A stretch of DNA of 64,000 nt from an uncultured delta proteobacterium (GCA_963796055.1 CAWCKH010000003.1:714272-778271); one strand, 5' to 3'; positions 1 to 64,000 are shown, counted from the stretch's first letter. The notes: generated by a model from the letters alone, not told the origin. Numbers and translations: made by a program.

Positions 1-830
1 GCCGAGAAGCGGAAGCCGGATGCCGGCAGCTGGTCGAGCCCGCGCAGGTGCTCGACGATGGGGATGCCCGCAGCGAGCAGCCGCGAGTGCGCCGGACGGG
101 CGGCGTCGCCCATGTCGTCGATGTTGATGGAGTCGATGCCCACCAGCGCCGCGCCCTGCTCCACCAGCCACCCCGCGCCGGCGTCGGTGAGGAACGGCGC
201 GTCCTTGCCATAGCTTCCCGTCCCGAAGTGCACGTCCCATCCGGTGTGGAGGAGCACGGCCTTGCCCCGCACCTCGAGCGGCGCCAGCGCCAGCACGTCG
301 ATGGCGCGGCGGCCCGTTCCAGTCGCCCGCAGCAGCACGCCCTCGAGCTCCACCAGGACCTCCAGCGGTAGCCCCGCCAGGTCCGCCCCGTCCGCATAGC
401 GGTGCCAGGGGCTGTCCAGGTACGTGCCGGTGTTCGCCACCAGGCTGATGCGGCCGATCTGGAAGGTGACTCCGGGCGCGTACTTCCCGGCCGACGCCTC
501 CCGCGACAGGTGCTCGGAGATCTCCGGAGCGGGCAGGCCCGGGTACGTCACCAGCCCGTGGTGGATGGGATGGCTCAGGTCGACCAGCCGTCGCCCGCCG
601 CTCGAGGCACGCGGGACGCCCCGCGAGCCTCGGTGGGGCTCCTGGACCCGGCGCAGGTTCCGCAGCTCCACCCCGCCCACCATCAGCAGCCCGAGGTGCG
701 CGACGAGCAGGGCGCCGATCTCCTCGTCCGAGGCGTCGGGCCGCGGCAGATCGAGCCGGAAGCCCTCACCCCGCAGGTGCCCACCGTTGGTGAAGGTGAC
801 GACGAAGTCGAAGATCGCGCGGGTGTCCAT
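1..830 (-). CDS. Cyclase / kynurenine formamidase-like metal-dependent hydrolase, with an N-terminal extra domain; 3' end runs off the window
   Basis: Manual minus-strand translation from ATG 830: MDTRAIFDFVVTF...LVDLSHPI...NTGTYLDSPWH...AVLLHTGW...LVGIDSINID...IPIVEHL, which are cyclase-family motifs. Not in the ORF track because there is no stop inside the window. Confidence 0.85.
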   Translation of the reverse strand, partial: MDTRAIFDFVVTFTNGGHLRGEGFRLDLPRPDASDEEIGALLVAHLGLLMVGGVELRNLRRVQEPHRGSRGVPRASSGGRRLVDLSHPIHHGLVTYPGLPAPEISEHLSREASAGKYAPGVTFQIGRISLVANTGTYLDSPWHRYADGADLAGLPLEVLVELEGVLLRATGTGRRAIDVLALAPLEVRGKAVLLHTGWDVHFGTGSYGKDAPFLTDAGAGWLVEQGAALVGIDSINIDDMGDAARPAHSRLLAAGIPIVEHLRGLDQLPASGFRFS

Positions 831-917
831 GGATCCCACCGCTACCCCCGGTCACCTGGCCCGTGCCAGCACAGTCCGGCAGCGGCGGCACGGCGCGGGC
901 GAGGAACCCCGTGCCTC

Positions 918-1034
918 CTACCGGCGCCCGGAGGCCCTCTGGTGGCGTACCCGGTGGCGCCGGAGAGCCTTCCGCTTCACCTTCGCCCGGTTCTTCACCT
1001 TCCGCTTGCTGCGGTTTCCGATCTTCTTGGCCAT
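918..1034 (-). CDS. Small, very basic 38-aa peptide (MAKKIGNRSKRKVKNRAKVKRKALRRHRVRHQRASGRR)
   Basis: ATG at 1034 to TAG at 918, with mostly G/C-ending codons (AAG, CGG, GTG). It fills the gap between two minus-strand genes and is below the ORF-track cutoff. Confidence 0.6.
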   Translation of the reverse strand: MAKKIGNRSKRKVKNRAKVKRKALRRHRVRHQRASGRR

Positions 1035-1054
1035 GGGGCCGTGGCTCTTAGCAC

Positions 1055-1583
1055 CTAAGGCGCGGCGCATGCTCGCGCCGTCTCGTCGTCGAGCGGGAAC
1101 CAGCTCTCGAGGTGCAGCTCCTCCACCGCCACGTTCTGGGGCGCGCTGAACGTCCTCACGGTGGTGAGGAACGAGGCCCGGGTCTCCCCGCGACGGAACC
1201 GCACGGTGAGCGTCGGCTCGGAGGGGAGCCCGACGTCGGGCTGCTTCCAGCTCGCGGGCACCCCGGGGAGCTCGAGCAGCCGGTGGAGCAGTGCTCCCAG
1301 CTCGGCATCTCCACCGCTGGCCAGCACCTCGCGGTGCCGTCTGGCGAGCATCGCGTGCGCCGCCTGCGGCCAGTCCTCGACGAAGGGCCGCACGCCCCGC
1401 GGGTCGAAGAGGAGCACCATCGCGTTGACCGGCGGGGCGAGCGCGTCCGGCTCGGCGACGAAGCGGGGCAGCAGGCGGGACGCGCCCTCGTTGAGCCGGA
1501 CGATGTCGTACTTCCGGTCGAACACCACCAGCGGGAACGGCTCGTGCTGGGCCATCATCCGCTCGATGGCCCGCTCCACGGGC
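1055..1583 (-). pseudogene. 5'-truncated MmyB-like transcription regulator; only the ligand-binding domain remains and the XRE HTH is missing
   Basis: PVERAIERMMAQHEPFPLVVFDRKYDIVRLNEGA...FLTTVRTFSAPQNVAVEELHLESWFPLD is typical of the MmyB C-terminal domain. Sequence upstream of about 1583 is the antisense of another gene. Confidence 0.75.
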
Positions 1584-2017
1584 CGCTGCTGCGCTGGCTC
1601 TCGCGGGGACCGCTCCGGAACACGAGCGTCGGCCTCGGCCCGCTGTTCACCGACCCCTCGTTCATCGACGGCGAGTTCGACGCGCTGTTCCTCGCTCCGC
1701 TCGAGGATCCAGACGTGCTCGAGGACCAGCTGAAGCTGCTCCGCGCGGTCGACTTCGACCAGGTCGACGCGCTGGCCGGGGTCCACCGGCGCATCCACGC
1801 TCCCACGCTCTGCATCTGGGGACCCGACGATCCCTTCTTCCCGGTGGCGAAGGCCCGGCGGATGCTCCCTCAGTTCGGGGGCCGGGCGGAGCTGGTGGAG
1901 ATCCCTCGCGCCAGGCTCTTCGCCCACGAGGACCACGCCGAGGAGTTCCTCGGGCACGCCCTCCCCTTCCTCGAGCGGACGCTGGGATCAGTGCAGGCCA
2001 CCGTGCGGAGCGCCTGA
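1580..2017 (+). pseudogene. 5'-truncated alpha/beta hydrolase (C-terminal third only)
   Basis: RIHAPTLCIWGPDDPFFP...VEIPRARLFAHEDHAEEF matches the hydrolase acid/His region. No nucleophile elbow and no start codon are present. Confidence 0.7.
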
Positions 2018-2040
2018 GCGACACCACACGGCTCCCGAGC

Positions 2041-3873
2041 TCAGGGCGCGGCCGCGCACGCCGTCACGACCTGGTCCCGCGAAGCGCCGAAGGTCGACCC
2101 CTCGAAGAGGAACCGGGTGTTGGGCGGGATGATCCCCGGCCCCTGCACCAGGATGTCACCGGAGACGTTGCCGCAGAACCCGTCGCCCGAGGTCGTCACC
2201 CCCTCCAGCCGGAAGCCGCGGAGGAGGAAGGTGATGTCCGCCCCTCCCGCCCCGGTGGTCCCCAGCGGGTAGGCCGCGAAGGGAATGACCGGGTCGCCGA
2301 AGTCGATGGTGAACCGCCCCTTTCCGTTCACCGTCCCCGTGCCGACGAAAGGCTCGCCCACCGGGACCAGCTCACCCGTCCCGAGCAGCGCGTTCTGGTC
2401 CACCGCTTGGAGCCCGAGCGTCAGCTTCGGACCGCTGGTGGTGGCTTGGGCGAGAAACACCGCCGGCAGCTGGGGGAAGAAGGTCGGGCCGATGCTCAGG
2501 AGGAACGGCCCCTGCACGTCCGCCCGGGAGGCGGTGGGCAGCGGCTGGGAGGGGCACCGCGCGTCCTTTCCGACCTTGACCGCGATGTCCGGGTCGTACT
2601 TCCCGAAATCGAGCGTGGCGGCGAGGATCCAGCTCGGCCCGAACTGCGCGGGCAGCCAGGGGATGTCGACCCCGAGCGGGGTCGAGTACCAGGCCACGAC
2701 GAACTGGCCGTGCTTTCCGGGAATCGGCGCCACCGCGGCGTAGGACGTGTCCCCGTTGGAGGGCAGCTCGGCCACCTCGAACAGCCGGATCTGGCTGTGC
2801 GGGTCCGCGAGGTCGCCCCGGATCTCGTAGATCGCGGTCCGCTTCAGGGTGCAGGCCAGGTGCTTGCGGGCCACGACGAACGTTCGCCCGTCCACCTCGA
2901 ACACCCGCGACGGGCCGTCCAGGCGCTGCTCCAGGCGCCGGCTGCAGTCGAAGTTCCCGAAGAAGCCGAACCACGAGGCGTGCTTGACGCAGATGGCGGT
3001 CTGACCGTCCTCGACCAGGCCCTGGTTGTCCAGCCGCACCAGCGAGACCGCCACCTCGCCGTGCTCGCCGAGGAAGTTCAGCTCGGCCTCGCTGGGGACC
3101 TGCGCCGGGGCGTTCAGGATGCTGCCCAGCTTGACGAAGGTCTTCCCCCCGTCGAGCGAAGCGAAGTACGCAGCCTCCTGGTCACCGTCGTCGTAGCCCG
3201 TGGCGTAGAGCGTCTTGCCTCCGAAGGCCGAGTGGCGGACCACGTAGCGCCAGAACCCGAACGGCTTCTGGGTGAGCTTCAGTTCCGCCGGGGCCGGGAC
3301 GTCGAAGGAGCTGCCCTCGTCGTGCGAGGTCGCGAAGACGGTCTGGGTATCGGCGAGCAGGTCGCGGATGGGGAATCCGGCGAGGCGGGAGATGGCCCCC
3401 AGCCGCAGCTCGCCGTTCCACTCGAAGAGCTTGGGGTCCCGGATCCCGCGCACCGGATCGCTCGGCGCCGGAGCAACGTCGGTGGCGAGCGTCCCGGCGT
3501 AGGTCAGAGGGTCGAAGCGGAAGATCCGGATGTGCGCGCTGCCGGTCTCGGTCTGCCCCGTGCCGCCAGCCCGGAAGGCGAGGAGCATCTGCTTCGATGG
3601 AAGGAGGTGGAGCTCCACGTTCTCCGCGTGCTCGTCGCCGTTCTGGTAGACGACCGCGACGTCCCGGATGAACCCGCTGGCGTAAGCCGGGCCCTCGGGG
3701 GCCGGGACCGGGATCGGGGTGAGCACGTCGGGGGACGAGGTGGTGAGCGGGGCGGTGGCTCGTGTTTCAGGGTGGGCCGAGGGAGCGAACCCCGCCGGCC
3801 CGCAGGCGATCAGGGCAGCAGCGACGGAGGCGACCAACAGCAGCGAGGGGAAACGGTGGAGGTGCTGGCGCAT
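2041..3873 (-). CDS. Secreted lipoprotein with Asp-box (BNR) sialidase-like beta-propeller and a C-terminal beta-rich domain
   Basis: ATG 3873 preceded by GGAGG; signal peptide ending LIAC; Asp-boxes SHDEGSSF and SLDGGKTF. Confidence 0.7.
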
Positions 3874-3908
3874 CTCGAGACCTCCTGTGAAGGTGACCCT
3901 GGGACTCG

Positions 3909-3924
3909 AGCAAGGACCGCGCCA
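3909..3924 (-). promoter_or_regulatory. Putative sigma54 -24/-12 promoter for the BNR lipoprotein
   Basis: Minus strand reads TGGCGCGGTCCTTGCT (GG-N10-GC), 35 nt upstream of the start codon. Confidence 0.6.
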
Positions 3925-4336
3925 CTCCCGTCGCCCCGGATCGACCTGCGAACGCAAAGTCATGAAGTACAGCGCACGCACTGTTCGCGCGCCCACCTCC
4001 CTTCGGGCTCGGGCCCGCGCAACGGTTGCTGATTCGCATAGTCGTCCGCAGCCGGTCACGGGGCGGAGAACCGGTCCTCTTTGCCGGAGCCGCTCATGTC
4101 CCAGCGTGACCCACCGCCACCTCGCCGAGCTCGTGCCCTTCCCCGTCTTGCACCAGCCGCTCGCCTCCAGCGAAGGGGTCGGCATGCCTCCTCGGCGACC
4201 CGACCGGAGCCGCGACCACCGGGGCTCGGCCATCGCGAGGAGCTGCCCCCGGGTCCGGGCCGGGCTGCGGGGAGGAGCCGGGGGCTTCCCGGGTGGCGCA
4301 GGGCCACCCCGACGGGTTAGAGCCTCCCCCCGGCAG

Positions 4337-5422
4337 ATGATCGACAAGCTGGACGAAGTCGAGCGGCGCTACGACCGGCTCGAGGCAGACCTCGCGAATC
4401 CAGAGACGCTGGGGGACAGCACGCGCCTGATGAAGGTGATGAAGGAACGCTCGTCACTCGAGTCGCTGGTCAACACCTACCGCACGTTCAAGAAGGTGCG
4501 AGAGGACCTGGCCGCCGCCGAGCAGATGCTGGAGAGCTCGGACCCGGAAGAACGCGCGCTGGGGAAGGAGGAGCTCCCGGCCCTGCGGGCGCGCCGCGAC
4601 GCGCTCGAGGCCGAGCTCAAGCTCCTGCTCATCCCCAAGGACCCCAACGACGAGAAGAACGTCATCCTCGAGATTCGCGCCGGGGCGGGGGGAGACGAGG
4701 CCGGTCTCTTCGCCGAGGAGGTCCTCCAGATGTACCTCCGCTACGCGGACCGCAAGGGCTGGAAGGCGGAGCTGGTGGACATGAGCGCGGGGAACGCAGG
4801 CGGAATCAAGGACGCCACCGTCACCCTCTCCGGCGACTCGGTGTACTCGTCGATGAAGTACGAGTCGGGCGTCCACCGGGTGCAGCGGGTGCCGGCCACC
4901 GAGGCCCAGGGCCGCATCCACACCTCCACCATCACCGTGGCGGTCATGCCCGAGGCGGAGGACGTGGACGTGCAGGTCAAGGACTCGGACGTCGAGCGAC
5001 AGGTGATGCGCTCCACCGGCGCGGGCGGTCAGAGCGTCAACACCACCGACTCGGCGGTGCGTCTCAAGCACGCCCCCACAGGCATCGTGGTGAAGTGCCA
5101 GCAGGAGAAGAGCCAGACGAAGAACTACAACATGGCCATGCGCATGCTCCGGGCCAAGCTGTACGAGCTGGAGCAGGAGCGCATCACCAGCGAGCGCGAC
5201 TCGCTCCGCCGTGGCCAGGTGGGCACCGGGGACCGCAGCGAGAAGATCCGGACCTACAACTTTCCTCAGGACAGGCTCACCGATCACCGCATCGGGATGA
5301 CCTGGCACAACCTCCCGGCGCGGATGGCCGGGGACATCGAGGACATCGTCGTCGCCTGCCGCACCTACTTCCAGGCCGAGCAGCTCAAGGCCGAGTCGGC
5401 GCGCGCTCCGGCCCAGGCATGA
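4337..5422 (+). CDS. prfA: Peptide chain release factor 1
   Basis: [11 protein letters not shown] (PxT motif), GGQ motif in [17 protein letters not shown], and [12 protein letters not shown]; directly upstream of prmC. Confidence 0.97.
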
Positions 5423-6333
5423 GCGAGCAGCCCTGGACGGTGCGCCGGGTCCTCGGATGGACGTCCCAGCACTTCGAGAAGCTGGGCCTGGACTCACCAC
5501 GGCTCACCGCCGAGCTGCTACTGGCGCACGTGCTCCACACCACCCGGGTCCGGCTGTACACCGACCTGGACCGGCCGCTCGAGGTCGGCGAGCTCGGTGT
5601 CTATCGCGCGCTCATCGCCCGGCGCGCCACCGGCGAGCCCACGCACTACCTGACCGGCACCCGTGAGTTCTACGGGCGGCCCTTCGCCGTCGACGCCCGG
5701 GTCCTCGTTCCCCGCCCGGAGACCGAGCTGCTGGTCGAGGCCGTGCTCCAGGCCATCCCCCGGGACGCCGATGTCCGGCTCCTGGACCTCTGCACCGGGG
5801 CCGGCTGCGTCGGCATCACCCTGGCCCTGGAGCGGCCCCGGGCGCGGGTGGTGGCCACCGAGATCTCCCCCGAGGCAGCCGAGGTCGCGCTGGCCAATGC
5901 CACTACCCTCGGGGTGGGCGATCGGTTCGAGGTCCGGGTCGGAGACCTGTTCACCCCGGTCCAAAGCGAGCGTCCTTTCTCTGCCATCGCCGCCAATCCT
6001 CCGTACGTCCCGCGGGGGGAAATCCCCACCCTCGCACCCGAGGTGCGGCATGAGCCGGCCCTGGCCCTCGACGGGGGTCCCGACGGGCTGGACCTCATCC
6101 GGCGCATCGTCGCCGAGGCCCCGCGCTGCCTCGTGCCGGGAGCGCTGCTGGCCATGGAGATCGGGGACCGCCAGGGGGTGGCGGTCCGGTCCTTGCTCGA
6201 GGCGGCCGGATATGGCTCCGTCCGCATCGAACGCGACCTCGCCCGACACGATCGACTGGCCCTCGGGACACACCCCCGCGGGCAGGCGGCCACGCACCCA
6301 GGAGAAGGAGCCCTTGGACCAGATCCACATTGA
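5419..6333 (+). CDS. prmC: Release factor glutamine methyltransferase
   Basis: [18 protein letters not shown] and NPPY motifs; ATGA overlap with prfA. Confidence 0.95.
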
Positions 6334-7576
6334 AGGCGGCCCGCGGCTGGAGGGGGAGGTGCGGGTCTCGGGGAGCAAGAACGCCACCCTCCCCTTGATG
6401 GCCGCCGCGCTCCTCGGCGAGGGCCCGACCACGCTCCGCAACGTTCCCGATCTCGCGGACGTGACGACCCTGCTCGAGCTGCTCCGCACGATGGGCGCCG
6501 AGGCCCAGCGGGTGCCGGGCGCGGAGCGCCACGTGGTCCGGGTGCACGCCGCGCCGAACGTGCTGCCCGAGGCGCCGTACGACCTGGTGCGGAAGATGCG
6601 CGCCTCGGTGCTGGTGCTCGGCCCGCTGCTCGGTCGGTTCGGCCGCGCCCGGGTCTCGCTGCCCGGGGGCTGCGCCATCGGCGCCCGCCCCATCGACCAG
6701 CATCTGAAGGCCTTCCGCGCGCTCGGGGCGGAGATCCTCCTCGAGGGCGGCTACGTCGAGGCGCGGGCGAAGCGGCTCCGGGGGGCCACGGTGCGGTTCG
6801 ACAAGATCACCGTCACCGGCACCGAGAACGCCCTGATGGCCGCGGTGCTCGCCGAGGGGACGACCGTGCTGGAGAACGCCGCCCGCGAGCCGGAGGTCGA
6901 GGACCTCGCCCGGGCCCTGAACGCCATGGGTGCCCGCATCCAGGGCGCGGGCACGGATCTGGTGGTCGTGGAGGGCGTCACCCGACTCGCCGGGGTCGAG
7001 CACACGGTCATCCCCGACCGCATCGAGGCAGGCACCCTCCTGGTGGCCGCGGCCATCAGCCGGGGCGATGTGCATGTCCAGGGCGCCGTCCCCACCCACC
7101 TCGACGCCGTGGTGGGCAAGCTGCGCGAGGCCGGCTGCTCGGTGGCGCCCACGCCCGAGGGGCTGCGCTGCAAGGGGCCCGAGGTGCCGGAGCCGGTGGA
7201 CCTCCAGACGACGGAGCATCCGGGCTTCCCCACCGACATGCAGGCCCAGCTCATGGCCTTGCTCAGCGTGGCCGGGGGGACCAGCGTCCTCTCCGAGAAC
7301 ATCTTCGAGAACCGCTTCATGCATGTCGCCGAGCTGCGCCGGATGGGGGCGGACATCCGGGTGGAGGGCCACACCGCGGTGGTGAAGGGAGTCCACACCC
7401 TCTCCGGGGCCCCGGTGATGGCGACGGACCTGCGCGCCTCGGCCTCGCTCATCCTCGCCGGGCTCCGGGCCGCCGGCACCACCCGGGTGGCACGCGTTTA
7501 CCACCTGGACCGGGGCTACGAGGCGCTCGAGCGGAAGCTCCAGACCCTGGGCGCCCGGACCACCCGGGTGAAGTGA
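6314..7576 (+). CDS. murA: UDP-N-acetylglucosamine 1-carboxyvinyltransferase
   Basis: TTG start after [21 protein letters not shown] (catalytic Cys), [14 protein letters not shown] and HLDRGYE. Confidence 0.97.
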
Positions 7577-7698
7577 AGGCGGAAAAGCCGTTCAGCCCAG
7601 GTCACTGCCGGTTGCAGGATAAAAATTCCCGGCCTTAGACTCACCAGTGCAGCCGTTACCGGAGCACTGCTCCCCCTGCACGGAGAAGACGCGTTTTC

Positions 7699-8094
7699 AT
7701 GGATTGCCCCGGCTGCAACGTCGAGATGGCCGAGCTGGAGGGAGAAGAGACGACGTTGCGACGCTGCGGAGAGTGCGGCGGACTGTGGCTGGACGTGGCG
7801 GACCTGAACCGCCTGCTCCTCCACAACAACCTCCCGGGGCTGGAAAGCCTCGGAGGGCGCGTCGACGCCGAGGCCCTCACCGGCCAGTGCCCCGAGTGCC
7901 AGGTCGACCTGGTCCGGGTCGATGGCGGTGATCGGCAGCACCCCCTGCACTACGACACCTGCGAGTCCTGTGGCGGCATCTTCCTCGAGTCGGAGTTCAA
8001 GGACGCGACCGACGCGAAGGTGGCGCAGCAGGAGATCGTGGACTTCTTCCAGCGGTTCTCGTCGCGGAAGAAGAAGAGCGCCGCCGGCCGCTGA
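7699..8094 (+). CDS. Tandem zf-TFIIB zinc-ribbon protein
   Basis: CPGC...CGECGGLWLD and CPEC...CESCGGIFL. Confidence 0.8.
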   Translation: MDCPGCNVEMAELEGEETTLRRCGECGGLWLDVADLNRLLLHNNLPGLESLGGRVDAEALTGQCPECQVDLVRVDGGDRQHPLHYDTCESCGGIFLESEFKDATDAKVAQQEIVDFFQRFSSRKKKSAAGR

Positions 8095-8113
8095 GGCCGC
8101 GGACCCGGGGGAC

Positions 8114-8944
8114 TCACCTCCGGTCGCGAAACGGCACCCGCAGCGCTGCGGGGACGCCGCCCTTCAGGGTCAAGGTGGTGCGCCCCTTGCCGTGCGCGTC
8201 GGCCTTGGTCTCCATCGACGGGGTGACCCGGCCCTTCCCGGAGCCCGGGGCCTTCATCCACAGGCCCTTCTTGTCCAGGCCCCAGGTCCCGTTCACCGTC
8301 TTCGGCCGGGTGGGCGCGTCATAGACCACCGTCCGGTGCTGCCAGGAACCGTCGAGGAAGAAGGACAGGCTCTGGTCGGGGTTGCCCTCGTCTCCGGCGT
8401 ACCACGTGCCCAGCAGCCGGGCCCGCTCCGGGCTCCAGCGGAGCAGTGACTTCTTGGGGTGCGGCACCGGCTTGCCGTGGGAGACCAGCTGCACCTCCGA
8501 GAGGCAGGCCGGCGCGGCCGGGTCCTCTGCCGGCTCGACGTCGAGGACCTCCAGGGTGAACACCTGCCCTTGCAGCGGCGCGTCCAGCTTCACCGACTGC
8601 ACGCCCTCGGTGTCCACCACCGAGAAGGTGCTCGCGCGCCCGTCGGTTCGCAGGACGAACTTCCGCGGGCGGGCGGAGGCGTGGAAGGCGGCGGTGTCTG
8701 CCTGGTTGCCGGTGGCGATGCGGACCTCGTCCACCACCACCATCGCCGGGACGCCGAAGCCCAGCGCGTCGGCCTGCGCGTCCCCGCTGGCCGAGCACCA
8801 GGCGGTCTTGAGGTTCCCGTCCACCAGCAGCAGGGGCTGGAAGTGGGCCGGGTTGCTCGCGTGTTCGTACCAGTCGGTGGCCTGCACGTAGCCGAGTCCG
8901 GGCACGGCCGAGAGGACGACTCCGAGGAGCGGGCTGAGGGTCAT
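8114..8944 (-). CDS. Secreted discoidin / carbohydrate-binding-like domain protein
   Basis: Hydrophobic N-terminus from ATG 8944; LVDGNLKTAWC and ACLSEVQL resemble discoidin/F5-8-like motifs. Confidence 0.6.
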   Translation of the reverse strand: MTLSPLLGVVLSAVPGLGYVQATDWYEHASNPAHFQPLLLVDGNLKTAWCSASGDAQADALGFGVPAMVVVDEVRIATGNQADTAAFHASARPRKFVLRTDGRASTFSVVDTEGVQSVKLDAPLQGQVFTLEVLDVEPAEDPAAPACLSEVQLVSHGKPVPHPKKSLLRWSPERARLLGTWYAGDEGNPDQSLSFFLDGSWQHRTVVYDAPTRPKTVNGTWGLDKKGLWMKAPGSGKGRVTPSMETKADAHGKGRTTLTLKGGVPAALRVPFRDRR

Positions 8945-9032
8945 GTGGATGGGCGGACCGAGCATGGCGCAGAGAGGCGGTGCACTCCAGCGTCGCGAGG
9001 GGTGGGCCCGGCGTGTGGTAGGGCTGTGGCCC

Positions 9033-10865
9033 GTGAGCTCCGCGCGCGCCCTGGCCGCCCTGTCGCTGCTCGTCGTCACCGGATGTCCACGAAAGCAGGA
9101 GGCGCCACCGGCCGCACCACCGGACGCGGGCCCGGCGCAGCGGACCGAGGTGGAGCCGGACGATCGCCCCGAGCAGTCGATGCCCCTCGGGGAGAGCACC
9201 GACGTCGCGGCCAGCCTCTCCAGCACACCCGCCCGGGCCGACGAGGACTGGTACCTCCTCTTCGGAGAGAGGCCGCGCCTGGTGGATGCGACGGTGAGCG
9301 GCATTCCGGGCACGGTGGTGCTGCTCGAGGTCTACGACGAGACGCGCACCCGGCTCGCGGCGGTCAGCGCCGAGGCCGAGGGCCAGCCGGCCCGCTTCCC
9401 CAACCTCACCGTGCGCGGGAAGCTGCTCCTCCGGGTGGCGGCCGGTCGCAAGGGGGGTGGCGGCACCTACACCCTGTCGGTGCGCTACGGCGAGCCGAGA
9501 CCGGGGATGGAGGTGGAGCCCAACGACCGGCACGCCGACGCGACCGAGCTCCAGCCTCAGAACGATGCCTGGACCATCCAGGGCCTCTACGGGTCCCCGG
9601 CGGACGAGGACCACTACCGGATCGTCCTCGACACTGCTGCCGATGCGGGCCCTCCCGAAGCGGTCGCCGCGCCCGACGCCGGCGCCACCGCCACCACCGC
9701 GGCGCCGTCTCCGCCGTCCGAGCCGCCGCGCCAGGAGGGGTTCCCGGCGCAGCCTCCGCCCCTCGGCGGAGCACGCGCCGAAGTCGACGCCGGGCCGGTG
9801 GTGCCAGAGCCGCCGCGGGTGGCGCTCCGCCTCGAGCTGAGCGGGGTGGCCGGGGTCCGTCCGGAGATCCAGGTGCTGTCCGAGGCGGAGGCGACGCTGT
9901 TCACCGCCCGCGGCACCGAGGGACAGCCGCTGTCGCAGCGCAACGTGGCGGTGCGGGCCACGGACCGGGTCATCGACGTGGTGGTGAAGAGCGCCTGGAC
10001 CGGCACCGGCAAGGACGCCCGCCGGGGCTTCGACCCCGAGGCACCCTACACCTTGACCGTCTCCCGCGAGGCCGCCGGGGCCAACGCCGAGTACGAGCCC
10101 AACGACGACCTGGCGCACGCCACGCCGCTTCCGCTCGATGGCTACCGCGAGGGTTTCCTCACCCCCAAGACCGATGTCGACACCTACGTGGTGCGGCCAC
10201 CCCAGCCTTCCCTGGTGCGCTTCGAGCTGAGCGGGGTGGAGAAGCTGGACCTCCAGCTCTCGCTGGTCGAGCCGGGCAGCAAGCCCGGGACGGAGAAGGT
10301 TCTCCAGCGCTCGAACGACGGGGCGGTGAAGGAGCCGGAGCGGCTGAACAGCGTGGCCTGCAACAAGGAGTGCTTCGTCAAGGTCGAGGGCGCTCTCCGC
10401 AAGGTGGACGGCAAATGGGTGCGCGAGTTCGAGAACCCCGACCAGCCGTACCGGCTGACCGCCCGTGCCATCCCCGACGACGGCAGCGAGGAGCGCGAGC
10501 CGAACGACACCGCGGACCAGGCCACCCCGCTCACCCTGGGCAAGCCCATCCGGGGCACCGTGTACCCGAAGAAGGACGTTGACTACTTCCGCCTCGACCT
10601 CTCGGACCGTCCGGTGAAGACGGCGCTCAAGGCGACGCTGACCGGCATCCTCAAGGTGAACGTGGCGCTCTTCCTCTACCAGCGGGCCGAGGACGGTTCG
10701 CTGTCGCTGGTCCAGACCGCGGACCGCGCCAAGGCAGACGCGCCGGAGGTCATCCGTTACGCCGCCGACCCGGGCATCTACCTCTTGAAGGTGCAGGATT
10801 CGAAGAACCGGGAGTCCAACTTCCAGGACAGCTACCAGCTCACGGTGGAAGAAGACACGCAGTAG
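9033..10865 (+). CDS. Lipoprotein with four pre-peptidase C-terminal (PPC)-like repeats
   Basis: Lipobox VTGC; four ExEPND/EPDD motifs, each followed by a DxDxY/F element. The GTG 9033 start is an estimate. Confidence 0.7.
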   Translation: MSSARALAALSLLVVTGCPRKQEAPPAAPPDAGPAQRTEVEPDDRPEQSMPLGESTDVAASLSSTPARADEDWYLLFGERPRLVDATVSGIPGTVVLLEVYDETRTRLAAVSAEAEGQPARFPNLTVRGKLLLRVAAGRKGGGGTYTLSVRYGEPRPGMEVEPNDRHADATELQPQNDAWTIQGLYGSPADEDHYRIVLDTAADAGPPEAVAAPDAGATATTAAPSPPSEPPRQEGFPAQPPPLGGARAEVDAGPVVPEPPRVALRLELSGVAGVRPEIQVLSEAEATLFTARGTEGQPLSQRNVAVRATDRVIDVVVKSAWTGTGKDARRGFDPEAPYTLTVSREAAGANAEYEPNDDLAHATPLPLDGYREGFLTPKTDVDTYVVRPPQPSLVRFELSGVEKLDLQLSLVEPGSKPGTEKVLQRSNDGAVKEPERLNSVACNKECFVKVEGALRKVDGKWVREFENPDQPYRLTARAIPDDGSEEREPNDTADQATPLTLGKPIRGTVYPKKDVDYFRLDLSDRPVKTALKATLTGILKVNVALFLYQRAEDGSLSLVQTADRAKADAPEVIRYAADPGIYLLKVQDSKNRESNFQDSYQLTVEEDTQ

Positions 10866-10956
10866 GGCTGTTGCAGGGCCCCCGCCGGCCATGCCGATCC
10901 CCGGCGAGTGGCCGCGGCTCCAGCCCTTGCCCGCGCGCCCCTGACCTCGGCCTCGC

Positions 10957-12492
10957 TCAGTGGGGGGACGGGGCCTTGAGCACCGCGGGCGCTGCGGTGC
11001 GCGGTGGCGGTGAGCCGGCCGGGACCGTGGTCACCGGCGCGGGCTCAGGCGGCTTGAGCACGTCGGCCATGGCCATCGGGCTGTCGGTGCTCGAGGGCCC
11101 GAGCCGCCCGGCGAGCTCGAGCGCCGACTGGGCGAGGTCCTGGAGCCCGAGGCTGCTCCGGTCCAGCTCGCGCTGCAGTGCCGCGGCGGCCTCGAACTCC
11201 TCCCGGGTGGGGGTGGTCCGGCGGTCGGCGGCCCGGAGCGCGAAAGTGGTGGTGCTCTGCTTGCGAAAGGCGTCGAGCAGCCGCGGGAGCAGCGCCTGGC
11301 CGTCGGCGTCGAGCGCATCCTGGGTGTAGCCCTTGAGGCCACGGCGGTTTCCGAACCAGACCCGGCCCGCCGCCCCGAATCCACCGGCCGAGACAGAGGG
11401 GAGGTCCTCCACCACCAGCACCGGGTTCGCCCGGGCGGGGAACTCCGACGAGAGCAGTCCGTAGACCAGCGTGCCGTCGTCCCGGGGGCGAACCTCGGCG
11501 ATCAGATTTCCGAAGGGGAAGTACGGGTCCACGGCGGTGCGCACCGCGGTGAGGAGCTGGGCCCGGCGGTCGGAGTCGAGCTGGGCGACCTCGGAGCGCG
11601 GCGGCCCCGCCTTGAGGGTGGTCATGAGCGCGGTGAGCTGGTCGATGCCCACCACTACGTTGAGCGCGCTGCCCCGGGTGTACCCGGCGTGGAACAGGCC
11701 CACCAGCTCGAACTCGCCGGTCTTGCACGAAACCGCGAGCACCGGCGAGCCGGAGTTGCCCTGCGAGAGCAGCGCGTCGATGACGAAATCGTCGTGGTTC
11801 CAGTCCTTGAAGCGGTCGTGGTCGTGCTCGGAGACGACCTTGCCCACGTTGGTGGCGCTGAACACCCCGAGCGGGAAGCCACGCACGTCCACCACGTTCC
11901 GGACCCGGAGCGCGCTGCTCCTCCCCATCTTCCAGGGGAGCACCGGCAGGGTCTTCGCCGAGCGGAGCACTGCGGCGTCGAGCGCCACGTCGGAGACCAC
12001 CCGGGTGAGGGGCAAGTCGTCCGGGGTGTAGTTGTCCGCCTCGTTCTCCACGATGCGCAGAACGTCCGAGACCCGCTTGCAACCGGCAGGGACACCGTCG
12101 ACCCGGTGGTCTTCGTCGGTGACCGCCGGCCACTCGGCGACGTGCTGGTTGGTGAGGAGCAGGGTCCCCTTGTCGTCGCGCCGGTAGGCGAAGGCCGTGC
12201 CGTGGGCGGTGGCGGTGCGGCGCTTCTTGCGGAGCGAACCGTCGGGCCCGTAGCTGGGGCACTCGTAGACTGCGGTGGTACGGACACAGAACGTATAGGC
12301 CTGCTGCTGCTGCTCGGCCCGGCGGGCCGCGGCCGAGAGCGCGGTCAGGTCGTCGGCGTACTCGCCGAGGCAGAACGAGGGCTCGGTGTGATCGGGAGCG
12401 ACGGGAATCGGGCCGTCGGCAGCGGGTGCGGCAACCGAGAGCAGGGCGGCGAGCAGGGTCAGCGAACGGAGTGGAGGCGACACGACTTCCAT
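10957..12492 (-). CDS. Secreted trypsin-like (S1) serine protease
   Basis: Signal peptide; TNQHVA (His), LDAAVL (Asp) and QGNSGSP (Ser). Confidence 0.85.
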   Translation of the reverse strand: MEVVSPPLRSLTLLAALLSVAAPAADGPIPVAPDHTEPSFCLGEYADDLTALSAAARRAEQQQQAYTFCVRTTAVYECPSYGPDGSLRKKRRTATAHGTAFAYRRDDKGTLLLTNQHVAEWPAVTDEDHRVDGVPAGCKRVSDVLRIVENEADNYTPDDLPLTRVVSDVALDAAVLRSAKTLPVLPWKMGRSSALRVRNVVDVRGFPLGVFSATNVGKVVSEHDHDRFKDWNHDDFVIDALLSQGNSGSPVLAVSCKTGEFELVGLFHAGYTRGSALNVVVGIDQLTALMTTLKAGPPRSEVAQLDSDRRAQLLTAVRTAVDPYFPFGNLIAEVRPRDDGTLVYGLLSSEFPARANPVLVVEDLPSVSAGGFGAAGRVWFGNRRGLKGYTQDALDADGQALLPRLLDAFRKQSTTTFALRAADRRTTPTREEFEAAAALQRELDRSSLGLQDLAQSALELAGRLGPSSTDSPMAMADVLKPPEPAPVTTVPAGSPPPRTAAPAVLKAPSPH

Positions 12493-12571
12493 CTTTCTCC
12501 AGATTCCTTGATGTTTGTGTCCTCAACCATCCCACATTGACGTTGGATTCCGGACTGAACGAGATCGACAC

Positions 12572-13105
12572 ATGAGGGACGTGAGACGACTGCTGCGCGA
12601 CCTCGGGCGAGAGATCGAGCGACTTGCCCAGCGCAACGAGTTCCTCGAGCAGAAGCTGGAAAGCATCACCGGCGCGCTCCAGGGCGCAGTTCGGGTCGGC
12701 GCTGCGACTCCCCGCTCGGAACGGCGCCGACGCCAGCGAACCGGGGGGCGGCGTGGCGCTCCGTCCAAGTTCGACGACGCTCAGGCTCGGAAACTCCGGA
12801 AGGAGTACGAGAAGGGCGCCACCAGCGCCCAGCTGGCGGAAAGGCACCAGGCCGCGCTCCCCACCATTCTCGGCACCCTCAGGCGAGCGGGGACCACGCT
12901 CCGCCGCGGCCGCCCGAGCAAGAAGCGCTCGCGGGGGCTCAGGGGGCCTCGTTCAGCGCGCCGCAGTGGGGGCAAGGGAACGAGTGCTCGAGGGCGAACT
13001 TCGGCGCAACCCGGGCGAGCACCACCCTCTCGCAGGCCCCGCAGAGGAAATCGAGCCCGGCGTGCGGTTCGAAAGCGAACGCCTCGAGCTCACCGCGGAC
13101 GGTGA
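12572..13105 (+). CDS. Coiled-coil plus Hin/resolvase-type HTH DNA-binding protein with basic tail
   Basis: Heptad N-terminus (LGREIERLAQRNEFLEQKLESI), then RGAPSKFDDAQARKLRKEYEKGATSAQLA...PTILGTLRRAG, then AT-hook-like RRGRPSKK; similar to 29856-30626. Confidence 0.65.
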   Translation: MRDVRRLLRDLGREIERLAQRNEFLEQKLESITGALQGAVRVGAATPRSERRRRQRTGGRRGAPSKFDDAQARKLRKEYEKGATSAQLAERHQAALPTILGTLRRAGTTLRRGRPSKKRSRGLRGPRSARRSGGKGTSARGRTSAQPGRAPPSRRPRRGNRARRAVRKRTPRAHRGR

Positions 13106-13154
13106 ACGGTGGGCGGTTCGACCGCGAGACGACCGTCATCTGGATCGCTGCCAC
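12939..13154 (-). CDS. Small zinc-ribbon protein (71 aa)
   Basis: GTG 13154 with AGGAG RBS; FLCGAC...FPCPHCGALNEAP. Overlaps the 3' tail of the convergent HTH gene. Confidence 0.6.
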   Translation of the reverse strand: MAAIQMTVVSRSNRPPFTVRGELEAFAFEPHAGLDFLCGACERVVLARVAPKFALEHSFPCPHCGALNEAP

Positions 13155-13278
13155 GGCACGGACTCCTGAGGGTGACATTGCCCCTCGCCCCTCTGACATC
13201 GAGGGCACCGGGGCCGGACTCTGCCCGTGCTTCCGCGGGGTTTGGCGGTCGGAGCTGGTCCGGTTACCGTCCGCATCC

Positions 13279-13800
13279 GTGAAATCGCTCCCGCTACTGA
13301 CCCTGCTCCTCGCCACTGCGGTCCTCGCCAGCACCGCCGTCCAGATGGACCTCCCGGCCCTCACCGCCGCCGCCTCCGACGTCGTGGAGGCGCGCGTCGT
13401 CTCCTCCACCGCCTCCTGGACCGGCGACCATCGGCGGATCGTCACCCACGTCGTGGTCGAGGTGGGCGAGGCCTGGAAGGGCACAGCCAGCGGCCGCATC
13501 ACGGTGGTCCAGCCGGGCGGCGAGCGTGACGGTATCGGCCAGCACGTCTCGGGCGTGGCTCGTCTCGCCAGCGGGGAGAGGGTGGTGCTGTTCCTCGAGC
13601 GCTCCGGGCCGTACCACCGCGTCGTGGGGCTGGCCCAGGGCGTGTACCGGATCGTCTCCACCCAGAGCACGGCCGAGCTGCGGGCGGTCCCGGCCGCGCT
13701 GGAGGGACTTGATCTCGTACCGCCTCCAGGGGGCGCGCCGGCGGTCCGGGTCGCCCTGCCCCTGTCCGAGCTCCGCGGCCAGGTGCAGGCGGCGCGATGA
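13279..13800 (+). CDS. Secreted hypothetical protein; partner of the downstream metalloprotease
   Basis: Signal peptide, VVQPGG and GERVVLFL; stop overlaps the next start (ATGA). Confidence 0.7.
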   Translation: MKSLPLLTLLLATAVLASTAVQMDLPALTAAASDVVEARVVSSTASWTGDHRRIVTHVVVEVGEAWKGTASGRITVVQPGGERDGIGQHVSGVARLASGERVVLFLERSGPYHRVVGLAQGVYRIVSTQSTAELRAVPAALEGLDLVPPPGGAPAVRVALPLSELRGQVQAAR

Positions 13801-14681
13801 AGGCGTCGGTCGCCGTTCTCCTCTCCGGGCTGCTCCTCGGCCAGTCCATGCTGCAGTACGTCCGGACCAAGACCGAGGACGGACAGCACTGCTTCCGCTG
13901 GGCGGTCGCCGCCGGCGCGCGCGGCACGGTGGCCTTCGTCCAGAGCACCGAGGGACTTCCCAGCCTGGGCGCCGGCGTGTTCGATGCCGTCTCCCGCTCC
14001 GCGCAACCCTGGCAGGCGCAGCTCCAGGCGTGCGGCAACCTCGACCTGGCCGAGGGGAACCGCTCGAGCTCACGGACCATCGGCTACGCCCAGAGTGGCC
14101 CGAACGAAAATCTCATCCTGTTCCGCACCCGTCCCTGCTCCGCAGTGGTGCCGGCAGGAGACCCGTGCGTGGCCGCGGGCAGCTGCGGCAACGCCTACGA
14201 CTGCTGGGACCACTCGAGCAGCATCGTCGCGCTCACCACCTCGAGTTACGTGACGACCACCGGGGTGGTGCTCGACGCCGACGTGGAGCTCAACGCCGCC
14301 ACCGCCTACCCCACGATCGTCGACTCACCTCCCTGCGCTCCCGGGGCCATCTCCACGGGCTGCGTGGCGAACGACGTCCAGAACGCGATGACCCACGAGC
14401 TGGGGCACGTGCTGGGGCTGGCCCACGCCCCGGACTCGAGCTCGACCATGTACGCCAACGAGCCGCTGGGCGAGACCTCGAAGCGGGTGCTCGACTCGGG
14501 AAGCAAGCAGTTCGTCTGCGACGTGTACCCGGCCGGCCGCGCCTCCAACGACTGCGCGTCGAGCTCGGCGGGAAGCACCTCCTCGGGCTGCAGCGGCGCC
14601 CCGGACGGGGGCAGCGTGACCCCGCTGCTCGCGCTCTTGCTCGGCGTATTCGCCCTGCGCCCTCGTCGGCGAGGCGTCTGA
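13797..14681 (+). CDS. Matrixin-like metzincin metalloprotease with MYXO-CTERM sorting signal
   Basis: HELGHVLGLAH, Met-turn STMY, and C-terminal GCS...hydrophobic...RPRRR. Confidence 0.88.
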   Translation: MKASVAVLLSGLLLGQSMLQYVRTKTEDGQHCFRWAVAAGARGTVAFVQSTEGLPSLGAGVFDAVSRSAQPWQAQLQACGNLDLAEGNRSSSRTIGYAQSGPNENLILFRTRPCSAVVPAGDPCVAAGSCGNAYDCWDHSSSIVALTTSSYVTTTGVVLDADVELNAATAYPTIVDSPPCAPGAISTGCVANDVQNAMTHELGHVLGLAHAPDSSSTMYANEPLGETSKRVLDSGSKQFVCDVYPAGRASNDCASSSAGSTSSGCSGAPDGGSVTPLLALLLGVFALRPRRRGV

Positions 14682-14775
14682 CCCCCGCGCGTCCGGAGGC
14701 CGGGCGCACGTTGTCCGTTTCTGGGATTCGCCGTGCCGCGTGCGCTGCCCCGGCAGCGCCTCCCGAGGGCCGTCA

Positions 14776-14792
14776 GAGGTGTCTGACACCTC
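14776..14792. repeat. Perfect palindrome GAGGTGTC-T-GACACCTC
   Basis: 8-bp arms with a 1-nt centre, in the intergenic region upstream of a sigma54 promoter. Confidence 0.7.
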
Positions 14793-14836
14793 GAAAAGCC
14801 CCGTGATTTCAGGGGGGTGGTCCTTCGGACCCCGGA

Positions 14837-14852
14837 TGGCACGACGCTCGCT
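14837..14852 (+). promoter_or_regulatory. Putative sigma54 promoter of the efflux/ABC operon
   Basis: TGGCACGACGCTCGCT (GG-N10-GC); the operon encodes its own sigma54 activator. Confidence 0.6.
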
Positions 14853-14874
14853 ATCGGCTGCGGCCAGCCTCCCC

Positions 14875-16119
14875 GTGGACATCCCTCGCGAAAGAGTTCG
14901 AAACCTCCGTCCGGTTTACCTCGCCGGCGGGGCCACCGTGCTGGTGGCCCTGCTCGCCCTGGGCCTCACCCGGGTCAAGCCGGCAGCCCCGTCGGTGGAG
15001 AAGAGCGGCGTGTGGATCGACACCGTCCACCGGGGGGCGATGCTCCGGGCGGTCAAGGGGCCGGGCACCCTGGTCCCCGAGCACATCCGGTGGATCACCG
15101 CCGACACCGCCGGCCGCGTGGAGCGCATCCACCTCCGCCCCGGCGCCGCGGTGAAGGCGGACACCCCGCTGGTCGAGCTCTCCAACCCCGACGTGATGCT
15201 CCAGTCGCTCGAGGCCGAGCGTCAGGTCTCCTCCGCCGAGGCGGATCTGCTGGCGCTCAAGAGCAACCTGGCCACCGATCGGCTCCGGCAGGAGTCCACC
15301 GTGGCACAGCTGGAGACCGACACCGCCGACGCGCGGCGACGGGCCGAAGCCGACCGGAAGCTCCACGCCAAGGCCATGCTCTCGGACATCGACACCGGCC
15401 TGAGCAGCGACCGGGCGAACGACCTCTCCGAGCGGCTCAAGCTCGGGAAGGACACGGTGCAGGTGCTGCAGCGCAGCCTGGCGGACCGCACCCGCGCCGT
15501 CACCGACCAGCTGGAGAAGCTCCGGGCTGTGGCCCGCTTCAGAAAGCAGCTGGTGGACTCGATGAACGTCCGCGCCGGCGACGACGGCATCCTCCAGGAC
15601 CTGCCGCTCGAGCTCGGCCAGTGGGTCACCCCCGGCACGTTGCTCGCCAAGGTGGTCCAGCCCGGCGAGCTCAAGGCCGAGCTGCGCATTCCCGAGACAC
15701 AGGCCCGTGACGTCGCGCTCGGCCAGCACGTCGAGGTCGATACCCGGAACGGCATCGTCCCCGGCCACGTGCGCCGGGTGAACCCTGCTGCCTCCCAGGG
15801 CACGGTGCTGGTGGAGGTGGAGCTGGAAGGTGCGCTGCCCAAGGGCGCCCGGCCGGACCTGACCGTCGAGGGCACCATCGAGATCGAGAAGCTCCCCGAC
15901 GTGCTCTACGTGGGCCGCCCCGCCGGCGCGCAGCCCGAGAGCACGGTGGAGCTGTACCGCCTGGCCCCAGGAAGCGACACCGCGCAGCGCACCCGCGTGG
16001 CCCTGGGACGCAGCAGCGTGAACACCATCGAGGTGAAGAGCGGGCTGTCCGAGGGAGACCGGGTGGTGCTCTCGGACATGTCCGCGTGGGACGCCAGCGA
16101 GACCGTGAGGCTCCGATGA
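14875..16119 (+). CDS. Membrane fusion protein (efflux periplasmic adaptor, HlyD/MacA-like)
   Basis: GTG start giving MDIPR; single TM, VKGPGTLVP, lipoyl half-motifs, coiled coil, GLSEGDRVVL. Confidence 0.88.
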   Translation: MDIPRERVRNLRPVYLAGGATVLVALLALGLTRVKPAAPSVEKSGVWIDTVHRGAMLRAVKGPGTLVPEHIRWITADTAGRVERIHLRPGAAVKADTPLVELSNPDVMLQSLEAERQVSSAEADLLALKSNLATDRLRQESTVAQLETDTADARRRAEADRKLHAKAMLSDIDTGLSSDRANDLSERLKLGKDTVQVLQRSLADRTRAVTDQLEKLRAVARFRKQLVDSMNVRAGDDGILQDLPLELGQWVTPGTLLAKVVQPGELKAELRIPETQARDVALGQHVEVDTRNGIVPGHVRRVNPAASQGTVLVEVELEGALPKGARPDLTVEGTIEIEKLPDVLYVGRPAGAQPESTVELYRLAPGSDTAQRTRVALGRSSVNTIEVKSGLSEGDRVVLSDMSAWDASETVRLR

Positions 16120-16862
16120 ACGACACTGCAGTCCAGGCCGTAGCTCGAGACGCTCGCCCCGCCGCCGGACAGCGGCTGCTCCATCTGGAGGGCGTGACCA
16201 AGGTCTTCCTCACTGACGAGGTGGAGACCCACGCGCTTTCCAACGTGCACATGACGGTGCACCAGGGCGAGTGGGTGGCCATCGTCGGCCCCTCGGGCTC
16301 GGGCAAGACGACCTTGCTCGCCATCCTCGGGCTGCTCGACACGCCGACGTCGGGGAACTACCTGCTCGACGGCCGTCCGGTGTCCGGGCTGAGCGCGTCC
16401 CAGCGGGCCTGGGTCCGGAATCGGCAGATCGGCTTCATCTTCCAGAGCTTCAACCTCATCGGCGACCTGACGGTGTTCGAGAACGTGGAGCTCCCCTTGA
16501 CCTACCGGGGCATGCCCGCGGCGGAGCGGAAGCGGCGGGTGGAGAGCGCGCTGGAGCGGGTGGGCATGGCCCATCGCCGCAAGCACCTCCCGGGGCAGCT
16601 CTCGGGCGGTCAGCAGCAGCGCGTGGCGGTGGCCCGGGCTGTGGCCGGCGACCCGCTGCTCCTGCTCGCCGACGAGCCCACCGGAAACCTCGACTCGAAG
16701 AACGGCCAGGCGGTGATGGAGCTGCTGCGCGAGCTGCACGCCGGCGGGGCCACCCTCTGCATGGTCACCCACGACCTCGGTCACGCCAAGCTCGCCACCC
16801 GCACGGTGAGCCTCTTCGACGGCCGGGTGGTGGAGGACGACACCGCGGGCGCGCTGGGGTGA
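16116..16862 (+). CDS. ABC transporter ATP-binding protein (MacB/LolD-like)
   Basis: GPSGSGKT, LSGGQQQRVA and LLADEPTGNLD. Confidence 0.93.
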   Translation: MNDTAVQAVARDARPAAGQRLLHLEGVTKVFLTDEVETHALSNVHMTVHQGEWVAIVGPSGSGKTTLLAILGLLDTPTSGNYLLDGRPVSGLSASQRAWVRNRQIGFIFQSFNLIGDLTVFENVELPLTYRGMPAAERKRRVESALERVGMAHRRKHLPGQLSGGQQQRVAVARAVAGDPLLLLADEPTGNLDSKNGQAVMELLRELHAGGATLCMVTHDLGHAKLATRTVSLFDGRVVEDDTAGALG

Positions 16863-16870
16863 TCGGGGCG

Positions 16871-17110
16871 ATGGACGCCAGAGCAGAGCATCGGGCTGCG
16901 ATCCTGCTGCTGCTCGCCACCGTGCTGCTCGCGGTGGGCGTCCGCCTCTCCGAGGATCCGGCGGTCGCCGCCGCGGCGCGCACGGTGCGCACCCGCCCCC
17001 TCGAGCACGCCGCCGCCGCGGCGGACTGGGCGGCGCAGGTGCTGTGGAGCCAGCAGCCGCGCCCGGAGCGCGTGGCCCACATGGGCTGCCAGGGGAGGCG
17101 CTGGGAATGA
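16871..17110 (+). CDS. Small hypothetical membrane-anchored protein (79 aa)
   Basis: MDARAEHRAAILLLLATVLLAVGV; fills the gap between two ATPase genes and overlaps the next start (ATGA). Confidence 0.5.
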   Translation: MDARAEHRAAILLLLATVLLAVGVRLSEDPAVAAAARTVRTRPLEHAAAAADWAAQVLWSQQPRPERVAHMGCQGRRWE

Positions 17111-17769
17111 TCCGAGTGAAGAACCTCGAGAAGTCGGTGCGCTCCGGCACGGGCGCGCTGTTCCTGCTCCGGAACGTGAACCTCGCGGTGGAGAAGGGAG
17201 ACTTCCTCACCCTGATGGGCCCGTCGGGCGCGGGGAAGAGCACCCTGCTGGCGGTGCTGGGGATGCTCGACGCCGACTGGACCGGCGAGTACGAGCTGGA
17301 CGGAAACCAGGTTCACCGGTTGCCGCCGCGTGACCGTCAGGCGCTCGCCCGGCGCCACGTGGGGTTCGTCTTCCAGCGCTACCACCTGCTCGACGACCTG
17401 ACCGTGGCCGAGAACCTCGAGGTCCCGCTGGGATACCGGGGGTTCTCGCGCAAGGAGATCCAGGCCCGGGTGGCGGACACGCTCGACCGCTTCCGCATCG
17501 TGGGAAAGAAGGACCTCTACCCTTCCCAGCTCTCGGGCGGCCAGCAGCAGCTGGTGGGGGTGGCCCGGGCCATCATCCACGAGCCCAGCCTGCTGCTGGC
17601 CGACGAACCCACCGGAAATCTGCACTCGGAGCAGGCCACGGAAATCATGGCGCTGTTCCGGCGTCTCAACGCCGAAGGCACCACCATCGTCCAGGTGACC
17701 CACAGTGCAGACAACGCCAGTTACGGAAGACGCACCCTCCACATGGCCGACGGCTGGCTCCGGGACTAG
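17107..17769 (+). CDS. Second ABC transporter ATP-binding protein
   Basis: GPSGAGKST, LSGGQQQ and LLADEPTGNLH. Confidence 0.92.
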   Translation: MIRVKNLEKSVRSGTGALFLLRNVNLAVEKGDFLTLMGPSGAGKSTLLAVLGMLDADWTGEYELDGNQVHRLPPRDRQALARRHVGFVFQRYHLLDDLTVAENLEVPLGYRGFSRKEIQARVADTLDRFRIVGKKDLYPSQLSGGQQQLVGVARAIIHEPSLLLADEPTGNLHSEQATEIMALFRRLNAEGTTIVQVTHSADNASYGRRTLHMADGWLRD

Positions 17770-17782
17770 GAGGAAACGCACC

Positions 17783-19147
17783 GTGTCCCTGGCCCAGCCC
17801 CGCATCCTGGTCGCGGACGACCAGCCGGACGTGGTGGAGGCCCTCCGGCTCCTCCTCAAGGCCAACGGCTTCAGCGTGGTGCCCACCAGCTCTCCCTCCG
17901 GCGTCCTGGGCGCGGTGGAGACCGAGGACGTGGACGTGGTGCTGATGGACCTCAACTACACCCGCGACACCACCTCGGGCCGCGAGGGCCTGGAGCTGCT
18001 GGCCAGGCTGCAGCAGCTCGACCCGCAGCTGCCGGTGGTGGTGATGACCGCCTGGGGCAGCGTGGAGGGCGCGGTGGACGCGATCCGCGGCGGGGCCCGC
18101 GACTACGTCACCAAGCCCTGGGACAACACCCGGCTGGTCACCACCTTGCGGAGCCAGGTCGAGCTGGGGGACGCGCTGCGGCGCAGCCGCCGGCTGTCGG
18201 CGGAGAACGAGCGGCTGCAGACCCGCGCCCCGGGGATGGTCGCCGAGTCGCGGGCGATGAAGGCGGTGCTGGAGCTGGTGGACCGCATCGCCCCCTCGGA
18301 CGCCAACGTGCTCATCACCGGCGAGCACGGGACGGGCAAGGAGGTGGTGGCCCGGCGCATCCACGCCATGAGCCACCGCGCCGGCAAGCCGTTCGTCCCG
18401 GTCAACGCCGGGGCGGTGAGCGAGGGCGTGTTCGAGAGCGAGCTCTTCGGACACGTCAAGGGCGCCTTCACCGACGCCAAGGCGGACCGGACCGGCTGCT
18501 TCGAGCTCGCCGACCAGGGCACGCTCTTCATGGACGAAGTGGCGAACATGCCGCTGGGACAGCAGGCCAAGCTGCTCCGGGTGCTGCAGACCGGCGAGTT
18601 CCACCCGGTGGGGAGCAGCCGCGTCCGCCGGGCAGACACCCGGGTGCTCGCCGCGACCAACGCCGACCTGCACGCCGGGGTGAAGTCCGGCGCCTTCCGC
18701 GAGGACCTCCTGTACCGGCTGAACACGGTGGAGGTGGTGCTCCCGCCGCTCCGCGACCGCCGGGAGGACATTCCCGTACTGGCCAGCGCCTTCCTCGCCG
18801 CGCAGGCCGCCCGCTACCGCAAGCCGGTGCAGCGCTTCGGCGCCGCGGCGCTCAAGGCGCTGCTCGAGTACCCCTGGCCGGGCAACGTCCGTGAGCTGGA
18901 GCACTGCGTGGAGCGGGCGGTGCTGATGGCCCGCGGCGCCGAGCTCACCCCGGAGGACCTGGTCCTCCGTCCGCGCGACGGCGGGGCCCGGGTCGAGGAC
19001 ATGACCCTGGAGGACTCCGAGCGGTACCTCATCCAGCGGGCGCTCGGGCGTACCGACGGCAGCGTGAGCGATGCGGCGAGGCTGCTCGGCCTGTCGCGCA
19101 GCGCGCTGTACCGTCGGCTCCAGCAGTACGGGCTGAAGGCCAGCTGA
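17783..19147 (+). CDS. Sigma54-dependent response regulator (NtrC family)
   Basis: Receiver domain (ILVADD, LMDLN), GEHGTGKE, ESELFGHVKGAFTDA, WPGNVRELE and Fis-type HTH; GTG after GGAGG. Confidence 0.95.
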   Translation: MSLAQPRILVADDQPDVVEALRLLLKANGFSVVPTSSPSGVLGAVETEDVDVVLMDLNYTRDTTSGREGLELLARLQQLDPQLPVVVMTAWGSVEGAVDAIRGGARDYVTKPWDNTRLVTTLRSQVELGDALRRSRRLSAENERLQTRAPGMVAESRAMKAVLELVDRIAPSDANVLITGEHGTGKEVVARRIHAMSHRAGKPFVPVNAGAVSEGVFESELFGHVKGAFTDAKADRTGCFELADQGTLFMDEVANMPLGQQAKLLRVLQTGEFHPVGSSRVRRADTRVLAATNADLHAGVKSGAFREDLLYRLNTVEVVLPPLRDRREDIPVLASAFLAAQAARYRKPVQRFGAAALKALLEYPWPGNVRELEHCVERAVLMARGAELTPEDLVLRPRDGGARVEDMTLEDSERYLIQRALGRTDGSVSDAARLLGLSRSALYRRLQQYGLKAS

Positions 19148-19173
19148 CCTGGCATTCTCGGCCCTGGTCGGAC

Positions 19174-20523
19174 ATGGGTCGATTCCTCACCTTCGAGCGG
19201 AGGCTCGCCCTCGGCGCAGCATTGGCGGTGCTGCCGGGGCTGGTGCTGGCCGCGGTGCTCGCCTTCCACGCCCTGCCCCCGGGCTGGCTCCGCTGGGCAC
19301 TGGTGGGCGGGGCGCTCGCGGCCTCGCTGGTGGTGGTCGCACAGCTCCGGGCCCGGCTGGTCCTCCGGCTCAAGACGCTGAGCAACCTGGTCTCCGCGCT
19401 CCGTGAGGGTGACTACTCCGTCCGGGGGCGCGACGCGGACCGCGACGACCCGCTGGGCGAGGTCGTCTGGGAGGTGAACGCGCTGGGCGACCAGCTCCGC
19501 ACCCAGCGTCTCGGGGAGCTGGAGGCCAGCGCCCTGCTCGGGCAGGTGCTGGAGGAGATCGACGTCGGCATCTTCGCCTTCGACGACGTCCCCGCGCTCC
19601 GGCTGGTCAACCGGGCCGGAGCCAGGCTGCTGCAGCGAGCGCCCTCGCACCTGCTGGGCCGCGACGCGGAATCGCTGGGAATGGCCGGCCTGCTGGAGGG
19701 CGACACGCCGCGACGGGTGGACACCGACTTCGGCGGACAGGGCGGCCCATACGAGCTGCGCCGCTCGCAGTTCCGCCGTGAGGGGCTGCCCCACACCCTG
19801 GTGGTGCTGGCCGACCTCCGGCGGGTGGTGCGTGAGGAGGAGCGTGCGGCGTGGCAGCGCATCGTCCGGGTGCTCAGCCACGAGATCAACAACTCGCTCG
19901 CCCCCATCCAGAGCATCGCCGCCAGTCTCCAGGGGGTACTGGGCAAGGGAGAGCCCTCGGAGTGGGTGCCGGACGTGCGCTCCGGACTGACGGTGGTCGC
20001 CCGGCGGAGCGAGGCGCTCTCGCGGTTCCTCGCCGCCTACGCCCGGCTGGCGAAGCTGCCGCCGCCGAGCCTGACAGCGGTGAGCGTGCCGGCGCTGGTG
20101 CAGCGGGTGACTGCGCTCGACCGCACCCCCGGAGTGCGGGTGGTGCCGGGACCGCCGGCGTGGGTCCGCGGCGATGCCGACCAGCTGGAGCAGCTGCTGA
20201 TCAATCTCATCAAGAACGCCGTCGAGGCGGCGAGCACCACCGGGGGCGGGGTCAGCATCGGCTGGCAGGAGGCGCCCGGCGAGGTGGAGCTGGTGGTCTC
20301 GGACGAAGGACCGGGGCTGCTGGACTCGCGCAACCTCTTCGTCCCCTTCTACACCACCAAGCCCGAGGGCTCGGGCATCGGGCTGGTGCTGTGCAGACAG
20401 ATCGCCGAGGCGCACCGGGGGACGCTCAGCCTGCGCAACGCGGAGGGTCGCCGGGGGTGTGACGCCCGGCTCCGGCTCCCCCGGGTGGCGCCGCCACAGG
20501 AGGCACAGCTTCCATCGGCCTGA
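19174..20523 (+). CDS. Sensor histidine kinase (2 TM, HAMP, PAS-like)
   Basis: LSHEINNSL H-box, NLIKNAVEA, DEGPG and FYTTKPEGSGIGL. Confidence 0.93.
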   Translation: MGRFLTFERRLALGAALAVLPGLVLAAVLAFHALPPGWLRWALVGGALAASLVVVAQLRARLVLRLKTLSNLVSALREGDYSVRGRDADRDDPLGEVVWEVNALGDQLRTQRLGELEASALLGQVLEEIDVGIFAFDDVPALRLVNRAGARLLQRAPSHLLGRDAESLGMAGLLEGDTPRRVDTDFGGQGGPYELRRSQFRREGLPHTLVVLADLRRVVREEERAAWQRIVRVLSHEINNSLAPIQSIAASLQGVLGKGEPSEWVPDVRSGLTVVARRSEALSRFLAAYARLAKLPPPSLTAVSVPALVQRVTALDRTPGVRVVPGPPAWVRGDADQLEQLLINLIKNAVEAASTTGGGVSIGWQEAPGEVELVVSDEGPGLLDSRNLFVPFYTTKPEGSGIGLVLCRQIAEAHRGTLSLRNAEGRRGCDARLRLPRVAPPQEAQLPSA

Positions 20524-20603
20524 GAGGTGCGGGCTCGGGACGCCCGGTCCCAGAACCGCACACCCCTCCGGCGCCCAGCCCGGGTCGGAGCGGGAGTGTT
20601 CCA

Positions 20604-20619
20604 CGGCCCACCGCTTGCT
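20604..20619 (+). promoter_or_regulatory. Putative sigma54 promoter of the ABC permease
   Basis: CGGCCCACCGCTTGCT (GG-N10-GC with TTGC), 37 nt before the ATG. Confidence 0.55.
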
Positions 20620-20656
20620 CAGGGACGTGGCGCTGCGGTGTCGTCGGGAGGCATCG

Positions 20657-23079
20657 ATGTCGCCCCTCGGGCTGGGAGTCCGTCATGCACTGCGCCGGAC
20701 CGCGCGCGCCCCGGCCTTCTCCGCGGGGGTCGTCCTCACGCTCGGGCTGTGCATCGCAGCCAACGCGATCATCGCCACCGGCATCGAGGGGGTGCTCCTC
20801 CGCGCACTGCCGTTCCGGGACCCCTCGCGCCTGGTGTGGATCTGGTCCACGCGGACCGACCGCGACCGCGCCTTCTTCTCGGTCCCCAACTTCGAGGACA
20901 CCCGCGCCCGGACCACCCGCCTGGACGCGCTGGTGGGCCTGGCGACCTGGGGGGTGAACCTGAGCGGTGACGGACCCCCGGTGCGCCTCACCGGCATCCG
21001 TGCCTCGGGCGAGCTGGGGGCCTTGCTCGGCGTCGTCCCGGTGCTGGGCCGGATGCTCGAGCGCGGCGACGACGACCCTTCCCGCCCGGCGGTGGTTCTG
21101 CTCGGGCACCGGCTCTGGGTCGACCGCTTCGGGCGCTCGCCGTCGGTGCTGGGGGCGACGCTCATCCTGGACGGTGAGCCCACCACGGTGGTGGGTGTGT
21201 TGCCCGAGACGTTCTCGCTCCCCAACCTCTCCACCGAGCTGCTCGCTCCGCTGCGGGCCGCTGCGGACCCTCGTCGCCACGAGCGCGGCTCCAATTTCCT
21301 GCGGGTCATCGCCCATCTCGCGCCTGGGGCCACCGTGGCCCAGGTGCGCCAGGAGCTGGCGGACATCACCGCCGACCTGGCGGTGCGCTACCCCGAGGAG
21401 GACGCCAAGCTCGCCGCGCCGCGCGTGCGAACCCTCCAGGACGAGTGGGTGGGCGCGTACCGGACGGGATTTCTCTTGCTCGGCGCGGCCGGAATCCTGT
21501 TGTTGCTCATCGCCACCGCGAACCTCTCCAGCCTCTTTCTCGCCCGGGTGGCCGCGCGCCGCTCCGAGCTCGCCGTGCGCTGGGCCCTGGGAGCGAGCCG
21601 GGGCGCGCTGCTGACCGACCTGGCCGCGGAGGCCACGCTCCTCACCGGGACGGGAACCGCTCTGGGTCTGCTGCTGGCCTGGCTGGGGCAGGACGTCCTG
21701 CGGCGGCTCGCGCCGGCCGATCTGCCCCGCCTCGCCGAGCTGGGGCTCGACTGGCGCATCGCGCTCTACGCCGCGGGCCTGCTGGTGGCGGTGACCGCGC
21801 TGCTGGTGGCCGGGGCGGCGGCGGCCTCCTCCGCCCCTCGCACCGCGGCGGAGCTGACCACGCATGCGACCGCGGGACGCTCCGCGCTCCAGCTCCGGGC
21901 GGTGCTGGTGGCGACGGAGGCGGCTCTGGCCGGCGTGCTGCTGGTGGCGGTGGGCCTCCTCTGGAGGAGCGAGTCGGCGCTGCTCCGCGTCGACCCCGGC
22001 GTGCGTCTGGCCGGGCTGTCGGTCACCCGGATCTCGCTGCCCGCCGCGCGCTACCGGACCCCGGCCGCGCTGCGTGGCTTCCACGATGTGCTGGAAGAAA
22101 GGGTGGCGGAGGACGCCCGGATCGCGCTGGTCAACGTGCTTCCGCTGAGCGGGGTGAACAGCCGCACCGACTTCGACATCGTCGACCGTCCGGCGCCCTC
22201 GCGGACGGCGCAGCCCGGCGCCCAGACCCGCTGGGTGAGCCCGGCGTACTTCGAGACGGCGGGTATCCGGGTGCGGGAGGGGCGCGGGTTCGGACCCGAG
22301 GACGATGCGGAGCACCCGCGGGTGGTGGTGGTGGACGAGGCGCTGGCCCGTGCCTTCTGGCCGGGCACGAGCCCGCTCGGGGCGACGCTCCACGTGAGCT
22401 TCACCGCCGAGCCCGCGGCCGACTACCGGGTGGTGGGCGTGGTGGCCAGCGTGAAGCACGAGGCGCTGGACGAGGCCCCCGCCGGTACGCTCTACGCCCC
22501 GCTGTACCAGGTCCCCGGGCCGGTGGTGCCGTACCTCCGGACCGGCCTGTCGGTGCTGGTACGGCCGGAGCGGACCGGGCCCGCGCTTGCCCGGCGGATG
22601 GTCGATGCCATTCACGCGGTCGACCCGGAGATTCCCGTCTCCGCGGTCCAGTCCGGCGAGTCGCTGCTCGGCGGCGTGCTGTCGGCGCGCCGATCGGCGG
22701 TGCGACTCCTCGAGCTGTTTGCCATCGCCGCGCTCGCGCTCTGCCTCTCGGGGCTGTACGCGGTGCTGGCCTACGCGCAGGTGCAGCGGCGCCGGGAGCT
22801 GGCCATCCGCAGCGCGCTCGGGGCCACACCGCTCACCCAGGCAGGCTCGGTGCTGCGTGCCGGGGTGCGCTGGGTGGGCGCCGGCGGCCTGCTCGGAACC
22901 ACGCTGGGTACGCTGGGCGCCTCCGCCTTCACCAGGCTCCTCTTCGGCGTCCACCCGCTCGACCTGCCCACCCTCGGTGGTGTCCTCGCGGTGCTGGTGC
23001 TCACCGCCGTTCTGGCGAGCATCTGGCCGGCGCTGCAAGCGGCGCGCACCTGCCCGGACCGGCGCTGGCCGCCGACTAG
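20657..23079 (+). CDS. Duplicated MacB/FtsX-type ABC permease (ADOP-like); probable frameshift about 10 codons before the native stop
   Basis: VVLTLGLCIAAN, LRALPFRDPSRLV, RRSELAVRWALGA and RRRELAIRSALGA. The family-type ending PALAAD-stop (23079) is in another frame; the unshifted frame runs to 23569 through the convergent gene. Confidence 0.85.
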
Positions 23080-23138
23080 AGGCGACTCGAGGGCAGCGCT
23101 CGGCTGCCGAGAATCCGCGTGCGGCCGCTCCGTACGGC

Positions 23139-23525
23139 TCAGGACATCGATGCCCCTCGCTCCAGAAGCAGCGCGCGGAGGAGCGAGCGGTGGCAGCGGG
23201 TCTCGTCCTCGCAGTAGCAGCCGACGGAGAAGTCGGTGCGGTGGGAGAGCGCAGCCAGGAGGTCGAGCACGTGGCTCGCCTCCGGCCGCGCCATCTCCTT
23301 CCGGTATGCGCGGACGAACCTCTTCCAGGCCGGATCGCTCATCTCCCCGCGGAACGCGGTCATCGTCTCCGCCGATGGCGCGAGAAGCGGGAACCACAGG
23401 TCGTAGAAGTCACGGGCGGCGATCTGCTCCTTGCGGACCCCGCGGGGCGGACGGCGCACGGTGCCGATCCGCAACCCCTCCCCGGGTGCGCGCCCCGTTC
23501 CCAGCCGGACCACTCGCATGCTCAC
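23139..23525 (-). CDS. DUF488 / YeaO-like protein
   Basis: RIGTVRRPPRGV, WFPLLAPS and GCYCEDETRCHRSLL. Confidence 0.85.
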   Translation of the reverse strand: MSMRVVRLGTGRAPGEGLRIGTVRRPPRGVRKEQIAARDFYDLWFPLLAPSAETMTAFRGEMSDPAWKRFVRAYRKEMARPEASHVLDLLAALSHRTDFSVGCYCEDETRCHRSLLRALLLERGASMS

Positions 23526-23761
23526 GACGCGGAAGCTGTCTAGCGACGGGGCGTCCCGGGAGGCAATGAAATCTTGAAACCCCGGTGGAGGTCGCGCCCG
23601 AGCGAGTCGGCGGCCTGGGTCGAAGACGCCCGCAGCCCTCGCTCCGCCTCGGAGCCGGATGAGCCGATTTAGATTCCCATCCCCGCGTCCACGAGTTCAT
23701 CATGGATCACCGGGTGCTGTTGGCCTGACGAGGACCTCTCTGTCGAGGTGGAAAGGGCCTC

Positions 23762-25525
23762 TTGCTGGAGCGAGCAGCAACGCGTGCGGTCGCCCGCATC
23801 GCGGTTGTGCTGGCCGTGGTCCCGCTGGCCGGCGCCCCGGGCGTAGCGAGGGCCGCCCCGAACGGCTGCGATCTACCACTGACGGTGACACCGACGACCA
23901 TCCCCGCCGGCTCCCGCGAGGCCCGGGTCCGGATTCCCGCGAGGCTTCCCGCGAGCCTCTCCGGCATCCAGGTCCGCAGCAGCAGCGGAACGGTCAGCCC
24001 GCCGGTCGCCGTCAGGGCGAACGTGGTCACGGCGGACTACACGGTCGACCCCGCTTCCCCGCAGCTCGTCATCGTCGCTGCGGTGAGCCAGAGAGCGTGC
24101 GGATTCTCGGTGGTTCGGGTCGCCGCGGCCTCTGACGCCGCCGTCCCCGCGCACCCCGCGACCGTGGCGGTGGTCGAGCCCGCAGCTGCGCCCGCCGAGC
24201 GCGAGGCCGAGGTAATGGTCTACGTCTTCGCCGTCGACGCGCGCGGCGCGGCCCGACGCGGAAGCGCCCCGACGTTCCGACCGGCCGCCGGGGTCATTAC
24301 CCGCGTCGATCCACTCGGGCCCGGAGTCTGGCGTGGGCGCTGGAGCGTGCCGTCCGGGGACGCCAGGGCCAGCGCGGTGGAGGTCGCCTTCGGGTCGGAG
24401 TCGCCCGTTTCGGGTTCCCTGGCCCGGACGGCCGGCACGCCAGCGAGCATCGAGATCACCCCGGACCCGGACCGCCCCACGGTCGTCACCGGAACTCCGA
24501 CTTCCGTGACCGTCCGTCTTCGGGATTCCGTCGGCAATCCGACCGATGCGGCCCTGCAGGTGGAGTCCGACGTGGGGACGATCGACGAGCCGGTCCGCCT
24601 CGAGCCCGGCGTCTACCGGGTGCCGATCACCGCGCCTCCGGGCACACTGCAGAGCTCGATGACGCTCACCGTCATCGCGGGCCGGGCAGTCGCCAGCGCT
24701 ACCCTCCCCGTCACGCCCGCGACTGCGGCGAAGATCACCATCGAACCGCACGCACCGATCAGCGCGGACGAGCACGCCCCGGGAGAGCTGGTGGTCCTCG
24801 CGGTCGAGGTGGTCGACGCCTTCGGCAACCCCGCGAGCGACGTTCCGGTGGGCTCGGCGGAACGCGGTGAGTTCCGGGAGGCCATGGCCGTCAGACCGGG
24901 TCGCTGGGCCTTGCCCTACCTCCCACCCCGGCTCTCGGAGGATACCGTCGACCCGGTTGTCATCCGGGCGGGTGCCACCTCCACCACGCTGAACCTGGAG
25001 CTGCTGGCGAAACGCCTCTTTTTTTCCCTGGGGCTGAAGGCCGCGGTGGCGGTGGGAGGGAGTGTGGGACCCGCCGTGGGGGTCGAGGGCGGGGTGTGGA
25101 GGCGCTTCGGCCGCACGCAGCTTGGCCTGGTGCTCGACGTGAGCTGGTGGACGCTCTCGCAGTCGAACAGCACGACAATCGGCGGCGCAGCCGCGACCTA
25201 CGACGCGACGCAGAACCATCTCCCCTTCCTTCTCTCGCTGGCCTGGCGGCTGCCGTTCGCAGGCCACTGGATGCTCTGGGCGAGCACCGGCGCCGGGGGC
25301 AGCTTGGTCTCCAACAGCGCCCGGCTGGAGGGTCAGCCCTCGGTCAACGAGAGCGGGCTTGCCCCGGCGGCGACTCTCTCAATCTCCGCGGGTCCGCGGC
25401 TCGGGCCGGGAGCCCTGTTCCTCGAGCTCCGCGTCACCTGGATCGGCGATCCGGGGCTCTCGACGCTGAGCGGGTCCAGCACCACATTCCTCGGTCTGCT
25501 CGGGTATCGCTTCGATGTCGACTAG
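23762..25525 (+). CDS. Secreted protein with invasin-like Ig domains and a probable C-terminal outer-membrane beta-barrel
   Basis: Signal peptide; VRLRDSVGNP and VVDAFGNP Ig motifs; amphipathic strands ending LGLLGYRFDVD. Start position uncertain. Confidence 0.65.
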   Translation: MLERAATRAVARIAVVLAVVPLAGAPGVARAAPNGCDLPLTVTPTTIPAGSREARVRIPARLPASLSGIQVRSSSGTVSPPVAVRANVVTADYTVDPASPQLVIVAAVSQRACGFSVVRVAAASDAAVPAHPATVAVVEPAAAPAEREAEVMVYVFAVDARGAARRGSAPTFRPAAGVITRVDPLGPGVWRGRWSVPSGDARASAVEVAFGSESPVSGSLARTAGTPASIEITPDPDRPTVVTGTPTSVTVRLRDSVGNPTDAALQVESDVGTIDEPVRLEPGVYRVPITAPPGTLQSSMTLTVIAGRAVASATLPVTPATAAKITIEPHAPISADEHAPGELVVLAVEVVDAFGNPASDVPVGSAERGEFREAMAVRPGRWALPYLPPRLSEDTVDPVVIRAGATSTTLNLELLAKRLFFSLGLKAAVAVGGSVGPAVGVEGGVWRRFGRTQLGLVLDVSWWTLSQSNSTTIGGAAATYDATQNHLPFLLSLAWRLPFAGHWMLWASTGAGGSLVSNSARLEGQPSVNESGLAPAATLSISAGPRLGPGALFLELRVTWIGDPGLSTLSGSSTTFLGLLGYRFDVD

Positions 25526-28500
25526 GAGCAGACTTCCCTTGATTCTCGCAGTCGTCGCCCTCGTCAGGTGTGGGGACACCGAGCTCCCCAGCCCCGCGCC
25601 CACGTCGGTCAGCCCCGGCCGCGGCTTCGCGGGCAACGCCACGCCGGTCGTGATCCAGGGCAACGGCTTCTCCGTCCGCACCGTCCAGTCGGCGTCGGGC
25701 GGTGCACCCACGGTGGACGAGACCTTCCAGGCATGGATGGGAGACCAGGCGCTGCTCGACGTTCACCGGGTCGACCAGCAGACGCTCACCGCCACCGTTC
25801 CGGCCGGGCTCTCCCCCGGGGTCAAGACCCTGCGCGTCCAGGGGCCGTTCGGCACCTCCGGTGAGCTTCCCAATGCCTTCACGGTCGAGGGCACTGCCCT
25901 GGCTTCGATCTCCGCCACCATCGCCGCCGCGCCGCCAACGGTCAGCATCGGCCAGGTGATCACGGTCACGGCGACGGTCACCAACACCGGGACGACCTCG
26001 GCCACCGGCGCCGCACCCACCCCTCCCACGGTGAGCGGGACTGGCGCGGCGGACCCGTCCAGCGGGCCCGATCCAGCCTCGATCGCCACGTTGGGCCCGG
26101 GTGAATCGGAAACCTTCACCTGGACCTACTCCGCCACCGGCGCGGGAACGCTCGCCTTCGCATCCTCGGTCCACGCCACCGACAGCTTCTCCGGCACCAC
26201 GATCACCGCGGTGACCGATCCGGCCAGCCCGGCGACGGTCACGGTGGTGCGCCCGGCGGCGCTGACCGCGAGCCTTCCCTCTTCCGGGGCTGCCGCGTTC
26301 GGCCGCGAGTTCACGGTCATGATGACGGTGAACAACACCGGCGGGGCGGCGGTGAAGAACCTGGTGCCGGCTGTGCCCACGGTGGCTCCGAGCGGACTTG
26401 CGGCCCTGAAGGCCGGCACCGGGCCGGTCCCGGTCTCCGTCGACTCGCTCCTCCCGGGGGCGAGCGCCACCTTCACCTGGACATTCGTGGCCGGCAACAC
26501 CCCCGGCAAGGTGCAGTTCTCCTCGAGCGCAAGCGGGAACGACGACAACTCCGGGGCGCCGGTGGCTTCCCCCGTCGCCACCTCGGGTGACTTCACCGTC
26601 GGCGCGGCGGGGCTGAACGCCTCGCTGTCCGCCGCGCCGGCGACGGCCAGCGTCGGGCAGCCCCTCACCTTGACGCTGACGGCGACCAACCCCGGGCTCG
26701 CGGACGTCCGGAACTTCGCCGTGAGCACCCCCAGCGTCGACTCCACCGATGGCGCCAACGCCGCGCTGGCCACGGGCCCCACTCCGGCGCCGCCCGCGGT
26801 GCTCGCCGCCGGACAGACCGTCAACATCGCCTGGACCTACGACCCGGCGTTGACCCCGGGCCTCTCCTCGGGGCACCTCGCCTTCGGGGTCATTGCGAGC
26901 GGCACCGACGGGTTCTCCGGCGATCCGATCACCGCGCAGCCCGCGGCGTCGTCCACCGTCCAGTCCCCGCCGACGCTGGTTGCCAGCCTCACCGCGGCGC
27001 GGACGCCACCGGTTCCCACCGGCCAGCCCTTCACCGTGAACACCGGCCAGGCATTCACCTTGAGCCTCGCGGTGAGCAACACCGGAGGGGCGTCGGCGGT
27101 GGCGGTCACCGCCACGCCGATTGCCGGGTGCGCGGCGCCCTCTCCCGCCTCGTCCACAGTCACGCCCGGGAATCCGGTGGTCTTCCTCTACGCGAGCTGC
27201 TCCTCGGCCGCGGCGGGGACGCTCACCCCCTCGGCCTCCGCGTCGGGCATGGACGCCAATAGCCCCTCGACGGCGGTGACGTCGAATCCATCGAGCGTCA
27301 CAGTGGTCGTGCAAACCCCGGCGGCGGTCACCGCCACCGTGCTGGCAACGTCGCCGTCGACTCTCAGCGTCGGGCAGGCATTCACCGTCACCCTGACCCT
27401 GACAAAGACCGGAACGGCCGCGGCCAACGTCACCGGCGTGTCGCTCACCGGCACGACCTGCGCCACCGGCCCCGCGATGCCGGTGAACGCCATCGGCGCA
27501 ACCCTGAACCTCACCTGGTCCGGGTGCACGGCGCCCGCGACCCCGCAGACGCTCACCTTGGCGGGCTCCGTGACGTGGGTGGACACCAACACCGGGACGG
27601 TCCGGACGGCAGGCCCCGTCTCGGCCTCCGTTCCGGTCGTCGCCGCCGCCTTGGTGGCCGCCACGAACATCACCACGACCCCGGCCACCCTGAGCACGGG
27701 ACAGACCTTCTCCATCACCCTGACCCTCACCAAGTCGGGCGGGGCTGCGGCGAACGTGACCGTCGCCACGACGAGCTACTCCCCGCCCTGCCTGAGCCCG
27801 CCGGCGTTCCCGATCAACAACATCGCGGCGACCCAGGCCCTCGTCTGGAGCAATTGCACCGCGCCGTCGACCGCGGGGGCCTTGGCCCTGGCCGGCTCGG
27901 CGACCTGGGAGGACGCCAACGTGCCGGGGGTCTTCAACACCACGAACCTGACGGCAACCTCGATTGTCGTGCAGCAGGCCGCCGCGCTGTCGGCCAGCTT
28001 CGCGGCCCAGCCGCCTCCCACCGCCAGCGTCGGGCAACCCCTGGCGCTCACGGTCGCGGTGTCGAACACCGCCGGCGCCGGGGGAGCGACCGCGAACAAC
28101 GTGACCGTCACCGCTTCCGTCACCGGGACGCTCGGCGCGACCGCCTCCTGCACCGGGGCCAGTCCGGGCGCCTCGTCCATCGCCGGGGGTGCGTCGCTGC
28201 CGTTCACCTTCACCTGCACCCCACTCACCACAGGCACGCTCACCTTCACCGCCACGGTGAACGGCACGGCGGCGAACAGCGGAACCGCGCTGACCGCGGC
28301 CGCCACCACATCGCCGGCGACGACGATCCAGACACCGGCGGCCCTGGCCGTGACCTTCGCCTCGCAGCCCCCGTCCCCGGTCAACGCCGGACAGGTGGTC
28401 TCCCTGACCGCGAACGTCCGCAACACCGCTGGGGCGGGCGGGGCGGCGGCGACTACGGTCTCGGTGACCCCGAGCTTCTCGACGGTGACGGGAACAGCGG

Positions 28501-29636
28501 CCGCCTCCTGCTCCACGGCCTCCCCGGCCTCCTCGACCATCGCCGCCAACTCCACCGTGCCGTTCACCTTCACCTGTACACCCTGGGGGGCGGGAACCCT
28601 CACCTTCACCGCGACCGCGAACGGCACCGCAGCAAACACCGGCAACGCGCTCACCGCTGCGGCCACCACCTCGCCGGCGACGATCGTGCTCGCCCCGGTC
28701 GTCATCGCCCCCGCGACGGCAAGCGTTCCCCCGAGGGGAGTCCTGACCTTCATCGCCAGCGGCGGAAGTGGATCTGGCTTCACCTGGTCGCTGTCCACCA
28801 ACGCCTCGGGCGGATCCGTCAACGCCAGCACCGGCGCCTACACCGCCGGCGCGACGGGGAGTGTCACCGATGTGGTCCGGGTCGTCGACTCGCTCGGCAA
28901 CGCCGCGACCCGCACCGTCGCGGTCGGACCCGGAGTCTCCATCTCCGGAGTGACGGCGGTCGCCCCTCGCGGGTCGGCGACCTTCACCGCGAGCGGCGGC
29001 AGCGGCTCGGGCTACGCCTGGTCGCTGTCCACCAACGTCTCGGGCGGGTCCATCAATGCCAGCACCGGCGTCTACACCGCCGGCGCCACACCCAACGTCA
29101 CCGACGTGGTCCGGGTCGTCGACTCGCTCGGCAACGGTGCCAACCAGAACGTGACGGTCGGGGCGGGCGTCTCCATCTCCGGAGTGACGGCGGTCGCCCC
29201 TCGCGGGTCGGCGACCTTCACCGCCAGCGGCGGCAGCGGCTCGGGCTACGCCTGGTCGCTGTCCACCAACGTGTCGGGCGGGTCCATCAATGCCAGCACC
29301 GGCGTCTACACCGCCGGCGCCACACCCAACGTCACCGACGTGGTCCGGGTCGTCGACTCCCTCGGCAACGCGGCCACCCAGAACGTGGCGGTCGGGCCTG
29401 GCGTCTCGATCAGCGGTCCGGCCACGGTCCCGGTCTCAGGCTCGGCGACCTTCACCGCCAGCGGCGGCAGCGGCTCGGGCTACACCTGGGCGCTGTCCAC
29501 CAACGCCTCGGGCGGGACCATCAATGCCAGCACCGGCGTCTACACGGCCGGCGCCACACCCAACGTCACCGACGTCGTGAGCGTCCAGGATTCCGTGGGG
29601 AATTCAGCCAGCGCCACCGTGTCGGTGACCCCCTAG
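25515..29636 (+). CDS. Large Thr/Ser/Ala-rich surface lipoprotein with IPT/TIG and multiple Ig-like repeats (1373 aa)
   Basis: Lipobox-like LVRC; SVSPGRG...VVIQGNGF IPT motif; repeated VGQ..T.T.TV.NTG modules; overlaps the upstream gene. Confidence 0.85.
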   Translation: MSTRSRLPLILAVVALVRCGDTELPSPAPTSVSPGRGFAGNATPVVIQGNGFSVRTVQSASGGAPTVDETFQAWMGDQALLDVHRVDQQTLTATVPAGLSPGVKTLRVQGPFGTSGELPNAFTVEGTALASISATIAAAPPTVSIGQVITVTATVTNTGTTSATGAAPTPPTVSGTGAADPSSGPDPASIATLGPGESETFTWTYSATGAGTLAFASSVHATDSFSGTTITAVTDPASPATVTVVRPAALTASLPSSGAAAFGREFTVMMTVNNTGGAAVKNLVPAVPTVAPSGLAALKAGTGPVPVSVDSLLPGASATFTWTFVAGNTPGKVQFSSSASGNDDNSGAPVASPVATSGDFTVGAAGLNASLSAAPATASVGQPLTLTLTATNPGLADVRNFAVSTPSVDSTDGANAALATGPTPAPPAVLAAGQTVNIAWTYDPALTPGLSSGHLAFGVIASGTDGFSGDPITAQPAASSTVQSPPTLVASLTAARTPPVPTGQPFTVNTGQAFTLSLAVSNTGGASAVAVTATPIAGCAAPSPASSTVTPGNPVVFLYASCSSAAAGTLTPSASASGMDANSPSTAVTSNPSSVTVVVQTPAAVTATVLATSPSTLSVGQAFTVTLTLTKTGTAAANVTGVSLTGTTCATGPAMPVNAIGATLNLTWSGCTAPATPQTLTLAGSVTWVDTNTGTVRTAGPVSASVPVVAAALVAATNITTTPATLSTGQTFSITLTLTKSGGAAANVTVATTSYSPPCLSPPAFPINNIAATQALVWSNCTAPSTAGALALAGSATWEDANVPGVFNTTNLTATSIVVQQAAALSASFAAQPPPTASVGQPLALTVAVSNTAGAGGATANNVTVTASVTGTLGATASCTGASPGASSIAGGASLPFTFTCTPLTTGTLTFTATVNGTAANSGTALTAAATTSPATTIQTPAALAVTFASQPPSPVNAGQVVSLTANVRNTAGAGGAAATTVSVTPSFSTVTGTAAASCSTASPASSTIAANSTVPFTFTCTPWGAGTLTFTATANGTAANTGNALTAAATTSPATIVLAPVVIAPATASVPPRGVLTFIASGGSGSGFTWSLSTNASGGSVNASTGAYTAGATGSVTDVVRVVDSLGNAATRTVAVGPGVSISGVTAVAPRGSATFTASGGSGSGYAWSLSTNVSGGSINASTGVYTAGATPNVTDVVRVVDSLGNGANQNVTVGAGVSISGVTAVAPRGSATFTASGGSGSGYAWSLSTNVSGGSINASTGVYTAGATPNVTDVVRVVDSLGNAATQNVAVGPGVSISGPATVPVSGSATFTASGGSGSGYTWALSTNASGGTINASTGVYTAGATPNVTDVVSVQDSVGNSASATVSVTP
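28700..29633 (+). repeat. Four tandem 234-bp (78-aa) intragenic repeats
   Basis: Unit ...ATFTASGGSGSGYAWSLSTNVSGGSINASTGVYTAGATPNVTDVVRVVDSLGN...; near-identical copies start at 28935 and 29169. Confidence 0.9.
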
Positions 29637-29855
29637 CCAGCAAGTCCAGGTGTCCATGGGCCGAACCGGGTCGGGCCGCGCCATCTCCGATCGGTAGCGC
29701 CGGACGAGTCGCTTCCCAACCTGTCCAGGGTCGGACGCGAGCCTCGGCGGTCAAACTTGAGAATGGAGCCGCTCGCCACCTATTAATTCCTGTCAAACGT
29801 ATAGTGGCGAGGATTTCTTTTCTACCACCTACCGATTCAGTGTAGTGTCCACCGC

Positions 29856-30626
29856 ATGCCAAGAACGCTCGATCCGATGAGGGCGATCACCGGCGCCCTC
29901 CGAGGCCTGGAAGGCGCGATGCGCGCGCTGGTGGAGGAAAACACCCATCTCAGGAAGCAGGTGCTCCTCGACGGGCGGAGCGGGAGAGGTCGGATCGCCC
30001 GCGTTGGCCGGGCTGGTGATGGAGTGCCCCGCAAGCGGGGCCGTGCCTTCAAGTTCACCGATGATCAGGCGAACGAGTTCCGCAAGCAGGTCGAGGGTGG
30101 CAAGAGCGCCGCCTCCCTGGCCAAGGAGCTGAAGGTCTCGCTCCCCACCATGTACAACACCCTCAAGCGCGCAGGCTGGAAGCCGCGCACCGGGCGCGGG
30201 CGAGGATCCGCCGGCCGCACCGTCCGGGTGTCCGACGGGGTCCCGCGCAAGCGGGGGCGGGCCTTCAAGTTCACGGCCAATCAGGCGAGCGAGTTCCGCA
30301 AGCAGGTCGAGGGTGGCAAGAGCGCCGTCTCCCTGGCCAGGGAGCTGAAGGTCTCGCTCCCCACCATGTACAACACCCTCAAGCGCGCAGGCTGGAAGCC
30401 GCGCACCGGGCGCGGACGAAACCCCACCCGGCGCGCGGCCAGGATGCGCGACGGGGCTCCGCGCAAGCGCGGGCGGGCGTTCAAGTTCACCGTGGATCAG
30501 GCGGGCGAGTTCCGCAAACAGGTCGAGGGTGGCAAGAGCGCCGCCTCCATGGCCAAGGAGCTGAAGGTCTCGCTCCCCACCATGTACAACACCCTCCGGC
30601 GCGCAGGCTGGAAGGGCCGCAGGTAG
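29856..30626 (+). CDS. Coiled-coil plus three tandem Hin-type (HTH_7-like) DNA-binding domains
   Basis: Three 72-aa units PRKRGRAFKFTxxQAxEFRKQVEGGKSAxSxAxELKVSLPTMYNTLxRAGWK; DNA period of 216 bp (30030, 30246, 30462). Confidence 0.85.
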   Translation: MPRTLDPMRAITGALRGLEGAMRALVEENTHLRKQVLLDGRSGRGRIARVGRAGDGVPRKRGRAFKFTDDQANEFRKQVEGGKSAASLAKELKVSLPTMYNTLKRAGWKPRTGRGRGSAGRTVRVSDGVPRKRGRAFKFTANQASEFRKQVEGGKSAVSLARELKVSLPTMYNTLKRAGWKPRTGRGRNPTRRAARMRDGAPRKRGRAFKFTVDQAGEFRKQVEGGKSAASMAKELKVSLPTMYNTLRRAGWKGRR

Positions 30627-30765
30627 CGCAGGGGCTGGCAGGTGGGCGACCGCCCCTGTTCTCTGGAGAACGGGGCCTCCTGGACCCGGTGATGGGTGCG
30701 GACGCACGCGTTCCTTGAAGCCGCGCCTCGACCGGTGTCTCATCGGCACCGAGGGGAGCGGGCAG

Positions 30766-31116
30766 ATGCGGCGAAGAGCGTTGCTGATGCTACCTGCGGC
30801 GGCGTTCCTGGCAGCGACGACGTTCACCACCACCACGCTCCACCCTCGCCGCTCCGAGGCAGCTCGAGACGAGATTTCACCGATTGCACCTTCACCACCG
30901 CGGTGGGCGAGAAGGACCTCCAGTGCGAAGGGCTCACCGAGACCTTTGGAGACGTCTCGGGAGATACCTTCATCCGCCTGTATTACGACTGCAGAGTTCC
31001 TTTCCTGCATCTCCACCTGCGGGTTTGTGGATGGGCAGTACGCCGGCTGCGATGGCTACCCCGGCGCGCACAAGGCAATGGGCTGCTCGACCGTGGGCTC
31101 GAACATGCCGAGGTAG
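30766..31116 (+). CDS. Small secreted Cys-containing hypothetical protein, possibly with compensating internal frameshifts
   Basis: GAGGGGAG RBS, MRRRALLMLPAAAFLAA signal and Cys-rich end. The middle reads more protein-like in another frame (DFTDCTFTTAVGEKDLQCEG). Confidence 0.4.
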   Translation: MRRRALLMLPAAAFLAATTFTTTTLHPRRSEAARDEISPIAPSPPRWARRTSSAKGSPRPLETSREIPSSACITTAEFLSCISTCGFVDGQYAGCDGYPGAHKAMGCSTVGSNMPR

Positions 31117-33267
31117 CTCGCGGGCGCGCTCCGCTCGTCCTCCGGACCGGACAGAGGCGGAGGACTCTCCGCCAGCGCTTCCGGAGACTCCGAAGAGCGG
31201 GAGACGGGGGTCGAAGCCGCGACCCTCGCTTGGGAAGCGCATCCGCGGCGATTCCGCCGCTTCCACCGGTTCACACCCGTTGGGCCAGAGTCGTAGTTCC
31301 GAGGGCTTGGCCGAGGCGGAGGAGGCCGGGCCCCTTCCATCCGCTCCATCGATTCCACCGGTTCCGCTCCCGCTTGTTTCACCGCTTGCTTCAGGGGTCC
31401 GGGGGCAAACCACCGTGCGGACCCAGGGGACCAGTCTGGACCCGAGCGAAGCCACCGCGCCCGTCACCGCCGGAGCCGCCTCCTCGGTCAGCATCTGCTT
31501 GATCTGCCGCTCCGCGAGCCTATGGATGCGGCGCATCCACCGCGAGGGCTCGAGCTTCAGCGAGGCCAGCTCCCTCGGCCGAACTACTTGCGGCTGACCG
31601 AGGAAGTCGACGTGGAGCTCCTCGGGTCGGACCGGGAGGCCAGGAGCCAGCGCCGACATCTTCTCCAGAAGGTGCCGCAGGCGATCGCGGCTGCCGAGGA
31701 GCTCGGCCCGGAGGCGGTCCAGGACCTCGCCCACGACTTCGGCCAGAACGTCACCGACCACCGCTCCGACGGGACTCTCGGCCGAGTCGGCCAACATCCG
31801 CGTGAGCTCGCCTGCCGCGCGATCGAGAGCACGAGGGGTGGCAGCCTCGAGCGCCTGGACCAGCGTGCCGCAGCGGCGCTCCGCCTCCCGGAGCACCTGC
31901 TCGGCATCCAGCGCGAGCTGCTCGAGTTCCTTCCGTCCGGCATCGCCGGAGGTGGTCGGGCCGCTGGTGATGACTGCGAGGCGGGCCTTCAACGTCGCCG
32001 CCACGCCCTGCTGGAGAGCCGCGAGCTTGCGCTCTGCCGACGTCCGGCTCAGGGTGGCCACCTGCGAGACGAGGGGGCCGACCTCCCGCTCGAACCAATC
32101 CTCGGCCAGCTGTCGCTCCGTGCCCACCGTGCTCACCAGACCGACCGGAATGTCGACGCCGAGGTGCGAGTGGAGCTGCCCGGCGAGGTAATCGCGGACA
32201 CGCTCCCGATCCGAGCCCGACAGCAGGTCGACTTTGCTCAGGGCGACCTTGACCGGAATCCCCGATTCGTACAGCAGCCGGACGATGTCCAGGTCCTCCC
32301 GTCCCGGGGCGCTCGCCCCATCGACCAGGAGGACTCCAAGGTCGCACCTGGGGAGGTAGGCATAGGAGGCGCGGGCTCCGGAGGTGGCGAGCGAGCCGAC
32401 GCCAGGAGTGTCGACCAGCGCGACGTCGCCCCGGAGTCGATGCGAAGGGACATGGGCCACCACCCGCACGACGCGCCTGGCATTGCCCGGGTTCCGCTGC
32501 TCCGAGACGTACTCCCCGAGCTGCTCGAGGCCCACCTCCATGGGCTCGCGCTCCGCGAGATGAATCTCCGCCTTCGGGACCTCGCCCAGGACGATCCGGG
32601 TGGGAACCGCGGTGACCGGGGTCACGCCCACTGGCAGGACGTTCGTGCCGAGAACGGCGTTGAGAAGGGAAGACTTGCCCGAGCTGACCCGCCCGAACAC
32701 CGCGATGTCGAACGTCTTTGTCTCGAGCCGCTCGAGGAGGGCCTCGAGCAATCCGCGGAACTCGACCAATCCCTGTTCGCGGATGACGCGCTCCAGAACC
32801 GCCACCCGCCGGACGTCAAACGGTACGCCCTCCAGGCGCTGCAGCCTGGTGCCGAGGTCCCGCCCGAGCCCCTCGACGATGTACGCGTGGAGCCGGCGGA
32901 CGATCCGGTCAAGGGCGCGCTGGATCAAGCGCTGATCCTCCTCGCTCAGCAGGCCGTACCCTCGCAGGCGAGAGGGTGAGGTCTCCTCGATGGTGATCTC
33001 CGCGAAGGTCAGCGAGGTCTGGATCGCCCAGGTTGCCGTCACCCGGGGCTTCGCGAGCTGAAGCCCCAGCCCCTGGTATGCCTCGAGCAGTCGCTCGTGG
33101 AGGCGTTCCAGATAGTCGGCCACCACCTGCTGCTGCGCGGGCTGGAGGTCCGGAGAAATCTCCGAGAACGCGGACTGCCGGGACGAGGCCGCCCGCTCGA
33201 CCTCCCGGATCAGGCGATCCAGCTGGACGAAGGTTGCGGTCAGCACGCGGCGGTGGTTGTCGTTCAA
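30970..33267 (-). CDS. Dynamin-like GTPase B; native C-terminus apparently replaced beyond about 31420 by read-through into the att region
   Basis: TTG start overlapping the upstream stop (TTGA) with GGAGG RBS; G1 GRVSSGKSS, G2 LPVGVTPVT, G3 DTPG, G4 SKVD; long helical C-terminal region. Confidence 0.85.
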   Translation of the reverse strand: MNDNHRRVLTATFVQLDRLIREVERAASSRQSAFSEISPDLQPAQQQVVADYLERLHERLLEAYQGLGLQLAKPRVTATWAIQTSLTFAEITIEETSPSRLRGYGLLSEEDQRLIQRALDRIVRRLHAYIVEGLGRDLGTRLQRLEGVPFDVRRVAVLERVIREQGLVEFRGLLEALLERLETKTFDIAVFGRVSSGKSSLLNAVLGTNVLPVGVTPVTAVPTRIVLGEVPKAEIHLAEREPMEVGLEQLGEYVSEQRNPGNARRVVRVVAHVPSHRLRGDVALVDTPGVGSLATSGARASYAYLPRCDLGVLLVDGASAPGREDLDIVRLLYESGIPVKVALSKVDLLSGSDRERVRDYLAGQLHSHLGVDIPVGLVSTVGTERQLAEDWFEREVGPLVSQVATLSRTSAERKLAALQQGVAATLKARLAVITSGPTTSGDAGRKELEQLALDAEQVLREAERRCGTLVQALEAATPRALDRAAGELTRMLADSAESPVGAVVGDVLAEVVGEVLDRLRAELLGSRDRLRHLLEKMSALAPGLPVRPEELHVDFLGQPQVVRPRELASLKLEPSRWMRRIHRLAERQIKQMLTEEAAPAVTGAVASLGSRLVPWVRTVVCPRTPEASGETSGSGTGGIDGADGRGPASSASAKPSELRLWPNGCEPVEAAESPRMRFPSEGRGFDPRLPLFGVSGSAGGESSASVRSGGRAERARELPRHVRAHGRAAHCLVRAGVAIAAGVLPIHKPAGGDAGKELCSRNTGG
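31195..31236 (-). repeat. Degenerate att core copy 1 (3' half of tRNA-Gly CCC)
   Basis: GAGCGGGAGACGGGGGTCGAAGCCGCGACCCTCGCTTGGGAA differs from the 45130/57169 copies by one substitution and one deleted base. Confidence 0.85.
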
Positions 33268-34019
33268 CCTCCACCCCCGGAGGCACGCGAAGCGCTCGGC
33301 GTGAGGTACTGCCGCGCGACGGCGACCGCACGCTCGGTCCGCAGCCGCTCGCCGCGGATCCGGCCCTCCCTCCACGACTGCGGATCCTCGAGTGCCTGAA
33401 CGAGCACCGACAGGATGCCCGGCCGTCCAGCGGCGATCTCGAGCAACAGCGCCCGATCCTCCACCCCAGGAGCTCGAGGCAGGCGCGCAGCTTCGAGCCG
33501 CCTCTCGAGCAGCGCTCGCATCTGGCGCGACCCGAGCGGCGGAACCGCAACTTCCAGATACGCAAGGCGAAGCGCCCGAACACCAGCGTGATCCCGTGCG
33601 TGCTCGACGTCCGCAGCGAGAGCGACTCCGAGCCCGGTACCTCGAAGCGAGCGCAGGTATCCCTTCAGCGCGGTCCCGGCAGCACGCACTCCGTCCAGGA
33701 GCAACGTTCCCCGCTGGCGCTCGACGGCGAGCCGAAGCAGGCCGCGCACGTGGGACTGCCGTCCCTGTGCACTCGTCGCGGGGTAGGCGCGGAGCAGGGC
33801 CTGGGTGACGTCGGAGAGGTGCTCCGTCCGGCGGGCGTACCCGCACGGACACCCGGACGCGAGGGCGCGTCGTCGGAGTTCGAGGAGCAGCGCGGTCTTT
33901 CCCACCCCCAGTGGTCCATGGAGCAGGAGCGTTTGCCCCTCCGCGACCTGCCGCTCCAGCGAGTCCAGCAGGGCCGCCCGGCCGAGAAGCCCGGCTGAAT
34001 GCGTGCCCTCGCCCATCAC
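33264..34019 (-). CDS. P-loop (AAA-like) ATPase domain protein
   Basis: LLGR...LLLHGPLGVGKT Walker A, LLLDG Walker B and AAGRPG; overlaps both neighbouring genes. Confidence 0.75.
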   Translation of the reverse strand: MMGEGTHSAGLLGRAALLDSLERQVAEGQTLLLHGPLGVGKTALLLELRRRALASGCPCGYARRTEHLSDVTQALLRAYPATSAQGRQSHVRGLLRLAVERQRGTLLLDGVRAAGTALKGYLRSLRGTGLGVALAADVEHARDHAGVRALRLAYLEVAVPPLGSRQMRALLERRLEAARLPRAPGVEDRALLLEIAAGRPGILSVLVQALEDPQSWREGRIRGERLRTERAVAVARQYLTPSASRASGGGG

Positions 34020-34498
34020 GGCCTCAAGGTCGCGGTCAGCCGCCGCGGCTCAAGCAGGAGGTCCAGTGCGTCGGTGACGCTGCCCACCACGACGTCCGCG
34101 GCGCGCAGAAGCTCAGACGAGAGCCCTTCCGGCCCGAGGACCGCGATCGCCAGCGTGGCCGAGCGCATCATCGGCACGTCGTTCCGTCCGTTCCCCACGG
34201 CCACGACACCACGCCGAGCATTGACGAACAGGCCCTTCTCGGCTCCGGTCTCCACGGTGTGGACCCGCAGGGGCAGCCCGCGAAGCGCGGCCCTCGCGCT
34301 CCCGAAGGTGTCGGCGGTCAGGACGTGGACCTCGAGCCGGCGCGAGAGCCGGACGAGTCGCTTCCGGAGGCCCGGCAGCAGCTCGCCGTCGCGCGCCAGG
34401 GTGCCGTTGAAGTCGAGGACGAGGTGCGAGAGGCGCAGTGGGGGCGCGAGCCCCAGCTCGACGGTGAGTGGCTCGACTCGATCGGCGGGCGGGACCAT
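34016..34498 (-). CDS. HAD-superfamily hydrolase, soluble P-type ATPase-like
   Basis: LVLDFNGTLA (motif I), LTADTFG, K, and VGNGRND (motif IV). Confidence 0.85.
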   Translation of the reverse strand: MVPPADRVEPLTVELGLAPPLRLSHLVLDFNGTLARDGELLPGLRKRLVRLSRRLEVHVLTADTFGSARAALRGLPLRVHTVETGAEKGLFVNARRGVVAVGNGRNDVPMMRSATLAIAVLGPEGLSSELLRAADVVVGSVTDALDLLLEPRRLTATLRP

Positions 34499-34553
34499 GA
34501 ACACTCCCGAGGGCTGCGAACTCCGGGGCCATCCCACCCGAAGCTCAGCAGCG

Positions 34554-34934
34554 TCACCCGACCTCCTCACCAGCCCTGAGCAGGAGCCTCCGGATTCCTC
34601 CCCTGGGCTCCGCGACGTCTCCCCAGCGCCGGGGGATGACGTGGAAGTGCAGATGGGAAACGGTCTGCCCCGCCGCCTCGCCGACATTGACCCCCACGGT
34701 GAACCCATCCGCCCGGTGGCGGTCCAAGATGCTGGCCCGGACCGGAACGGTCGCCTCGGCAAGCGCTCCCCGCTCCGAGTCGGACGCGTCGAACCAGGTC
34801 AGGACGTGCCGCCGGGTGATGATCAGGGCGTGCCCCGGCGCGGCGGGATGCAGGTCCCAGAGCGCGAGGACCTCCGGTCCTTCCCAGAAGACCAGCCGCG
34901 GGTCGGGCGGACAGAATGGGCAGGAGGTGCTCAT
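34554..34934 (-). CDS. HIT-family nucleotide hydrolase
   Basis: CPFC, PGHALII and [20 protein letters not shown] overlap with the eno stop. Confidence 0.92.
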
Positions 34935-36229
34935 CGGTGCTGCGGGACCCTGGGGAACGCCCGCATCCCGATGTAGCGGGCGTGGGTTCCGAGCTCTCGC
35001 TCGATGCGGAGCAGCTGGTTGTACTTCGCGAGCCGCTCTCCCCGGCACGGCGCCCCGGTCTTGATCTGCTGGGCCCCAGTGGCCACCGCGAGGTCGGCGA
35101 TGAAGTCGTCCGTCGTCTCTCCCGAGCGGTGGCTGACCACCAGCGACATCCCCGCCGAGCGAGCCACTTGCATCGTCTCCAGCGTCTCGCTCAGCGTGCC
35201 GATCTGGTTGGGCTTGATCAGCACCGAGTTGGTCACCTTCTCCTCGATGGCCCGCCGCACCCGTGTGACGTTGGTCACCAGGAGGTCGTCACCGACCAGC
35301 TGGATGCGCTCACCGAGCGCCCGGGTGAGGAGCTTCCATCCCTCCCAGTCGTCCTCGGCCAGGCCGTCCTCGATTGACCAGATCGGGAACTGGCGAACCC
35401 AGTTCTCGTAGAAGGCGACCATCTCCTCCGAGCTCCGGCGCCGCCCGTCCGACTTCCGGAACACGTAGGCGCTCCCATCGTGGAACTCGCTTGCCGCCGG
35501 GTCGAGCGCGATGCCCACGTCCTTTCCAGGCTTGTACCCGGCGCGGACGATCGACTCGAGCAGCAGCTCCACGGCCTCCTCGTTCGACTTGAGGTTGGGC
35601 GCGAACCCGCCCTCGTCGCCGACGTTGGTCCCGTACCCGCGCTGCTTCAGGAGCGCCTTCAGCGCCTGGTAGCACTCAACCGCGACCTGCATGGCGCTCT
35701 GGAAGCTGATCGCCCCGGCGGGAACGAGCATGAACTCCTGGAGGTCGACGCTGTTGTCGGCGTGGACGCCCCCGTTGAGGACGTTCAGCAGCGGGACCGG
35801 GAGCACCTCGCCGGGCGGCTCGACGATGGCCCGGTAGAGCGGCAGCCCGCGGCTTGCGGCGTTGGCCCGGGCGACCGCGAGCGAGACGCCCAGGATGGCG
35901 TTGGCTCCAAGGCGGGACTTGTTCGGCGTTCCGTCCAGCGCCAGCAGCTTGGCGTCGACCTGTCGGAAGTCTGCCGGCGCACCCGCCAGCGCGGCGGAGA
36001 TCTCTCCGTTGACGTGCCCCACCGCGAGGAGGACGCCCCGGCCGCCGTAGCGCTTCGGCTCGTGGGTGTCCCGCAGCTCGACGGCCTCGCCGCTGCCGGT
36101 GGAGGCGCCGGAAGGCACGCTCGCCCGCCCCAGGTGCCCGTCCCGCAGCTCGACGTCGACCTCCACCGTGGGATTCCCTCGGGAGTCGAGGATCTCCCGA
36201 GCGCAAACCCGTGCAATCTCCGCCGTCAT
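34931..36229 (-). CDS. eno: Enolase (phosphopyruvate hydratase), island-borne copy
   Basis: [37 protein letters not shown] and QIKTG; 432 aa from ATG 36229. Confidence 0.97.
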
Positions 36230-38007
36230 GTGACCTCCGATGCAGTCGGTGCGACGACGAGCAGTCCTGTTTGCCGGGTGAGCTCGTCGAGATGCTCCAG
36301 CTCCGTTCTGACCTGACCTGCTCCCAGCGCCTGGGCCCGGCGCGCCTCCTCCACCGCATCGCGGGAACGAGCACGCACGACGCCCAGCTTCCGGCGCAGC
36401 TCTTCCCTGAGCAGCCGGGCGCTCTCCTCGGCTCTCTCCGCGAGATCGAACTGGACGCGCGAGCTGTTGGCCTCGAGGAGGCGAAGGAAGTAGTGCCGCG
36501 CATGGCGCAGGATCGACCCCCGGCGCCAAGAGACGGGGAAGAGCTGGTCGAGGACCCACGACCACGGTGGCTCCCCGGTCAGCTGCATCAGGGAGGCGAA
36601 GCGCCTCTGGCTGGGGACCCGGAATCCGAGGTCGAGGTCCATGTCGGCCAGGCCCGGGGCCTCGAGCGCCCTGGCGGCACGGCCGAGGAATTCGCTCGCG
36701 ATGCGGGTCAGTCGCTCGGATGCGGCCCGGTGTAGCTCCTCGGCCCGAGATCCCTCCTCGCGCAGCCAACCCTCGGTGACTTCCCGGGCGGTGCTCTCGG
36801 CCAGGTCGAGACTCTGCGCGCGGACGGCATGGGGACGGCCGCCCAGGCCCGCGATTCGGCCCTGTAGCGCGGAGACACCTGCCGGCGCAGCGCTGGCCAG
36901 GAACTCCTGCCGCTGCTCCTCCAGCGCCGAGCGGAGCCGTTCCACCTCGACGCGGAAGGCGACGTCGAGCAACCGGAGCGACTGCTCCAGCCCATCCACC
37001 GCCGCGAGGAGCGCCTTCATCCGCCGCTCCGATTCCTCGAGCGGAACAGTGAGCGCCAGCCTGCGCTCCTCGAGCACCCCCAAAAGCTCACCCCGCAGTC
37101 GCATCAGGCCGCGCCAGGCGGCCCCCGAGGCCAGCCGGGTGCCCTCGTTGGCCGAGAGCTCCTCCAGGGCCGTCACCAGAGCTTTCCAGTCGCGTCCTCC
37201 GCTGCCGCCAGCGAGACGCTCCTGGGCGCTGACCTCGAAGTGGCGCGAACCATCGGGCACTCCGGCCTCGATGAGCACCGAGGTGGTGAAGGTCCGGGCC
37301 TCCTCGAGCGCGGCCGTGTCCATCCGATCCGCCTTGTTGAGGACGAAGAGGAAATGCTCCACGCGCCGGGACAGCTCGATGACCAGCTCGAGCTCGCGTG
37401 CCGCGATGGGAGGATCCCCTCCCAGGACGATGAGGGCAGCGTCCACCTGCGGCAGGAAGGCGAGCGTGGTCCGGGTGTTCTCCAGGTAGGTGGACTCGAT
37501 TCCTGGGGTATCGACCAGGCACATCCCGTGCGCGAGGATGGGAGCTGGAAGGAGCACCTCTGCCGCATCCAGCCGCTTGCGGTTGCGGGGGTTCTGCTCC
37601 TCGGTCACGTACGCGGCGAGCTCGGCGCGCGGAATCTCCTCCCAGTCGCCGCCGCCCACGCGGATCCGGATGGTCTCGCGCGGTCCATGCCGAACGACGA
37701 CGGCCGCCGAGGTCATCGGCCGGACCCCCACTGGGAGCACCGGGGTTCCGAGAAGCGCGTTGATGAGCGTCGACTTCCCTCGTTTGAACTGACCCAGGCA
37801 GGCCACGAAATACCGGCCGGCCACGGTGCGCTCGCGAAGCCGGTCCGCCTCGTCGGCGAGGTCGGCCATGCGGGCCCGCCGGCCCAGCGCAGAGAGCTGG
37901 GACAGGGAGGCAGCCACCTCCGGTTCCCCCGTCTGTTCCACCAGTGCAGTCATCGTCCGCTCCAGGACCGGAACAAGGGTGTCCTGAAGACGTCGAGCGG
38001 TGCCCAT
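36226..38007 (-). CDS. Dynamin-like GTPase A
   Basis: [29 protein letters not shown] and NKAD; helical C-terminus; GAGGAG RBS; ATGA overlap with eno. Confidence 0.9.
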
Positions 38008-38057
38008 CGCGGTCTCCTCGTGGCGTCACGCATGCCCCGCGGACGCGTCGTTGCGTT

Positions 38058-38108
38058 CGCAGGAGTCATTGGCTCGCTCCGAGCAGTTCCGGCGGACTCC
38101 ACCGCCTC
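38058..38108 (-). ncRNA. Fluoride riboswitch (crcB motif) upstream of the dynamin-eno operon
   Basis: Minus strand GAGGCGGUGGAGUCCGCC-GG-AACU-GCUCG-GAG-CGAGC-CAAUGACUCCUG: P1 GGCG/CGCC, P2 GCUCG/CGAGC, pseudoknot GGAGUC/GACUCC; about 50 nt before ATG 38007. Confidence 0.88.
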
Positions 38109-38226
38109 TGTGTCAACCTTTACATCTACGCAGTCGAGGCTGACTTCTCAAGGGGTGAGAGCAGCCCTGGGTGGACCGATGGGCCTGGCGGAGCGGCGTC
38201 GGTCCCGGTACGGTTGGTGACCAGTC

Positions 38227-38288
38227 GAGGCGGTGGAGTCCGCCATGAACCGCCGGTCGGCGTGTCCGAGCGGCCAATGACTCCTGTG
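38227..38288 (+). ncRNA. Fluoride riboswitch (crcB motif) upstream of the antiporter-DUF190-USP operon
   Basis: GAGGCGGUGGAGUCCGCC-AUG-AACC-GCCG...CGGC-CAAUGACUCCUG: P1 38229-32/38241-44, pseudoknot 38235-40/38279-84, extended P2. Confidence 0.88.
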
Positions 38289-38412
38289 AGCGTGGGGAGA
38301 CCGCAACGGTTCCCCCGGTTTCACGGGAGGCGTCCATGGCCAAGGTCCTCGAGAAGCGCAAGGCACCCACGGAAGTCAACCGCTGGCTTTCCGCACGTCG
38401 CGGTGTCTGGCC

Positions 38413-39615
38413 GTGACTCAGGTCTGGACGCTCGCCGCACTATGGCTCGGGCTGGCGCTGCTGGCCACTCTGCTCTCCATCTGGTTCCGGGTGGCGACGG
38501 CCCTGTCGGAGATCGTCGTGGGCACGGTCGCCCAGTTGGTCATCGGAGCGCTGATCGGCGGTGCGGTGCTCGGAACGGACCAGGGCTGGATCAAGTTCCT
38601 CTCCGGCACCGGGGCCATCGTCCTCACCTTCCTCGCCGGCGCAGAGCTCGATCCGGTGGTGTTCCGAGCGCGCTGGAAAGAGGCCACGCTGATCGGGGCG
38701 GTCGGGTTCTTCGCACCGTTCCTCGGCTGCGCGTTCATCGCCCACTGGGTGCTGCACTGGGGTTGGAGGCCCAGCTGGCTCGCCGGTGTCGCTCTGTCCA
38801 CGACCTCGGTGGCGGTGGTCTATGCGGTGATGCTCGAGCTCGGCCTGAACAAGACCACCTTCGGGAAGGCGGTCCTCGCGGCCTGCTTTGTCAACGACCT
38901 GGGCACGGTCATCGCCCTGGGGTTGATCTTCGCTCCGTTCGGCTCCCGGACCCTGGCCTTCGTGGGAGTGGGCATCGCGGTCTTTGCCGTGCTCCCCTGG
39001 CTCACCCCGCGCTTCTTTCGCCGCTACGGTGGGAGACCCTCCGAGCTGGAGGCGAAGTATCTCCTGTTCCTGCTGTTCGCACTGGGAGCCCTCGCGTCCT
39101 GGGCCGACAGCGAGGCCGTCCTTCCCGCCTACGTCGTGGGGATGGTCCTGGCCGGAACGGTGGGAAAGGACCACGTGCTGGTCGCCCGTCTCCGGACCCT
39201 GACCTTCGGACTGCTCACTCCGTTCTACTTCATCCGCGCCGGGTCGTTCGTCTCGGTCCCGGCGCTGCTCGCCGCCCCGCTGGTCTTCCTCGTGCTCTTC
39301 CTGGCGAAGATGGTGACCAAGACCGTCGGGGTGTTTCCGGCCACCAAGGCGGTCGGCTACCCCCGGCTGGAGGCGCGTTACACCACCCTGCTCATGTCCA
39401 CCGGTCTGACGTTCGGGAGCATCTCCGCCCTTTTCGGCCTCAATCACGGCATCATCGACCAGGCCCAGTACTCGCACCTGGTGGCGACGGTCATCATGAG
39501 CGCGGTCGCCCCGACGGTCATCGCCAATGCCTTCTTCCTCCCTAGACATCTACTCCCGAGCGCTCCACCGGCGGGCCTCGTCGCGGCTGGGCCGGCGAAG
39601 CAGGCGGAGCTCTGA
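38413..39615 (+). CDS. Cation:proton antiporter (CPA2 / Na_H_Exchanger-like)
   Basis: About 12 hydrophobic segments; FLAGAELD, LSTTSVAVV, ACFVNDL and PFYFIRAG. Confidence 0.9.
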   Translation: MTQVWTLAALWLGLALLATLLSIWFRVATALSEIVVGTVAQLVIGALIGGAVLGTDQGWIKFLSGTGAIVLTFLAGAELDPVVFRARWKEATLIGAVGFFAPFLGCAFIAHWVLHWGWRPSWLAGVALSTTSVAVVYAVMLELGLNKTTFGKAVLAACFVNDLGTVIALGLIFAPFGSRTLAFVGVGIAVFAVLPWLTPRFFRRYGGRPSELEAKYLLFLLFALGALASWADSEAVLPAYVVGMVLAGTVGKDHVLVARLRTLTFGLLTPFYFIRAGSFVSVPALLAAPLVFLVLFLAKMVTKTVGVFPATKAVGYPRLEARYTTLLMSTGLTFGSISALFGLNHGIIDQAQYSHLVATVIMSAVAPTVIANAFFLPRHLLPSAPPAGLVAAGPAKQAEL

Positions 39616-39644
39616 GATGGTGGAATGAGGAGCAGGAGGAAACC

Positions 39645-40937
39645 ATGGCGCTCGAGGGTCGAGGGAAGCGGGTGCGCATCTACGTGAACGAGGGTGCCCG
39701 GGTCGGCCACCAGTCGGCAGACATCGCGATCCTCACCTTCCTTCGTCGCGAGAACGCGGCCGGAGCCACCGTCTTCCGCGCCATCGAGGGCTTCGGCGGG
39801 CACGGCGAGATCCACACCGCGCGCCTGGTGGACGTGGCCCAGGCGCTGCCGATGGTCATCGAGTGGGTCGACTCGGAGGAGCGCGTCGAGCGCCTGCTGC
39901 CCCGGGTCAAGGAGCTCGTCCCGCGCGGGCTCATCACCGTCGATCCGACCGAGATCGTCCTTTACGAGCCCTATCCTGTTCGCCGCGTCTCGAGTCATCT
40001 GACCGCCGCCAACGTCATGTCCCACGACGTCACCGCCGTCGGGCCCCAGGTGCCGGTTCGCCAGGTCGTGGAGCTGCTTCTCGGGCGGGTCTACCGGGCC
40101 GTTCCCGTCATCGACGGAACGGTTCCGGTCGGGATCATCAGCAACTCCGACCTGGTCACCCGCGGAGGCCTCACCGTCCGGATGGAGCTGTTACCCAGCC
40201 TCGAGGGCCCCGAGCTCCACGACGTGCTCGAGCGGCTCGCCAGGCAACAGAAGACCGCCGGCGAGATCATGACCCCGCACCCGGTGACCGTGCTCGCCAC
40301 GACGCCACTCCCAGAGGTCGCGCAGATCATGGCTCGGCGCCATCTCAAGCGGCTGCCGGTGGTGGGCCCAGGGGGTGGGCTGGTCGGGATCGTCAGTCGT
40401 CTCGATCTGCTCCGCACGGTCGCCGAGGGCTTCTCGCGAAACCAGCCCGAGCCCGACCAGGTCGGGCTGAACGGCGACGCGCCGATCGGGAAGGTGATGC
40501 GTCGCGACGTCCCGACCGTCTTCCCGGAGACCTCGGTCCCGGAGGTGATGCAGGCCGTGTTCTCCACCCGGCTGAATCGCGCGGTGGTGGTGGATGCCGA
40601 GCGCCATGTCCTGGGCCTGGTCACGGACGCCGAGCTCCTGGAACGGGTCACCCCGTCGTTGAAGCCGAGCGCGCTCCAGTCACTGATGCACCGCCTGCCG
40701 CTCCTTCCTCGGCGTCAGGATGCCCGAGGAGTCGAGCAGCACGCGCTCGCCCATACTGCCCGGGAGCTGATGGTGCGGGCAATCCCGACTGCGGAGGAGA
40801 GCACCCCGCTCCGCCAGGCGCTCCGCTCCATGCTCGAAGGCAAGGAGAAGCTCATTGCAGTCGTCGACGGTCAGCGCAAGCTGGTGGGCGTCGTCGACCG
40901 CGCGGACATTCTCCGGGGTCTGGCGGCGCCCGGATAG
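39645..40937 (+). CDS. DUF190 (PII-like) domain fused to four CBS domains
   Basis: RVRIYVNE...AGATVFRAIEGFG...LPMVIEWVD, followed by two CBS pairs (VGIISNSDL, LVGIVSRLDL, LGLVTDAEL, VGVVDRADI). Confidence 0.88.
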   Translation: MALEGRGKRVRIYVNEGARVGHQSADIAILTFLRRENAAGATVFRAIEGFGGHGEIHTARLVDVAQALPMVIEWVDSEERVERLLPRVKELVPRGLITVDPTEIVLYEPYPVRRVSSHLTAANVMSHDVTAVGPQVPVRQVVELLLGRVYRAVPVIDGTVPVGIISNSDLVTRGGLTVRMELLPSLEGPELHDVLERLARQQKTAGEIMTPHPVTVLATTPLPEVAQIMARRHLKRLPVVGPGGGLVGIVSRLDLLRTVAEGFSRNQPEPDQVGLNGDAPIGKVMRRDVPTVFPETSVPEVMQAVFSTRLNRAVVVDAERHVLGLVTDAELLERVTPSLKPSALQSLMHRLPLLPRRQDARGVEQHALAHTARELMVRAIPTAEESTPLRQALRSMLEGKEKLIAVVDGQRKLVGVVDRADILRGLAAPG

Positions 40938-40946
40938 GAGAGACCC

Positions 40947-41372
40947 ATGTTCTCCAGGATCCTCGTGGGGGTCGACGGCTCGTCCCCGAGTCAGCGCGCC
41001 TTCGCGGTCGCGCTCGACCTGGCAAAGCACTACCGCGCCCCGCTCCACGTCTGCTCGGTCATCGAAGACGTGCCTAAATATGACGGCGAGTCGATCGCCG
41101 ACGTCGACGAGGCGGTGGAGCGAGCGCAGAAGGCGTTCGATCGGGTCTACGAATCACTCGCCGGGGAGGCCAAGCGCGAGAAGGTCAAGCTCGTCCGCCA
41201 CGTGATGCCCGGTCACCCAGTGGAGGTCCTCGTACACCTGGCCGAGCAGGAGGGCATCGAGTGCATCGTCCTCGGGGGGCTGGGCCACTCGCGCGTCCTG
41301 CGACGGGCTGCCGGGGGGATGGGAACGCAGGTCGCTTACCACGCACACTGCTCCGTGCTCATCGTGCGCTGA
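40947..41372 (+). CDS. Universal stress protein
   Basis: MFSRILVGVDGS...GHP...IVLG...HAHCSVLIVR. Confidence 0.92.
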   Translation: MFSRILVGVDGSSPSQRAFAVALDLAKHYRAPLHVCSVIEDVPKYDGESIADVDEAVERAQKAFDRVYESLAGEAKREKVKLVRHVMPGHPVEVLVHLAEQEGIECIVLGGLGHSRVLRRAAGGMGTQVAYHAHCSVLIVR

Positions 41373-41404
41373 GACCCGCCGGCCGCCCTTGCAGGGGCAG
41401 TGCT

Positions 41405-41475
41405 CTACCCTCGATCGGGACTTCCTGGCACACTTGCCGAACCGCGTCTGGAGCACCGACATCACCTACGTCGCT
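41405..41475 (+). pseudogene. Tiny IS3-family transposase remnant
   Basis: TLDRDFLAHLPNRVWSTDITYV matches the start of the IS3 integrase core domain. Confidence 0.65.
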
Positions 41476-41549
41476 GGCCCTCCGCGTTCCTGCCGCGGGC
41501 CTGGTCCACCACTCCGACCGGGGAAGCTCAGGATCGCCAAGGGACTTTC

Positions 41550-41993
41550 CTACTGGAGGACGGCCCGCATGGCGACGGCGCTCCTGGGGCACGCTCCATG
41601 CAGCTCCTCGGAGGCGTTCAGGACCTCCGGTAACTCCTCGCGTCGAGCCACGGTGAAGCCGAACCGAGGAAACCAGTCGGGCGCAGTGGTCGTCAGGAGA
41701 AAGACGTCGCGGACGCCACCTTCGCGAGCCCGCTCCAGGAGCGCTCGGACCAGAGCGGTTCCGAGCCCGTTGCCCGCCAAGTTGTCGGCGACTGCCACCG
41801 ACCGGAGCAGCCCAACGTTCCCGTAGCGCTCGAGTCCGGCAACTCCGAGCACCGCCCCGTTCGTCTCGCTCGTTGCCACGATGAAATCCGGGAGATGAAT
41901 GTCCGCGCCCTCGGTCGGCAGATGACGTGCCTCAAGCAACGCCCGGATCCTGGGCCAGTCGCTCGCGCGTGCCAGGCGGATGGACGGGGTCAC
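41550..41993 (-). CDS. arsN2: Arsenic-resistance GNAT acetyltransferase (ArsN2-like)
   Basis: GLLRSVAV...GNGLG...FLLTTTAPDWF...CPRSAVAM; last gene of the ars operon. Confidence 0.8.
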   Translation of the reverse strand: MTPSIRLARASDWPRIRALLEARHLPTEGADIHLPDFIVATSETNGAVLGVAGLERYGNVGLLRSVAVADNLAGNGLGTALVRALLERAREGGVRDVFLLTTTAPDWFPRFGFTVARREELPEVLNASEELHGACPRSAVAMRAVLQ

Positions 41994-42511
41994 GCGGCAG
42001 AGTCCGGGGACTTCAGTCGCTCGAGGCCGATGTCCTTCGTCAGCTTCTCCACCTTGAGCCTTTCGAGCTGCTCAAGAGGGAGCGAGGTGAAGATCTGCAA
42101 GCGCCGGTACAGGGTGAGAGCGACGCTGTGGAAGAAGCGTTCCTTTTCGCTCTCGGACCCAACGAAGGCAGCCGGGTCGTCCACGCCCCAATGCGCCACG
42201 ATCGGCTGTCCCGGCCAGACAGGGCACGTCTCGCGTGCGTTGTCGCAGACGGTGATCACGAAGTCGAAGTTGGTCCTCCGGAATTCGTCCCACGACTTGC
42301 TGCGAGCATCGCTTGCGTCGATCGCAAAACGTTCACGGAGCACCTTCACCGCAAGCGGATTCACGACGCCGGTTGGCATGGCCCCGGCGCTGTAGGACTC
42401 GAATCGCGCTCCTCCAAGCCGCTTCAGGAAGTACTCGGCGAAGACGCTCCGGGCCGAGTTGCCGGTGCAGAGGAAGAGCACCCGAAATGGACGACGCTGG
42501 TCGGTCTTCAT
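41990..42511 (-). CDS. arsC: Arsenate reductase (LMW-PTP type)
   Basis: VLFLCTGNSARS, VITVCDNA, CPVWPG and HWGVDDP. Confidence 0.9.
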   Translation of the reverse strand: MKTDQRRPFRVLFLCTGNSARSVFAEYFLKRLGGARFESYSAGAMPTGVVNPLAVKVLRERFAIDASDARSKSWDEFRRTNFDFVITVCDNARETCPVWPGQPIVAHWGVDDPAAFVGSESEKERFFHSVALTLYRRLQIFTSLPLEQLERLKVEKLTKDIGLERLKSPDSAA

Positions 42512-42536
42512 GCGACGGCTCCTGGGGTACCGAGGG

Positions 42537-43688
42537 TCAGGAAACGCTGGCGGTCGGGTCGCCAGCACCGCTGCTCTGATCGCCGCCGACGCGGCGCGGG
42601 AGGACCGGGGCACCCGAGCCCCGAAAGAGACGTTTCTTGAGCCAGAGCGACAGGTACACGAGCGCGATCAGCGCGGGCACCTCGATGAGCGGCCCGACCA
42701 CGCCGGCGAGAGCCTCGCCGGAGGAGATTCCAAACACACCGACGGCCACCGCGATGGCCAGCTCGAAGTTGTTGCCGGCGGCGGTGAACGAGAGGCTCGC
42801 GGTTTCCTCGTAGGTGAAGCCAAGACGCCGCGCGAGGAAGAAGGCACTCGTGAACATCACCCCGAAGTAGACCAAGAGCGGGATCGCGATCCGCACCACA
42901 TCGACCGGCAAGCGCGTGATCTTGTCTCCCTGCATCGCGAACATGAGGACGATGGTGTAGAGCAGGCCGACCAGCGCGGTGGGGCCGAGGCGCGGCAGGA
43001 ATTTCTCCTCGTACCAGGCTGACCCCTTCAGCCTGACCAGGGAGTAGCGCGTGAACGCACCGGCCACGAGGGGGACGCCGAGGAAGATCAGCACGCTCTT
43101 GGCGATGGCCCACACCGAGACGTCGAACGAGCTACCTGACTGCCCGAGCCAGCCGGGCACGACGGTGATGAAGAGCCATCCGAGGAAGGAGTAGCAGAGG
43201 ATCTGAAACAGCGAGTTGAGGGCGACCAGCACCGCCGCGAGCTCATTGCTGCCACGGGCGAGCATGTTCCAGATCAGCACCATCGCGATGCAGCGGGCCA
43301 GGCCGATGAGGACGAGCCCGGTGCGGTAGTGCGGCAGGTCGGGCAGGAACACCCAGGCCAGCGCGAACATCAGCACGGGTCCGGCGATCCAGTTCAGGAC
43401 CAGGGAGGTCGCGAAGAGCTTCCCGCGCGTCCGCAGCCCATGGACCTCGCCGTAACGCACTTTCGCGAGCACCGGATACATCATCCAGAGCAGGCCGACC
43501 GCGATCGGCAACGAAACGGTGTCGAGCTTCACCGAGTCCAGCCGCGCCCCGAGATCCGGAAACAGACGGCCGAGCAGGAGCCCGAGCGCCATGGCTCCCC
43601 CGATCCAGACCGGAAGGAGGCGGTCAACGACCGAGAGGCGCTGGATGACGCGAGGAGCAGCGGGCTGCGCGATAGCAGTCGCGGTCAT
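42537..43688 (-). CDS. acr3: ACR3-family arsenite efflux transporter
   Basis: MMYPVLAKV, GLARCIAMV, GNNFELAIAVA and GPLIEVP. Confidence 0.95.
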   Translation of the reverse strand: MTATAIAQPAAPRVIQRLSVVDRLLPVWIGGAMALGLLLGRLFPDLGARLDSVKLDTVSLPIAVGLLWMMYPVLAKVRYGEVHGLRTRGKLFATSLVLNWIAGPVLMFALAWVFLPDLPHYRTGLVLIGLARCIAMVLIWNMLARGSNELAAVLVALNSLFQILCYSFLGWLFITVVPGWLGQSGSSFDVSVWAIAKSVLIFLGVPLVAGAFTRYSLVRLKGSAWYEEKFLPRLGPTALVGLLYTIVLMFAMQGDKITRLPVDVVRIAIPLLVYFGVMFTSAFFLARRLGFTYEETASLSFTAAGNNFELAIAVAVGVFGISSGEALAGVVGPLIEVPALIALVYLSLWLKKRLFRGSGAPVLPRRVGGDQSSGAGDPTASVS

Positions 43689-43700
43689 CGGGTCGAACCC

Positions 43701-44159
43701 TCAGCCGCCGCAGCCTGCCGTGCCGCGCACTATCGCGGGGGTGCAGCAAGCTGCCGATTGAGCACCCTGGCCCTCCGCCGGCGCCTCCCCGTACGTCGTG
43801 CTCTCTCCGGTCGTGAGGAACGTCTCCCACGAGACTCCCGAGGGATCCAGCACCCATGCCTTCTCGGACTTCGCGTAGCAGCAGGTGGTCGCACCCTCGT
43901 CGAAAAGGGCCCTGCCCGCGGCCTGGAGTCGGTGAGCCACCTGGCTCAACTCCGCTTTCTCCTCGACCTGGATCCCGAGATGGTCAATCCCGGCCGCGCG
44001 ACCCCGTGCAGAGATGGCGAAGTTGACGCGTGGGTCGTCGAGCATCCACTTCGCGTAATCGGGCTTGAGCACCGTGGGCGCTGTCGCGAAGAGCGCCGAG
44101 TAGAACTCCACAGACTGCTCGACGTTTTCAACGGCGACGTGTACGTGCAGACGCTTCAC
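43701..44159 (-). CDS. ArsI/CadI-family VOC metalloenzyme
   Basis: RLHVHVAV...YAKWMLDDPRVNFAIS...HLGIQ...TTCCYAKSEKAWVLDP. Confidence 0.88.
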   Translation of the reverse strand: MKRLHVHVAVENVEQSVEFYSALFATAPTVLKPDYAKWMLDDPRVNFAISARGRAAGIDHLGIQVEEKAELSQVAHRLQAAGRALFDEGATTCCYAKSEKAWVLDPSGVSWETFLTTGESTTYGEAPAEGQGAQSAACCTPAIVRGTAGCGG

Positions 44160-44493
44160 GCTTCACTCCTTCGTCCCGCTCGGGGACTTCACACACGGGA
44201 GCGCAGCCCGCTCCCCCGCAGCAGTTCTCGGTCAGGTACGCCACCAGGGCGTTCATCCGGTCGAAGTTGGCCGAGTAGATGAGCTGCCGGCTCTGGCGCT
44301 CCTGAGTGGTGAGACCGGCGTGCATCAGTTGATGAAGGTGGAACGACAGGGAAGACGCCGGCACCCCGAGCGCCTCGCCGATGGCACCCGCCGCCATCCC
44401 CTCTGGGCCCTTCTGCACGAGCAGTCGATAGATGGCGAGCCTGGTCTCCTGCGCCAGCGAGCCGAGACCAGCGATGACCTCGCGCGTCTTCAT
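44128..44493 (-). CDS. arsR: ArsR/SmtB repressor with C-terminal Cys-Cys site
   Basis: LAQETRLAIYRLL...SSLSFHL...YLTENCC. Confidence 0.92.
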   Translation of the reverse strand: MKTREVIAGLGSLAQETRLAIYRLLVQKGPEGMAAGAIGEALGVPASSLSFHLHQLMHAGLTTQERQSRQLIYSANFDRMNALVAYLTENCCGGAGCAPVCEVPERDEGVKREASARTRRR

Positions 44494-44523
44494 GCGATCC
44501 TTCTAGGACTGTCGAAGGACTCC

Positions 44524-44552
44524 TGTCAACCATATTTCGAGAACCATCGAAA
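44524..44552 (-). promoter_or_regulatory. Putative ars promoter -35 and ArsR operator
   Basis: TTGACA on the minus strand at 44529-44524; inverted repeat TTTCGA-N6-TCGAAA at 44535-44552. Confidence 0.55.
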
Positions 44553-44695
44553 GTTGCTCGACGTTCTTCGGGAGCCGGTCTGCACATGCTGCGCTCGCCC
44601 GCGCGGCCAGACGAGGAGCTCGAGCACCGCGGACGACACCACGCGGGGCGGAACTTCCGCCTTCCCCGGTATGTCGTCGACGTTCTCGAGCCGAG

Positions 44696-44770
44696 ATGAA
44701 CCCCAAGAGGCTCAACATCCTGGGCTATGTCCAGGAGCTTCTTCTCCGCCGATACGAGGCGCTTCACGAG
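44696..44770 (+). pseudogene. 3' fragment of a paralogue of the 55141-55473 regulator
   Basis: KRLNILGYVQELLLRRYEAL versus KKLNILGYVQELLLRRYEAL in 55141-55473. Confidence 0.8.
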
Positions 44771-44789
44771 CAGAGCCCGCTTCCGACGC

Positions 44790-45126
44790 CTCCCTCCGGC
44801 GCTGCCCCAGGTGCAACATGCGGCTCTGGCCCAAGCCGGTCGTCCGCCCCATTCGGTTCCACGACCTCCATCGCACGACGGCGACGCTGCTTCTCCGCGA
44901 GAAGGTGCTCCGACACCGAGACCCGAAGCTGACCGAGCAGGTCTACGGACATCTCGCCGATGACTTCCTCAGAGACGGCGTCGACCGGCTCCACTTCGAG
45001 GGGATGCCCGAGCCTGCATCGGTTCCGTCCATCGCGTTTGCGAGCGGGAGCGGGACCCAACCGGGCGTTGATGCTCAAAGGGCCGGAGTCCCGAGACGAA
45101 AACCCGAGGACGTCCGGCCCTTTTGA
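44790..45126 (+). pseudogene. Tyrosine integrase remnant (box II region, internal deletion)
   Basis: RRCPRCNMRLWPKPVVRPIRFHDLHRTTATLLL...LRHRDPKLTEQVYGHL; paralogous to 55849-57420. Confidence 0.85.
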
Positions 45127-45128
45127 CT

Positions 45129-45172
45129 TGAGCGGGAGACGGGGGTCGAACCCGCGACCCTCGGCTTGGGAA
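45129..45172 (-). repeat. att core copy 2 (3' half of tRNA-Gly CCC)
   Basis: 44-bp identity with 57168-57211. Reverse complement TTCCCAAGCCGAGGGTCGCGGGTTCGACCCCCGTCTCCCGCTC spans anticodon loop, T-arm and acceptor strand. Confidence 0.92.
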
Positions 45173-45492
45173 TTGGCTCTCCGAGCCTCCAGGTGCGTCC
45201 CGCGGTGTCCAACGCCGCGAAACCTCTCCAGCACCCTGGAGCCGTTGGACGCCCAGAGAGTGCGTGGACGGCCTCCCGCACGGCACCCGCACGGCAGAAA
45301 CCGATGGCCGTGGGTCTGGTCCGCGGTCTGGCACTGCTGACGGTACGCGAGGCGGCCGAGCTGCTCCGCGTCCGCCCGGTGACGGTGTACCGCCTGTGCG
45401 CCCGCGGCGCCCTGCTCCACTCCCGGGTGTCGAACGCTATCCGGATCCGCGCCGACGACCTCGAGCGCCTCCTCGCCGGAAACGAGGGGTAG
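45166..45492 (+). CDS. Detached 3' portion of the integrase carrying an excisionase-like HTH_17 domain
   Basis: LLTVREAAELLRVRPVTVYRLCARGALLHSRVSNAIRI, in frame with the att-core reading ERETGVEPATLGLG. Confidence 0.75.
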   Translation: MGIGSPSLQVRPAVSNAAKPLQHPGAVGRPESAWTASRTAPARQKPMAVGLVRGLALLTVREAAELLRVRPVTVYRLCARGALLHSRVSNAIRIRADDLERLLAGNEG

Positions 45493-45719
45493 GCCCACGG
45501 CGCCGATGCCTCCAGAACGGCCGGATCAGGCTCACGGTGCAAAGAAGCAGGCCATGCCCATCCCCGGCGTCCCCCAGAATCGGGCGAGGCGCTCCTGGCT
45601 CGGGCCTTCGGGCAAGGTGGCCACCGAGCTCGAGCTCCTGAGGCCGACGGCCCGTCGCGGGCCGGGGTTGAGCAGAACTCGAGGACCTGATGAAGGCCGT
45701 GGACCGGGCGATGCACTCC

Positions 45720-45975
45720 GCTCTGAATCAGCAACCCCCGTCCTGCTAGGCCACGACCAGAGGGGGCGGCGCGGTGCGCCTGGGCGTCATCCAGGGCCGC
45801 AAGAAGACCCGGGCGGTCGGCGAGCTCGACTGCCCCGCTGACCCCCAGGTCCTCGCGGCAGCAGACGACCTCGAAGCAGCTGGCCTTCGCCCATCTCTGA
45901 TGGCCGTTCGCTGTGCCTCGGGACCGAAGTGCTGCTCCTCGGTGGAGACACGGAGGTAGGCCACCGTCGTGCGTC
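45720..45975 (-). pseudogene. Serine recombinase (resolvase) N-terminal remnant, frameshifted
   Basis: VAYLRVSTEEQ...GPEAQR in one frame and EDLGVSGA...DRPGLLAAL in another. Confidence 0.75.
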
Positions 45976-46314
45976 TCTGCACCTGCATCCGCCTGGCTAC
46001 CAACACGCCTCGGACCGAACTCGGCGCTCCACGATCCGATGGGTCTCGCTCCCGAAGTTCCACTCCGCAAGGCTACCCCTCGGCGATGCTCTCCCGCGCC
46101 TTCCGTCTTGAGCTCCAATTCGGAGCTCGATGACTCCATCCCTCCGGTCCAAGTTCCTCCGGTCGGCGTGCTCCATCGCAGCGCACCCGTGTCTCGCTCT
46201 ACCCAATGCTCTCCTCCACCTCGCTTTGTCTCTCCATCTCCTTCCCATCGGATCGTTCAGGACTGGCTTCATGACCCTGGACCCCGTTGCCCACCCCGTT
46301 GGTTCTCAGGGGGT

Positions 46315-46378
46315 CCCCAAGTTTTCCGTCCACGCCCTCAGTTTCATGGTTGCGAGGGCGTGGACGGGAAACTTGGGG
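46315..46378. repeat. Long inverted repeat (25-bp arms, 14-nt loop)
   Basis: CCCCAAGTTTTCCGTCCACGCCCTC and GAGGGCGTGGACGGGAAACTTGGGG pair with one mismatch (G.U in RNA). Confidence 0.9.
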
Positions 46379-46781
46379 GGCTTCCGGCGCTGCATCCGAT
46401 GTCGGGTGGGCGAGGGCACAAGGGCGCGGAATCCAGAACAAGCCGCGTCCGATTCCACCCCCGCTTCCGCCCCGAAGTGGCCCGGAAACACGCCCGATCC
46501 AGGAGCGCATTCTCGGGCGTATTCGCGGGCGAATTGGAGGGCCACTTAGAGCCTCAAAAGGGCGATCCCGCAATCGATTGCGGGGCCGAGGATCTCCGGG
46601 CGAACCGGACGAAGGCCCAGCTCGTCGCGGACCACTGGCTCGTGACTGATCGCTGCGCCGTGGAGCGCACTCGACGAGCACCTCGGGGATGGCCAGGTGG
46701 ATGGACAGCGCCCAGAGTCGTGGGTCCGCTGCGGCGCCTAGCTTGCGGTCCGAGCGACTTGCGAAGTAGACATGCGCCCCG

Positions 46782-47187
46782 ATGCGCGCCGCGAGTGCAG
46801 CGCCAGGGACCCCGAAGACCGTCCTTCTGACGGCGCTGGCGCTCGTTGCGCTCCACGCCGCCCAGCTCGGCCATCTCGTGGTCGGTCGGCACGGGATCTG
46901 CCCCGAGCACGGCGAGATCATCGAGCTGCCCCCAGCGGCCCAGACCCCAGTAGCGCTTCCACCGGCCGGTGAGTCGGCGGTGGCCGCCGGTCGGTCGGAT
47001 GCCCTCGAGCACGTCCCCTGCCCCGTCTTCTATGGAAGACGCGACTCGCTTGTTTCGAGTCCGCCCGTGGTGCGGGTGCTCGCGCTCCATCCACCTCCGG
47101 CGGATTCTGAAGGCGCCCGAGGTCTGGCCGTCCGACGACTCGGGGCGCATCGACGTCGCGCCCAAGCAGTCGCCCCCAGTGGTCTAG
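46782..47187 (+). pseudogene. Putative His/Cys metal-sensing leader protein ending APKQSPP, frameshifted
   Basis: TM segment, HLVVGRHGICPEHGE and EHVPCPV in frame 46782; DVAPKQSPPVV-stop in the +1 frame ending at 47187; sits upstream of the TonB module. Confidence 0.55.
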
Positions 47188-47410
47188 GCGCCCTCCTTCG
47201 CTGGACGCCGGCGCTCGCGCGGATCTCGGTTCGCGCCGGGCGCGAGTGGCGCTTCGCGGCAGGAGGCGGCGCCTGCGGTCGGCGTAGCGCCCGTCCGACA
47301 TCGTCGGGCAGGAGCTGCACGCGACCGTCAACTGCGTTCTCCCGCGCGGGTCGTCTGCGCGCGGGCGGTCCCTTCGTTGACACCACTCCTGCCTCTCGAG
47401 GTCTCACACC

Positions 47411-48667
47411 ATGCGTCGTTCACTTGTCCCCGTCCTGGGGACCGTCGTCCTGGCTCTCTCCGCCTGTGGAAGTAGCTCCGGTAACCCAAACGGAGGCACG
47501 GACGGGGGTATCAGCAGAACCTTCACTCCTCCCTTCACTCCCAACTCGCAGCAGCTCGACAAGTCCATCCGGGTGACCTTTTCCGGAGAGACTTTCGGGG
47601 TCGACGGGTTGCCGTATCCCGGAAACTGCAACGGCGGGCCGGATGCCTTGTTCTTCGTCGACGGCTGGAGCGTCAGCTTCGACGAGTACCTGGTCGTGGT
47701 GGACAACATCCGGCTGAACGCCACGGCCGGGAACGCGATCCAGACCGACGTGGGTTCGCTGGTCGCGAGCTCCACGGGCGGACCCTGGATCCTCGACATG
47801 CACAAACCCTCCGGGTTCGTCGGAGCGGATGGCGAGGAACCGGCCGGAGCGCTCTACCTCTTCACGGGTCCCAACAGCGGCGGGAGCTTCGATCCGGCCG
47901 TCAAGTACGCGTTCAGCTACGACGTGGTCCAGGCCAAGGCGGGGATCGTCAACGTGAATCTCTCCGACTCCCAGGTGAGCAACGAGGTCGCCCAGATGAT
48001 CAGCAAGGGCTGGAGCAAGTTCGTGAAGGGCAAGGCGGTCTTCGCCGGAACCGCGGGCTACCCGGGCGATGCGACGCTCGACGCCAAGTTCAAGGCTTTT
48101 CCCCAGACGGTCTATTTCAGCTTTGGCTGGGACGATCACGACAGCGCCATCAACTGCAACAACCCCGACTTCAACCTTGCCGAGGACGATCCGGCGGGTC
48201 GGGGCGTCCAAGTCACGCCCACCGGCGCGGTCTACGCGCAGGTCACCCTGCACACCGACCACATCTTCTGGGACCAGCTGATCATCCACGGCACTCCCCT
48301 GCACTTCGACCAGATCGCCGCCTGGGCCACTGCTGCCAACTCCAACCCGAGCACCCCGCTGGCGATCGACCAGGTTCTCGGGAAGCCGCTGGCAGCGACC
48401 TTCGCCGACGGCACGCCGCTGCCTGACCGGGGCCCCACGCAACCGACGGCCGCCTGCTACGACAGCTCGTTCCAGCCCAACCCGGCGCAGCTGACGTTCC
48501 ACCTCTCGGGAAGCGCGGGATCAGTTCCTTCCTCGGTGGTGAAGAACTTGGCTGACTTCATGGCCTTCAGCGGCCAGTCGCAGATGCACCTGAACGCCGA
48601 CGGCCTCTGTTACAACACCGGCCAGCACGCCAGCGACCCGTTCTACGTGCCGGGGCTTCCAAAGTAA
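47411..48667 (+). CDS. Lipoprotein associated with TonB-dependent uptake
   Basis: Lipobox LSAC; DGWSVSFDEYLV, QVTLHTDHIFW and HLNADGLC. Confidence 0.8.
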   Translation: MRRSLVPVLGTVVLALSACGSSSGNPNGGTDGGISRTFTPPFTPNSQQLDKSIRVTFSGETFGVDGLPYPGNCNGGPDALFFVDGWSVSFDEYLVVVDNIRLNATAGNAIQTDVGSLVASSTGGPWILDMHKPSGFVGADGEEPAGALYLFTGPNSGGSFDPAVKYAFSYDVVQAKAGIVNVNLSDSQVSNEVAQMISKGWSKFVKGKAVFAGTAGYPGDATLDAKFKAFPQTVYFSFGWDDHDSAINCNNPDFNLAEDDPAGRGVQVTPTGAVYAQVTLHTDHIFWDQLIIHGTPLHFDQIAAWATAANSNPSTPLAIDQVLGKPLAATFADGTPLPDRGPTQPTAACYDSSFQPNPAQLTFHLSGSAGSVPSSVVKNLADFMAFSGQSQMHLNADGLCYNTGQHASDPFYVPGLPK

Positions 48668-48778
48668 TCGTGCGCACTGTGGACGGCCGACCTCCTCACC
48701 GGTCGGCCGTCCTCGCCCGAGAGCCCAGGTCGCTGCACGGCCCCGAGCGCTCGAACGATTCCCAATGCAAGGACCGAC

Positions 48779-49477
48779 ATGTCCCTGACCGAGCACCTCA
48801 AGCACGTCCTCCTGGACCTTCACGCGTCCTGGGTGATGTGGATCCTCATCGTCCTCTCTCTGGCCAGCGTCCTGGTCACCGTGGAGAGGGCGCTCTTCTT
48901 CCGGAGCATCCGGGACGACATCCGTGGGCTCTCCGGTGAGCTGGACGGGCTCCTCCGGGCGGGCCGCCATCGAGAGGCGCTCGAGCGGCTGAGCCGCTCT
49001 CCCTCCGCCGAGGCTGCGGCTGCCGCCGCGGGGCTGCGAAGCGCGGACCTCGGCCCGGTCGCTGCGGAGAAGTCCGTGGCCGGTGCGCTGGCTCTGGAAC
49101 GGAGCCGGATGGAACGCGGGCTGGCCTTCCTCGGGACGCTGGGGAACAACGCCCCCTTCATCGGGCTGCTGGGCACGGTCATCGGCATCGTGGAGGCCTT
49201 CGACGTCCTTGGACGTCCCGAGGCGCTCTCCGCGACGGGCTCGCTGGCCCCGCAGGGGATCATGAGCAGCATCGCCGAGGCGCTGGTGGCGACCGCGGTC
49301 GGCCTCTTCGTGGCCATTCCCGCGGTCGCCGCCTTCAACTACTTCCAGCGTCGCATCGCCACCATCATGGCCAGGAGCGAGGCGCTGACGAACGTGGTCC
49401 TGGCCCACCTCAATGCCGAGGCTCCTCCCGGGACGCCGAACGTCGAGGTCCGCCCGGCCGCGCGGAGGGCCGAGTGA
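48779..49477 (+). CDS. exbB: MotA/TolQ/ExbB proton channel
   Basis: LGTLGNNAPFIGLLGTVIGI and IAEALVATAVGLFVAIPA. Confidence 0.9.
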   Translation: MSLTEHLKHVLLDLHASWVMWILIVLSLASVLVTVERALFFRSIRDDIRGLSGELDGLLRAGRHREALERLSRSPSAEAAAAAAGLRSADLGPVAAEKSVAGALALERSRMERGLAFLGTLGNNAPFIGLLGTVIGIVEAFDVLGRPEALSATGSLAPQGIMSSIAEALVATAVGLFVAIPAVAAFNYFQRRIATIMARSEALTNVVLAHLNAEAPPGTPNVEVRPAARRAE

Positions 49478-49905
49478 TGGCCGCGTCCTCGCCAGACCAG
49501 AACACCATCAGCAGCATCAACGTCACCCCGCTGGTCGACATCACGCTGGTGCTGCTGATCATCTTCATGGTCACCGCCAAGCTGGTGGTGGCTCCCAACG
49601 CCGCGTTGAAGCTCACCCTCCCCAGGAGCAGCACCGGCGAGCAGGTCAGCCCCGTCTTCGCGGTGACCATGCCCCGGGACGGGACGGTCCGGGTGAATGG
49701 CCAGCCGGTCGTGGACGACGCCCAGTTCCTCCAGAGGGCGACCGCGGAGCGACAGGCCCATCCTGACCTGCGCGCGGTGATCCAGGCCGATGGAGAGGTG
49801 ACTCACGCCCGGGTGGTCCACGTGATGGACCTGCTGGGTCGTGCAGGAGTGACCCAGATCGCCTTCGCGGTCACGCTCGAGCGCGGGGCAGCGGGCGCCC
49901 GATGA
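49474..49905 (+). CDS. exbD: ExbD/TolR protein
   Basis: INVTPLVDITLVLLIIFMVT and IQADG. Confidence 0.9.
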   Translation: MMAASSPDQNTISSINVTPLVDITLVLLIIFMVTAKLVVAPNAALKLTLPRSSTGEQVSPVFAVTMPRDGTVRVNGQPVVDDAQFLQRATAERQAHPDLRAVIQADGEVTHARVVHVMDLLGRAGVTQIAFAVTLERGAAGAR

Positions 49906-50705
49906 GCGGTCGCCCTCGGCGGCGAAGGAGCCTGCTCCACCGGGTGGTCCTGCTCCCGGGGCCACCTGGGGCCGCATACGAGGCCGCGGAGGCGCTCGGG
50001 AGCGCCGAGCTCCGCAGACGGGTAGGTCTCGCCCTGGCAGGAACGCTGCTCTTCCACGCAGCCCTGGCCGGTCTGGCCGTCTGGGGCGACATCGCCCACG
50101 ACAGGCGGCCCCCGCCGCCGACCACCACCACGGCGGTGACGCTGGAGCGGATCCCGCCGGCTCCGGCCCGGGAGTCCCCGCCACCGCCGCCTCCGCCCGC
50201 TCGCCCGATCCATAGGGCACCACCGGCGGCGGCCCGGGCCGGAGGGGTGGTGACCGCACCCGAGGATCCGAACAAGCCGCTGGATCTCACGCAGTTCGAC
50301 ATGCCGGTGGGGAGGAGCGAGAGCTATGCCGGTGGCTTCACCGCGCCCAGCGGGACCAGCCAGGTGGCGGTGAACGATCCTCGCGCCCGGCCGCACGGGG
50401 TGGTCGGCGGGACTCCGGGCGGAAGTCTGGCCCGTCAAGCCAGTCCTGCCCGGAAAGACTGGGCCTGCCCCTGGCCGGACGAGGAACAATCGTCGGATCT
50501 GCGCGAGGCGCGGGTGTCGGTCCGCATCCAGGTGGATCGCGACGGCGCTGCACAGAACATCCAGGTGCTGCAGAGCCCCACTCCGGCCTTCGCCGTGGCT
50601 GCCCGGGTCTGCGCCCGCTCGGAACGGTTCTCTCCGGCACGTGATGATGCCGGGCAGTCCATTCCCGGGACGATTACCTCGCTGTCCATCCACTTCGTTC
50701 GATGA
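49902..50705 (+). CDS. tonB: TonB-like energy transducer
   Basis: TM segment with His, Pro-rich linker and C-terminal TonB domain (VRIQVDRDG...RFSPARD). Confidence 0.8.
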   Translation: MSGRPRRRRSLLHRVVLLPGPPGAAYEAAEALGSAELRRRVGLALAGTLLFHAALAGLAVWGDIAHDRRPPPPTTTTAVTLERIPPAPARESPPPPPPPARPIHRAPPAAARAGGVVTAPEDPNKPLDLTQFDMPVGRSESYAGGFTAPSGTSQVAVNDPRARPHGVVGGTPGGSLARQASPARKDWACPWPDEEQSSDLREARVSVRIQVDRDGAAQNIQVLQSPTPAFAVAARVCARSERFSPARDDAGQSIPGTITSLSIHFVR

Positions 50706-53212
50706 CCCGAGCCATCCTGCTGTTGAGCAGCGTGCTGGGTACCGCCGTCCTGGCACAGTCGGTCACCCCGCCCCAGGTGGTGGAATCTCCACCGGCCGAG
50801 TACCCGATCGGAGCGAACACGAGCGCGACGGTCGTGACCCAGGTGACGGTCGACGCGACCGGACACGTGACCAGCGCCGAGATCGCCGAATCGGCCGGCA
50901 AGGCCTTCGACGACGCGGCGCTGGCCGCAGTTCGGAGATGGACGTTCCGGCCCGCGCTTCGCGACGGGCAGCCCTTCGCCGCGCGGATCCGGATCCCGTT
51001 CCGCTTCGAGCCTCCGGTGGCTTCGACGCCCCCGGCGCAGACCGATGCGGGAACACCGTCTCTCCCAGGCGGCGCCGAGGCTGCACCGGTGGTGACTCCC
51101 GTGACGTCGCCCGCAGAAGGTCCCGCCACTCCTCCCCCGTCCGGCGAGGTCACGGTGCGCGGGACCCGCCGAGTGGAGCGGGGCGGAAGCGACTTCCAGA
51201 TCGAGATCGGCAAGCTGTCGGTCGTGACCAGGAGCGGAACGGCCAGCGATGTGCTCCTTCTCGCCCCCGGCATCTTCATCGCCAACGAGGGCGGGGAAGG
51301 ACATGCGGACCAGGTCTTCCTTCGTGGCTTCAACCTCGAGCAGGGTCAGAGCCTCGAGTTCACCGTCAACGGCGTTCCGATCAACGACGTCGACAACCCG
51401 GACGGCCACGGCTACGCCGACTACCACTTCATCATCCCCGAGCTGGTGAAGAACCTCCGGGTGATCGAGGGCCCATTCGATCCCCACCAGGGCGACTTCG
51501 CCGTGGCCGGAAGCGCGGACTACCAGCTGGGGGTGGTCGAGCGCGGCATCCGACTGCAGGGAGGGCTGGGGAACTACGGAACGAAGCAGGCCCTGGGCAT
51601 CGTCGCTCCCCCTGGTGAGCGAGAAGGAACGTTCCTCGGGGTGAAGTACGAGAGCAGCGACGGCTGGGGGTCGAACCGCGCCTACTCGTACCTGAGCGCG
51701 ATGGGCCAGTACGAAGGCGAGCTGGGCGAGCGCGGGCTCTGGCATCTGCTGGCGACCGCTTACTCCGACCACTACCGGAGCGCCGGCGTGGTCCGGCGGG
51801 ACGCCCTCGACACCGTCGGCTTCTACGGCACGTTCGATCCGAGCCAGGGAGGCGATGCCCAGCGCTACACGCTCGCCGCGGACATCCTCTCGCCGGTGGG
51901 CGGGGGAACGTTGACCCAGCAAGTTTTCCTCACCTACCGCTCCCACCGGCTGGTGGAGAACTTCACCGGATTTCTCGAGGACGTTCAGGAGATCGGCCAG
52001 AGCCTGCACGATCAGCGAGGCGATGCGCGCCAGCAGGCCTACAACGCCATCGTCGCCGGCGCGCGGGGGAGCTATCGCGCTTCCACCACCCTGCTCGGGC
52101 AGGAGCAATCGCTCGAGGTCGGCTACTACGCGCGCTACGACCACGTCACGCCGCAAGCTCAGCGTCTTCGCTTCGGAACGCAGATTCCGTACAAGACGGA
52201 GGACGACTTCGTCGACGACATCTTCAACCTCGCCGGCTATCTCGACCTTGACCTCCGGCCGGTGTCCTGGTTCTCGCTCCGCGGCGGGCTCCGCCAGGAA
52301 TACTTCTCGTACAACGTCCTCAACCAGTGCGCGACCTCGGGCAACTACACCCGCGGCCAGCCTCTGGACGTGGACTGTCCGCCCTACGACCGCGCCGGAC
52401 CGCGCCTCCCGGAGACGCGGGTCTCGGCGAGCGGCAGCGTCCTCGAGCCGAAGCTCACCGCCTTGGCCCGGGTCCACCCGTGGATCACCCTGACCGCGAG
52501 CTACGGCATCGGCGCGGCCTCGTCGGACGCCCGGTACGTCTTCCAGAACAGCGAGTCGCCGTTCTCGAAGCTCCAGGCGGCGGAGGGTGGGGTGCTCTTC
52601 CACCACCAGTGGACCGATCTCGACCTCTCGGCGCGGGCGGTGGGGTTCTGGACCCACGTCGACCACGATCTCATCTTCGATCCCCAGCTCGGTCGTCTGG
52701 ATCAGACCAACGGGACGACCCGGAAAGGCTTCGTGGGCGCCCTGCGAGCCACCGGCCGGTTCATCGACGAGAGCGCCTCTGTCACCTACGCCTACGCGAC
52801 CTACGACGACACGGGCCTTCTGGTCCCGTACGTGCCTGCCTGGGTCGCGCGCTCGGACACGTCGCTCTTCGGGCCGTTCTTCGGGCTGCGGATCCGCGAC
52901 CAGCCCATCACCGGGACGCTGGGAGTGCGCCTCAGCTACATCGGCTCGCGAGCGTTGCCCTTCAGCCAGACTGCACCCGGGAACTTCGTCGTCGACCTTC
53001 ACGCCACGCTCCGGTGGAGCTTGCTGGAGCTGGGGGTGAACGTCTGGAACCTCTTCAACCGGCAGTACGCGCAGAGCGAGTTCTTCTATGCCTCGGATTT
53101 CCACACGCGGCAGTACGCGACCCTCGCTCCGGCGTCTCACTTCACTGCCGCGGCCCCGCGCACGTATCTACTGACTCTGGCCCTGATCTTCGACCAGGAG
53201 ACTCGCCGATGA
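50702..53212 (+). CDS. TonB-dependent receptor with N-terminal TonB-C domain
   Basis: FDDAALAAVRRWTFRPA, plug GHADQVFLRGF...GHGYADYHFIIPE, and C-terminal VWNLFNRQY...PRTYLLTL. Confidence 0.9.
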   Translation: MTRAILLLSSVLGTAVLAQSVTPPQVVESPPAEYPIGANTSATVVTQVTVDATGHVTSAEIAESAGKAFDDAALAAVRRWTFRPALRDGQPFAARIRIPFRFEPPVASTPPAQTDAGTPSLPGGAEAAPVVTPVTSPAEGPATPPPSGEVTVRGTRRVERGGSDFQIEIGKLSVVTRSGTASDVLLLAPGIFIANEGGEGHADQVFLRGFNLEQGQSLEFTVNGVPINDVDNPDGHGYADYHFIIPELVKNLRVIEGPFDPHQGDFAVAGSADYQLGVVERGIRLQGGLGNYGTKQALGIVAPPGEREGTFLGVKYESSDGWGSNRAYSYLSAMGQYEGELGERGLWHLLATAYSDHYRSAGVVRRDALDTVGFYGTFDPSQGGDAQRYTLAADILSPVGGGTLTQQVFLTYRSHRLVENFTGFLEDVQEIGQSLHDQRGDARQQAYNAIVAGARGSYRASTTLLGQEQSLEVGYYARYDHVTPQAQRLRFGTQIPYKTEDDFVDDIFNLAGYLDLDLRPVSWFSLRGGLRQEYFSYNVLNQCATSGNYTRGQPLDVDCPPYDRAGPRLPETRVSASGSVLEPKLTALARVHPWITLTASYGIGAASSDARYVFQNSESPFSKLQAAEGGVLFHHQWTDLDLSARAVGFWTHVDHDLIFDPQLGRLDQTNGTTRKGFVGALRATGRFIDESASVTYAYATYDDTGLLVPYVPAWVARSDTSLFGPFFGLRIRDQPITGTLGVRLSYIGSRALPFSQTAPGNFVVDLHATLRWSLLELGVNVWNLFNRQYAQSEFFYASDFHTRQYATLAPASHFTAAAPRTYLLTLALIFDQETRR

Positions 53213-53967
53213 AGCGGTCCCTGCTCAGCAGTGCCCTGCTGCTTCTCGTGTCTTGTGGAAACACCACCGGCGGCGCACTCATTCACCTCCCGTTCACGGT
53301 CGGTGGACTGGAGCGGCCTGCGGCCGGGCCCCTGTCATTTGCCACGCCACTTGGATGGACGGTGACGCTCGACGAGGCGCGGATCTCCCTCGGCCCCTAT
53401 TACTTCAACGTCAGTCCGCCCTCCGGCGCCGAGATCCGGACCGGAATCGTGATCGTCCAGGCGACGCAGCAGCTGGTGGTGGATCCCCTCGACCCGACGC
53501 TGGTCCCGATCTCGGATGGTGCCGACGGCCAGACCGGCACTGCGGTGGCGGTGGAGATGGGCCTCCTTCCCCCCGATCCCAGCCAGTCCCAGGACGCGCA
53601 AGATCTGCTCGGTCAGTCGGAGGCCTACGTGCGCGGGACCGCCACCAGGGCGGGGGTGACGGTGCCGTTCGCCGGGTTCGTGACCATCGACATCAGTCAG
53701 GCCAGCCCGCAGAAGCCCCCCGAGGCGCTCCAGCGAATCATCGGTTCCTTCGCTCCGTCGCTGATCTTCACCGCGACGCCCCAGCAGCTCGTGCTGCGGG
53801 TCGATCCCGGCCCCTGGTTCGATACCACCGACTTCTCGCAGCTCCTCGGCTCGACACCGGATTCGGCCGGGAACTACACCTGGGACAACAAGACCACCTT
53901 CCATGCGCAGTTGCTCCAGGGAATGCAGACGCTGACCGGATACGTGTTCACGCTCTCGCCGCAGTGA
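53209..53967 (+). CDS. Lipoprotein associated with the TonB-dependent receptor
   Basis: ATGA overlap, lipobox LVSC, GWTVTLDEARISLGPYY. Confidence 0.8.
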   Translation: MKRSLLSSALLLLVSCGNTTGGALIHLPFTVGGLERPAAGPLSFATPLGWTVTLDEARISLGPYYFNVSPPSGAEIRTGIVIVQATQQLVVDPLDPTLVPISDGADGQTGTAVAVEMGLLPPDPSQSQDAQDLLGQSEAYVRGTATRAGVTVPFAGFVTIDISQASPQKPPEALQRIIGSFAPSLIFTATPQQLVLRVDPGPWFDTTDFSQLLGSTPDSAGNYTWDNKTTFHAQLLQGMQTLTGYVFTLSPQ

Positions 53968-53979
53968 AGGGGCTCTCCG

Positions 53980-54891
53980 ATGCACGAAGTGACTCTTGAA
54001 CCCTGGATGCACCCGCATCGCTTCCTCGGCGCGCGGCATGACGAGCATGCCCGCCGGACGCGATGGGTCGTCGTGCTGACGTTCGGGATGATGGTGGTCG
54101 AGGTTACGGGCGGCCTCTGGACCCACAGCATGGCGCTGCTGGCCGATGGCCTGCACATGTCCACCCACGCGCTGGCGATCGGCATCGCTACCCTGGCCTA
54201 CGGCTACGCCAAGCGACACGGGCAGAGCGACCGGTTCGTCTTCGGGACCGGCAAGGTGGGAGACCTCACCGGCTTCGCGAGTGCCATCCTGCTCGGGGTG
54301 GTGGCGGTTGGAGTGGCCGTCGAGAGTGTCCAGCGGATGATCCATCCCGTGTCCCTCGCCTTCTCGGAGGCGCTGCCAATCGCCTGCGTGGGCCTGGCCG
54401 TCAACCTCGTATCCGCCGCACTCCTGCACGACGAGGACGAGGGCGAGCACGACAACAACCTTCGTTCAGCGTACGTGCATGTCGTGGCGGACGCCGCCAC
54501 CTCGGTGCTCGCCATCGGCGCGATCCTCGGAGTGCACTACCTCGGATGGCGCTGGCTGGACCCGGCCATGGGCCTCGTCGGAGCAGCGCTGATTTCCAGC
54601 TGGTCCTTCGGCCTGATGCGTCGCGCAGCCGCAGTCCTGCTCGACCTCGCCGTCGCGCCGGAGCTGGCGGGACAGATCCGGACCAGGATCGAGCGGGGAG
54701 ACGTGCGGATTAGCGATCTGCACGTCTGGAGAGTCGGCCCCGGCCACCACGCAGCCATCGTCTCCCTCGTCACGCACCAGGCCACCAGCGCGGATCGCTT
54801 CAGGCAGGCGCTGGCGGACCTCCCCGCCCTGAGCCACCTCACGGTGGAGGTCCAGTGCTGCGAAGAGGCTCTGCCGGTCGGGCCGGGATGA
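53980..54891 (+). CDS. dmeF: CDF metal efflux transporter (DmeF-like)
   Basis: SMALLADGLHMSTH, FVFGTGKV, NLRSAYVHVVADA and DLHVW. Confidence 0.88.
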   Translation: MHEVTLEPWMHPHRFLGARHDEHARRTRWVVVLTFGMMVVEVTGGLWTHSMALLADGLHMSTHALAIGIATLAYGYAKRHGQSDRFVFGTGKVGDLTGFASAILLGVVAVGVAVESVQRMIHPVSLAFSEALPIACVGLAVNLVSAALLHDEDEGEHDNNLRSAYVHVVADAATSVLAIGAILGVHYLGWRWLDPAMGLVGAALISSWSFGLMRRAAAVLLDLAVAPELAGQIRTRIERGDVRISDLHVWRVGPGHHAAIVSLVTHQATSADRFRQALADLPALSHLTVEVQCCEEALPVGPG

Positions 54892-55035
54892 CCGCTGCCG
54901 CCCCGGAGGCGCGGACCGGCCTCCGGGTCAGCAGGCTCAGCCCGAGGAGGAGCGCGAGTGCAGGCAGTGGCGCGCTGCCGAACGCGCGAGCCGTAAACGC
55001 CTGAGAACGCGCCGTCACCCTGCAGTCAACTGTCA

Positions 55036-55075
55036 GCGATGTCTTGACTGGTTCCGCGATGTCTTGACTGGTTCC
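55036..55075 (+). repeat. Perfect 20-bp tandem direct repeat GCGATGTCTTGACTGGTTCC x2
   Basis: 55036-55055 is identical to 55056-55075. Confidence 0.95.
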
Positions 55076-55105
55076 GGTTCAAGTGTGCCGAGGGGTCCGT
55101 CCGGC

Positions 55106-55130
55106 TTGACAGCGGGTTCTAATTAGAATC
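55106..55130 (+). promoter_or_regulatory. Putative promoter/operator of the regulator-xis-int module
   Basis: TTGACA at 55106-55111, followed by the palindrome TTCTAATTAGAA (55117-55128) just before GTG 55141. Confidence 0.55.
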
Positions 55131-55140
55131 TACTTACTTT

Positions 55141-55473
55141 GTGGGAAGGACCCCGCTTCCGAAGGACGAGGCTCTCCAGCCGCTCAACGTGAAGGTCCCG
55201 TCCGAGGACCTCTACTTCGTGCAGGAGGTCCTCAGGCCGGCCCTCGGGGTCTCGTACAACGCCGAGGCCGTACGGGAAGTTCTGGTCCAGCTCCGGACCT
55301 GCTTCCGCCTCCCCCAGTACGTCGTGGACGTCCTGGAGGCGGAGATGAAGGCCAAGAAGCTCAACATCCTAGGCTACGTCCAGGAGCTGCTCCTTCGCCG
55401 GTACGAGGCTCTTCGCGACGGCAGCACCCCACAGGTCACGAGCCGGCCAGTGGGTGGACGTCGAGCCCGCTAG
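55141..55473 (+). CDS. Small element-associated regulator, possibly tandem ribbon-helix-helix
   Basis: LNVKVPSED and TCFRLPQYVVDVL are strand-helix patterns; a conserved fragment occurs at 44696. The fold is an inference. Confidence 0.7.
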   Translation: MGRTPLPKDEALQPLNVKVPSEDLYFVQEVLRPALGVSYNAEAVREVLVQLRTCFRLPQYVVDVLEAEMKAKKLNILGYVQELLLRRYEALRDGSTPQVTSRPVGGRRAR

Positions 55474-55547
55474 GCTGGCTCGTTTGGGAGGGCTGGAGGC
55501 CTGATGGAACTCCCGAGCGAGTGCTGGGAGAGAAAGCGAGGCGCCGG

Positions 55548-55808
55548 ATGAGCCAGCGCGGACTGCCCACGCCCGAGGAACTCGTCGACGCGCCGGAACC
55601 CGAGGGCGAGCTCGCGACTGTAGGGGAGGCAGCCCGCTTCCTGCGCGTTTCGAAGAGCTGGCTCTACGCCAAGGCGGCCGAGAATGCCGTTCCGCACGTG
55701 AGCGTCCTCGGCCGACTCCGGTTCCACATGCCGACGCTCCGGGCCTGGGTGCTCGGGCGATCCGAGCCGCGCGGAACCGTGCTTCCCTTCACCAGGAACG
55801 GACCGTGA
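55548..55808 (+). CDS. Excisionase-like HTH_17 protein
   Basis: ATVGEAARFLRVSKSWLY...VPHVSVLGRLRF; immediately upstream of int. Confidence 0.8.
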   Translation: MSQRGLPTPEELVDAPEPEGELATVGEAARFLRVSKSWLYAKAAENAVPHVSVLGRLRFHMPTLRAWVLGRSEPRGTVLPFTRNGP

Positions 55809-55848
55809 GTCAGCCGCTCGAGGTGTCATTGGCGGGAGGAGAACGGCG

Positions 55849-57420
55849 GTGGCCTACCAGCGCCAGGACTTGAAGGGACGGAGCCGCTGGATCGCCCAGT
55901 GGACTGACCCGGGTACGGGCCGACTCCGGCAGAAGTCGGTCCGGGCGAAGGACAAGCGGGAGGCGGATCGGCTCGAGTTCGAGCTTCAGCGCCATGCGCA
56001 ACGACAGCGCGAGGGCCTCGAGCCGCTCGGCTCGGACACGGGCGGCGCGACGGTCGGTCGCCTCTTGGAACGCTGGCTCACCGCGAAGCAGCATGCACCA
56101 TCCGCCGCGCGCGACGCCAGTGCGGTGCGGAAGCACCTCCTCGCCTCGGCCCTGGCGGACATCGTGGTGGCGCAGCTCAAGGCGTCGGACGTCGAGAACT
56201 TCCTAGACGAGAAGCTCGCGGCGGGGCTCGCCCCGCAGACTGTGAACCACCTCCGGGGGTACGTGTCGCGCGCATTCAGCACCGCGCGGCGCAAAGGCTG
56301 GTGGACGGGCGTGAACCCGATGGCCGACGTGCAGCGCAAGCCAGTCCCCAAGGGCGTGGTCGGGGACTACCTCCGCGTCAAGGAGGTGCCGCTCGTCCTC
56401 GGGCAGCTTGCGCGACGCTGGCGGCCGCTCTTCGCCGCAGCGCTGTACACGGGGCTGCGAAAGGGCGAGCTCCGGGCGTTGCGGAAGGAGGATGTGGATC
56501 TGGAGCGTGGCCTCATCCTCGTCCGGCGCTCAGGAGCGCGGGCGACAACGAAGGGCGGGCACGCCGACGCCATCCCCATCCACCCGGAGCTCGTGCCCTT
56601 CCTACGGCACGCCATCGACAGCTCGCCAAGCCCGCTCGTCTTCCCAGGGCACGACGGCGGGATGTTCGCCGAGGACACCGACCTGGCGGCGGTGCTGCGC
56701 CGGGCGATGGCCCGGGCGGGCCTCGTTACGCACTGGACGCACGTCTGCCGGCGGAAGCGCTGCGCGCACCGGGAAGACGCGGCGGACACCGGCCAGCGGC
56801 GCTGTCCGGAGCACCGCTGCCTGCTCTGGCCGAAACCGCACGTGCGGCCGATTCGTTTTCACGATCTCAGGCACTCGGCAGCGAGCCTGCTCTTCATGGC
56901 CGGCGCGGACGCGGTGGCCGTCCAGAGGCTTCTCCGGCACCGCGACCTCCGGCTCACGACCGAGACCTACGGCCATCTGGCTCCCGGCTATCTCCAGGCC
57001 GAGCTCGGCAAGCTGCGGCTCCTCGGCGAAGCGAAGACGGCGGAGCTCGTCCCGCGGGCCGCCGTCGCGAACGCCTCCCGCACGGCAGATTCACGGCAGA
57101 ACGATCCGGACGACTGCCCGCCCGGCGGAGGCGGCGGGATTTCCGCCCGTCTTCCGGGCACTTCGACTGAGCGGGAGACGGGGGTCGAACCCGCGACCCT
57201 CGGCTTGGGAAGCGCATCGGCGGCGATTCCGCCACTTCCACCGGTTCAGACCGGTTGCGCCCGGGTCGTCATTCCGTGGGGTTGGCGACGGCACGGGCGG
57301 CTGACCGCCTTCTACCGGCTCCACTGGTTCCACCGGATCCGCTCCCGTTTGCTTCACCGCTTGCTTCAGGGGTCTGGGGGCAGAGCCCCGTGCGGCTCGG
57401 CGAGGCCCGGCGCCTCATGA
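55849..57420 (+). CDS. int: Tyrosine integrase, Mx8/Mx9-like, with the att core inside the ORF
   Basis: YTGLRKGEL, TTKGG, FHDLRHS, LRHRD and TYGHL; Cys/His insertion; reads through the tRNA-Gly core (ERETGVEPATLGLG). Confidence 0.93.
   Translation: MAYQRQDLKGRSRWIAQWTDPGTGRLRQKSVRAKDKREADRLEFELQRHAQRQREGLEPLGSDTGGATVGRLLERWLTAKQHAPSAARDASAVRKHLLASALADIVVAQLKASDVENFLDEKLAAGLAPQTVNHLRGYVSRAFSTARRKGWWTGVNPMADVQRKPVPKGVVGDYLRVKEVPLVLGQLARRWRPLFAAALYTGLRKGELRALRKEDVDLERGLILVRRSGARATTKGGHADAIPIHPELVPFLRHAIDSSPSPLVFPGHDGGMFAEDTDLAAVLRRAMARAGLVTHWTHVCRRKRCAHREDAADTGQRRCPEHRCLLWPKPHVRPIRFHDLRHSAASLLFMAGADAVAVQRLLRHRDLRLTTETYGHLAPGYLQAELGKLRLLGEAKTAELVPRAAVANASRTADSRQNDPDDCPPGGGGGISARLPGTSTERETGVEPATLGLGSASAAIPPLPPVQTGCARVVIPWGWRRHGRLTAFYRLHWFHRIRSRLLHRLLQGSGGRAPCGSARPGAS
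57168..57211 (-). repeat. att core copy 3 (3' half of tRNA-Gly CCC)
   Basis: Identical to 45129-45172; no tRNA 5' half adjacent. Confidence 0.92.
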
Positions 57421-57572
57421 CCGTTCACGACGCGGCAGAGCGGCTCCGGGTGCGGCCGGTGACGGTGTACCGGCTTTGTGCGCGAGGCACCCTGCCCCAT
57501 CTGCGCGTCTCCAATGCCATCCGCCTGCGGGTCGAGGACCTCGAGGACTTCATCCGCAGAGGTGGGCGGTGA
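57417..57572 (+). CDS. Excisionase-like HTH_17 protein of element 3
   Basis: MTVHDAAERLRVRPVTVYRLCARGTLPHLRVSNAIRL; paralogue of the HTH in 45166-45492; ATGA overlap with the int stop. Confidence 0.7.
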   Translation: MTVHDAAERLRVRPVTVYRLCARGTLPHLRVSNAIRLRVEDLEDFIRRGGR

Positions 57573-58585
57573 ACCCCGGCGCGGACGAGTCCAAGGAAGA
57601 ACAAAACCGCGTTTTCGCGGCACAGACCGAGTGGAGGCCGGGTCGCTGGGCCGAAGAAGCGCGGCGAGACCCGGGCCGGAGGAGCTCTTGGGGGGTGCTC
57701 ACGCCGCTGAGGGAGCACGCCGATGCCCGTCTTCAGGCAGGAGTCTCGAGGCTCGGTCTGCACTCACCAGAACCCACGCTGGGGCGGGGAGGGCCGGGGC
57801 GAGCGGCTGAGCGTGCTCGAGGATGGCCTGGGCCGTCGAGGAACGAAGGACGACGGCGACGACGCGGCGGGGGGCCTCCGCAGCGCGGGCGGGTGCGGAC
57901 GTCGGTCCCTTTCCGGTCTTCTGTCGAAGCTGGTCGATCCGCTTCGATGCCTCCGCCTTGGTGGTCCCGCTTCGGCCGCCTCTTCGGCGAGGGTATGCAG
58001 GCACGAGCGGAGCTTTAATATGAGTGCGCGTCCACTCTCACTGCCCCGATGACCCGGCAGAGCGTTCCCGCTCGCCTCCTCGAGTATTCAATCGAGCTTC
58101 TGTTGCTGCCCAGGTGTCAGCAGCACCGGAGTCTTCCCAGCTGCCGGGTCCGAATGGGCGCGAGATTTCGGCTCACTCCTTTCCCGGATCCGAGCGACCT
58201 CTCCAGCGTCTGCGGCCAGGATGCGGTCGAGCACGAGTAGCTGGTTTCCATCCAGCTCCAGCGCACGGGCGAGCAGAGAGACGAAATCGGCTGTCGATGC
58301 CGCCGGACTTACCCGCGACGATCTGCCGCAATTCGCTGACCCCCACAGGTAGACCAGTCCGACCCCCGCTGTAGCGCCCAGAAAAAGACCGCGCGGAGGA
58401 CTCCGCCCGCTCGCGATCGGGCGCTCCTCATGGAGGAAACTCGGTCATACCGCGGCTGTCTGGCGCGAGGCGATGAGGGCGAGCACAGTGCGCTTGCCAG
58501 CGCCGTCTTCGGGCATTTGGGGAGTGCCTTCACGAGGAACCCGGAGAACATTCGTCAGCAGCACCTGGTTATCGAACGTTTCTTT

Positions 58586-59263
58586 CTATTTGTGCGACGA
58601 GGAGCTATCGGATCCAAGATCACGCGTAAAGCGACTTTCTTCGATGAAGACGAATCGTCCGTCGGCCAGCTCCTGTTCGACCGTCAGCGTCCATTCGTCG
58701 CGCGAGATTCGGCTCCATATCTCGCGCTGACGCAGCGAGTGCCCGAGATATGGCTCCAGCGCCATCGCGTACTCGAAGACGAGGCGACCGTCCTTCCAAT
58801 CGTTCGACGTTTCCGCGTAACTACCATACGTTGGCACTCCTACTTCGAGTCGCTTCCATCGCTTCGTCGCTGCATCGAAGGCCAGGTAGCGACTGATATC
58901 TGTCGTGCGGCCCGTAACGCGAACCTCAATCCAGAGGTTGCCGCGGGTCGGTACGATGAGCGCCGGGCTTTCCCGGCGATACTCAGGAAAGCGTGGCGTG
59001 GCAAACAGCCGATAGTGTTCCGTCCACTGACCCTCCATCCAACTGAGCTCGGTCACGCGTTCGCGTGCGACTGCGCGAATGCTGTCCCGTTGCAGTTGCG
59101 GATCACGGGCCGCAACGGCCATGACTTCATCGAACCATGTCGGTATTCCGGCGACGGATGCCGAGGTCGGCGTTAACGGCGCGGGCGGCGTGGTCGGTGC
59201 CCCCCGCGGCGCCGAGGCACAACCGAAGAGCAACGGAATCGCAAGGGCTGAAGTGAAGCGCAC
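58586..59263 (-). CDS. Hypothetical lipoprotein
   Basis: Lipobox LFGC; LSWMEGQW and a beta-rich C-terminus; codon usage less GC-biased than backbone genes. Confidence 0.6.
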   Translation of the reverse strand: MRFTSALAIPLLFGCASAPRGAPTTPPAPLTPTSASVAGIPTWFDEVMAVAARDPQLQRDSIRAVARERVTELSWMEGQWTEHYRLFATPRFPEYRRESPALIVPTRGNLWIEVRVTGRTTDISRYLAFDAATKRWKRLEVGVPTYGSYAETSNDWKDGRLVFEYAMALEPYLGHSLRQREIWSRISRDEWTLTVEQELADGRFVFIEESRFTRDLGSDSSSSHK

Positions 59264-59479
59264 GAGAAGTCCTTGCTAGAGGGAGACGGCCGCGCGCAGC
59301 TGCCCCCGGGTATCCTGCCCAATAGCGGCGCGAACGGCCAGTCAATCCCTGCGAATGCAGCGGAATGGTAGACGCGCCTGCCCGCGCTGCGGCGGTACCC
59401 GCCGGGTGGCGGCCGTCGTCTCGCGCTCGGCCACCGTCCCAAGGCTGGGGCTCAACCACCGGAACTCGCTGACCGGGCG

Positions 59480-59830
59480 GAATATCCTCGAGAACACACG
59501 CGTCGAGATCCTCCGCACCCTGAAGGACAAGTTTCCGGTTCTGGCGCCATGTCTGCCGCCGCCAGGGGTGCCGGCATGTCGAGGAGAGCCAGGAGCGGAC
59601 GCTCCGCTGCTGCCCCAGGCGCCAGATGAAGCTCTGGCCGAAGCCGGTCGTTCGGCCAATCCGCTTCCACGATCTCCGGCACACCACGGCCACCCTGCTT
59701 CTTCCCTTGGGTGTCGCCCTCGTCGTCGTACAGAAAGTGCTCCGGCGCAGAGACCCGAAGACTCACCGAGGCCGTCTACGGGCACCTGGGAATCGACTAC
59801 CTGCGCGACGAAGTGAACCGGCTCAACCGA
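59480..59830 (+). pseudogene. Tyrosine integrase remnant, frameshifted
   Basis: WRHVCRRQGCRH...MKLWPKPVVRPIRFHDLRHTTATLLL...VQKVLRRRDPK, then LTEAVYGHLGIDYLRDEVNRL in another frame. Confidence 0.85.
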
Positions 59831-59945
59831 GCGACGCAACATCGTCGCGGAGGAACTCCGAACCTCGGTTGCGAAAGTGGTGCGGCGGGCAGTCGACCAG
59901 GACTGACGTGTGCTAGTCCCTACGGCAATTTCGACGGGAGGGTCG

Positions 59946-61589
59946 ATGCACCGCGCAGCCGGTCTCTTCGTCGTCCTACTCTTGCCCGCGGCAGCCTGGG
60001 GAGCGGCGCCCGCTCCCGTCGACACGGTCTATACGAACAGTAGGCAGTCTTCACATCCGACCCGTCCCATCCGTGGGTGGAGGCCCTCGCCGTCCGAGGC
60101 GACCGCATCGCAGCCGTCGGGAGCGACGCGGAGATTGGCCGGCTGGCGACTGCCGGAGTCCGGCGTGTCGACCTCGCGGGCCGCAGCGTCATCCCTGGGC
60201 TCAACGATGCCCACCACCACTTCGGTGACTTGTCGGATGACACCCTCCAGCTCGATGCTCCGCGGGGGGCAACCTGGGCCGAGGTGGCGTCCGCCCTGGC
60301 CGCTCGGGCGTCAAAGACCCCGGGCAAGGCCTGCGATCATCGGGCAGATCGGCCCAATGGCCTGGTTCGACCCCAAGGCCACGCGGGAATCCCTGGACGC
60401 GCTCACTGGGGACCATCCGGTGGTGCTGCAGACACTCGGGGGTCATGGGGCGATCGTCAACACCGCTGCGCTCACCTCCCTCGGCCTGGGGACGACACCG
60501 CCCGATCTGCCCGGAGGGTGGTTCGAGCGGACGGGCAAGAGCTCCACGACGAACGGCCGGCTGCTTGAGTCGGCCTGCTTCGACTTCGACGTCCGCCTGC
60601 AGAAGCGGGTCGACCCTGCGACCGTCCACCGTGACTTCCAGGACCTCGTGGCCCGCAAACTCCGGCTCGGCTGGACCAGCCTGCAAACGATGGCCACCGT
60701 ACGGGTGACGGAGATGGTTCCGCTCGCCGTCGCCGATGCCGCTCCCCTCCGCATCCGGGTGATGCGCATCCCGGTCAACACCGCCGACACGGAGGAGATC
60801 CGCGGCCCGGTCCCTGCCATACCCCCGCCCGGCTCCTCCGTCACCGTCTCGGGCCTGAAATGGTCCTCGACGGGACACCATTCGAGAAAACGACCGCCAT
60901 CCGCGGAACCTTCCCCGACGGGACGAAGCCGCGGGAGGTTCCCCGGCTCGGTCCGACTCATGCTCCAGCAGGGAGAGACGCTGCACCAGCCGCTGCTCTT
61001 CCATGCCGTCGGCGAGGTGGCCATTGACGAGCTCTTCACGGCCATGGAGTCGATGCCGGGGGATCGACTGGCGGACTCGCCGCGTTCGGGATCGAACACG
61101 GCGACGAACTCCGGCCCCCGATGTTCGCCCGCGCCAAGCGGTTGGGAATCGTCCTGGTCCAGAACCCCTTCCACCTCGCGTTGCCACCGGGCACGCCCCG
61201 GACCGCCCTTGCCAGAGCCTGGCCGAGCGGGCCGGCGCAACCCCTTCGGTCGGTGGTGGAAGCCGGCATCCCATTCGCCCTGGGCACGGACGGGCCGGCA
61301 ACCCGCACTGAACATCCTTCTGGCGGCGACGAACCCCAACAATCCAGACGAGGCCCTCACCCGGGAGCAGGCTGTCGTCGCCTTCACCCGGGGCGCGGCC
61401 TATGCCGAGTTCGCCGAGAAGGAGAAGGGCACCCTCGCACCGGGGATGCTGGCCGACTTCGTCGTGCTTTCGAAGGACATCTTCACCGCACCGGCCGCGG
61501 ACGTCCCCACCATCCGACCAGTGCTCACCGTCATCGGCGGCAAGGTGGCCTTCGACGCCCTCGCCCCGCCCAACGCCGGGACGCGCTGA
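59946..61589 (+). pseudogene. Amidohydrolase 3 (YtcJ-like), multiply frameshifted
   Basis: EALAVRGDRIAAVG...IPGLNDAHHH, GGHGAIVN, FHAVG, FALGTDG and KGTLAPGMLADFVVL lie in different frames. Confidence 0.85.
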
Positions 61590-61654
61590 CCCCTGTGCCA
61601 GAGGAGGTTCGCGGGCCAGCGCCACGCCTCCGACGCAGAGGGCGCCGCGGACCG

Positions 61655-61750
61655 AGGCGCTCCAGCCCATCCTGCTCCTCGCCTTCGACACGGCATGCGC
61701 AAGGAGGAGCTCCTAGCCCTACGCCGGGAGCAGGTCGCTCTCGATCGCGA
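61655..61750 (+). pseudogene. Tyrosine recombinase box I remnant
   Basis: LQPILLLAFDT then a frameshift to MRKEELLALRREQV (TGMRxxELLxL pattern). Confidence 0.6.
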
Positions 61751-61937
61751 CCCGACCGACGCTCTTACCGGTCTCTCGCACTACCTTGACGGCCTATGCC
61801 TTGAACTCCGGGGTGAAACTCCTCCGCCCCTCGCATCCCGATGGCGGACATGTACGCCTTTCCGTGGTGTCGACCAAAGCAGCGGAAGCCCACATCGTTC
61901 GAGACGCCGTCGGCCAGGCTTCGAGACTCGCGCGGCT

Positions 61938-63705
61938 TCAGTGGCCGCCGTGCGGCTGCCACACCGGCGCGCCGTCTTCCCACTGGTTGTCGGTGAGCTG
62001 TTCGACCTCACTGCCGTCGGTGCGCATGACGAAGATGTACCGTACGGCTGCGGGTTCTGGGTGTTCAGCGCCTCGTCTTTGAATCCGGCACGGCTGCTCG
62101 TGAACACCAGGTGCTCGCCATCGGGGGAGAAGCTGCGTGGGCATCGATGCCGCGGGTGTGGGTGAGGCGGCGCAACCCGCTGCCATCCGGATGGATGGTG
62201 AACACTGAAAAGTCATCGCCCACCTTGCGCGTGAACGCGATCAGATTGCCGCGCGGCGACCAGGCGGGGAAGTTGTCCCGCTCGCGAGTCAACACGGTGA
62301 TCGAATGATCGGCGAGTCCCATGAGCCGCAGTCCCTGGCCCAGGGGGCCGGAGGTGCGGAACACGATCCGCCGGCCCTCGGGCGCAAATGAGGCGAAGGC
62401 GTTGTCGTTGGCGTCAGCGGTCAGGAACGTCAGCCCCGTCCCGTCCGCGTTGAGGAGGGCGAGCTGCGCCTTGCCGCTCGGCGTCGCCGGCACCACATGG
62501 AAGCGGCTGAGGTTGCCCACGGTCAGCAGGAGCTGGTGGCCATCGGCTGTCCATTGCGGCGACAGCAGTGATTCGGCGCTCCGGGTCAATCTCACGCGGT
62601 GGCTGGCCCTCATCGACCACGTACAGGGCCATCGTCTTGCCTGGCGTGCGCACCGTGACGGCAAAGCGCTGGCCCGAGCGATCGTAGGCGGGGAAGAAGG
62701 CACTCCCAAGGAGCTCATAGCGCGGATCCCTGCTGTACAGCGCATGCGGCGCAACCGTGAGGTCCCCCGCGAGCCGGCTGTACACGATGCGGGACCCGTC
62801 GGGGGACCAGCAGGGGGTGGCAAGGTCATCTCCCTTCGGTCCACGGCGGCCGCCCTCGTAGAACACGCCTGGCCGGTCGACCCCAACCCAGGCCAATGCA
62901 CCGGACGGCAGCAACGCCGGGGAGATCATGATGCCGTTGCCAACGGCGACGCGGGTGTCGCGACCGGTGGCGACGTTCAGGCGCAACAGCTGCGTGTCCC
63001 CCCGCTGCGCACCGGTGCGGAATCCGAACGAGGCCTCCGCAGTGCCGCAGTAGACGATGAGGCTGGCGCTGTCGCTCGACCAGCGCGGGCCGCCGCAGAA
63101 TCCTCCGTGGGCCAGATGCGCCTGAGCCCGCGTCCGTCGGGGTGCACGACGAACACATCCAAGAGTTGCAGTCGTTCCCAACCACCGGCGGTGGCCGGCT
63201 GGGGACTGTCGCGGTCCGAGGAGAAAGCGATCCACTGCCCGTCGGGTGACCCGGCCGGGCGAAAATCCCCGCCTCCGCCCGCGGTCAGAGGATGCACAGC
63301 CCGCGTGGCAAGGTCGAGAATCCACAGGCGCGCCTGCCCGCCGCCGCGTGTGGAGACGAAGACAATCTGCCGGCCCTCCGGCGAGAACGCCGCCTGGTCA
63401 TCGAAGGCCGGATCGTCCGTGAGGCGTTCCAGCCCCGTGCCATCCGGGTGGATGCGGTAGATATCCGCCGAGCCGGCCCGCTCCGAGGTGAACGCAATCC
63501 AGTCACCAAGCGCGGACCAGGCTGGGTTGTAGTCGACGTTGCCGGCGCCGGTCAGCGGCTCCTCGTGCGTTTCATCGGCGTGCGCGATGTAGAGACGACC
63601 CGCGGTGGGCGCGAGGCTCATGAACAGGATGCGCTCAGCAGCGCCGGCGGCGCCGTTGATGCCCAGCACGGCGGCCATCAGGAGTCGGATACCCACGGCG
63701 CTCAT
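61938..63705 (-). pseudogene. TolB-like (PD40 repeat) beta-propeller protein, multiply frameshifted
   Basis: DYNPAWS, DDQAAFSPEG, PCWSPDG, DNFPAWSPRG and EDGAPVWQP are spread over several frames; signal peptide from ATG 63705. Confidence 0.85.
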
Positions 63706-64000
63706 GACCTTTCGCAGCGCGGGTAATGCCGTTGGACGAGTTCGTCCCGCCGCCTGAGCCAGAGGAGAGGGGGAAGCTGCCAGAGGCGCTCGGCGGGCGT
63801 GCCCACGCCTCGGAGGGTAGAGCAATCGAGGCCCGTCGTCAGACCCAGTCCTCGAGTCCGTGCCTCTGTTGCGACTGTATGAGTTCTTGCAGAAGTCTGC
63901 TGGTCGGGCCTCCAAGCCAACGGTTGCGTGTTCGGGTCATGCCGAATCGCTCGTCGCCGAGCCGTGCGCTCGGTGGGGCTACCAGCCTTGTTCTTCCTCA

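What the first reader, a model, noticed from the sequence alone, without database searches (positions are those of the whole stretch)
31420..38108. Fluoride-riboswitch-headed operon pairing two dynamin-like GTPases with enolase, HIT, HAD and a P-loop ATPase
Seen: a crcB-class aptamer lies about 50 nt upstream of a six-gene minus-strand operon (dlpA-eno-hit-had-ATPase-dlpB). Four of the five junctions have overlapping stop/start codons. Known: fluoride riboswitches usually control Fluc/CrcB or CLC-F exporters and are also found with enolase, antiporters, USP and HAD genes. Fluoride with Mg/Al mimics phosphate and inhibits enolase and phosphoryl-transfer enzymes. Bacterial dynamin-like proteins commonly act as gene pairs in membrane remodelling or repair. 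Inference: this is a fluoride-induced module coupling a backup or resistant enolase and phospho-metabolite clean-up with a membrane-remodelling dynamin pair. I know of no characterised role for dynamins in fluoride stress.
Basis: partly seen in the sequence, partly recalled or inferred. Interest (0 to 1): 0.92.

Follow-up and report, generated by a model that had tools for sequence, protein, structure and literature searches.

The report
Fluoride riboswitch operon with dynamin pair
A fluoride-sensing RNA switch sits in front of an operon that encodes two dynamin-like membrane GTPases, and the same pairing recurs in many soil bacteria, which points to an unreported role for bacterial dynamins in coping with fluoride.

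Summary
Rfam RF01734 matches 38053-38115 (-) at 42.2 bits (threshold 34), 45 nt before the ATG of a six-gene minus-strand operon: dlpA, enolase, HIT, HAD-like, small AAA ATPase, dlpB. Four junctions have overlapping stop/start codons. One correction: the dlpB frame runs to 30970, not 31420; only its homology stops at 31408. A second, divergent RF01734 aptamer (38220-38293, +) heads Na+/H+ antiporter, DUF190-CBS and USP genes. These are the genome's only two fluoride aptamers and its only two full dynamin genes.

The dynamin link is conserved. Of the 80 best dlpA-homologue loci, from eight phyla, 70 carry a same-strand fluoride aptamer upstream (67 conservatively), and a dynamin is the first gene behind it in 39. 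In an evenly drawn sample of 151 Acidobacteriota genomes, 29 of 32 dynamin matches have an RF01734 hit at most 5.2 kb upstream, and 24 of 49 riboswitch-bearing genomes link a dynamin.

The conserved core is dlpB, an AAA_16-like ATPase and dlpA, usually with CrcB and DUF190. Enolase is common; HIT and HAD are rare additions. Both dynamins fold like IniA, BDLP and Campylobacter DLP1/DLP2. Their function, probably membrane maintenance under fluoride stress, is inferred. My seven literature searches found no prior report.

The parts
38053..38115 (-). Fluoride riboswitch aptamer (RF01734) heading the dynamin operon
   Evidence: 42.2 bits against a gathering score of 34, E 2.5e-08, full model 1-64. 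It is one of only two matches in the genome.
38008..38052 (-). Leader and expression platform, with the Shine-Dalgarno GAGGAG at 38014-38019, 6 nt before the ATG
   Evidence: In the unconstrained minimum-energy fold the SD pairs with aptamer nucleotides 30-35; it is free when the aptamer nucleotides are withheld from pairing. No terminator-like site was found here. That this is a translational ON switch is an inference.
36226..38007 (-). dlpA, a dynamin-like GTPase of 593 aa
   Evidence: Pfam Dynamin_N 82.7 bits. AF2 model pLDDT 84.4. Best folds are IniA 6j72, BDLP 2j69 and Campylobacter DLP 5owv_C (TM 0.45). The P-loop, DTPG and NKAD motifs are invariant in alignment A1.
34931..36229 (-). Second-copy enolase, 432 aa
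   Evidence: Enolase_C 388.7 and Enolase_N 171.9 bits; TIGR01060 600.8 bits. It is 58% identical to the genome's other enolase at C3:201957.
34554..34934 (-). HIT-family nucleotide hydrolase/transferase, 126 aa
   Evidence: Pfam HIT 79.3 bits. The histidine triad HLHFHVI is visible in the translation. Present in only 4 of 80 related loci.
34016..34498 (-). Small HAD-like protein of about 160 aa, of the soluble P-type-ATPase-like kind; start uncertain
   Evidence: Hydrolase_3 16.7 bits, below the cut-off. Weak P-type ATPase HAD-domain hits. Orthologues in L016 and L040. Present in 2 of 80 loci.
33264..34019 (-). Small AAA+ (AAA_16/AAA_22-like) ATPase of 251 aa, a conserved companion of the dynamins
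   Evidence: AAA_16 25.5 bits, below the cut-off; orthologues reach 41 bits. Walker A G-x-x-G-x-G-K is invariant in the 40-row alignment A4. Present in 42 of 80 loci.
30970..33267 (-). dlpB, a dynamin-like GTPase with a helical N-terminal extension of about 185 aa. The conserved part covers 31408-33267; the last ~146 codons are non-homologous and of low confidence.
   Evidence: Dynamin_N 81.1 bits. Alignment A3 of 21 orthologues. AF2 pLDDT 69.7, below 50 after residue 623. Folds like IniA, BDLP and 5owv_A. Homology to L016 ends at 31408.
38220..38293 (+). Second, divergent fluoride riboswitch aptamer
   Evidence: RF01734 at 39.0 bits, E 2.9e-07.
38413..39615 (+). Na+/H+ exchanger family antiporter, 400 aa
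   Evidence: Pfam Na_H_Exchanger 129.7 bits.
39645..40937 (+). DUF190 (PII-like) domain fused to four CBS domains, 430 aa
   Evidence: DUF190 109 bits; CBS 147.8 bits in 4 stretches.
40947..41372 (+). Universal stress protein, 141 aa
   Evidence: Pfam Usp 95 bits.

Best explanation
This is a fluoride-riboswitch-controlled stress operon. Its conserved core is a heterotypic pair of bacterial dynamin-like GTPases (dlpA, dlpB) plus a small AAA+ ATPase. In this lineage a second enolase, a HIT enzyme and a small HAD-like protein have been added.

Proposed mechanism:
1. Fluoride (as a Mg-F complex) folds the aptamer at 38053-38115. The aptamer is shown; ligand binding is established knowledge of RF01734.
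2. Folding releases the GAGGAG ribosome-binding site 6 nt before the dlpA start, so the switch turns translation on. This is inferred from folding.
3. The six genes are made from one transcript. This is inferred from four overlapping junctions and the lack of terminator-like sites.
4. The two cytoplasmic dynamins, probably helped by the ATPase, bind the inner face of the cell membrane and tether, reseal or reshape it while HF influx, acidification and phosphoryl-transfer poisoning stress the envelope. This is inferred from the fold family and from gene neighbours.
5. The extra enolase offsets fluoride inhibition of glycolysis, a known theme.

My odds: about 0.9 that the dynamin-ATPase module is a genuine, conserved member of the fluoride regulon; about 0.45 that its job is membrane maintenance or remodelling.
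For: Aptamer and genes.

The genome's only two RF01734 sites and its only two full Dynamin_N genes are at this locus.

Conservation, first set. Among the 80 best of at least 586 dlpA-homologue loci in species-representative genomes, my covariance model R1 found 116 aptamers in 1.56 Mb.
- 72 of 80 loci have at least one aptamer.
- 70 of 80 have one upstream of the dynamin on its strand.
- No labelled opposite-strand gene lies between the aptamer and dlpA in any of those 70.
- The first labelled gene behind the aptamer is dlpB in 22 loci and dlpA in 17.
- Rfam's curated model confirmed 7 of 7 mid-scoring R1 hits and 4 of 7 of the weakest (L038, L076 and L078 failed).

Conservation, independent set. 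In 151 evenly drawn genomes of L017's phylum, RF01734 occurs in 49 and the dlpA profile in 27.
- 25 genomes have both, 2 only the dynamin, 24 only the riboswitch.
- 29 of 32 dynamin matches have a same-strand RF01734 hit at most 5.2 kb upstream.
- In G063 and G065 the single riboswitch of the genome is the one before the dynamin operon.

In the 77%-identical relative L016 an extra aptamer replaces HIT, so HAD-ATPase-dlpB has its own fluoride switch.

Operon architecture changed at least 33 times on the dlpA tree while the linkage persisted.

In seven relatives (L033, L034, L035, L043, L060, L065, L089) a hairpin overlapping the aptamer's 3' strand and followed by a U-run lies just behind the aptamer; in four of them (L035, L043, L065, L089) dlpA is the first gene behind it (my reading of the leaders printed).

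Fold. Closest solved sequences are 5owv DLP pair, BDLP and IniA.

Neighbours known from the fluoride regulon, out of 80 loci: CrcB 38, DUF190 46, Na+/H+ antiporter 24, enolase 22, USP 15, MutS-like 11. Cyclopropane-fatty-acid synthase behind its own aptamer in L017 and L066 hints at membrane adaptation.
Against: - No expression data exist. No RNA run holds the locus, so fluoride induction and co-transcription are unproven.
- The leader fold is not better than shuffles (z -1.55), so the SD-release model is weak.
- Neither dynamin has a hydrophobic segment (highest 19-residue Kyte-Doolittle mean in dlpA is 1.36). The putative membrane-binding tip is only an inference from the model.
- Nothing here shows what the proteins do.
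- 10 of 80 loci lack an upstream aptamer (L026, L039, L045, L056, L059, L071, L077, L079, L082, L088). Three more have only sub-threshold ones by Rfam.
- In the window's own order, 53 of 61 genomes lack the family, so it is accessory.
- The window's dlpB has lost the family's conserved C-terminal helix in frame, so it may be impaired or mis-assembled.
- Related genomes are not independent, so the Fisher p of 6e-13 overstates the case.
- The 49-of-151 and 24 riboswitch-only tallies include one genome flagged unpublished (G089).
Confidence: 0.65

Rival explanations
1. Compensation for poisoned NTPases. Like enolase and pyrophosphatase, the dynamins and the ATPase are fluoride-sensitive enzymes. 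Metal-fluoride complexes mimic the gamma-phosphate in GTPases. The cell would simply make more of them, or make resistant copies, when fluoride rises.
For: The regulon is rich in fluoride-inhibited phosphoryl-transfer enzymes: enolase in 22 of 80 loci and pyrophosphatase in 3 of 80, and the review PMC11139923 (passages seen). PDB entries of dynamin-family GTPases trapped with GDP-AlFx appear among the fold matches (8eew).
Against: The genome has no other full dynamin gene to back up, whereas it does have a housekeeping enolase. A protein made only under fluoride is not a spare copy of a constitutive one. Nothing was tested about fluoride sensitivity.
Confidence: 0.1
2. Accessory machinery for fluoride export. 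The dynamin pair and the ATPase help insert, cluster or turn over the CrcB (Fluc) channel and its DUF190 partners. Alternatively they shed membrane vesicles that carry fluoride-damaged material out of the cell.
For: CrcB lies in 38 of 80 dynamin loci and DUF190 in 46 of 80. The commonest order is aptamer-dlpB-CrcB-(201-aa protein)-DUF190-DUF190-ATPase-dlpA, with tightly packed genes.
Against: In the window the dynamin operon has no CrcB; the genome's one crcB is on another contig without a riboswitch. In 17 of 80 loci dlpA follows the aptamer directly with no channel gene between.
Confidence: 0.15
3. Only the first gene or genes are under the riboswitch. The distal genes (HAD, ATPase, dlpB) have their own promoter, so the six-gene 'module' is partly an accident of gene order.
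For: There is a possible 55-nt gap between HIT and HAD. In L016 that position carries a separate aptamer, which shows the locus can be split into two units. No transcript data exist.
Against: The split unit in L016 is itself fluoride-controlled, so dlpB, ATPase and HAD remain in the regulon either way. No promoter-like or terminator-like site was found on the minus strand inside the operon (a weak test). dlpB is the first gene behind an aptamer in 22 of 80 loci.
Confidence: 0.07
4. An anti-phage 'Dynamins'-type (LeoA/LeoBC-like) defence island that merely sits near fluoride genes.
For: Weak PADLOC matches: dlpA to LeoA 47.9 bits and LeoBC 29.9 bits; HIT to a Thoeris HIT-family model 43 bits.
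Against: The matches are at general dynamin-family level. The same-strand aptamer linkage in 70 of 80 and 29 of 32 cases is not expected for a defence island. The neighbours are ion-homeostasis genes, not defence genes.
Confidence: 0.03

Closest known systems
Enterobacter cloacae FRM fluoride-resistance operon (riboswitch-ppaC-uspA-eno-gpmA-crcB-orf5249), PMC5533749 (abstract and passages read)
   Same: A multi-gene operon headed by an RF01734 riboswitch. It combines a second enolase and a stress protein with other fluoride-response genes, and it lies on an accessory genomic island.
   Different: It has no dynamin, AAA ATPase, HIT or HAD genes, and its exporter is in the operon. It has been tested experimentally; this locus has not.
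Campylobacter jejuni DLP1/DLP2 bacterial dynamin pair (PDB 5owv/5oxf)
   Same: It is among the top three solved sequence matches for dlpA and dlpB (E 5e-23 and 2.8e-22), and 5owv_C gives the best TM-score for dlpA (0.45). Both systems have two paralogous dynamin genes side by side, one longer with an N-terminal extension (lengths 732 and 614 aa in 5owv; 765 and 593 aa here).
   Different: Sequence identity is only 13-15% in the structural alignments. No riboswitch or fluoride link is known to me for the Campylobacter pair (recalled). Heteromer formation was not tested here.
Mycobacterial IniA/IniC of the stress-induced iniBAC operon (PDB 6j72/6j73)
   Same: Top Foldseek match for both proteins (E 1.4e-18 and 2.8e-14). 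The concept is shared: a two-dynamin operon switched on by a chemical stress. Its induction by cell-envelope drugs and its membrane-fission activity are recalled, not tested here.
   Different: A different inducer and a protein regulator rather than a riboswitch. It has no AAA ATPase, CrcB or DUF190 neighbours. Identity is 16-19%.
Nostoc BDLP (2j68/2j69) and Bacillus subtilis DynA
   Same: The same fold class: a GTPase domain plus a long helical neck and trunk. There is a weak NCBIfam hit to the DynA model (42.9 and 48.2 bits against a cut-off of 1600). DynA's role in membrane repair is recalled and is the model for my functional reading.
   Different: The scores are far below family cut-offs. 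DynA is a fused double dynamin, whereas here there are two separate genes plus an ATPase.

Membership tests
Fluoride riboswitch (Rfam RF01734, crcB motif) | Covariance-model score at or above the curated gathering score, over the full length | tested here: met
   42.2 bits against 34, model positions 1-64 of 64, E 2.5e-08.
Fluoride riboswitch (Rfam RF01734, crcB motif) | P1 and P2 helices, plus the conserved GGAGU / ACUCC strands that form the pseudoknot | tested here: met
   The cmscan alignment shows both helices paired and both conserved strands present. The same columns are invariant in 59 aligned aptamers.
Fluoride riboswitch (Rfam RF01734, crcB motif) | Located in the 5' leader of the regulated gene, with an expression platform | tested here: inconclusive
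   The aptamer lies 45 nt before the dlpA ATG on the same strand. The SD-sequestration model comes from folding only, with z -1.55. No terminator was found.
Fluoride riboswitch (Rfam RF01734, crcB motif) | Binds fluoride and switches gene expression | not testable with these tools
   Needs in-line probing or reporter assays.
Dynamin superfamily, bacterial dynamin-like protein (BDLP / mitofusin class) | Dynamin_N GTPase domain above the Pfam cut-off, with G1 (GxxxxGKS/T), G3 (DxxG) and G4 (N/S-K-x-D) motifs. The motif definitions are recalled. | tested here: met
   dlpA 82.7 and dlpB 81.1 bits against 27. Invariant G72-K78-S79, D166-T-P-G169, K225 and D227 in A1. Invariant G192..G197-K198-S199, D286-T-P-G289, S344-K345 and D347 in A3.
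Dynamin superfamily, bacterial dynamin-like protein (BDLP / mitofusin class) | Long helical neck and trunk following the GTPase domain, with a fold like solved BDLPs | tested here: met
   The AF2 models have helices 274-386, 392-448 and 492-581 in dlpA. Foldseek probability is 1.00 to IniA, BDLP, the 5owv chains, SynDLP and mitofusin.
Dynamin superfamily, bacterial dynamin-like protein (BDLP / mitofusin class) | Membrane-binding paddle or tip, and lipid-stimulated GTPase activity | tested here: inconclusive
   A conserved non-helical tip (dlpA residues ~455-482) carries Trp, Phe and Leu residues, but there is no hydrophobic segment. The activities are not testable here.
Heterotypic DLP1/DLP2-type dynamin pair | Two distinct paralogous dynamin genes kept together in one locus | tested here: met
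   A dlpB orthologue accompanies dlpA in 45 of 80 loci. The two paralogues are 28% identical over 281 residues.
Heterotypic DLP1/DLP2-type dynamin pair | Physical complex of the two proteins | not tested
dlpA plus dlpB exceeds the 1000-residue limit.
Enolase (phosphopyruvate hydratase, TIGR01060) | Equivalog model above its cut-off | tested here: met
   600.8 bits against 300.
HIT family | Pfam HIT above its cut-off, with the histidine triad | tested here: met
   79.3 bits against 21.5; HLHFHVI in the translation.
HAD superfamily | Family model above its cut-off; motif I DxDxT (recalled) | tested here: inconclusive
   Hydrolase_3 16.7 bits against 20.9. The sequence reads D-F-N-G-T, with Asn at the second Asp position, and has a later G-N-G-R-N-D. 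The L040 orthologue reaches 24.2 bits.
AAA_16 / AAA_22 P-loop ATPases | Family model above its cut-off; Walker A | tested here: inconclusive
   The window protein scores 25.5 bits against 32.6. Orthologues in L017 (41.0 bits) and L036 (37.6 bits) pass. Walker A is invariant in A4.

The most novel reading that the evidence does not exclude
The dlpB-ATPase-dlpA trio is a dedicated fluoride-stress membrane machine, and fluoride acts on it twice. First it acts through the riboswitch. Second it acts directly on the proteins: GDP with a Mg- or Al-fluoride complex would lock the GTPase-domain dimer (the state used to trap dynamins in vitro), so that tethering or resealing of the membrane is triggered by the toxic ion itself. 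This would make it the first ligand-defined physiological trigger for a bacterial dynamin. It would also imply that envelope damage is a main route of fluoride toxicity in acid-soil bacteria.
Probability: 0.12. Interest if true: 0.92.

Novelty: new variant of a known kind. Interest (0 to 1): 0.82.

Why it matters
Bacterial dynamin-like proteins are widespread, but few have a known trigger or physiological role. Here a whole subfamily is tied to one defined chemical signal, together with a previously unremarked AAA ATPase partner. The subfamily is mostly annotated 'dynamin family protein', 'hypothetical' or, misleadingly, 'EngB'.

In a sample of 151 Acidobacteriota genomes, about half of the genomes with a fluoride riboswitch (24 of 49) place a dynamin behind it. 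That makes dynamins one of the commoner members of the fluoride regulon in that phylum. Yet the reviews and the discovery paper I could read list only exporters, antiporters, enolase, pyrophosphatase, HAD, MutS-like and formate-hydrogen-lyase genes.

The role of these dynamins becomes directly testable: add NaF, then watch expression, localisation and membrane integrity. The finding also suggests that fluoride toxicity has an envelope component that the current export-and-metabolism picture leaves out.

Tried and rejected
- Complex prediction of dlpA (A1) with the ATPase (A4) gave no verdict: score 0.00, mark 0.32. It says nothing either way.
- The look-up of sequencing runs listed no RNA holder, so expression could not be examined.
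- Read laying of four DNA runs on 30800-33400 gave only short contigs. The listed pieces do not bridge 31328-31477, and the best holder may be the source sample. The question of a frame error in the dlpB tail therefore stays open.
- The search of earlier findings returned nothing for this place.
- Baker et al. 2012 (PMC4140402), the main catalogue of riboswitch-associated genes, is not held. Its gene lists and supplements may bear on the novelty claim.
- My first regex for the aptamer missed the Acidobacteriaceae variants with a long P2 insert, so I replaced it with a covariance model.
- A greedy longest-ORF gene call failed in the high-GC loci L022, L053 and L058 by picking spurious frames. 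I replaced it with HMM labelling of six-frame ORFs.
- The sigma-70 promoter scan found nothing in 30500-41800. This is uninformative for this organism.
- NCBIfam has no specific model for dlpA, dlpB, the ATPase or the 201-aa protein. The Atlas gave only generic AAA_22/AAA_16 clusters for the ATPase.
- 'Defence island' and 'backup dynamin' readings were considered and ranked low; see the rival explanations.

Full report
**1. What is in the window**

Rfam's curated model RF01734 gives two matches in the 64-kb window:
- 38053-38115 on the minus strand: 42.2 bits, gathering score 34, E 2.5e-08.
- 38220-38293 on the plus strand: 39.0 bits.

Both cover the full model. A search of the whole 5.53-Mb assembly finds only these two.

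The minus-strand aptamer ends 45 nt before an ATG at 38007, which is preceded by GAGGAG. Six genes follow on that strand:

| Gene | Coordinates | Evidence |
|---|---|---|
| dlpA | 36226-38007 | 593 aa, Dynamin_N 82.7 bits |
| Enolase | 34931-36229 | TIGR01060 600.8 bits |
| HIT protein | 34554-34934 | 79.3 bits |
| Small HAD-like protein | 34016-34498 | below the Pfam cut-off |
| P-loop ATPase | 33264-34019 | 251 aa, AAA_16 25.5 bits, below the cut-off |
| dlpB | 30970-33267 | 765 aa, Dynamin_N 81.1 bits |

The junctions read ATGA, ATGA, GTGA and TTGA at four of the five boundaries. No terminator-like site lies on the minus strand inside the operon.

The plus-strand aptamer heads a Na+/H+ exchanger, a DUF190-4xCBS protein and a universal stress protein.

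- 31420 is not the end of dlpB. The frame is open to 30970.
- The locus is a divergent pair of fluoride-controlled operons, not a single one.

**2. Genome context**

- The genome has one crcB, on another contig, with no riboswitch.
- It has a second enolase, 58% identical to the operon's copy, with the higher family score. The operon's enolase is therefore the extra copy.
- dlpA and dlpB are the only full Dynamin_N genes in the genome.

**3. Is the dynamin-riboswitch link conserved? First test**

dlpA has at least 1697 relatives among the 8000 candidates scored in the protein collection. They are mostly unnamed, or called 'dynamin family protein' or 'EngB'.

A profile of 30 of them (A1) recovered at least 586 loci in species-representative genomes. 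The best 80 were kept, with 10-kb flanks. By their record titles and treekit's labels they come from:
- Acidobacteriota (most of them)
- Myxococcota
- Gemmatimonadota
- Verrucomicrobiota
- Methylomirabilota
- Binatota
- Rokuibacteriota
- one Burkholderiales

A simple pattern found 61 distinct aptamers. I aligned 59, built covariance model R1 and searched all 80 loci, 1.56 Mb in total. This gave 116 matches at E of 0.01 or less.

Results:
- 72 of 80 loci have at least one aptamer.
- 70 of 80 have one upstream of the dynamin on its own strand.
- The eight loci without any are L026, L039, L045, L056, L059, L071, L077 and L088. L059 is cut off about 0.8 kb upstream.
- L079 and L082 have aptamers only elsewhere in the locus.

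R1 matches its own training sequences by construction, so I checked other hits with Rfam's model.
- All 7 mid-scoring Acidobacteriaceae hits that the pattern had missed pass the gathering score.
- Of the 7 weakest checked, 4 pass. L038, L076 and L078 do not.

A conservative figure is therefore 67 of 80.

**4. Second, independent test with Rfam's model only**

I used an evenly drawn sample of 151 genomes from the phylum of L017's genome. That phylum is Acidobacteriota by the record's title.

- RF01734 matches 49 genomes (76 sites).
- The A1 profile matches 27 genomes (32 sites at E of 1e-20 or less).
- 25 genomes have both, 2 have only the dynamin, 24 have only the riboswitch, and 100 have neither. 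The odds ratio is 52 and Fisher p is 6e-13. This is overstated because related genomes are not independent.
- 29 of 32 dynamin sites have a same-strand RF01734 site 36 to 5193 nt upstream.
- The three exceptions: G124 has no riboswitch in the genome. In G118 the riboswitches lie on another contig. In G179 the gene starts at base 3 of its contig.
- No genome has more than 5 sites, and the smallest listed genome is 1.9 Mb. The chance of one within 5.2 kb upstream of a given gene is therefore below about 0.7% (my estimate).
- Conversely, 24 of 49 riboswitch-bearing genomes link a dynamin.

One riboswitch-only genome (G089) is flagged unpublished. Without it the tallies are 48 of 150 and 23.

Whole-genome scans of five carriers:
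- In G063 and G065 the only riboswitch in the genome is the one in front of the dynamin operon.
- In G061 all five lie in one 15-kb island around the dynamins.
- In G062 one of three is at the dynamin.
- G064 (L039) has only a sub-threshold site elsewhere.

In the window's own order the family is patchy: 8 of 61 genomes have it.
- The close homologues in G010, G052 and G040 are linked.
- G028 shows none in its 8.8-kb contig.
- Three distant dynamin-like hits (L097-L099) are unlinked.

**5. What travels with the dynamins**

I labelled six-frame ORFs with profiles built from session sequences, whose seeds had been identified by Pfam. Counts out of the 80 loci:

| Gene family | Loci |
|---|---|
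| DUF190 | 46 |
| dlpB | 45 |
| AAA ATPase | 42 |
| CrcB | 38 |
| Na+/H+ antiporter | 24 |
| Enolase | 22 |
| USP | 15 |
| HEAT-repeat protein | 13 |
| Cys-rich 201-aa protein | 12 |
| MutS_V-type proteins | 11 |
| HIT | 4 |
| Cyclopropane-fatty-acid synthase | 3 |
| Pyrophosphatase | 3 |
| HAD | 2 |

The commonest Acidobacteriota order is aptamer, dlpB, CrcB, (201-aa protein), DUF190-DUF190, DUF190, ATPase, dlpA, with abutting or overlapping genes.

The first labelled gene behind the nearest upstream aptamer:

| First gene | Loci |
|---|---|
| dlpB | 22 |
| dlpA | 17 |
| Antiporter | 13 |
| CrcB | 7 |
| DUF190 | 2 |
| Enolase | 2 |
| ATPase | 1 |
| Unlabelled | 6 |
| No aptamer | 10 |

Three of the six unlabelled cases are antiporters by tblastn.

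No labelled opposite-strand gene intervenes in any of the 70 linked loci.

In the 77%-identical relative L016 the HIT gene is replaced by an additional aptamer. HAD-ATPase-dlpB therefore has its own fluoride switch.

On a FastTree of 81 dlpA proteins the architecture label changes at least 33 times (minimum possible 7, shuffled mean 47.5), and the unlinked loci are scattered across the tree. Gene order has been reshuffled many times while riboswitch control was kept. This argues for selection on co-regulation rather than one inherited accident.

The conserved module is thus dlpB, ATPase and dlpA. The window's enolase is a common addition; HIT and HAD are lineage-specific.

**6. Expression platform**

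In the window's leader there is no terminator.

In the unconstrained minimum-energy fold the GAGGAG pairs with aptamer nucleotides 30-35. When the aptamer nucleotides are withheld from pairing it is free. This fits a translational ON switch. However, the fold is not better than shuffled sequence (z -1.55), so this step is an inference.

In seven relatives a hairpin that uses the aptamer's 3' CUCCU strand and is followed by a U-run lies just behind the aptamer (L033, L034, L035, L043, L060, L065, L089). In four of them (L035, L043, L065, L089) dlpA is the first gene behind it.

In others the complementary G-AGGAG doubles as the ribosome-binding site (L018, L030, L062). Both statements are my reading of the leaders printed.

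**7. The proteins**

dlpA:
- The model has pLDDT 84.4. It shows a GTPase domain followed by helices 274-386, 392-448 and 492-581, with a non-helical tip at about 455-482.
- Foldseek ranks IniA, BDLP, the Campylobacter DLP pair (5owv_C, TM 0.45), SynDLP and mitofusins first.

dlpB:
- The model has pLDDT 69.7. It adds a helical N-terminal domain of about 185 residues and matches the same set of structures.
- By sequence the closest solved chains are 5owv_C and 5owv_A, BDLP and IniA.

Both proteins:
- P-loop, DTPG and (N/S)KxD residues are invariant in both families, so both look catalytically competent.
- Neither has a transmembrane-like segment.

ATPase:
- It has an invariant Walker A. It belongs to unnamed AAA_16/AAA_22-like clusters.

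**8. Mechanism and rivals**

Shown here: the aptamer, the gene set, the conserved linkage and the fold class.

Inferred: fluoride-dependent release of translation, co-transcription, and the function.

I favour membrane maintenance (tethering, resealing or remodelling of the cytoplasmic membrane under HF and fluoride stress) for three reasons.
- It is what the solved relatives do (recalled for DynA, IniA and DLP1/2).
- Cyclopropane-fatty-acid synthase sits behind its own aptamer in two of these islands (L017, L066).
- A recent paper reports fluoride-triggered lysis in bacteria (PMC12700350; search listing and start of abstract only).

The rivals are weaker.
- Spare copies of fluoride-poisoned GTPases: weak, because there is no housekeeping dynamin to spare.
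- Helpers of CrcB: weak, because the window's operon and 17 direct aptamer-dlpA loci have no channel gene between the aptamer and dlpA.
- A defence island: contradicted by the same-strand linkage.

**9. Novelty**

Searches of the held literature:
- 'fluoride riboswitch' + 'dynamin': 0 papers.
- 'fluoride' + 'dynamin-like protein' + 'riboswitch': 0 papers.
- 'fluoride riboswitch' + 'GTPase': 8 papers by title and abstract start; I opened only one, where the GTPase mentions are unrelated references.
- 'bacterial dynamin' + 'fluoride': 13 papers. By their titles and abstract starts they are about dynamin or mitofusin structure and cell biology, not riboswitches.
- Further searches.

No mention of dynamin or GTPase occurs in:
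- the 2024 review of fluoride resistance (passages);
- the 2010 discovery paper's text and its 8 held supplements.

The 2020 orphan-riboswitch review has no mention of dynamin (passages).

Baker et al. 2012 could not be read, so an earlier mention there cannot be excluded.

I rate this a new variant of a known kind: a fluoride-riboswitch resistance operon with an unreported, widely conserved class of effector.

**10. A blemish in the window's dlpB**

Homology to L016 stops at 31408. Relative to L016 the window carries extra bases there, including a run of five C. The counterpart of the family's C-terminal helix (L-K..Q.G.A-E-P in L016) is readable only in another frame. The in-frame tail of 146 residues has pLDDT below 50. 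Whether this is an assembly error or a real frameshift is open.

Noticed in passing
window 30970-31408 (-): The last ~146 codons of dlpB have no homology to orthologues and model at pLDDT below 50. Relative to L016 there are extra bases around 31400, including a run of five C, and the homologous C-terminal helix is readable in another frame. This is either an assembly indel or a real frameshift.
   Followed up: partly
window 29856-30626 (+): A 256-aa protein made of three tandem copies of an ~85-aa helix-turn-helix unit (many weak HTH Pfam hits), convergent with the end of dlpB. A terminator-like hairpin follows it at 30641-30654.
   Followed up: partly
window 25515-29636 (+): A 1373-aa Ala/Thr/Ser-rich repetitive protein with a signal-peptide-like N-terminus and many internal repeats. 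Not analysed.
   Followed up: no
window 41550-43688 (-): Next to the fluoride operons lie a GNAT acetyltransferase, a low-molecular-weight phosphatase (ArsC-like LMWPc, 47.5 bits) and an SBF/ACR3-type transporter (175.3 bits). This looks like an arsenic-resistance set, so the region may be a general toxic-ion island.
   Followed up: partly
L075 3449-4054, L017 7396-8001, L093 8274-8888: A conserved ~201-aa soluble Cys-rich protein with several C-x-x-C pairs and no Pfam, NCBIfam or PADLOC match. It sits between CrcB and DUF190 in 12 of 80 dynamin loci.
   Followed up: partly
L017 325-1657 and L066 11571-12873: A cyclopropane-fatty-acid synthase (CMAS, about 300 bits) lies directly behind its own fluoride aptamer. 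In L017 it is followed by a HEAT-repeat protein and a third dynamin gene (2944-4683).
   Followed up: partly
L016 (5 aptamers), L093 (6), L065 (5), G061:C28 71278-85964 (5): Some genomes pack five or six fluoride aptamers into about 20 kb, often as divergent pairs like the one in the window.
   Followed up: partly
L065 11662-14807, L089 7527-10615: Pairs of MutS_V-domain proteins follow dlpA directly in two loci and occur in 11 of 80 loci overall. mutS-like genes were already noted beside the crcB motif in the 2010 paper.
   Followed up: partly
G000:C4:358581-358919 (L003): The genome's only crcB fluoride-channel gene lies on another contig and has no RF01734 match nearby.
   Followed up: yes
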